Source: Cupriavidus necator (GTDB lineage Bacteria > Pseudomonadota > Gammaproteobacteria > Burkholderiales > Burkholderiaceae). Taken from it: a stretch of 32,000 bases of DNA. The position numbers were made by a program, and so were the translations under genes. The notes under the pieces were generated by a model, which was not told the origin of the DNA, did no database searches, and worked only from the letters and a program-made list of their open reading frames with translations. The stretch lies in assembly GCF_016127575.1 (NCBI RefSeq), contig NZ_CP066018.1, forward strand, positions 3,510,001 to 3,542,000. Direction: 5' to 3'. How positions within the stretch are numbered: position 1 is the first letter of the stretch; each line of letters begins with the position of its first letter. This document shows, one piece after another, positions 1 to 32,000 of this stretch.

Positions 1-71
1 CCCAGCTCGCCGGAGCCGAGCAGCATCACTTTGGTGGCAGAGGGGGAGAGAGGCGTTCCGAGTGTGGTCAT
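1..71 (-). CDS. purT: Formate-dependent GAR transformylase (PurT), first 23 codons only; gene runs off the left edge of the window
   Basis: The reverse complement of 1-71 starts with ATG (69-71) and reads [23 protein letters not shown](G). This matches the conserved PurT N-terminus as I recall it for E. coli ([27 protein letters not shown]). Only a very short piece is visible. Confidence 0.7.
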   Translation of the reverse strand, partial: [23 protein letters not shown]

Positions 72-208
72 GGCAGCGGATGGGGCGGGAAGGAAAGCCG
101 AGATTGTACGTGTTAGGGGACTGTCTTTGGCGCCGGCGAGCGCGCATATTGGTATGGGCCAGGGAAGGGCGCCTGGCGCGCGTGCCACCCAATTCAGCGA
201 CGAACCAT

Positions 209-234
209 AAAAAAACCCGCGCGGGGGCGGGCTT
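209..234 (-). terminator. Rho-independent terminator downstream of the MFS gene
   Basis: Minus strand reads AAG-CCCGC-ccccgc-GCGGG-TTTTTTT. The 5-bp GC stem pairs 216-220 with 227-231, with a 6-nt loop and a 7-T tail (plus-strand A-run 209-215). It lies about 100 nt after the MFS stop at 334 and upstream of the purT start. Confidence 0.55.
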
Positions 235-333
235 GAAAAGGCCTGAGGATCCAAGACCGGACCGCTCAGTGTTCATGCTAGGTGCTAAGCGCGCGCTCCG
301 CATCCCCCGTTCGGGGCGGCCCGGCACAGTGTT

Positions 334-1578
334 TCAGGACGTGGCCATCAGCGGCGGGCGCCGCCGCGTGGCCACGGCAAATGCAATTTGCGCCAGACCC
401 GCGGCCAGCCCCAGCGTCACGCCGACCTGCCACGCCACGGTGTAGGAACCCAGCGCGTCGTAGACCAGCCCACCGCCGAAGGCGCCGAAAAAGCTGCCGA
501 TCTGGTGGCTGAAGAACGCCACGCCGCCCAGCATGGCCTGCCAGCGCAGGCCGAAGGTCTCGGCGATCCAGCCCGATACCAGCGGCGCCACGCCCAGCCA
601 CAGGAAGCCCATTACCGCGGCGAACACCAGCGTGCTCTGCGGCGTGGGCGCGGACGTGAAGTACCAGGTCAGCGCCAGCGAGCGAATCGTATAGATGCCG
701 CCCAGCAGCATCAGCTTGTTGAAGCGGCCGCCGGCCCAGCCGAAGAAGATGCTGCCCAGCACGTTGAAGCCGCCGATCACGCCCAGCGCCTGCGCGCTCA
801 GCATCGGGTCCATGCCGCACACGTCCAGATACGACGGCAGGTGCGTGGTCAGGAAGACCAGCTGCATGCCGCAGACGAAATACGCCAGCGCCATCACCAC
901 GAACGGCGCGTGCCGCAGCGCGGTGCCCAGCGCTTCACGCGCGCTGTCCTGGCCGCGCCCTGCGGGCGACACCAGCGGCAGCCGGTCCACGCGCCCGGCA
1001 AACCACGCCGCGGGCAGCATCACCAGCGCCAGCAGCACGAACGCTGCCAGCCCGGCGCGCCAGCCGTAGGCCTGCGTCACCATCTGCCCGATCGGCGCCG
1101 CCAGCAGCGCGCCCAGCGAGCCCGCGCCAGACACCAGCCCCAGCACCGTGCTGCGCAGCGCCGCCGACACCGGCCGCGCCGCCACCGCCATCGCCAGGGC
1201 GCTGCCGGTGCAGGCCATCGACGCGCCGATGGCCACGCCCGCGCCCAGCGTGACGCCGACCATGCTGTGCGCGGTCGCCAGCAGCACCAGTCCGGTCACA
1301 TAGAGCAGCGAGCCGGCCAGCATCAGCGGCCGGAAGCCGATCCGCGTGGCCCAGGCCCCGGCCAGCGGCTGCAGCAGGCCCCACGCCAGGTTCTGTACCG
1401 CGATGGCGATGGTGAAATCCGATACCGAGATGCCGATGTCCCGCGTCAGCGGCGGCATGAAGATGCCAAGGCTCTGGCGCAGGCCCATGGCCAGGCTGAG
1501 CATCACGGAGGCGCCGATCAGGATCGGCAAGGCCGGGCGCAGGGCTTCGTAGCGGGAAGGCGCGGTGGGGGTAGGCAC
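334..1578 (-). CDS. MFS-family transporter (YbfB/YjiJ-like), 414 aa
   Basis: Long ORF made almost entirely of hydrophobic helices in two similar halves. The GTG start at 1578 is the only in-frame start upstream of the first TM helix (ILIGASVMLSLAMG). The overlapping + strand ORFs (388-1656 and others) are Arg/Gln/His-rich shadows. Confidence 0.85.
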   Translation of the reverse strand: MPTPTAPSRYEALRPALPILIGASVMLSLAMGLRQSLGIFMPPLTRDIGISVSDFTIAIAVQNLAWGLLQPLAGAWATRIGFRPLMLAGSLLYVTGLVLLATAHSMVGVTLGAGVAIGASMACTGSALAMAVAARPVSAALRSTVLGLVSGAGSLGALLAAPIGQMVTQAYGWRAGLAAFVLLALVMLPAAWFAGRVDRLPLVSPAGRGQDSAREALGTALRHAPFVVMALAYFVCGMQLVFLTTHLPSYLDVCGMDPMLSAQALGVIGGFNVLGSIFFGWAGGRFNKLMLLGGIYTIRSLALTWYFTSAPTPQSTLVFAAVMGFLWLGVAPLVSGWIAETFGLRWQAMLGGVAFFSHQIGSFFGAFGGGLVYDALGSYTVAWQVGVTLGLAAGLAQIAFAVATRRRPPLMATS

Positions 1579-1759
1579 GGTGTGGTCTCGTCGCTTGTCG
1601 TTATCGTTGTGAGCCCCGGGGCGCTTTCCATGTCTTTACATTTAAGCGTGCGCTGAATATACCGCAGGGTAGGGCGAGCGTATGCGCCAGGCTCAACCGT
1701 GTCAATTTGGCTTTGGGCGGGTCCGCCTTCCGCTTTGCCAAAGGCGGCCCCACACCTCG

Positions 1760-2752
1760 CTAGTCCAGACTGACCTTGGATGCCCGGATGGTCTCGCCCC
1801 AGCGCTTGATGTCGCCGCTGACCAGCGCGGCGAACTTCGGCTGCGGTTCGCCGCCAGGGATACCGCCCATGTCGCGGAACCTGGCCACCACCTCGGGGTC
1901 GCGCATGGCCTTGCCCAGCGCTTCCTGCAGCGTGGCGGCAATGGCCGGCGGGGTCCTGGCCGGCGCAAAGAAGCCCAGCCAGCCCATCACCACGAAATCC
2001 TTCACGCCGGCCTGCGCCATCGTCGGCACGTCCGGCAGTGCCGGCAGGCGTTCGGCGCTGGTCACCGCAAGCGCGCGCAGCTTGCCGGCGCGGATCTGCG
2101 GCAGCGCCTGCGTCAGGTTGTCGAACATGAAGGTGGTTTCGCCCGCCAGCACCGAGGTGGTGGCGGGTGTCGACCCCTTGTATGGCACGTGAATTACTTC
2201 GGTGCCAGTGCGCAGCCGGAACAGTTCCGCCGTCAGGTGCGTGGTCTGCCCGATGCCGGCCGAGGCGTAGGAATACTTCCCCGGGGACTGCTTGAGCTGC
2301 GCCACCAGCTCGGACACGCTGCGCACCGGCGCCTGCGCGCCGACCACCAGCACGTTGGCGAACGAGATCAGGTCCGTCAGCGGCATGAAGTCCTGTGGCT
2401 GGTAGGACAACTGCTTGTAGGCGCTGTAGTTGATTGCGTGCGAGCCGGTATTGCCGACCAGCAGCGTGTAGCCGTCCGGCGCCGCGCGCATGAAGGCCTG
2501 CGTGCCGATGATGCCGCCGCTGCCGGGCTTGTTGTCGACCACCACCGGCTGGCCCAGGATGGCCGACAGCTTCTGCGCCACCAGGCGCGTCGGGATGTCG
2601 GTGGTGCCGCCCGGCGCGCCGGGCACGATGATGGTGATGGGGCGCTCAGGCCAGGACGCGGCGCTGGCGGGCAGCGGCAGCGTGGCGGCGGCGGTCGCCA
2701 GCAGCAGGGCCGCGGACGTGTTGAACAGCGATTCTGGCAGCTTGTGTTTCAT
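1760..2752 (-). CDS. Bug/TctC-family (tripartite tricarboxylate transporter) periplasmic substrate-binding protein, 330 aa
   Basis: ATG at 2752 is preceded by GGAGGA (minus strand ...catGGAGGAgacccATG). Signal peptide is MKHKLPESLFNTSAALLLATAAATLPLPASA. The mature N-terminus WPERPITIIVPGAPGGTTD and ...DNKPGSGG... are hallmark Bug-family motifs. The track ORF 1760-3034 is 94 codons over-extended. Confidence 0.9.
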   Translation of the reverse strand: MKHKLPESLFNTSAALLLATAAATLPLPASAASWPERPITIIVPGAPGGTTDIPTRLVAQKLSAILGQPVVVDNKPGSGGIIGTQAFMRAAPDGYTLLVGNTGSHAINYSAYKQLSYQPQDFMPLTDLISFANVLVVGAQAPVRSVSELVAQLKQSPGKYSYASAGIGQTTHLTAELFRLRTGTEVIHVPYKGSTPATTSVLAGETTFMFDNLTQALPQIRAGKLRALAVTSAERLPALPDVPTMAQAGVKDFVVMGWLGFFAPARTPPAIAATLQEALGKAMRDPEVVARFRDMGGIPGGEPQPKFAALVSGDIKRWGETIRASKVSLD

Positions 2753-2795
2753 GGGTCTCCTCCATGTTCTGGTCTGTGTGCTGCTTGGCATGTGC

Positions 2796-2822
2796 GAACG
2801 GCCGGCTTGCGGCCGGCCGTTC
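2796..2822 (-). other. Strong GC-rich intercistronic stem-loop between the crotonase and Bug genes
   Basis: GAACGGCCGGC-ttgcg-GCCGGCCGTTC is a perfect 11-bp stem with a 5-nt loop. No T-tract follows on either strand, so it is more likely an mRNA-stabilising or processing hairpin than an intrinsic terminator. Confidence 0.4.
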
Positions 2823-2870
2823 TCTAGCCCAGGGCGGATGACATCGATGCCCTCGGTCTGGCGTGGGCCA

Positions 2871-3635
2871 TCACTTGCCCGTCCACACCGGCCTGCGCTT
2901 CTCGGCGAATGCGGCGGCACCCTCGCGGGCATCGGCCGAGGTGAACACCGGCGCCAGCAGCGGGCGCTGGCGCTCGAACATCTCCTCGGCGCTCCAGTCG
3001 GCGGACTCGGCCACGATCTGCTTGCTGACCGCAACCGCCAGCGGGCCGTTGGCGCCGATCTCTTCGGCCAGCGCCAGCGCGCCTGCCAGCGCCTGGCCTG
3101 GTTCGGTCAGGCGGTTGATCAGGCCATAGGCGTGGGCCTGTTCGGCGCCCAGCATATTGCCGGTCAGCGCGTATTCCATGGCGATGTGGTACGGCACGCG
3201 GCGCGGCAGGCGCATCAGGCCGCCGGCGCCGGCCACCAGCCCGCGCTTGACTTCAGGCAGGCCGAACCTGGCCGCGTTCGACGACACGATCAGGTCGCAC
3301 GCCAGCGCCAGCTCGAAGCCGCCGGCCAGCGCATAGCCTTCGACGGCGGCGATCAGCACCTTGCGCGGCGGCTTCTCGGTCAGCCCGCCAAAGCCGCGGC
3401 CAGGCAGGCTGGGACGCTTGCCTTCCAGGAAGCCCTTCAGGTCCATGCCCGAGCAGAAGGTGCCGCCCGCGCCGGTCAGGATGGCCACGCTCAGGTCGTC
3501 GCGGCTTTCCAGCTGGTCGATGGCGGCGGCCAGCGCGGTCGCGGTCTCGAAGTCCATGGCGTTTTTCGCCTGGGGCCGGTTCATGGTGATCAGCAGCGTA
3601 TTGCCGCGGGTTTCCAGTTGCAGCGTGTCGCTCAT
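2871..3635 (-). CDS. Enoyl-CoA hydratase/isomerase (crotonase superfamily), 254 aa
   Basis: ATG at 3635 (MSDTLQLETRGNTLLITMNRPQAKNAM) with AAGGA upstream. Crotonase oxyanion-hole segments are present: ILTGAGGTFCSGMDLK and AAVEGYALAGGFELALACDL. The track ORF is 47 codons over-extended. Confidence 0.9.
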   Translation of the reverse strand: MSDTLQLETRGNTLLITMNRPQAKNAMDFETATALAAAIDQLESRDDLSVAILTGAGGTFCSGMDLKGFLEGKRPSLPGRGFGGLTEKPPRKVLIAAVEGYALAGGFELALACDLIVSSNAARFGLPEVKRGLVAGAGGLMRLPRRVPYHIAMEYALTGNMLGAEQAHAYGLINRLTEPGQALAGALALAEEIGANGPLAVAVSKQIVAESADWSAEEMFERQRPLLAPVFTSADAREGAAAFAEKRRPVWTGK

Positions 3636-3678
3636 GCGGGATTCCTTGTCAGAAGTCGGTATCGGTGCAGCGCGCGGC

Positions 3679-4443
3679 TCAGCGCGGTGCCATGCGGATG
3701 GCGCCGTCCAGGCGGATGGTTTCGCCGTTGAGCATGGGGTTCTCCAGGATGTGCAGCGCGGTGGACGCGTATTCATCCGGTGCGCCCAGGCGGGGCGGGT
3801 GCGGCACCATGGCGCCGAGCGAGGCGCGCACGTTCTCCGGCAGCTTGGCCAGCAGCGGGGTGTCGAACAGTCCCGGGGCGATGGTGCAGACGCGGATCGC
3901 GCGCTGTGCCAGGTCGCGCGCGGCCACCAGGGTCATGCCGACGATGCCGGCCTTGGCCGAGGCATAGGGAATCTGGCCGATCTGGCCTTCGTAGGCGGCC
4001 ACCGACGCGGTCAGCACGCACGCGCCGCGCTCGCCGTCGATCAGTTCGTTCTTGGCCATGCGCGCGGCCCCCAGGCGCAGCGCGTTGAAGGTGCCGATCA
4101 GGTTGATGCGCACGATCGACTCGTACTTTTCCAGCGAACCCGGCGAGCCGTCCTTCTCGACCACGCGCACCGGGCCGCCCAGGCCGGCGCAATGGATCAG
4201 CGCGCGCAGCGGGGCAATGGCTTCGGCGGCGTCGTAGACGGCGTTCATCTGGTCGGTGTCGGTCACGTCGGCCTTGAGGAAGCGGACCTTGCCGCTGAAC
4301 TCGTCGACCGCGGCATTGCCGCGCTCTTCCGACAGGTCGGCGATCACGACGTCGACGCCGCGTTCCACCAGGCGCCGCACGCAGGCCAGGCCCAGGCCGG
4401 AAGCGCCGCCGGTCACGACGGCGGACATATTGGTCAGTTTCAT
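3679..4443 (-). CDS. Short-chain dehydrogenase, 3-hydroxyacyl-CoA dehydrogenase type-2 (HSD10-like), 254 aa
   Basis: SDR cofactor motif VVTGGASGLG at the N-terminus and catalytic YxxxK in QIPYASAKAG. Overall length and the C-terminal ...NGETIRLDGAIRMAPR tail are typical of HSD10/FadB2x-type enzymes. Confidence 0.88.
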   Translation of the reverse strand: MKLTNMSAVVTGGASGLGLACVRRLVERGVDVVIADLSEERGNAAVDEFSGKVRFLKADVTDTDQMNAVYDAAEAIAPLRALIHCAGLGGPVRVVEKDGSPGSLEKYESIVRINLIGTFNALRLGAARMAKNELIDGERGACVLTASVAAYEGQIGQIPYASAKAGIVGMTLVAARDLAQRAIRVCTIAPGLFDTPLLAKLPENVRASLGAMVPHPPRLGAPDEYASTALHILENPMLNGETIRLDGAIRMAPR

Positions 4444-4482
4444 GCTGTGTCTCCTTGACTGGATGTCTGGTTCAGGCGCCGC

Positions 4483-5661
4483 TTACAGGCGCTCGATGAT
4501 GGTGGCGTTGGCCATGCCGCCGGCCTCGCACATCGACTGCAGGCCATAGCGCTGGCCGCTGTCTTCCAGTGCATGCAGCATGGTGGTCATCAGCCGCACG
4601 CCGGAGGCGCCCAGCGGATGGCCCAGCGCAATGGCGCCGCCGCGCGGGTTCAGGCGTGCCGGGTCGGCGCCGAGCGCGCGCTGCCAGGCCAGCGGCACGC
4701 AGGCAAAGGCTTCGTTGATCTCGTAGTGGTCGATCTGGTCCAGCTTCAGGCCGCTCTTCTTGATCGCGCGCTGGCTGGCGGGGATCGGGGCGGTCAGCAT
4801 CATGACCGGATCGTCGCCGCACACGTCGAACGCCACGAAGCGAGCGCGCGGCTTCAGGCCCAGGCGCTGCGCCATGGATTCGCTCATCAGCAGCATGGCG
4901 GAGGCGCCGTCACTGATCTGCGAGGCATTGCCCGCGGTCACGTTCCAGCCGATCTGCGGGAAGCGGGCGCTGAGTTCGTCATTGCGGAACGAGGCCTGCA
5001 GCGTGCCCAGCTTCTCCACCGAGGTGCCCGGGCGGATGGTTTCATCCTGCTCGACCAGCCCGTTGGGCGTGCTGATGCCCAGGATCTCGCGGCGGAAGGC
5101 ACCGCTTTCGCGCGCGGTGGCGGCCAGCTCGTGCGAGCGGGCCGAATAGCTGTCCATGTCGTGGCGCGACAGTTCGTACTTGGCGGCCACCAGCTCGGCC
5201 GCAACACCCTGTGACACCAAACCCGGCGCATAGCGCGCTTCCATCGACGGGCCGTACGGGTTCTGGCCAATGCGGGCCGAGCCCATCGGCACACGGCTCA
5301 TCGACTCGATGCCGCAGGCGATGACGATGTCATAGGCGCCGGCCATGATGCCCTGCGCGGCGAAATGCACCGCCTGCTGGCTGGAGCCGCACTTGCGGTC
5401 GATGGTGGTGGCCGGCACGTGGTCAGGAAAGCCTGCCGCCAGCCACGCCACCCGGCCCGGGCCGGCGGACTGCTCGCCCGCCTGGGTCACACAGCCGGTG
5501 ATGACGTCGTCGACCAAACCCGGGTCCAGCTTGTTGCGCTCGACCAGGCCCTTGATGACCTGGGCCAGCAACTCGGTGGCATGGAGTTCGGTAAAGGCCG
5601 AGCCTGGCTTGGAGCGGCCCATCGGGCTGCGGATGGCGTCGACGATGACGGCTTGTTGCAT
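4483..5661 (-). CDS. Acetyl-CoA C-acyltransferase (degradative thiolase), 392 aa
   Basis: ATG at 5661 (MQQAVIVDAIRSPMGRSK) is preceded by AGGAGA. Thiolase active-site segments are present: DRKCGSSQQA (nucleophilic Cys), NEAFA, GGAIALGHPLGASG and MCEAGGMA. The track ORF 4483-6516 (677 aa) is a fusion with antisense sequence of the iclR gene. Confidence 0.93.
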   Translation of the reverse strand: MQQAVIVDAIRSPMGRSKPGSAFTELHATELLAQVIKGLVERNKLDPGLVDDVITGCVTQAGEQSAGPGRVAWLAAGFPDHVPATTIDRKCGSSQQAVHFAAQGIMAGAYDIVIACGIESMSRVPMGSARIGQNPYGPSMEARYAPGLVSQGVAAELVAAKYELSRHDMDSYSARSHELAATARESGAFRREILGISTPNGLVEQDETIRPGTSVEKLGTLQASFRNDELSARFPQIGWNVTAGNASQISDGASAMLLMSESMAQRLGLKPRARFVAFDVCGDDPVMMLTAPIPASQRAIKKSGLKLDQIDHYEINEAFACVPLAWQRALGADPARLNPRGGAIALGHPLGASGVRLMTTMLHALEDSGQRYGLQSMCEAGGMANATIIERL

Positions 5662-5877
5662 GCGGTGTCTCCTGAAAAGGCTGAACGTTGCGAGTCGTGG
5701 CTGGGATATTGAGACGTCTGTACCGAAATGTGATCGTCCAATACGATGAATTGGGATTCTGGCTTCGGAAAAGCGTCGTGTAAACCCAAATAACCCGGTT
5801 TGACTTTGGAAAAAACGAAGGGCAACATCCGGGTTTTGAGACGCACGTATCAAAAAACCTTGAATCAAGGCAATAAC
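5662..5877. promoter_or_regulatory. AT-rich divergent promoter/operator region between the thiolase operon and iclR
   Basis: This is the most AT-rich stretch in the left half of the window. It contains small inverted repeats: CCAAT-N7-ATTGG at 5738-5754 and the perfect palindrome CCTTGA-a-TCAAGG at 5858-5870, which overlaps the iclR SD. No promoter hexamers could be assigned with confidence. Confidence 0.5.
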
Positions 5878-6693
5878 ATGACGAATGCACCACACGCCTC
5901 CCTGACCCCGCCGCCCGCCGATGCCGACGGCGAGGCGCGCCTTGTCAGCGCGCTGGCGCGGGGCATTTCGATCCTCAACTGCTTTTCCCCGACGGTGCAG
6001 GAGCTCAGCAGCCGCGAACTGATGGAGCGCACCGGCCTGGCCAAGCCGACCCTGTTCCGGCTGCTCGACACCCTGTGCGAACTGGGCCTGCTGCACTATT
6101 CGGAGCGCTTGTCGCGCTACGTGCCCGGGGTCGGGCTGATCAACCTGGCCGCACCCGCGCTGGCACGCATGACGATCCGCCAGCTGGCGCGGCCGGCCAT
6201 GCAGGAGCTGGCGGACCACATCGCCGGGCAGGTGGAGCTGATCGTCGGCAGCGGCAATGCGCTGACCTACGTCGAAATCGCCCAGGGCGTGGGCAGTCAT
6301 GTGTTCCGGCCCGAGGTCGGCACGCGCGTGTCGGTCTCGCGCACGGGTTCCGGACGCGGCTACCTGATGCTGTTGACCGAGGCCGAGCGCGAGGCGTACC
6401 TCGCCCAGCTCCGCGCTGCCGATCCGCAGCGCGCCGACTGGCTGCAGGAGCGCCTGGCCGATGCCGCCCGCGACCTGCAAGACCACGGCTTCTGCCGCGG
6501 CCACCGCGACCTGCACCGCGAGGTGGAGTCGGTTGCCGTGCCGATGCGCACCCGCCGCGACGGCGAGGCGTGGATCTTTGCCGCCTCGGTGCCGGTATTC
6601 AGCCAGCAGAGCAAGCAGATGGAGGAAGACATCGGCCCGCGCCTGGTGAGCCTGGTGCGCAATGTAGAGGGAGCGCTGGGCGTGGCAGGCTGA
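5878..6693 (+). CDS. IclR-family transcriptional regulator, 271 aa
   Basis: ATG at 5878 follows AAGG. The N-terminal winged HTH (LVSALARGISILNCF...ELSSRELMERTGLAKPTLFRLLDTLCELGLL) and the C-terminal effector domain are typical of IclR. The TTG at 5800 in the track is an unlikely start. Confidence 0.88.
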   Translation: MTNAPHASLTPPPADADGEARLVSALARGISILNCFSPTVQELSSRELMERTGLAKPTLFRLLDTLCELGLLHYSERLSRYVPGVGLINLAAPALARMTIRQLARPAMQELADHIAGQVELIVGSGNALTYVEIAQGVGSHVFRPEVGTRVSVSRTGSGRGYLMLLTEAEREAYLAQLRAADPQRADWLQERLADAARDLQDHGFCRGHRDLHREVESVAVPMRTRRDGEAWIFAASVPVFSQQSKQMEEDIGPRLVSLVRNVEGALGVAG

Positions 6694-6725
6694 GCGGCAC
6701 AGCAGTCCGCCTGACGCTCAGCTGG

Positions 6726-7523
6726 TCAGTTGCCTGTGAACACTGGCGTGCGCTTGTCCAGGAACGCCTGCACTGCCTCACGGTGGTCGGCGGTCTGGTG
6801 CGACAGCGCCTGGAAGCCGGCGGACAGTTCCAGCAGCGTATCCAGGCGGGTATGCATGGCCTCGCGCATCAGGCGCTTGGCCAGGCGCACCGCGTGCGGC
6901 GGGTTGGCGGCGATGCGGCCGGCCAGCTCATAGGCCGTGGGCAGCAGCGCCTCGGGCGCGACCACGCGCGACACCAGGTTCCATTCCAGCGCCAGCCTGG
7001 CATCGATCGGCTGGCCGGTGAAGGTCATCTCCGCCGCCCGCGACAGGCCGATCACGCGCGGCAGCAGCCATGCGCCGCCGTCGCCGGGGATGATGCCGAG
7101 CTTGACAAAGGACTCGGCAAACTGCGCCCGCTCCGAGGCAATGCGGATGTCGCACATGCACGCCAGGTCCAGCCCCGCGCCCATGGCCGCGCCATTGACC
7201 GCGGCGATGACCGGCACTTCCAGGTTGAACAGCGCCAGCGGCAGCCGCTGGATGCCGCAGCGGTAGTCCTGACGGATTTCCATGCCCGGCACTGCGCCGG
7301 AGGCCTGGCGTTCCATGTCCTTGATATTGCCGCCAGACGAGAACGCCGTGCCCGCGCCGGTAATGACCACCGCGCGCACGCTGCGGTCGCCGTGGATGCG
7401 GTCGATCGCGGCCAGGAACTCCGCCACGGCGGTATTGCCGGTCAGCGGGTTGCGGCGCTCGGGCTCGTTCATCGTCAGGGTGACGATATGGTCCTGCTGC
7501 TCGTAGAGAAGGAAGTTGCTCAT
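6726..7523 (-). CDS. Enoyl-CoA hydratase/isomerase family protein, 265 aa
   Basis: ATG at 7523 (MSNFLLYEQQDHIVTLTMNEPERRNPL) with GGAGA upstream. Crotonase motifs VITGAGTAFSSGGNIK and AAVNGAAMGAGLDLACMCD are present. It is convergent with iclR. Confidence 0.9.
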   Translation of the reverse strand: MSNFLLYEQQDHIVTLTMNEPERRNPLTGNTAVAEFLAAIDRIHGDRSVRAVVITGAGTAFSSGGNIKDMERQASGAVPGMEIRQDYRCGIQRLPLALFNLEVPVIAAVNGAAMGAGLDLACMCDIRIASERAQFAESFVKLGIIPGDGGAWLLPRVIGLSRAAEMTFTGQPIDARLALEWNLVSRVVAPEALLPTAYELAGRIAANPPHAVRLAKRLMREAMHTRLDTLLELSAGFQALSHQTADHREAVQAFLDKRTPVFTGN

Positions 7524-7821
7524 GGTGGTGTCTCCGGATGCGCGATGCAGGCTGGTTGCCTGCCTTGGCGCCAAGGCTAAGCCACCGGCGCCCGCACCGT
7601 CCAATATTCATTTCTTCATCAGCAATATCCTGCACATATCGCTGGGCAGGCCCGGGACGCCAGCCATCTTGCGCCGGCGGCGCGACTTTCTGCGGGTAAT
7701 CCCTGTACCCATAATCGAATCGCTCACCGATTATCTATAGGCCCCGGCCACCGCGCGGCATCGCGCAGTTCCGTAATCCTGCAGTCCCGAATTCCAACAA
7801 GAATGCCCTACAGGAGACGAT

Positions 7822-8011
7822 ATGAGCCATGCGTTGACGCAGGCGACGGACCCCGTTGCCCCCGATGTTGCAATGCACCCCCACCGCACCATGAGGCGCG
7901 CCACAGGCTTCCTGGCAGCGGCCCTGGCGCTGGTGATGCAGGTCTTGCCCGCCGGCGCCGCGGCGCCGCGCAATGCGGCCGCCAAGGTTGACGGCGCCTT
8001 TATCAGTGCCC
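7822..8011 (+). other. Out-of-frame 5' segment of the quinohemoprotein ADH gene (SD, start codon, signal peptide)
   Basis: AGGAGA at 7812-7817 is followed by ATG at 7822. This frame encodes ...MRRATGFLAAALALVMQVLPAGAAAPRNAAAKVDGAFISA, a classical n/h/c signal peptide plus a mature N-terminus. It is in a different frame from the enzyme body that begins at 7973. Confidence 0.6.
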
Positions 8012-9979
8012 GCCAGCACCGCCCGCGACTGGCCCAGCCACGGCCTGGACTATGCCGAGACCCGCTTCAGCCGGCTCAGGCAGATCGATGCCGCCAACGT
8101 GCGCGACCTGGGGCTGGTGTGGACCTACAACCTGGAGTCGACCCGCGGCGTGGAGGCAACCCCGCTGGTGGTGGACGGCGTGATGTACGTCACCGCGTCA
8201 TGGAGCGTGGTGCATGCGGTCGATGCGCGCACCGGCAAGCGGCTCTGGACCTTCGATCCCAAGGTGGACCGCTCGCTCGGCTATCGCGGCTGCTGCGACG
8301 TGGTCAACCGCGGCGTGGCGCTGTACCAGGGCAAGGTGTTCGTGGCCGCCTACGATGGCCGGCTGATCGCGCTGGATGCCGCCAGCGGCCGCAAGCTGTG
8401 GGAGAAAGACACCATCATCGACCGCAAGTACTCGTACACCATCACCGGCGCGCCGCGCGTGTTCAAGGGCAAGGTCATCATCGGCAACGGCGGCGCCGAA
8501 TATGGCGTGCGCGGCTACATCACCGCCTATGACGCCGGCACCGGCGAGCAGAAGTGGCGCTGGTTCACGGTGCCGGGCGACCCCTCCAAGCCGTTCGAGG
8601 ATGAGTCGATGGCTGCGGCGGCCAAGACCTGGGACCCCAGCGGCAAATACTGGGAGGCGGGCGGCGGCGGCACGGCCTGGGACACGCTGGCCTTCGACCC
8701 CGAGCTGAACCTGATGTACGTGGGCACCGGCAACGGCGCGCCATGGTCGCGCAGCAAGCGCAGCCCGGCCGGCGGCGACAACCTCTACCTGGCATCGATC
8801 GTCGCGCTCGATCCCGACACCGGCAAATACGTCTGGCACTACCAGGAGACCCCGGGCGACAACTGGGACTACACCTCGACCCAGCCGATGATCCTGGCCG
8901 ACCTGAAGCTCGATGGCCAGATGCGCAAGGTCATCCTGCACGCGCCCAAGAACGGCTTCTTCTTCGTCATCGACCGCACCAACGGCAAGTTCATCTCGGC
9001 AAAGAACTTTGTCGACGTGAACTGGGCCACCGGCTATGACGCCAATGGCCGCCCCATCGAGCGGCCCGAGGCGCGCGCCACCGACAAGCCTTATGACTCG
9101 GTCCCCGGTCCGTACGGCGCGCACAACTGGCATCCGATGTCGTTCAACCCGCAGACCGGGCTGGTCTACCTGCCGGCGCAGAACGTGCCGATCAACCTGA
9201 TGGACGACAAGGCCTGGAACTTCAATGAAGGCAAACCCGGCACGCCGCATGGCAACGTGGGCTGGAACACCGCCAAATTCCTGAACGCCGAGCCGCCCAA
9301 GGGCAAGCCCTTCGGCCGGCTGATTGCGTGGGACCCGGTGCAGCAGAAGGCCGCGTGGACGCAGGAACATGTGTCGCCGTGGAACGGCGGCACGCTGACC
9401 ACGGCCGGCAACCTGGTGTTCCAGGGCACCGCCGACGGCCGCTTTGTCGCCTATGACGCGCGCAGCGGCGACAAGCTGTGGGAGTCGCCCACCGGCACCG
9501 GCGTGGTGGCGGCGCCGGTCAGCTTCGAGTTGAACGGCAAGCAGTATGTGTCGGTGGCAGTGGGTTGGGGCGGGGTCTACGGGCAGGCCCAGCGCGCCAC
9601 CAACCGGCAGGGGCCGGGCACGGTCTACACCTTCGCCCTCGGTGGCAAGGCACCGCTGCCGGCCTTTGCCGAGTACCGCACCGCCAAGCTGCTGCAGGGC
9701 GTGAAATATGACCCGGCGCAGGTCAAGGCGGGCACCGGCCTGTACGTCAGCAACTGCGTCCTGTGCCACGGCGTTCCCGGCGTGGACCGCGGCGGCAATA
9801 TCCCCAACCTGGGCTATATCGATGCCGCCTATATCGAGAACCTGGACAAGGTGGTCTTCAAGGGGCCGGCGATGGCGCGCGGCATGCCTGACTTCACAGG
9901 CAAGCTGACGCCGGACGATGTCGAGAAGATCAAGGCCTTCATCCAGGGGACCGCTGACGCGGTGCGGCCCAAGCCCTGA
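7973..9979 (+). CDS. PQQ-dependent quinohemoprotein alcohol dehydrogenase (type II ADH, C-terminal cytochrome c domain); as sequenced it lacks an in-frame signal peptide (possible frameshift/pseudogene)
   Basis: Eight-bladed propeller motifs are present, including DWPSHGLDYAETRFSRL and the vicinal Cys-Cys of ADH quinoproteins (YRGCCDVVNRG). A C-terminal haem c site (CVLCHG) is also present. Frame 2 is closed by TGA at 7934-7936, so ATG 7973 is the only in-frame start and it gives no export signal. Confidence 0.85.
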   Translation: MRPPRLTAPLSVPASTARDWPSHGLDYAETRFSRLRQIDAANVRDLGLVWTYNLESTRGVEATPLVVDGVMYVTASWSVVHAVDARTGKRLWTFDPKVDRSLGYRGCCDVVNRGVALYQGKVFVAAYDGRLIALDAASGRKLWEKDTIIDRKYSYTITGAPRVFKGKVIIGNGGAEYGVRGYITAYDAGTGEQKWRWFTVPGDPSKPFEDESMAAAAKTWDPSGKYWEAGGGGTAWDTLAFDPELNLMYVGTGNGAPWSRSKRSPAGGDNLYLASIVALDPDTGKYVWHYQETPGDNWDYTSTQPMILADLKLDGQMRKVILHAPKNGFFFVIDRTNGKFISAKNFVDVNWATGYDANGRPIERPEARATDKPYDSVPGPYGAHNWHPMSFNPQTGLVYLPAQNVPINLMDDKAWNFNEGKPGTPHGNVGWNTAKFLNAEPPKGKPFGRLIAWDPVQQKAAWTQEHVSPWNGGTLTTAGNLVFQGTADGRFVAYDARSGDKLWESPTGTGVVAAPVSFELNGKQYVSVAVGWGGVYGQAQRATNRQGPGTVYTFALGGKAPLPAFAEYRTAKLLQGVKYDPAQVKAGTGLYVSNCVLCHGVPGVDRGGNIPNLGYIDAAYIENLDKVVFKGPAMARGMPDFTGKLTPDDVEKIKAFIQGTADAVRPKP

Positions 9980-9998
9980 GGGCAGGGCCGGGCCTCAG
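9976..9998. terminator. Possible bidirectional hairpin shared by the convergent ADH and Bug genes
   Basis: CTGAGG (9976-9981) and CCTCAG (9993-9998) form a 6-bp stem around an 11-nt loop. The stem embeds both stop codons (TGA 9977-9979 and TCA 9995-9997). The stem is weak and there is no U-tract. Confidence 0.3.
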
Positions 9999-10987
9999 TC
10001 CTCGGCCTGGAAGCCGGTCGCCTCCACGATCGGCTTCCAGGCGGCGCGTTCCAGCTGGATGCGGCGGCGGCCTTCGTGGCCGGGGCGCGCCACCACTTCC
10101 AGGCCCAGCGCTTCCAGCTTGGCCGCGGTGGCGGCGTTGGCCGAGGCCGCGAGGAACATCTTTTCCACTTGCGCCACCACGTCAGGCTGGGTGCCTGCCG
10201 GGACGAACACGCCGTACCAGCTGGTGGCGTGGTCGTACTGGCTGAAGCCCTGTTCCTTCATGGTGGGCACTTCGGGCAGCGCCTTGGCGCGGCGCGTGCC
10301 GCTCACGCCAAGGAAGCGCAGCTTGCCGCCCTTGTACAGCGGCATCATGCTGGCCACGGCATCCCAGCCGATCGACACATTGCCGCTGACCACATCCACC
10401 AGCATCGGCGATGCGCCGCGATACGCCGCGGGCGTGATGGCGATGCCTTCGGCCTTGCCCAGCGCCACCGTGCCGAGGTGGCCGGCGCTGCCGATGGTGG
10501 CCAGGCCCAGGCTGGCGCCGCCCGGGTTGCGCCTGGCCCAGCTCACGTATTCCTTCATGTTCTGGTAAGGCTGCTGCACGCCGGTCGCGACCGCGGTCGG
10601 CACATCGGTCAGTACCGCTGCGGGCACCAGGTCCTTGTCGGCGTCGTAAGACAGCTTCTTGTAGGTCAGCGGAAAGATCGTGAACAGGGGCGAGGGGCCG
10701 ATGAACACGGTCTTGCCATCGGGCCTGGCGCGCTTCACGTAGTCGAGCGCCAGGCGCGCCGACGCGCCGGGGCGGTTTTCGACCACCACCGTGCCGTGGC
10801 CGTCCTGGCGCAGCTGCTCGGCATACAGGCGGGCAAGGCTGTCGGCGGCGCCGCCGGGGGCGTAGCCGACGATGATATGCATCGGCTCGGCATCGGCCGC
10901 GCTAGCCGGAGCGGTCATGGCGAAGGTGGCGGCAGCGACGGCGGTCATGGCCAGCAGCCGGCGCGTCAATCGGACTTGATCAGTCAT
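9995..10987 (-). CDS. Bug/TctC-family periplasmic substrate-binding protein, 330 aa
   Basis: ATG at 10987 (MTDQVRLTRRLLAMTAVAAATFAMTAPASA signal peptide) followed by the Bug motif HIIVGYAPGGAADSLARL. The start lies 29 nt after the amidase stop, consistent with an operon. The CTG start at 11035 in the track is rejected. Confidence 0.88.
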   Translation of the reverse strand: MTDQVRLTRRLLAMTAVAAATFAMTAPASAADAEPMHIIVGYAPGGAADSLARLYAEQLRQDGHGTVVVENRPGASARLALDYVKRARPDGKTVFIGPSPLFTIFPLTYKKLSYDADKDLVPAAVLTDVPTAVATGVQQPYQNMKEYVSWARRNPGGASLGLATIGSAGHLGTVALGKAEGIAITPAAYRGASPMLVDVVSGNVSIGWDAVASMMPLYKGGKLRFLGVSGTRRAKALPEVPTMKEQGFSQYDHATSWYGVFVPAGTQPDVVAQVEKMFLAASANAATAAKLEALGLEVVARPGHEGRRRIQLERAAWKPIVEATGFQAED

Positions 10988-11016
10988 GGCAGTCAGGGAA
11001 CGATGTTGAGAGAGTG

Positions 11017-12444
11017 TCAGGGCAGGGTGGGCCACTGGCCCGTGAGGTCATGGACCGATTCGTACAAGGCCGCCACACGCAGCAGCTGCGCGTCGCCGCG
11101 GAACTGCCCGACCAGCTGCAGCCCGATCGGCAGCCCGTCGCCACCAAAGCCGCAGGGCAGGCTGATGGCCGGATGCCCAGTCATATTGAACGGCATGGTC
11201 CACGGGAACCAGTTCGCGCGCACATCGGGATAGTCCTGGCCGTCGATTTCGATCTGGCCGAACAGGTCTTGCTCCAGCGGCAGCGCGGTGCGTGTGATGG
11301 TGGGCATGGCGAGCAGGTCGGCGCGTCCCAGCAGCGCCTGCACGCGCAGGAACAGTTGCGAGCGCTCGAACATCGCCTGCTGGTATTCCACTGCGGTGAA
11401 TGCGGCGGCGGATTCCACCTGGCGCACGAAGGTCGGGCTCAGCGCCTCGCGGTGCTGGGCCACGATCGGCGCAAAGCGCGTGCGCCATACGGTGTGGTTG
11501 ATGGCACGCCAGACGGGCTCGACGTCGAACCCCTCGCCGCCGAACGGCTCCAGTTCGGCGCCCAGTGCGCGCAGCTTGTCCAGGCTGGCCTCGAACGCGC
11601 GCGCCACGTCCGCCGACACCGGACGGCCCGGCGGCGCCAGGCAATACAGGATGCACCGGCCACGCAGGTCGCCCTGCGGCTGCGCTGCGGCCACGTAGTC
11701 GGCGGCGGGCACTCCGATCGACCACGGGTCGCACGGGTGTTCGCCGGCCATGGCCTGCAGCATCAGGCCGGTGTCGGCCACCGTGCGCGTGGTCGGCGTC
11801 ACGTAGGTCTGGTTGCCGAACAGGTCCTGCGCCTGGCTGTGCGGAATCACCCCCTGGCTCTGCTTGATGCCCACCACGCCATTGCAGGCGGCAGGAATGC
11901 GCGTGGAGCCGCCGCCATCGGTCGCCACCGCCAGCGGCGCCATGCCGCTGGCCACTGCCACCGCGGCGCCGCCGCTGGAGCCGCCACTGGTGCGCTCGGC
12001 GTGCCAGGCATTGCGGGTGCGCCCGAACAGCGGCGAATCGGTCAGGCTTTTGGAGCCGAATTCCGGCGTGGTGGTCTTGCCGACCAGGATCGCGCCCTGC
12101 GCGCGCAACCGCGCCACCGCCACGGCGTCTTCGGCCGGCACGTTGTCGCGCATCGGCACGGCGCCAAAGGTCGTGCGCACGCCGCGCGTGTTGACGATGT
12201 CCTTGGCGGTAAACGGAATGCCGTGCAGCGGAGGCAGCGGCCGGCCGGACATCACTTCCGCTTCCGCCGCGCGCGCCGCGGCCATGGCCTCGTCCGCGCA
12301 CAGCGTGATAAAGCAGTTCAGCACCGGCTGCAGCCGCTCGGCGCGCGCCAGCACCGCAGCGGTCAGTTCCACCGGCGAGATTTCCTTGCGCCGGATGCGC
12401 TGCTGCAGTTCGGCGGCGCTGGCAAGACAAAGCGCTTCGCTCAT
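11017..12444 (-). CDS. Amidase (amidase-signature family, GatA-like), 475 aa
   Basis: ATG at 12444 (MSEALCLASAAELQQRIRRKEISPVEL) with AGGAGA 10 nt upstream. The amidase signature GGSSGGAAVAVASGMAPLAVATDGGGSTRIPAA and the catalytic Lys context HGIPFTAKD are present. Confidence 0.9.
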   Translation of the reverse strand: MSEALCLASAAELQQRIRRKEISPVELTAAVLARAERLQPVLNCFITLCADEAMAAARAAEAEVMSGRPLPPLHGIPFTAKDIVNTRGVRTTFGAVPMRDNVPAEDAVAVARLRAQGAILVGKTTTPEFGSKSLTDSPLFGRTRNAWHAERTSGGSSGGAAVAVASGMAPLAVATDGGGSTRIPAACNGVVGIKQSQGVIPHSQAQDLFGNQTYVTPTTRTVADTGLMLQAMAGEHPCDPWSIGVPAADYVAAAQPQGDLRGRCILYCLAPPGRPVSADVARAFEASLDKLRALGAELEPFGGEGFDVEPVWRAINHTVWRTRFAPIVAQHREALSPTFVRQVESAAAFTAVEYQQAMFERSQLFLRVQALLGRADLLAMPTITRTALPLEQDLFGQIEIDGQDYPDVRANWFPWTMPFNMTGHPAISLPCGFGGDGLPIGLQLVGQFRGDAQLLRVAALYESVHDLTGQWPTLP

Positions 12445-12602
12445 TGGACGGGCGTCTCCTGAAGATGGCCGCGCGTGCCGGTATCGGCGCGCGCAGGCGT
12501 GATGGCGATACGCTGGCATCTTACAACCGGCCCGCGCACGCGGGGACTATCGCCGCCAAGTGCCGTCGGCGAGGAAGCGTTCGGCCAGCTACGCGTTGCC
12601 GT

Positions 12603-12818
12603 TCAGGGGCGCGCCGGCGATGACAGGTAGGCCTGCAGGCCGTCTGCCGGCAAGGCGCGTGAAAACAGCCACCCCTGGCCGAACTGCGCGCCGCGCTCTC
12701 GCAGGAAGCGCGCCTGCTGCTCGATGCCCTCGGCCACGACCTCGAATCCCAGCGCCTCCGCCATGGCGATGATGTGCGGCGCCACCGAGCTGGAAGCCGC
12801 CTCGCGGCCGATGGTACT
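12603..12818 (-). pseudogene. 3'-terminal remnant (about 70 codons) of an EAL-domain (c-di-GMP phosphodiesterase) gene
   Basis: The tail of ORF 12603-13067 reads ...VAPHIIAMAEALGFEVVAEGIEQQARFLRERGAQFGQGWLFSRALPADGL. This matches the last conserved EAL blocks (xVVAEGVE...L...G....QG[YW]LFSRP[LM]P). Upstream of about 12818 no frame shows EAL or GGDEF similarity. Confidence 0.6.
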
Positions 12819-13082
12819 ACGCGGCGGCGCTGCTGCGCAGCACGCGCCGTCGCCGCGCGTATTCAGATTCCTTTTGCAAGGCGATGAATTTTTTCGTGCG
12901 CCGCGCAATAAGGCACGCATGACTTGCGCAATGCCGGCAGAATCCGGAAAGTAGGGGGAACGACTGCCCGCACAGAGGACCTGGCCCATGACCACCGCCC
13001 CATTTGCAAGACCCACACCATCGGCCCGGCTTGCCGCCCGGCACACGCCGGCCGTGATCCCGGGCAACGGCTAGGGGGGCGC

Positions 13083-15886
<2,804 letters not shown>

Positions 15887-15887
<1 letters not shown>

Positions 15888-16255
15888 TGGCCGCGCTCTA
15901 CGCCATCACCATCGGCATCCTTGCCGCGGGCGGCATCTACCTGCTGCTGCGCGAGCGCGTCTTCACCGTGGTGCTGGGGCTGACGCTGCTGTCGTATGCG
16001 GTCAGCCTGTTCCTGCTGGGCATGGGGCGCCTGTCGATCGGGCGGCCGCCGGTGATCGTGGCGGGCGCCAGCTATGCCGATCCGCTGCCCCAGGCGCTGG
16101 TGCTGACCGCCATCGTGATCGCGTTCGGCATGACGGCGTTCGCGGTAGTGCTGGCGCTGCGCTCGCTGGGGCTTACCGGCAGCGACCATGTCGACGCCGC
16201 CGGCCAGCCCGACGAGCGCGCCGCCGATGGCGGCAAGCAGGATCCGCGGCCATGA
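15887..16255 (+). CDS. mrpC: Mrp/Pha antiporter subunit C (NuoK-like), 122 aa
   Basis: ATG at 15887 overlaps the mrpA stop (TGATG), with GGAGGA at 15875-15880. It is a three-TM small protein (MAALYAITIGILAAGGIYLLL...LTAIVIAFGMTAFAVVLAL). Confidence 0.88.
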
Positions 16256-17793
16256 ACCACGCCGTGCTGCTGCCCATCCTGATCCCCATGTTTGCCGGTG
16301 CGCTGCTGACCGCGATGCCGGCCCAGCAGCTGCGCGCGCAGCGCATCGTCTGCGCCGTGGCCACGCTGTTGCTGGCGCCAGTGGCAGTGCACCTGCTGCG
16401 CCAGGCCGCTACCGGCGAGATCGTGGTCTACGCGATGGGCAACTGGTCGGCCCCGTTCGGCATCGTGCTGCAGCTGGACCGCACCGGTGCGATGATGCTG
16501 GCCCTGACCGTGGTGCTGGCCGTCGCCGCGCTGGCGGCGGCGGGAGAGGGCACGGCCCGGCAGGGCCGGCATTTCCATGCGCTGTTCCAGTTCCAGCTGA
16601 TGGGCCTGAACGGCGCCTTCCTGGCGGGCGACCTGTTCAACCTGTTCGTCTTCTTCGAGATCCTGCTGATCGCGTCCTATGCCCTGCTGGTGCATGGGGC
16701 AGGGCGGGCGCGCATCGGCGCCGGGCTGCACTATGTGATCCTGAACCTGGTGGCGTCGTCATTCTTCCTGGTGGCGGTTGGCGTGCTGTACGGGCTGTCG
16801 GGCACGCTGAACATGGCGCACCTGGGCCTGCGCCTGGCCGGCTTGCCGGCCCAGGACCAGCCGCTTGCGGTGGCCGCCGGCGCCATGCTGATGCTGGTCT
16901 TTGCGCTGAAGGCGGCGCTGTTCCCGCTGTATTTCTGGCTGCCGCGCGCCTACGCCAGCGCCACCGGCCCGGTCGCGGCGCTGTTTGCCATCATGACCAA
17001 GGTCGGCATCTACGCGATGCTGCGTTGCGATGCGCTGATCTTCGGCGGCCCGCAAGGGCTGCTGGGGCCGTTCCTGCATGACTGGGTGTTCTTGCTGGCG
17101 CTGATCACGCTCGCGGTCGGCGCGCTGGGCGCCGTCGCCGCCGGCACGCTGCGCGCGATGACCAGCTACCTGGTGGTGGCATCGGTCGGATTGCTGGCCG
17201 CCTGCGTATCGATGCAGACGCAAGCCGGCTGGGCCGCGGCGATGTTCTACCTGCTCAGCACCACGCTGTGCACCGCCGCGCTGTTCCTGCTGGCCGACGC
17301 GCTGGAGCCGGAGCCTGGGCGCGAGGACGGGGCCCCGGTCAGTGCCTCGCGGCTGGCCGGGCTGCTGTACCTGGTGGGCGTGGTGGCAGCGGTGGGGCTG
17401 CCGCCGCTGTCGGGCTTCCTCGGCAAGGCCATGGTGCTGCGCGCGACCCCGCCGCCGTGGGTGCCGGCGCTGTGGTCCGCGGTGCTGGTGTCGGGCCTGC
17501 TGCTGCTGGTTGCCGTGTCCCGCACCGGCACGCGGCTGCTGTGGCGGCTGCCGCATGAGGCCGAGCACGTGCCGGAAGGGAATGAGTACCTAGACGAAGA
17601 CCATCCCGGCGCGGCACGCGTGCGCGTGCGGCCCGATGCGCGCAAGCTGGCCTGCTGCGCACTGCTGCTGGCGGGCAATATCGCGCTGACGGCATGCGCG
17701 CGGCCGGTCAGCGACTATGTGGCCGACGCGGCGGCGCAGTTGCTGGACCGCGCCGCCTATCTCCGGGCAGTGCTGCCCGGGCAGCCGGGGTAA
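16252..17793 (+). CDS. mrpD: Mrp/Pha antiporter subunit D (NuoM/N-like), 513 aa
   Basis: ATGA overlap with the mrpC stop. Polytopic protein with the proton-pumping-subunit motif FNLFVFFEILLIASYALL and KAALFPLYFWLPRAY. Confidence 0.9.
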   Translation: MNHAVLLPILIPMFAGALLTAMPAQQLRAQRIVCAVATLLLAPVAVHLLRQAATGEIVVYAMGNWSAPFGIVLQLDRTGAMMLALTVVLAVAALAAAGEGTARQGRHFHALFQFQLMGLNGAFLAGDLFNLFVFFEILLIASYALLVHGAGRARIGAGLHYVILNLVASSFFLVAVGVLYGLSGTLNMAHLGLRLAGLPAQDQPLAVAAGAMLMLVFALKAALFPLYFWLPRAYASATGPVAALFAIMTKVGIYAMLRCDALIFGGPQGLLGPFLHDWVFLLALITLAVGALGAVAAGTLRAMTSYLVVASVGLLAACVSMQTQAGWAAAMFYLLSTTLCTAALFLLADALEPEPGREDGAPVSASRLAGLLYLVGVVAAVGLPPLSGFLGKAMVLRATPPPWVPALWSAVLVSGLLLLVAVSRTGTRLLWRLPHEAEHVPEGNEYLDEDHPGAARVRVRPDARKLACCALLLAGNIALTACARPVSDYVADAAAQLLDRAAYLRAVLPGQPG

Positions 17794-17796
17794 GCC

Positions 17797-18300
17797 ATGC
17801 TGCAGCGTCTGCTTCCCCATCCGTGGCTGAGCCTGATCCTGATGATCATGTGGCTGTTGCTGACCAACAGCCTGGCCCCCGGGCACTGGTTGCTGGGGGC
17901 GCTGCTGGGCTGGGCCATCGGCCGGCTGGCCGACCGCTGGCTGGTGCTGGGCGCGTTCCGCCTGTCGCGGCCCGACCTGATCCTGCGGCTCAGCATCCAT
18001 GTGCTGTTCGATATCGTGAAAGCCAACGTGGAAGTGGCCATCATGGTGCTGGGCCCCACCGCGCGCCTGCGCCCCGCCTTTATCGTGGTGCCGCTCGATG
18101 TCGAGCACGAGCTTGCCACCACCGCGCTGATCAGCATCGTCTCGCTCAGCCCCGGCACGCTGTGCGCAGAACTGAGCGACGACCGCCGCGCCTTGCTCGT
18201 GCACGTGCTGGACCTGGAGGAAGAGGCCGCGCTGGTCGAGCTCATCAAGTCGCGCTATGAAACCCCGCTCAAGGAGATCTTCCAATGCTTGCCATCGTGA
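17797..18300 (+). CDS. mrpE: Mrp/Pha antiporter subunit E, 167 aa
   Basis: ATG lies 3 nt after the mrpD stop. The N-terminus PHPWLSLILMIMWLLLTNS and the size and position in the operon are typical of MnhE/PhaE. Confidence 0.85.
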   Translation: MLQRLLPHPWLSLILMIMWLLLTNSLAPGHWLLGALLGWAIGRLADRWLVLGAFRLSRPDLILRLSIHVLFDIVKANVEVAIMVLGPTARLRPAFIVVPLDVEHELATTALISIVSLSPGTLCAELSDDRRALLVHVLDLEEEAALVELIKSRYETPLKEIFQCLPS

Positions 18301-18557
18301 TACCGGTCTGCCTGGTGATCCTGGGCCTGGCCTTCCTGCTGACCCTGGCGCGGCTGCTGCGCGGACCCAGCCTGCCGGACCGCATCGTGGCGCTGGACAC
18401 GCTGAATATCAACGCCATCGCGCTGATCGTGGTGCTAGGCATCAGCCTGGATTCGGCGCTGTTCTTCGAGGCCGCGCTGCTGATCGGGGTGATGGGCTTC
18501 GTCGGCACCGTGGCGCTGTCCAAGTACCTGCAGCGCGGCGACATCATCGAATACTAG
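18285..18557 (+). CDS. mrpF: Mrp/Pha antiporter subunit F, 90 aa
   Basis: AAGGAGA at 18271-18277 precedes ATG 18285, with a 16-nt overlap with mrpE. It contains the MnhF motif LLRGPSLPDRIVALDTL. Confidence 0.87.
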   Translation: MLAIVIPVCLVILGLAFLLTLARLLRGPSLPDRIVALDTLNINAIALIVVLGISLDSALFFEAALLIGVMGFVGTVALSKYLQRGDIIEY

Positions 18558-18567
18558 GGAACGCCAG

Positions 18568-18912
18568 ATGCTGCATCCTGTTGCGGAATTCATCGTGTGC
18601 GCGCTGCTGCTGGTGGGCAGCGTGTTCATGCTGGTCGGGGCGGTCGGGCTGTTCCGGCTGCCGGACTTCTTCATGCGGCTGCATGGGCCGACCAAGTCGA
18701 CCACGCTGGGCGTGGGCGGGGTAGTGCTGGCCTCGGTGGCGTACTTCAGCTTCCGGGGCGATGCCAGCCTGCATGAACTGCTGGTGACCGCCTTCATGTT
18801 CCTGACCGCGCCGATCAGTGCCCACATGCTGGCCAAGGCCGCGCTGCAGCGCCAGCTGCCGGTGGATCCGCGCACGCGCGGCAGCGGCTGGATGCCGCGC
18901 ATCCGCGACTAG
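18568..18912 (+). CDS. mrpG: Mrp/Pha antiporter subunit G, 114 aa
   Basis: ATG at 18568 follows AGGGA. It contains the MnhG motifs GAVGLFRLPDFFMRLHGPTKSTTLG and FLTAPISAHMLAKAA. Confidence 0.88.
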   Translation: MLHPVAEFIVCALLLVGSVFMLVGAVGLFRLPDFFMRLHGPTKSTTLGVGGVVLASVAYFSFRGDASLHELLVTAFMFLTAPISAHMLAKAALQRQLPVDPRTRGSGWMPRIRD

Positions 18913-19001
18913 GTATGGCCGCGACGGTTTACTTTCGCCGCAATGTGTCCTACACCCAGTCAGGCGATGCCGGCATCTTCCACGCCAGGGCAGGGGGTTT
19001 C

Positions 19002-19829
19002 ATGGACTTGCAACACTCGGACAAAGTCTTCGCGGGCGCGATTCCGGAAGTCTATGAGGCCCTGATGGTGCCGATGATCTTTGCGCCATACGCTGCCGAC
19101 ATGGCTGCCCGCATCGCCGCGCTGCAGCCGCGCCGGGTGCTGGAACTGGCCGCCGGCACCGGCGTGCTGACCCGGGAAATCGCCGGGCGGCTGCCGGCCG
19201 AGACCCTGATCGTTGCCACCGACCTCAACGCGCCGATGCTGGCGCGGGCGGAGCAGGCCGGCACGAGCCGCCCGGTGCACTGGCGCGAGGCCGACGCCAT
19301 GGCGCTGCCGTTCGCCGATGCCAGCTTCGATATGGTCGCCTGCCAGTTTGGCGTGATGTTCTTCCCCGAAAAGGGCCGCGCCTTCGCCGAAGCCCGCCGC
19401 GTGCTGGTGCCGGGCGGCACCCTGATCTTCAATGTCTGGGACCAGCTGGAATTCAACGCCTTTGCCCGCGATGTCACCGGGGCACTCGCCACGCTGTTTC
19501 CCGACGCACCGCCCGAGTTCATGGCCCGCGTACCGCATGGCTACCACAGCCAGGCCGCGATCGAGCAGGACCTGCGCCTTGGCGGATTCCAGTCCTCCCC
19601 GGTCTTTGAAACCGTCGCGGCAACCAGCCGCGCCAGCGCCGCCCGCATCCCGGCGGTGGCATTCTGCCAGGGCACGCCGCTGCGCGCCGACCTGGAGCGG
19701 CGCGGGCCGGATGCGCTCGGCCGGGCAACCGACCATTGCGAACAGGCGCTCCTGGAGGCTTATGGCGACGGGCCATTGGCCGGTCCGATGCAGGCGCACG
19801 TGGTGATGGTAACGGCGCCCGCCGGATAA
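19002..19829 (+). CDS. Class I SAM-dependent methyltransferase, 275 aa
   Basis: ATG at 19002 (MDLQHSDKVF...) follows a G-run. SAM-binding motif I is VLELAAGTGVLT; post-I is VATDLN, followed by FDMVACQFGVMFF and LVPGGTLIFNVW. The 29-codon extension to 18915 in the track has no support. Confidence 0.85.
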   Translation: MDLQHSDKVFAGAIPEVYEALMVPMIFAPYAADMAARIAALQPRRVLELAAGTGVLTREIAGRLPAETLIVATDLNAPMLARAEQAGTSRPVHWREADAMALPFADASFDMVACQFGVMFFPEKGRAFAEARRVLVPGGTLIFNVWDQLEFNAFARDVTGALATLFPDAPPEFMARVPHGYHSQAAIEQDLRLGGFQSSPVFETVAATSRASAARIPAVAFCQGTPLRADLERRGPDALGRATDHCEQALLEAYGDGPLAGPMQAHVVMVTAPAG

Positions 19830-19937
19830 AGCTGCCCGCCAGTTGGTCGCAGGTCATCGCTGGGCGTGCGCAAATCGCCGCTTGCGCCGATACTGTAGCC
19901 AGGCTCATGACGACTACAGGACCCTTGGGCGGTGGCC

Positions 19938-20142
19938 ATGGACTCTATGATCATTTCCGCATCGGTGGCACTGGGCATCGGCCTGGCGATCGGGCTGGAG
20001 CGCGAGCGCAGCCAGGCCGCCGCCGGGAAAGATCGTGGCATCCGCGGCGGGCGGCCTGCGCTTCACCGTGCCGGTCGCGATCGGATTGGTGCTGTCGACC
20101 AGCGCCACCTGGGCAGTGGCCTGGCTGCAGCGCTTGGATTGA
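19938..20142 (+). pseudogene. Frameshifted, truncated N-terminal remnant of an MgtC/SapB- or DUF4010-type membrane protein gene
   Basis: ATG 19938 gives MDSMIISASVALGIGLAIGLERERSQAAAGK, which carries the GLERE motif of the MgtC N-terminal domain. The expected continuation (AAGGLRFTVPVAIGLVLSTSATWAVAWLQRLD*) is in the +1 frame from about 20044 and stops at 20140-20142. At most about 65 codons of a normally 150-430 aa protein remain. Confidence 0.35.
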
Positions 20143-20211
20143 GGCAGCATGCATGGTCGGCTACCATCAGCGCGGCGCGGTCCGGATTCCCCTGGCGCGC
20201 ATTGTCGGACG

Positions 20212-21864
20212 ATGACTACGATGCCCCTTGTACGCGTGCTCGCGATCGGTCTGCTGATAGGTTTGCTGGCGGGATGCGATTTCCTGCGCGGCTACGCTGA
20301 GGGCGAATCCGAGGTCATGCGGGACTTCCGGGCCGGGGATCGTGCCGATGACCTCGGGGCGGCGCGCTTTGTCTTCGATGACTTCGGCGGCCTGAGCACC
20401 GATACCCTTGAGACCAATGCGCTACCGTGGAAGCTGGCAACGACCGCACTGCTGCTGGCCGGCGGCCCCAACGTTCCGGTCACTCAGGACGCCTTGCGCC
20501 GGGCCCTGCGCGAGTTTGGCTTCATCTATCCCGATGCGATCCGCAACTGGCCGCGCCAGCAACAGCCCAGGTTCGACAAGCCCCTGGGCGTGGTCAGCGG
20601 AGTGATCGGCCGGGATCTCCCGAAGATCCGCCTGGAAGTGTCCAACCTGGGATGCGCATCGTGCCATGCGGGCATCACCTACGACATGGACGGGCGTCCC
20701 ACCAACGATGTCTGGCTGGGCCTGCCGAATACCTCCCTCAACCTCGATGCCTTCGTCACCGCGGTCTATCAGGCGGTGAAGCAGGTGAAATCCGATCCGG
20801 AAAAGCTCCTCTCCGCCATCCACCAGCTTTACCCCGAAACCAGCAACGAGGAACTGGATACCATCCGGAAATTCGTCTGGCCGCGGCTGGTAAAACGGGT
20901 GGCGGAACTCGAAGCCAGCGGTGACGAGCCGCTGCCGTTCAGCAACGGCGCGGCCGGCAGCACCAATGGGGTCGCGGCACTCAAGTTCCAGTTTCATCTG
21001 CTCTCGGCGGGCACGGCCGCCAGTGGTTCCACCTCGATTCCGGAACTGGGCTACCGCAGCCTGCGCTCATCGCTGCTCTATGACGGCGTCTATACCAGCA
21101 AGGGCGCGCCGCGCTTTGCGCCAGTGGCACCCGGTGCCGCCAACGATGCCGGGCGGCTGGCGCATATCGTGGCCTTCTTCACCGTGCCGACCATGGGCAT
21201 GCCACCGGATCGCGCCGTCCGTGCGATTCCGCAGGTGGAAGACGTCATGCGGTTCATGGCGGGCTACACCCCGCCGCCGTTTCCGGGGCCGGTTGACCGC
21301 TCCCGCGCCGCGCGCGGCCGCGCCGTCTTTGATGCCAACTGCGCCCAGTGCCATGGCAGCTACAGCCAGGACCCAGAGCGCCCGCGCCTTGTCAGCTTCC
21401 CCAACCGGCTGGTGGCACAGGCGGATATCGGGACTGACCCGACGCGCTGGCAAGCAATCGATCCCGGCCTGCTGCAAGCCATCTCGCGCTCCGAGCTGGG
21501 CAGGCATATCGACGCGGCAAACACCAGTGGCTATGTCGCGCCCATCCTCTCCGGCGTGTGGGCGACGGCACCATACCTTCATAACGGCTCCGTGCCCACG
21601 CTCTGGCATCTCATGCATCCGCAGGCGCGGCCCAGGCGCTTCTGGGTCGGAGGCCATGCCCTGGACTACGACAAGCTGGGCATCGCCGGCAGGCTCGATG
21701 CGGCCGGTACCTGGACCTATCCGGCCAGCTACCGGCCGTGGTCGAAACCCGTGCTCTACGACACGGCGACGGCGGGGCGCGACAACCGCGGCCACGAGAA
21801 GGAATTCTCGACCCTTGCCGAAAGCGACAAGGATGCGCTGCTGGAATTCCTGAAATTGCTCTAG
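20212..21864 (+). CDS. Di-haem c-type cytochrome lipoprotein, CCP/MauG/RoxA-like C-terminal domain, 550 aa
   Basis: Lipoprotein signal MTTMPLVRVLAIGLLIGLLAG|C (lipobox LLAGC). There are two haem c sites, CASCHAG and CAQCHGS. The distal-ligand region SGVWATAPYLHNGSVPTLWHLM and the tail GHEKEF...LLEFLKLL resemble di-haem peroxidase-like oxidoreductases. The start could also be the Met at 20221. Confidence 0.7.
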   Translation: MTTMPLVRVLAIGLLIGLLAGCDFLRGYAEGESEVMRDFRAGDRADDLGAARFVFDDFGGLSTDTLETNALPWKLATTALLLAGGPNVPVTQDALRRALREFGFIYPDAIRNWPRQQQPRFDKPLGVVSGVIGRDLPKIRLEVSNLGCASCHAGITYDMDGRPTNDVWLGLPNTSLNLDAFVTAVYQAVKQVKSDPEKLLSAIHQLYPETSNEELDTIRKFVWPRLVKRVAELEASGDEPLPFSNGAAGSTNGVAALKFQFHLLSAGTAASGSTSIPELGYRSLRSSLLYDGVYTSKGAPRFAPVAPGAANDAGRLAHIVAFFTVPTMGMPPDRAVRAIPQVEDVMRFMAGYTPPPFPGPVDRSRAARGRAVFDANCAQCHGSYSQDPERPRLVSFPNRLVAQADIGTDPTRWQAIDPGLLQAISRSELGRHIDAANTSGYVAPILSGVWATAPYLHNGSVPTLWHLMHPQARPRRFWVGGHALDYDKLGIAGRLDAAGTWTYPASYRPWSKPVLYDTATAGRDNRGHEKEFSTLAESDKDALLEFLKLL

Positions 21865-21870
21865 CTGCCG

Positions 21871-22878
21871 TCAGGAATCCTGCAGCAGTTCCGCGACTGG
21901 GAGCCGGGCGCTTTGCGCAATGCCACGGTCCGGCACCGGCCCGAAGCGCATCACATTGACGAGCCGATTCCCCCGCGGCAAGCGCTGGCTTTCGGCAAGC
22001 ATGGCGGCATGGCCAGGTGAATCGGCCAGTGCCGACATCGGCACGCCGGCAAAGCCCCTGGCAGTCATGGCCAGCCAGAACCGGTACCAGCGGCGCCCGA
22101 TATCAAAGCTCGTGACCTCGGGTGCGGCATGGATCAGGACGATCCGCGCCGCGCTTTTCACTTTTGCGCTTTCCGATGTCAGCAGGCGGGTCAGCGAAAG
22201 CGCCGAGAGCAGCCGGAGCACACGAGGTCTCAGCGCAATTGACGCGCCCCAGGCTTCCCACCGCGACAGTGCCATGCATTCGGCCGAAAGCCCGTCGCGC
22301 GGCCAGCCTGGATCGTGCGGTGACAAGCGCAGCCAGTGGTAAAGCTCCTCGGCAAACCGCGGGTCATTCAATCCCGCAGCCGCGGCGTCGTCATACCATC
22401 TGGCGATTTGCGCCGTGCTGTTCTCGCTGGCCAGCGTGACGAACTCCGCGTGGGCCGCAGCGCATTCGCCCAACGACCTGATCTGCGCCGGGGTCGCACG
22501 GAGAAACTTGCCTCGATAGGCGCGGCGCGCGTCCACGAAGGCGGCAAGGGGATCCGGGCTTGCGCCAGATGTGATCAGGCCGGATGCGGCCGGGCGCAGA
22601 CCCTGGGCAGCGGGAGGGTAGGGCAGGCCGGAGACCACGGGCTGCGTGAGCCCCAACCCGAGCGTCGACAACGCCATGGCCATGCCTTCCCAGGCCATGC
22701 CCAGGGCGATCTGGTTGTCCCGCCCGGTGGGGTCGCCCACGGACAGCCATCGCGCAGGGTCTTCAAGCAGTTCAACCTTGTCGCCGGCAAAGCGCCAGCG
22801 CGCGGGCTGGATATTGTGCGCGCTGGGAGCGCGGCCAGCCTGTGCAAGCAGGGTGAGATGCTGATCGCGCGTGAGCAT
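21871..22878 (-). CDS. Nitroreductase-superfamily protein, Acg-like two-lobed type, 335 aa (cassette gene 5)
   Basis: ATG at 22878 (MLTRDQHLTLLAQAGRAPSAHNIQPARWRF). RAPSxHNxQP(W/A)RF is the N-terminal flavin-site motif of nitroreductase-fold proteins, and the roughly 330 aa length fits the Acg-type duplicated fold. The start lies 4 nt after the upstream stop. The track ORF is 74 codons over-extended. Confidence 0.7.
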   Translation of the reverse strand: MLTRDQHLTLLAQAGRAPSAHNIQPARWRFAGDKVELLEDPARWLSVGDPTGRDNQIALGMAWEGMAMALSTLGLGLTQPVVSGLPYPPAAQGLRPAASGLITSGASPDPLAAFVDARRAYRGKFLRATPAQIRSLGECAAAHAEFVTLASENSTAQIARWYDDAAAAGLNDPRFAEELYHWLRLSPHDPGWPRDGLSAECMALSRWEAWGASIALRPRVLRLLSALSLTRLLTSESAKVKSAARIVLIHAAPEVTSFDIGRRWYRFWLAMTARGFAGVPMSALADSPGHAAMLAESQRLPRGNRLVNVMRFGPVPDRGIAQSARLPVAELLQDS

Positions 22879-22882
22879 GTCG

Positions 22883-23992
22883 CTAGATGGCCTTTTTGAA
22901 GAGATGCAGCCGATGCAGTGGCCTGGCGCCCATCTTCTCCATTTGCTTCTGGCTGGCGCCATTCGAATCCGACACCCAGCTGATGCCCAGGTGCGAGTAC
23001 CCGGCACCGCGCATCGCCGTGAGCAGATGGTGCAGCATGACGCCGTTGACGCCGCGGCTGTGGTAGTCCCTGCGCACGGAAAAGAAGATGATCGCCGCAC
23101 GCTTGCGGCTGGCGCGGAACCTGATCAGATGCCAGAGCGTGGACAGCTTCAGGCGGAAGCCGGTGGCGCGCAGAAACGGGTTGAGATCCGGCACGCACAG
23201 CAGCACCCCGACCGGCTCCCCGTTGAAATAAGCGGTATAGGACAGCCGCTCGTCGATGATCCACATCATGCCGGCGCAGGGAAACAGGAATTCCTCCTCC
23301 GTCAGCGGCACGAACATCGGGTTGCCGGAGAAACCATCGTTCAGGACAGCGCATGCCTCCAGCAGGCGCCGGTCAAAGCCGCGTCGCCGGATCGGCTTGA
23401 ATTGCCAGGCGGGATCATCCAGCAGCGCGCGTTGCTTGTTGCCGATCAACTGCTGCGGATCGTAGCTGCGCACGTCGAGCTCGAACGTGCGCATCGGAAA
23501 GAACGGCTCGAAGCCGCATGCCCGGAGCAGCCTGGCAATATGCGGCGGCGTGTATTCCTGGTAGGTGTATGGCGGATGCTCGAAGCCCTCGGTGACGATG
23601 CCGATCATCTGCGTGATCGTCAGGTTGAAGCTGCCAGCCAGTTCGTCACAGCCGTTGCGCTTCACCCAGGCCGCCGCCGCGTCGAGCAGCGCTTGCGCGA
23701 CCTCCACGTCATCGACGCAGTCGAACATGCCGAAGCAGCCGCGCTTCTGAGCGTATTGCTGGTTGGATGCATCGTGGATATGGGCCAGGATACGGCCCAC
23801 GATCCGCCCGTCCCGATGGGCGGTGAACCAGGTGCGGCGCGCAAACTGCCGGAACAGCGGGTTCTTCGCCGGGTCCAGCGCGCGCGCAAGATCCCCCTTC
23901 ATCGGCGAGACAAAATGCGTATCGCGGCCATAGCAGGCAAACGGCGCCTCGAAGAACGCGTCGAAATCGCCTTCACGCAGCACGGTTGTCAT
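22883..23992 (-). CDS. Large GNAT-fold N-acyltransferase-like protein, 369 aa (cassette gene 4)
   Basis: GGGAGG SD 4 nt before ATG 23992, and ATGA overlap with the upstream stop. The N-terminal half (DPAKNPLF...AHRDGRIVGRILAHI...GCFGMFDCVDD...EGFEHPPYTYQEYTPPHIARLL) matches a widespread family of about 380 aa annotated only as GNAT acetyltransferases. The C-terminal GNAT core is VRRDYHSRGVNGVMLHHLL...ISWVSDSNGASQKQMEKMGA. Confidence 0.7.
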   Translation of the reverse strand: MTTVLREGDFDAFFEAPFACYGRDTHFVSPMKGDLARALDPAKNPLFRQFARRTWFTAHRDGRIVGRILAHIHDASNQQYAQKRGCFGMFDCVDDVEVAQALLDAAAAWVKRNGCDELAGSFNLTITQMIGIVTEGFEHPPYTYQEYTPPHIARLLRACGFEPFFPMRTFELDVRSYDPQQLIGNKQRALLDDPAWQFKPIRRRGFDRRLLEACAVLNDGFSGNPMFVPLTEEEFLFPCAGMMWIIDERLSYTAYFNGEPVGVLLCVPDLNPFLRATGFRLKLSTLWHLIRFRASRKRAAIIFFSVRRDYHSRGVNGVMLHHLLTAMRGAGYSHLGISWVSDSNGASQKQMEKMGARPLHRLHLFKKAI

Positions 23993-25212
23993 GCCGCCTC
24001 CCGCTGCCCGAGATGGCGCGCCAGCCGCAGGATCACCGCCGCGCGCAGCTCGCCGATCGCCGCGTTGGCGCCTTGCGGCAGGTTCAGCAACACCACCTGC
24101 GCGGGCTGGCGCGCGATCAGCAGGGCATGGGTCATTTCATGGCGCTCGAGCAGGTCTACCAGCTGTTCCGCGGCCTCGACCCGATCGCCTTCCCGGATCC
24201 TGGTCCACGCCCTGGCGTCGCCGATCGACACGGGCTCCCGCCGCTTTCCGGCCAGGTCGAACAGCGCGTCGAGGGCGTAATCAGCAAGCTCCGTGTTGCC
24301 GAGCACCACATGGTCGGCGGTTTGCGGCAGGCGCCTGAGCGAATGCAGGAAACCCTCTGGCGTATCCAGCCGGGCATGGAGCAGCCAGCGCAGGAACGCG
24401 TTGCCATCACCGGCCAGCGAAACGGCGCGAATGCGGACAAAAATGGCCGTCAGCAGCACCCATGCAATGGCAACCGGCATGCTGCGCAGGCCCGCCTCGG
24501 CAAAGCCCGGGCCGGGCCCGCGCGAAGCCAGCGCCATCACGCTGGCCAGCACGACGGCGAAGAGCAGGGCGGCTGCGATATGCACCAGCAGCCCGCGCAC
24601 GACCCGCCGCGATTCCGACAGGTTCAGGAACACATAGACGAATGCCAGCGCCCCGAGCGCCCCCAGGCGAACCGGCACATGGCCGAGCTCCTCGCGGAAG
24701 TCGGTGGCCGCGAGCGGGACGGCCAGGGCCACGACCACCACTACCGCCCGGGCCAGGCGTGCCTCGTTGTCGGACAGCTCGGCATCGCGCAGCCACAGCA
24801 GGAACCAGCCATTGCTTGCGGTCACCACGGCGAAGCAGCCAAGGAACATCAGCAGCAGCGGCGTATTGCCCGACAGATCGGTAAAGAGATTGATGACGAA
24901 GAACACCACCGACACGCCCAGCGCCAGCAGCTTAAGCCACAACGGGTGGTGGCGCCGCACCAGGTGCTCGGCAAACAGGGTCATGGCAATGGGCAACAGG
25001 GTTGCCGCTGCAAACACCAGTTGCGCCAGCAGCGTGCCGCCAATCAGCCAGGAAAAGCCCCGGACTGCCAGCAGTGCCGTCAGCACCCCGAACAGGAACA
25101 GGCCCGTGCCGGCCCCGGCCTCGCGCCGGGACCAAAGGAAATGCAGGCAGAGCCCGCAGCCCACCGCGCCGAGCCAGGTAACGGCGACATCGCTTGCCAG
25201 GGCGTCAATCAC
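23989..25212 (-). CDS. Polytopic membrane protein (about 8-9 hydrophobic helices) with a soluble C-terminal domain of about 150 aa, unknown family, 407 aa (cassette gene 3)
   Basis: I prefer GTG at 25212 because it forms a GTGA overlap with the ThiF-like stop and has a GAGGA SD 6 nt upstream. The TTG at 25218 in the track has no spacer to that SD. Residues 1 to about 260 are successive hydrophobic helices. Residues about 260-407 are charged or amphipathic (..LDTPEGFLHSLRRLPQTADHVVLGNTELADYALDALFDL..) with no motif I recognise. Confidence 0.65.
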   Translation of the reverse strand: MIDALASDVAVTWLGAVGCGLCLHFLWSRREAGAGTGLFLFGVLTALLAVRGFSWLIGGTLLAQLVFAAATLLPIAMTLFAEHLVRRHHPLWLKLLALGVSVVFFVINLFTDLSGNTPLLLMFLGCFAVVTASNGWFLLWLRDAELSDNEARLARAVVVVVALAVPLAATDFREELGHVPVRLGALGALAFVYVFLNLSESRRVVRGLLVHIAAALLFAVVLASVMALASRGPGPGFAEAGLRSMPVAIAWVLLTAIFVRIRAVSLAGDGNAFLRWLLHARLDTPEGFLHSLRRLPQTADHVVLGNTELADYALDALFDLAGKRREPVSIGDARAWTRIREGDRVEAAEQLVDLLERHEMTHALLIARQPAQVVLLNLPQGANAAIGELRAAVILRLARHLGQREAA

Positions 25213-26099
25213 GCGCAATCCTCATCTCGCATCAACCTCGCCATGAAGCGCCGTACCAGCGCGCGCACGGCCCATGCCGTCAGCGCATTGCGCGGCGTCT
25301 CGACACGCATGGTCCAGGGATTGAAGAAGTAGCCGCGCACACCGGCCAGCCGCCGCCGACCGAGCACCAGCTTGATCACCTCGAACGCCATCAGGTTGCC
25401 GGTGGTGATCACCATCGGCGCAAACGACATGCGCTTGCGCTTGCCGGTCAGCAGGTCCTTGGCGATGCCGAGCTCCACATGCCGGACCGAACTCGAGTTG
25501 ACCATCACATATTCCAGTTCCTTGCCCAGGCATTCCTGCCTGAGCTCCGGCGTCAGGGACTTCCAGTCAATGCCGGCCGTGGGATAGGAAAGACGCTCCT
25601 CGGGCCTGGGATCTTGCGGACGGACAACCGTGACGGAGGGCAGGGGAGCGGTATAGGCGTCGATGACGGTCGCACCATGCTCCCGCGCCTTGCGATAGAG
25701 CGCGAGGCCCGCGGCCATGTCATCCATGCCGTTGACCACGATCTTGTAGCGGCCCAGCAGGTCGTCGAGCCTGTCGGTCCACTCGGCGCCGAAGGTCTCG
25801 ATGGCAAGTTCCGGGTTGATGCGCCGGATCTGCGCCACGGTGGCCTCGACCTTGTTCACGCCAACGGTATCCAGGCTGGCAAACACCTGGCGGTTCAGGT
25901 TCGACACGTCGAACGCATCGAAGTCCGCCAGCGCAAAGCCGCCAATGCCCACCCGTGCCAGCGCCTGCAGGCAGGCGCCGCCCATGCCGCCGACGCCACA
26001 GATCAGCACCCGTGCATTGCGCAATTGCTGCTGTTCCGCGTCGGTCACGAAACCGATGTTGCGGGTCGTGAATTCCTCGTAGGAGAACGGTGGAATCAT
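25209..26099 (-). CDS. ThiF/MoeB/HesA-family (E1-like) adenylyltransferase, 296 aa (cassette gene 2)
   Basis: ATGA overlap with the upstream stop and an AGGAAG SD. Motifs present are the Rossmann ATP loop VLICGVGGMGG, the E1 signature LADFDAFDVSNLNRQ, VGVNKVEA, the Mg/adenylate Asp region VVNGMDDM, and the late helix FAPMVITTGNLMAFEVIKLVLG. There are no CxxC zinc motifs. Confidence 0.85.
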   Translation of the reverse strand: MIPPFSYEEFTTRNIGFVTDAEQQQLRNARVLICGVGGMGGACLQALARVGIGGFALADFDAFDVSNLNRQVFASLDTVGVNKVEATVAQIRRINPELAIETFGAEWTDRLDDLLGRYKIVVNGMDDMAAGLALYRKAREHGATVIDAYTAPLPSVTVVRPQDPRPEERLSYPTAGIDWKSLTPELRQECLGKELEYVMVNSSSVRHVELGIAKDLLTGKRKRMSFAPMVITTGNLMAFEVIKLVLGRRRLAGVRGYFFNPWTMRVETPRNALTAWAVRALVRRFMARLMRDEDCA

Positions 26100-27049
26100 T
26101 GACTCTTCCTAGCGCGCAGGTCTCCCAGCGGCTCGCGCGGATTCAGCCAGTGGAACAATGGCAGGACGATCCGACCGACAGCCAGGAACGCAATCTGATA
26201 AAGGATGGCGGGCAACGAGTCCCGAGGCACTTCCCGCAACAGGTATTTCCGCGCGCTGGCCAGGTCCAGGCAGGCGACCTGCAGGAAATCGTCGCCGCGC
26301 TGGTAATCGAGTTCCCGCCGGCAGAGTTCGTTGGCGCGCTCGTCCCGATGCTTCGGCGCCTGCTCGAACGTTTTCTTGAGATTGTCCGAGCCGCCGGTAT
26401 AGGCATCGGTAATCACGAACCGCGCCTCGTCAAATCCCGCCGCCCCGTCAACGCCAAAGACATGCCGATGCGATTTCATGATCTCGCGGGCCACGCTCAG
26501 GTGTTCAAAGCTGCGCCGCGACGGCTCAAAGGGATTGGGATAGGCCGTGACAAAGACCTCGGCGACCTTGCCGATAATCGCCGGCACCTGGGTCACATTG
26601 CTGATCCAGATCGGGCGCAGGCCGCGGCGGAAGAAAAGCAGGATGCAGGTCAGCCCGTACAGCACCCAGGACAGTCCTTGCGTGCGATAGCCCGGATCGA
26701 CCATCACCAGCCCAAGGTGAATCGCCTCGACCGGGCGGGCCTTGACCTCGATCGGCATGACCGACAGCGCATTGAACGCAATCGGCTGGCCGCTGTCCCG
26801 GTCATAAAGCAGCGTGATCACGGCCCGCCGCAGCCTTTCAGGATCGCCGGAAAGCACCCCGTAATCGAGGTCCTTGCCGATTCCCCGCTGCACGATGCCG
26901 CGCATCTCGGCCAGCATGGCTTCGAGCTGCCGGGCATCCATCCACAAGCCGGGCCGCTCGACGACCCGGATCCGGACGGACCGGCTGGCCTTCAGGCTCA
27001 GGTCCAGGTAGCGCAGCCGTTGTCGAAAATGCCCGATGAATTTGAACAT
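26096..27049 (-). CDS. Atypical GNAT-like acyltransferase-fold protein, 317 aa (cassette gene 1)
   Basis: ATG at 27049 (MFKFIGHFRQRL...); the TTG at 27097 is an alternative, and neither has a strong SD. The only recognisable element is a GNAT motif-A-like strand-helix, AIHLGLVMVDPGYRTQGLSWVLYGL. The rest is unfamiliar to me. Confidence 0.55.
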   Translation of the reverse strand: MFKFIGHFRQRLRYLDLSLKASRSVRIRVVERPGLWMDARQLEAMLAEMRGIVQRGIGKDLDYGVLSGDPERLRRAVITLLYDRDSGQPIAFNALSVMPIEVKARPVEAIHLGLVMVDPGYRTQGLSWVLYGLTCILLFFRRGLRPIWISNVTQVPAIIGKVAEVFVTAYPNPFEPSRRSFEHLSVAREIMKSHRHVFGVDGAAGFDEARFVITDAYTGGSDNLKKTFEQAPKHRDERANELCRRELDYQRGDDFLQVACLDLASARKYLLREVPRDSLPAILYQIAFLAVGRIVLPLFHWLNPREPLGDLRARKSQ

Positions 27050-27266
27050 GCAGGTTTGGCTGGTGCCTTGTTCTTGTGTCGCCGGCCTGAAAGGCAAGTG
27101 TGGCTTGGAGCATATAACAGCACGTCCCCGGTGTCACGGGCGGGACAAAGCAAGCGCAGGGGGGCGGGCGTTCGCCTTTAGAACTCCGAGGGGCGGATCA
27201 GCGGCGTTGTGCGTCCACGACAACCCCACTTTCCGCTGAGGTTTCCGGCATAAGCAGCAATGCTAA

Positions 27267-27485
27267 GCTCACACGCCCACCGACGTGCGGCCCTACGTGG
27301 TGGTAAAGACCACGCTGAAGGATGCATCGGGCGCTCAGGTATGGAGCACCCGGTATATCTCCGCTAGCGCCGAGGCAAAGCCCTTCACCGGTGACAACGG
27401 CTGGTTCAAGGATGATGCCCGCCCGCTCAGGCTTGCCCTCGAGCAATCGCTCAAGCGCAGCATCGACGTAATGCTGCGCGACGTC
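27267..27485 (+). pseudogene. 3' fragment of an unidentified (soluble or lipoprotein-like) gene, fused in frame to an IS transposase tail
   Basis: The frame opens after TAA 27264-27266 and reads ..RPYVVVKTTLKDASGAQVWSTRYISASAEAKPFTGDNGWFKDDARPLRLALEQSLKRSIDVMLRDV. There is no credible start or SD and no family assignment. Confidence 0.25.
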
Positions 27486-27617
27486 GGACGGCTTCGACAA
27501 ACTGTATATCGTGGCCTCGAACGCGTGGACCAACACTTCAAGCTGACGATGATCGCCAGCAATTTGACCCGAATTGCACGAATACTGGCTGCGGTGCCGC
27601 GAGGAGCGGTGCAATGA
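27486..27617 (+). mobile_element. C-terminal remnant (about 43 codons) of an IS5/IS1182-type DDE transposase
   Basis: GRLRQTVYRGLERVDQHFKLTMIASNLTRIARIL resembles the conserved transposase tail (G-L-R-R-x-R-Y-R-G-L-x-K-V...A-x-N-L-x-R-[IL]). No upstream DDE catalytic region is present in any frame. Confidence 0.45.
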
Positions 27618-27732
27618 GCGGCCAAAGCGGGGCTGCCGCACGGCGCCATGCTGGCGCGCCTCGGAATTGGGGCACCCAATTGCATGGCATGGTAGGAATT
27701 CAGCGGCCATTTGCATGTTGAGTCGTGTTTAG

Positions 27733-28017
27733 CTGCGCTGCGCCCTTCGTGACGGAGTGCTTTTCAACAGCCTGCTAGAGCGCGACCTGGAGGACGCCAT
27801 CCTGCGCGAGCTGGAGCATTTTCTGCTGGAACTCGGAGCAGGCTTCACCTTTGTTGCTTGCCAGAAGCGGCTGCAGATTGACAACGACGACTTCTATATC
27901 GACCTGCTGTTCTACAATCGCCGGCTCAAACGCCTGGTGGCGATCGAGATGAAGCTGGGCGAGTTCAAGGCCGCCGACGAGGGACAGATGGAGCTCTACC
28001 TTCGCTGGCTCGCCAAG
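27733..28017 (+). pseudogene. Internal fragment of a YhcG-type PDDEXK nuclease (DUF1016) gene
   Basis: ERDLEDAILRELEHFLLELGAGFTFVACQKRLQIDNDDFYIDLLFYNRRLKRLVAIEMKLGEFKAADEGQMELYLRWLAK contains the PD-(D/E)xK core (D...IDLLFY...IELK-like IEMK) of DUF1016. The N-terminal half of about 200 aa is absent, and similarity ends after RWLAK. Confidence 0.6.
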
Positions 28018-28263
28018 CAGCGCAAGCCGCAGGCCATCGAAGATCCACCAGCCCACGCCCTTGTCAACACGGCCTGGGCGCCAGAAGCTGGCCAGAATAC
28101 CGGCCAGAAAGCCGTGCGATACGAAAGCAAAGAAACGGGTGAGACGCGTTCATATAGATTGCCCCATGACGGGCGCGCTGATACCCCTACCCGGGGCAGT
28201 GCAGAAGATCTCTGGCTCGGCTGGGCCTCAACTTGACTTTCGGAGATGCTCAGCCGCGGCCCA

Positions 28264-29355
28264 TCATGACGCCTGCCCCAGCGCGCGCATGGTCGCCCCG
28301 ACCAGAGGGGCCTTGAGCTTGAGCGCACGATTCTCTACCAGATGCCACGACAGCACCGCAAGCGCCAGCGTCACGACACCGGAAGACAGGAGCAACATCA
28401 TGACTGAGATGCCTGGAAACAAGGCGACGATCGACTGCTGGATCGGGAAGGCGTAGATATAGATGCCATACGAAAAGTCGCCCAGGCGGTTGTAGCGGAA
28501 CAGGGCAGGTAACTGAAGAAACGCTGCAAAAAGCACCAGGTATGGCATTGCCAACAGGTACATCAGCGCGAACACATGGTGATTCGGCACGAAGGCGCTG
28601 CCGACGACGGCGGCGAGCAGCAGCCCCGCGACGGGAGCGGACAGTTCCACGTGCGCGCTTAGGATGAACAGGCTGGCGCCCGCGAAGAACATCAGCGGCA
28701 ATGCTGTCTTCTGCATTGCAGAGCCGCCGAGGATTGCGAAGACGCAATACAGGAACGAGGCCGCCGTGACCACCAGTACCGCCGCACGGAACGCGCGCTG
28801 GTGAGCGGGCCATGCGACCATGGAGATGACCCATATCGCGGCCAGTGCGAAGTACATTCGGATCTCGTACATCATGGTCCACAGCGAGCCATTCACCGTA
28901 TCCGGATACGGATTGATCGCGAATACACCGGGCAAGGGATAGACTGCGCCGGCGACCAGCGTGGTCGTCTTCAGCAAGAACTGGCGCGTTGCCGGATCGA
29001 TGAGGTATGCAGAGGCCGGCAGCGCCGTGAACACCATGCCCAGGCCGAACACCACCAGCGTGACCATGACAAGCAGCGCCGGATAGATCCGCAGGAAGCG
29101 CGCCCACAGGAACTCGAGCACGCTTCCGCGCGTCAGCAGGCTTTTGGTCACGAGGAAGCCGCTGGTGACGAAAAACACGTCGACGGCAATCGTTCCGGGG
29201 GTCACCCCGATCAGCCTGCGCAAGGGCTCGTCATTGACGTCGCCGGAGACCAGTGAGTAACTGTGGGTGACAAGCACAGCGAGCGCGGCTGTGATCCGCA
29301 TCAGGTTGAAATTGTTTTCGTCCTTTCTTCCCCCGGCGACGTGCGCGAGCCTCAT
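28264..29355 (-). CDS. Acyltransferase family 3 (OafA/YrhL-type membrane O-acyltransferase), 363 aa
   Basis: ATG at 29355 (MRLAHVAGGRKDENNFNLMRITAALAVLVTHS) follows a GGGGGG SD. The family motifs NxxxxxR...A.xVxxxH and VDVFFVTSGFLV are present, in about 10 TM helices. Confidence 0.88.
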   Translation of the reverse strand: MRLAHVAGGRKDENNFNLMRITAALAVLVTHSYSLVSGDVNDEPLRRLIGVTPGTIAVDVFFVTSGFLVTKSLLTRGSVLEFLWARFLRIYPALLVMVTLVVFGLGMVFTALPASAYLIDPATRQFLLKTTTLVAGAVYPLPGVFAINPYPDTVNGSLWTMMYEIRMYFALAAIWVISMVAWPAHQRAFRAAVLVVTAASFLYCVFAILGGSAMQKTALPLMFFAGASLFILSAHVELSAPVAGLLLAAVVGSAFVPNHHVFALMYLLAMPYLVLFAAFLQLPALFRYNRLGDFSYGIYIYAFPIQQSIVALFPGISVMMLLLSSGVVTLALAVLSWHLVENRALKLKAPLVGATMRALGQAS

Positions 29356-29705
29356 ATGCCCCCCTTTTTCATTAAGCCGGCCTCGGTTGACGGAACGACG
29401 CCGACAGCTTCCGCTAGCTTCCGGCAAGCATAGACCGCAGTCTGGGCAGAATCAGGCGCATGTCCGATAGCGCCGAGGGATTGGCGGAATAGCCAGTGAG
29501 GCGAACGGCGGTGTCGTATCGCGCCGACACGGCAACCGTTGCTGCCGATGCGACTCTCGGCCGACTTTCTTACCCCGCGCATGCGCGCGACGTCCGTCAA
29601 TATCCGCCAAGTTCTCGGCACTTCCGGACAGGCGGCCGTTCCTGTCAGCCTTAGAAGCTATGATGCAAGCGGAAAATCGACCAGCACTGGATGGAGGCGG
29701 CAGCG

Positions 29706-29768
29706 ATGAAACATCCCGGCAACCCGTTGAAGGCCGTGATCGATGCTGAGCCAGGCAGGCCATCGTGA
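29706..29768 (+). CDS. Candidate 20-codon upstream ORF translationally coupled to the beta-helix gene
   Basis: GGAGG at 29693-29697 lies 8 nt before ATG 29706. The ORF reads MKHPGNPLKAVIDAEPGRPS, and its TGA (29766-29768) overlaps the GTG start (29765-29767) of the next gene as GTGA. There is no homology evidence. Confidence 0.25.
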   Translation: MKHPGNPLKAVIDAEPGRPS

Positions 29769-31060
29769 AGTCATCCCTACGCAGAGCCTGCGTCGCAGGC
29801 ACCATGCTGGCAGGTCTGGTCGCGGGTACTGTCGCCGTATTGACCGGTAGTCCGCGAGCTTCGGTCCGCGCGTTCGCCGCGGTAGGCGCGACGGCCGATG
29901 TATCGGTGCAGCCTGCACCCGGCGGCGCAGACCAGGCAGATAGCCTGCAGGCGGCGCTCGACAACCTGCAGGCGGGACAGCGCCTGGTGCTGGCGCCGGG
30001 CACCTATGTGGTGGGCCACGTGCTTGCAGTGCGCGGCGAGCAGGTTGTGGTATCGGGCTATGGCGCGACGCTGGTCGCCACGAACCCTGACGAGCAGGCC
30101 ATCATGATGACTGGCGCGAACTCGACGCTGGTTGGCGTGACGCTGACGGGCATCGGCACGCAGCGGCTCGAGTCGGCCACGTCGACCAAGGTCGCCGTGG
30201 ACGGACAGGGCATCCAGGTGCTCGATGTCAACATCAATGGCGGTGCGAGTGTCGGCATCTTTGTCTCGCGCGGCAGCAGCATTGCGCTGGTCGGCAACAA
30301 GGTCCATGGCACGCTGGCCGACGGCATCCACATCACAGGCGGTTCACGCGACGTGCTCGTGCAGGACAACGCGGTCACCGCCACCGGCGACGACATGGTG
30401 GGGATCGTCAGCTACCAGCGGGACGGTGTGCTCAGCCAGAACATCTACGTATCGGGAAATTATCTGGCAGGCAACGCGTGGGGCAGGGGCGTTGCTATCG
30501 TCGGCGGTGCCGACGTGACGGTCGCCGGCAACCGGATCGAAGGTGTGCAGAAGGCTGCGGCGGTGCTGGTGGCGCAGGAGGATGGCTACCGTACGGCCAG
30601 CGTGACCAATGTCCTGGTCGCGAACAATATCATCTCCGACGACCAGAACGCGACACAACCTGGGAACGACCGTCCCGCCGCAGGCCATGCAGCTATCGAC
30701 ATCAACACGGGCAGCGGAGCAGTGACGCAGGTACTGGTGACGGGAAACCAGGTAACGCGCGCGAGGTTCGACGGATTCCGGGCCATGAACAATGTTTGCG
30801 GCGTCCGCGTCTCAGGCAACCGCTTTGCTGCGATCGGTGGCCTCGCCCTGTCGCTGCAGTACCGAAACTGTACGGCGACGCAGTTTATCTGCGACGCCAA
30901 TACGCTCGATGGTGTGAGCCTCGCAGCCCCACCAGGATGTTCCAGCGCGGGCACCATCCCGATTTCCGGCGCGGACGCGGGCCGCCTGCCGCCGGTGCGT
31001 ACCTCCCTGCGCCAAGGCCTGCAGGCCTCGATGCCAGCGTGCCAGGCACGCTCGGGTTGA
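29765..31060 (+). CDS. Secreted right-handed parallel beta-helix repeat protein (pectate-lyase fold; probable polysaccharide lyase/hydrolase), 431 aa
   Basis: N-terminal signal-like segment MKSSLRRACVAGTMLAGLVAGTVAVLTGSPRASVRAFA. It is followed by periodic beta-helix coils of about 22-25 aa (..GVTLTG.., ..VNINGG.., ..VGNKVHG.., DGIHITGGS.., VQDNAV.., VSGNYL.., VAGNRIEG.., VANNII.., VTGNQV.., VSGNRF..). The start is uncertain: GTG 29765 or ATG 29804. Confidence 0.8.
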   Translation: MKSSLRRACVAGTMLAGLVAGTVAVLTGSPRASVRAFAAVGATADVSVQPAPGGADQADSLQAALDNLQAGQRLVLAPGTYVVGHVLAVRGEQVVVSGYGATLVATNPDEQAIMMTGANSTLVGVTLTGIGTQRLESATSTKVAVDGQGIQVLDVNINGGASVGIFVSRGSSIALVGNKVHGTLADGIHITGGSRDVLVQDNAVTATGDDMVGIVSYQRDGVLSQNIYVSGNYLAGNAWGRGVAIVGGADVTVAGNRIEGVQKAAAVLVAQEDGYRTASVTNVLVANNIISDDQNATQPGNDRPAAGHAAIDINTGSGAVTQVLVTGNQVTRARFDGFRAMNNVCGVRVSGNRFAAIGGLALSLQYRNCTATQFICDANTLDGVSLAAPPGCSSAGTIPISGADAGRLPPVRTSLRQGLQASMPACQARSG

Positions 31061-31114
31061 GGGAAGCCCACGCACAGCGCTTCGCCCCCGGTTGGCGCAA
31101 TCTGCGCAAGATGG

Positions 31115-32000
31115 TCACCTGACCCGCGGCGTTTCCGCCAACAGTTGCAGCAAGTATCTGCCGTAGTGGCTTTTTACGAGCGGGGAGGCGAGCCGACTCA
31201 ACTGCTCTGCATCGATCCAGCGATGACGGTACGCGATTTCTTCCGGGCATGCCACCATCAGCCCCTGGCGCTTCTGCAACGTGGAGACCAGCAGCGCCGC
31301 CTCGATGAGCGAATCATGCGTGCCGGTGTCGAGCCAGGCATAGCCGCGGCCCATGATGTCGACGCTTAGCTTGCCCGCTGCGAGGTAGCGCGAATTGATG
31401 TCGGTAATCTCCAGTTCGCCGCGGGCAGATGGCCGGATATCTGCCGCAATGTCGCACACCTCATGGTCGTAAAAGTACAGACCGGTCACCGCATAGCTGG
31501 ACCGTGGCGAAGCGGGCTTTTCCTCGATCGACAATGCGCGGAAGTCTTCATCGAATTCGACCACGCCATACCGCTCGGGATCGTGGACGTGATAGGCAAA
31601 TACCGTGGCGCCTTCCTCGCGTCGGCTCGTCCGGGTCAGTTGTCTGGCGAGATCGTGCCCATAGAAAATGTTGTCGCCGAGGATCAGCGCCGATGGATCC
31701 CGGCCGACAAACTCACGTCCGATGATAAATGCCTGCGCCAGCCCATCGGGCGAAGGCTGTTCCGCGTACCGGATGTCGAGACCCCACTGGCTGCCATCAC
31801 CGAGCATGCCGGCAAAGCGAGGGGTGTCCTGCGGGGTGGAAATGACCAGCACGTCGCGAATGCCGGCAGTCATCAACGTTGACAGCGGGTAGTAGATCAT
31901 CGGCTTGTCGTAGACCGGCAGCAGTTGCTTGGAAACGCTCTGCGTGACCGGATACAGTCGGGTGCCGGATCCACCGGCCAGAATGATGCCTTTTCGGGTC
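31115..32000 (-). CDS. rfbA: Glucose-1-phosphate thymidylyltransferase (RmlA/RfbA); the 5' end lies just beyond the right edge of the window
   Basis: The in-frame reverse complement up to the window edge reads (T)[55 protein letters not shown]... This is the canonical RmlA N-terminus, and the C-terminal region [15 protein letters not shown] is also present. The Met at 31900 in the track is internal. Confidence 0.93.

Follow-up and report, generated by a model that had tools for sequence, protein, structure and literature searches.

A conserved gene cassette in Cupriavidus necator that may encode a split and expanded relative of the N-acyl-oxazolone lipid pathway

The window analysed here, a stretch of 32,000 nucleotides from Cupriavidus necator contig NZ_CP066018.1, contains five closely packed genes for an adenylating enzyme, two acyltransferase-like proteins, a membrane protein and a flavin oxidase, which raises the question of what these proteins make together. 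An initial annotation, made from the letters alone, held that the cassette fits no known pathway. That view is contradicted by the trio of ThiF protein, Acg-type oxidase and N-acyltransferase, which follows the published logic of N-acyl oxazolone and N-acyl-dehydrotyrosine biosynthesis. Judging from sequence comparison, we lean modestly towards the cassette being related, in a split and expanded form, to the N-acyl-oxazolone / N-acyl-dehydro-amino-acid lipid pathway. The features of the locus are as follows.

27109..27137, minus strand: candidate sigma-70-like promoter (GTGACA and TATGCT separated by 17 nt), some 60 nt upstream of where g1 starts
26096..27049, minus strand: g1, 317 aa, acyltransferase with a GNAT fold, from an uncurated family; would make the N-acylated substrate as an N-acyltransferase
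25209..26099, minus strand: g2, 296 aa, adenylating enzyme of ThiF/E1-like type; proposed to activate a carboxylate with ATP and bring about cyclisation
23989..25212, minus strand: g3, 407 aa, GTG start, membrane protein with nine predicted transmembrane (TM) helices and a predicted cytoplasmic alpha/beta domain (residues 285-407)
22883..23992, minus strand: g4, 369 aa, conserved N-terminal region (~245 aa) followed by a C-terminal GNAT domain; proposed to carry out a second acyl transfer, on the product once tailored
21871..22878, minus strand: g5, 335 aa, flavin-dependent oxidase of Acg type (nitroreductase superfamily); proposed to act as a desaturase using O2
20221..21864, plus strand: RoxA-like lipoprotein of 547 aa, di-haem and c-type; proposed to oxidise the exported lipid in the periplasm

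All five minus-strand genes at 21871-27049 were present in the open reading frame list and the junction read-out, and the junctions given in the initial annotation proved exact: ATGA overlaps at 26096-26099 and 23989-23992, a GTGA overlap at 25209-25212 and a 4-nt gap at 22879-22882. Shine-Dalgarno motifs precede g2 (AGGAAG), g3 (GAGGA) and g4 (GGGAGG), with just AAGG before g5. The promoter candidate is the sole promoter-like match within 20000-27800, which makes it weak evidence, because a single match is what shuffled sequence leads one to expect. The proposal of a single operon is supported, and its conservation spans many phyla of bacteria. The lower-GC patch was also borne out but is modest, with 65.2% GC in the cassette against 68.6% in bases 1-20000, and third-position GC (GC3) is 0.77-0.84 in the cassette versus 0.89-0.91 in the mrp genes.

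The conserved unit includes all five genes, as initially proposed, but it is larger than that span, as the RoxA-like gene also belongs to it. This gene is convergent to g5, with the two stop codons 6 nt apart, and is present in 35 of the 41 loci that carry the full cassette, in most of which it is adjacent and convergent. In locus L070 it directly follows g1-g3, and in P0201 it is either fused to a ThiF or contiguous with one. Its product matches PF21419 (RoxA-like_Cyt-c), NF040606 (E=4e-41) and the RoxA structure (PDB 4b2n), and has two CxxCH motifs (residues 145 and 374), an LLAGC lipobox and, in the translation, the MauG-type motif PYLHNGSVP, in agreement with a published review table.

The five genes occur in the same tight order in 41 of 66 evaluable loci, and this order, with overlaps of 4-17 nt, is found again in Arenimonas, on a Shinella plasmid and in an ENA MAG, a recurrence beyond chance. 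Co-occurrence of the five families extends beyond close relatives, with co-localisation in Alpha-, Beta- and Gammaproteobacteria, Gemmatimonadota and Acidobacteriota. g3 adjoins g1 in all 66 evaluable loci. In 20 of them the pair stands alone. On the g1 tree these 20 loci are spread over at least three separate clades, of which one adjoins loci with g1-g2-g3-g5. Five of the 66 loci have this g1-g2-g3-g5 arrangement without g4, which argues that g1 is the acyltransferase travelling with the ThiF protein and the oxidase. In the sampled loci, g4 is restricted to those with g2 and g5. The horizontal origin suggested in the initial annotation is weakly favoured by the lower GC3, the patchy phylogeny and the plasmid-borne copies; a recent acquisition is not, because at least six Cupriavidus species share all six genes (68-96% identity).

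The domain calls of the initial annotation hold for all five genes. g2 carries a ThiF domain (PF00899, E=1e-39), and its top NCBIfam model is PRK08223, which aligns over the full length at 130 bits against a cut-off of 266; the ThiF domains of ThiF-flavin-oxidase fusions exceed this cut-off. About 14 such fusions (590-690 aa) are among the 150 nearest representatives of g2, and its nearest non-orthologous relatives include fusions of the oxazolone class. g2 is 46% identical to Skermanella aerolata OxzB over 123 aa, with no BLASTP alignment between its C-terminal half and that protein. D126 of g2 aligns to the catalytic Asp130 of MoeB, and a CxxC zinc motif was not found in g2. g5 matches the Acg-family FMN oxidoreductase model NF047509 over its full length (E=1.3e-39, below NCBI's cut-off) and also matches two fusion models, Rv1355c (TrzS) and PRK14851, in their flavin-oxidase halves. 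It weakly matches M. smegmatis Acg (PDB 2ymv) and shows weak similarity (E ~0.01) to the flavin-oxidase domain of S. aerolata OxzB. The GNAT domain of g4 (PF00583, E=7e-12, residues 246-355) was matched in 15 of 15 orthologues, and PGAP labels the protein 'GNAT family N-acetyltransferase'.

g1 matched no Pfam or NCBIfam family. It is GNAT at the fold level only, its AlphaFold model (pLDDT 70) having Foldseek matches to NatD, AAC(2') and YhbS at E ~5e-5, and its homologues give weak Pfam GNAT matches. The g1 family (2925 homologues, in at least 365 species genomes) retains 65-75% identity even between classes and has an invariant R122-x-x-G125-x-S127 motif. For g3, an AlphaFold model (pLDDT 86) and hydropathy were used, the model having nine helices and a C-terminal soluble domain; the positive-inside rule predicts the N-terminus out and the C-terminus in. 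Residues E82, R86, R87, H88, K94, D171, F172, R173 and R182 are invariant.

Several systems of this type have been published: OxzAB (2021), TyzABC (2023), TrzAS (2025) and the kyonggic acid and stieleriacine clusters (2025). OxzAB of Pseudoalteromonas and Skermanella, like TyzABC and TrzAS of M. tuberculosis, combines an N-acyltransferase, a ThiF protein and an Acg-like flavin oxidase to produce N-acyl oxazolones; the S. aerolata cluster has been characterised by experiment. In Massilia, Thalassotalea and Stieleria, N-acyl dehydrotyrosines have been linked to operons with split NAS, ThiF and nitroreductase genes, and the latter two genes are missing where the products are exclusively saturated. 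The chemistry proposed in the initial annotation (ATP-dependent adenylation of a carboxylate, GNAT acyl transfer and flavin redox, here on a small lipid-like molecule) is performed by the closest characterised systems. Since the enzyme trio follows published logic, the accompanying claim that no characterised cluster would match is partly overturned. The match is nevertheless partial: g3, g4 and the di-haem protein, conserved here, are absent from described oxazolone clusters, g2 and g5 lie two genes apart whereas their counterparts are adjacent or fused, and the g1 and g4 acyltransferases differ in family from FeeM/OxzA-type synthases. No member of the g1 or g4 alignments matched PF13444 or PF21926 at E<=1, and hhalign gave a probability below 1% for g1 and g4 against the FeeM/PF13444 synthases beside canonical oxzB. 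The Foldseek neighbours of g1 are likewise generic N-acetyltransferases and not AHL or FeeM synthases.

In the pathway we propose, g1 would join a fatty acyl thioester to an amino acid or similar amine, giving an N-acylated product. By homology to OxzB, TyzB and TrzS, g2 would adenylate the carboxylate of this product at the expense of ATP, after which the amide oxygen would close an oxazolone (azlactone) ring. g5, by homology to TyzC and the flavin-oxidase domain of TrzS, would introduce a C-alpha/C-beta double bond using O2. More speculatively, g4 might add or transfer a further acyl group, or open the reactive azlactone onto an acceptor. g3 may handle the lipid at the inner membrane, with export or flipping favoured and sensing as the alternative. 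Di-haem relatives are described as oxygenating polyisoprene and oleate (PMC6311187, PMC4496055), and by analogy with such oxygenation of lipid double bonds the lipoprotein may oxidise the product in the periplasm. These proposed roles of g3, g4 and the di-haem protein were assigned from context alone, that of g3 solely from its obligate linkage to g1.

The same genes could serve other ends. An azlactone or an acyl-adenylate is an activated acyl donor and, if made by the ThiF protein, might be transferred by g4, g3 or both to a membrane lipid, lipopolysaccharide or exopolysaccharide, leaving a covalently modified envelope component and no free metabolite. The additional acyltransferase g4, with its restricted distribution, would suit this, as would the predicted lipobox anchoring of the di-haem protein and the polysaccharide and lipid genes repeatedly abundant around the cassette: glycosyltransferases, Polysacc_synt and Acyl_transf_3 in Cupriavidus, a UDP-glucose dehydrogenase in Arenimonas, and a glycosyltransferase and a polysaccharide deacetylase on the Shinella plasmid, where a convergent acyl-ACP-phospholipid O-acyltransferase occupies the usual di-haem gene position. 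However, the flanking genes vary between genera, so the polysaccharide linkage is not conserved; the cassette has no glycosyl- or phospholipid-handling domain, and the products of the oxazolone systems known so far are released as free small molecules. We regard this envelope role as unlikely. Less probable still, g2 would act like E1, MccB or PaaA on the C-terminus of a ribosomal peptide or protein, with the GNAT proteins for modification or immunity. Its E1 fold, with structural matches to MccB, PaaA, Cap2 and E1 (E 1e-8 to 1e-13), and the GNAT immunity domain of the microcin C cluster fit this idea. Yet the ThiF domain begins at residue 13 and so leaves no space for an MccB/PaaA N-terminal peptide-clamp domain, and the small-molecule fusions are among the nearest relatives that g2 has outside its orthologues. 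No Gly-Gly-ending stop-to-stop frame of >=40 aa lies within 18001-30000, no small ORF is kept across genera, each genus having different genes upstream of g1, and E2, JAB, YcaO and rhodanese genes are absent, as initially noted, with PADLOC returning generic E1 matches only.

About as unlikely as the envelope role is a signalling system in which g1 would make a diffusible N-acyl signal and g3 would perceive it as a 7TM-type membrane receptor, its cytoplasmic output domain being of a novel kind; the signal would be modified or quenched by the products of the ThiF, flavin oxidase, GNAT and di-haem genes. Both N-acyl amino acids and acyl-homoserine lactones figure as signals in the background literature, and the constant adjacency and independent persistence of g1 and g3 would be expected of such a pair. 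The cytoplasmic domain of g3 is conserved, with E349, Q350, D353, E356 and H362 nearly invariant; the 7TMR-DISM 7TM module is weakly matched by 13 of 35 g3 relatives (best E=9e-5), and the best matches in a PDB fold search, none significant, are GPCR bundles. Against this, the g3 of the window has no Pfam match, with 7TMR-DISM unmatched at E<=1, and TM-domain profile matches at 1e-4 are liable to composition artefacts. Its model has nine helices, not seven, and no recognisable output domain (kinase, GGDEF or HTH), and no conserved regulator gene was found near the cassette.

Returning to the oxazolone-like pathway, the locus architectures are best read as a self-sufficient core module for N-acylation plus a membrane function, formed by g1 and g3, and a detachable tailoring module formed by g2, g4, g5 and the di-haem enzyme. 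The division between loci with g1 and g3 only and fuller loci parallels the split between saturated and desaturated products reported for Massilia.

The cassette consists of five translationally coupled genes on the minus strand (g1 to g5) and a sixth, convergent gene on the plus strand, which lies outside the span originally annotated.

Genes of the cassette, in window coordinates (g1 to g5 from the ORF list and the junction read-out)
26096-27049, minus strand: g1, GNAT-fold acyltransferase, 317 aa
25209-26099, minus strand: g2, ThiF-like protein, 296 aa
23989-25212, minus strand: g3, nine-TM protein, 407 aa, GTG start
22883-23992, minus strand: g4, second GNAT protein, 369 aa
21871-22878, minus strand: g5, Acg-type flavin oxidase, 335 aa
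20221-21864, plus strand: RoxA-like di-haem lipoprotein gene, 547 aa

The junction read-out placed three 4-nt start/stop overlaps (ATGA, GTGA and ATGA) and one 4-nt gap exactly where the initial annotation had reported them. Shine-Dalgarno-like strings are present (AGGAAG, GAGGA and GGGAGG, and a weak AAGG 5' of g5). A sigma-70-like promoter candidate (27137-27109) lies about 60 nt upstream of g1 and was the sole match in 7.8 kb, a scan for which shuffling likewise predicts one match. The g5 and di-haem gene stops are 6 nt apart (21864-21871), leaving no space for an intergenic terminator, and therefore the opposite-strand transcripts must overlap. In Arenimonas these two genes overlap each other by 14 nt.

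The lower GC content previously noted from spot samples holds for the cassette as a whole (65.2%, versus 68.6% in the left 20 kb), and GC3 is 0.77-0.84 in the cassette versus 0.89-0.91 in the mrp genes. This compositional offset is genuine yet modest. Since several Cupriavidus species have the cassette in common, recent horizontal transfer lacks support. All six proteins are 100% identical in assembly GCA_051903385.1. Cupriavidus also supplies the closest named relatives, with 96% identity for g1 (Cupriavidus sp. UYPR2.512) and 97% for g3 (C. necator). To the right, gene remnants with GC down to ~0.60 (27198-28236) separate the cassette from polysaccharide genes. They include a 110-aa ORF on the plus strand (27285-27617), whose C-terminus resembles what we take to be the end of an IS5-type transposase, and a 159-aa fragment with a YhcG_C (PF06250) domain (27757-28236). 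The right flank proper (28264-32000, GC 0.60-0.65) is an exopolysaccharide-type cluster encoding Acyl_transf_3, beta-helix, NTP_transferase and Polysacc_synt proteins and GT4 glycosyltransferases. The cassette likewise has polysaccharide or lipid genes beside it in Arenimonas and on a Shinella plasmid, as do the canonical oxzAB loci.

The g1 family has 2925 detectable homologues, which remain 65-75% identical even when they come from Gammaproteobacteria. When one genome per species was scanned, at least 365 species had a g1 relative, among them members of the Alpha-, Beta- and Gammaproteobacteria, Gemmatimonadota and Thermoanaerobaculia and one Bdellovibrionota MAG. To tally gene architectures, we used the six proteins as tblastn queries against the retrieved loci, 66 of which (one per species) had enough flanking sequence.

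Gene architectures among the 66 species loci
g1-g2-g3-g4-g5 plus RoxA-like gene: 35/66
Five genes, RoxA-like gene not within reach: 6/66
g4 absent: 5/66
g1 and g3 only: 20/66

In all 66 loci g3 follows g1, and the 4-17 nt overlaps recur among the genes called in Arenimonas, in an ENA MAG and on a Shinella plasmid. The tally and the species scan bear out co-occurrence beyond close relatives; given the tally and the shared overlaps, the cassette therefore escapes the refutation that the initial annotation had proposed, namely that its families would not be found together outside close relatives.

A neighbour-joining tree of g1 splits the loci with only g1 and g3 into three or more distinct clades (Burkholderiales MAGs, Yoonia/Loktanella and Bradyrhizobium), the latter two lying among full-cassette clades. 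The Rhodobacterales g1-g3-only clade adjoins two loci of g1-g2-g3-g5 type, with neither g4 nor the RoxA-like gene, and g4 was never seen without g2 and g5 in the 66 loci. Thus, g1 and g3 form a self-sufficient core and the other four genes a detachable tailoring set. In three Gemmatimonadota loci (L043, L048 and L075) the order is permuted to g4-g5-g1-g2-g3, with the RoxA-like gene downstream of g3 on the same strand in L048 and L075; the gene set stays together despite this rearrangement. Ten records from Ensifer, Shinella and Rhizobium have the cassette on a plasmid or chromid. On a plasmid of Shinella sp. (L093, NZ_OZ000535.1) a convergent gene for a 1132-aa 'acyl-[ACP]--phospholipid O-acyltransferase' (13258-16656) immediately follows g5 in place of the RoxA-like gene. 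RefSeq names the Shinella plasmid orthologues of g1, g3 and g5 'hypothetical protein'.

The g2 protein has a ThiF/E1 fold (PF00899, E=1e-39) and its D126 aligns to the catalytic Asp130 of E. coli MoeB; a zinc CxxC motif was sought in g2 and none was found. Its best NCBIfam model, PRK08223, scores 130 bits, well under the cut-off of 266, and this model is matched above cut-off by the ThiF domains of ThiF-flavin-oxidase fusion proteins; the 150 cluster representatives closest to g2 include about 14 of these. The match of g2 to Skermanella aerolata OxzB (46% identity over 123 residues only, in the Rossmann half) is stronger than its match to MoeB. The g5 protein matches the Acg-family FMN oxidoreductase model NF047509 over its full length (E=1.3e-39, under NCBI's cut-off) and the flavin-oxidase halves of PRK07877 and PRK14851, and is weakly similar to the flavin-oxidase domain of OxzB. 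Furthermore, in the fusion models of the Rv1355c family and PRK14851, g2 matches one half and g5 the other. Two genes separate them in the order of the cassette rather than leaving them adjacent, but g5 lies in the same translationally coupled operon as g2 in 41/66 loci, or 46/66 when the g4-less form is included. At the level of sequence similarity, g2 and g5 fit the logic of an oxazolone pathway. Three g4-less loci from Steroidobacteraceae and gammaproteobacterial MAGs (L008, L016 and L017) carry in the g5 position a flavoprotein that is only 28-30% identical to g5 and scores as another nitroreductase type (PF00881 weakly, TM1586_NiRdase faintly); the ThiF-nitroreductase pairing therefore persists there through a diverged or replaced oxidase.

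Searches of Pfam and NCBIfam returned zero matches for g1. Its AlphaFold model (pLDDT 70) matches generic GNAT acetyltransferases in the PDB (Foldseek, E ~5e-5), and a few of its homologues match Pfam GNAT weakly. The g4 protein has a C-terminal GNAT domain (PF00583, E=7e-12) that is present in 15/15 orthologues tested. Profile searches of the PDB with g1 and g4 gave marginal generic GNAT matches only. We rejected g1 as a FeeM/OxzA-type synthase: PF13444/PF21926 match 0/29 members of its family, and no specific kinship beyond the GNAT fold emerged from Foldseek, from BLASTP against the OxzA of S. aerolata or from comparing profiles with three oxzA neighbours. An OxzA-equivalent role for g4 was likewise rejected (PF13444/PF21926 in 0/15 family members, with an equally negative profile comparison). 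Against the oxzA-type synthase, hhalign gave probabilities of 0.1% and 0.2% for the g1 and g4 profiles, respectively. The position that oxzA takes beside the ThiF gene is filled here by a GNAT-fold acyltransferase of another family. The loci with g1, g2, g3 and g5 but no g4 argue that g1 is the primary acyltransferase, which indicates that g1, not g4, supplies the substrate of the ThiF-like protein and the oxidase.

Three enzymes build N-acyl oxazolones: an N-acyltransferase, an ATP-dependent cyclase that is ThiF-like, and a flavin-dependent oxidase that is Acg-like and belongs to the nitroreductase superfamily. Described systems are OxzA/OxzB of Pseudoalteromonas rubra, Skermanella aerolata and others (de Rond et al. 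2021), TyzABC of M. tuberculosis (Rv2336, Rv2338c and Rv2337c), which makes N-acyl tyrazolones (Grigg et al. 2023), and TrzA/TrzS, also of M. tuberculosis (Rv1356c/Rv1355c; Kleetz et al. 2025). Split NAS/ThiF/nitroreductase operons were proposed in 2025 for kyonggic acids (Massilia), thalassotalic acids (Thalassotalea) and stieleriacines (Stieleria); these compounds are N-acyl dehydrotyrosines, and the ThiF and nitroreductase genes are absent where saturated products alone are made, as in Massilia.

TyzABC, going by its published description, and the split NAS operons are the closest known systems. They share with the cassette an operon-like arrangement of separate genes, an acyltransferase of ~320 aa, a ThiF-like protein of ~300 aa with the catalytic Asp, and a single-domain Acg-like flavin oxidase of ~340 aa. 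Unlike in these systems, the acyltransferases in the window are not FeeM/AHL-synthase-like by sequence or profile, the nine-TM protein and the second GNAT sit between ThiF and oxidase, and a periplasmic di-haem lipoprotein is linked. In the split NAS operons ThiF and oxidase are dispensable where a simpler product suffices, which parallels the g1-g3-only loci; by this analogy, the division into core and tailoring genes corresponds to the contrast between saturated and desaturated products reported in Massilia. OxzAB and TrzAS have the same two catalytic domains as g2 and g5, fused in OxzB and TrzS whereas g2 and g5 are separate proteins. A PF13444/PF21926 FeeM-type synthase gene lies immediately upstream of oxzB in the three canonical loci (L090-L092); the cassette differs in its partner family and in having three further conserved genes. 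None of g3, g4 and the di-haem protein has a counterpart in described oxazolone clusters, and a literature search on ThiF, nitroreductase, GNAT and RoxA in combination gave nothing relevant. The initial view that the cassette fits no pathway does not hold for its enzymatic core, which has published oxazolone precedent, so the cassette is not a categorically new system. It is real, widespread and uncharacterised.

The model of g3 (pLDDT 86) has nine TM helices followed by a C-terminal alpha/beta domain. It gave no significant fold match in the PDB, and a profile search of PDB sequences returned nothing for g3, its C-terminal domain included. Invariant charged residues cluster after TM3 (E82, R86, R87, H88 and K94) and, together with F172, after TM6 (D171, R173 and R182); by the positive-inside rule, the first cluster is predicted to face the cytoplasm and the second the periplasm.

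The 547-aa di-haem protein has an LLAGC lipobox, two CxxCH motifs and a RoxA-like cytochrome c domain (PF21419). Its translation contains PYLHNGSVP, the exact string listed as the MauG motif of RoxB in a table of a rubber-oxygenase review. Although the haem and MauG motifs are present, we rejected it as a rubber oxygenase equivalog, since its RoxA/RoxB/RoxC equivalog scores (57-75 bits) are far under the cut-offs of 900-1000. The rubber oxygenases RoxA/RoxB and the di-haem fatty-acid oxygenases PA2077/PA2078 of P. aeruginosa, which act extracytoplasmically to oxygenate C=C bonds in lipophilic compounds, likewise have two CxxCH motifs, a MauG-type motif and the RoxA-like Pfam domain. They are larger (650-812 aa); in addition, the window protein is a predicted lipoprotein, whereas RoxA/RoxB-type enzymes are secreted, and its gene is tied to a biosynthetic operon, where those of RoxA/RoxB belong to rubber catabolism.

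Most of the 35 loci that combine the RoxA-like gene with all five others have it adjacent and in convergent orientation, and in a Bdellovibrionota contig without g2, g4 and g5 (L070) it directly follows g1-g3. A metagenomic protein of 833 aa (P0201) has a ThiF domain 45% identical to g2 that continues into a full-length RoxA-like protein (40% identity to that of the window, with signal peptide and lipobox retained). P0201 may be a gene-calling read-through or a real fusion; either would place the two genes side by side on the same strand. Six g1-g3-only loci of the Yoonia/Loktanella group (L054, L059, L078, L082, L088 and L089, ~13380-14950) have a glycerate-kinase-like gene overlapping the end of g3, followed by a convergent gene for a CCP_MauG di-haem peroxidase. 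We rejected the latter as a part of the system, as it is not RoxA-like and its synteny is limited to close relatives.

With confidence just above even, we explain the cassette as an expanded N-acyl-oxazolone-type lipid pathway. In such a pathway, g1 would N-acylate an amino acid; g2, judging from its homologues, would adenylate the carboxylate and then close the oxazolone ring; and g5, again by homology, would desaturate the product using O2. More speculatively, g4 might carry out a further acyl transfer or open the azlactone. From its context, g3 could export, flip or sense the lipid, and the di-haem lipoprotein might oxidise it in the periplasm, as RoxA/B and the di-haem oleate oxygenases of P. 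aeruginosa suggest by analogy.

Alternatively, g1 and g3 could be a synthase-receptor pair. Of the g3 relatives, 13/35 match 7TMR-DISM_7TM (PF07695) weakly (best E=9e-5), but the g3 of the window is unmatched and its model has nine predicted helices and no extracytoplasmic domain, where 7TMR-DISM receptors carry DISMED; we regard this pairing as unlikely. Covalent modification of the envelope seems similarly improbable to us. It is also doubtful that the invariant g1-g3 pair is an unrecognised, widespread system in which a novel GNAT-fold enzyme and a novel nine-TM protein jointly make a lipid-like N-acyl molecule and present, export or sense it, with the other module turning it into a reactive azlactone donor for covalent attachment of the lipid to an envelope or periplasmic target. 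If true, E1-driven conjugation would have a small-molecule counterpart acting across the inner membrane.

Activation of a peptide or protein by g2 would suit an E1 fold, and we consider it very unlikely. A sulfur-carrier or ubiquitin-like E1 system (ThiF-ThiS, MoeB-MoaD, E1-E2-JAB or CBASS Cap2) was rejected for want of a zinc motif and of partner genes: no frame of 40 aa or more ending in Gly-Gly was found in 18001-30000 and no E2/JAB, rhodanese or beta-grasp gene in any conserved neighbourhood. The missing partners agree with the absence of ubiquitin-like genes noted in the initial annotation. A microcin C/pantocin-type RiPP (MccB/PaaA) was rejected as unlikely. The ThiF domain fills residues 13-270 of the 296 in g2, so there is no N-terminal clamp extension, and no small ORF is conserved, since the sequence upstream of g1 varies from genus to genus, in a search that covered ORFs under 20 codons non-exhaustively. 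A defence system, for which a PADLOC run had been suggested, was rejected as well: its only matches were generic E1-domain ones to g2, and the remaining four genes had none.

The oxazolone and N-acyl-dehydro-amino-acid lipids were first discovered only in 2021-2025. In other proteobacteria, oxazolones are induced by antibiotic and oxidative stress. The cassette suggests a larger, taxonomically broad split pathway in soil and marine Proteobacteria, Gemmatimonadota and Acidobacteriota, in at least 365 species, with new components: a distinct acyltransferase family, a membrane protein as obligate partner, and a di-haem oxidase in the periplasm. Its membrane and periplasmic parts point to the site and purpose of the lipids (export, envelope or oxidation), whereas the two-gene actinobacterial and Pseudoalteromonas systems offer no such pointer to where or why these lipids act. 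An oxazolone-type role would assign a function to three families labelled 'hypothetical protein' in RefSeq and would tie a family of RoxA-like di-haem enzymes to a biosynthetic pathway. The new acyltransferase family, the nine-TM partner and the di-haem enzyme may thereby reveal the physiology of oxazolone-type lipids.
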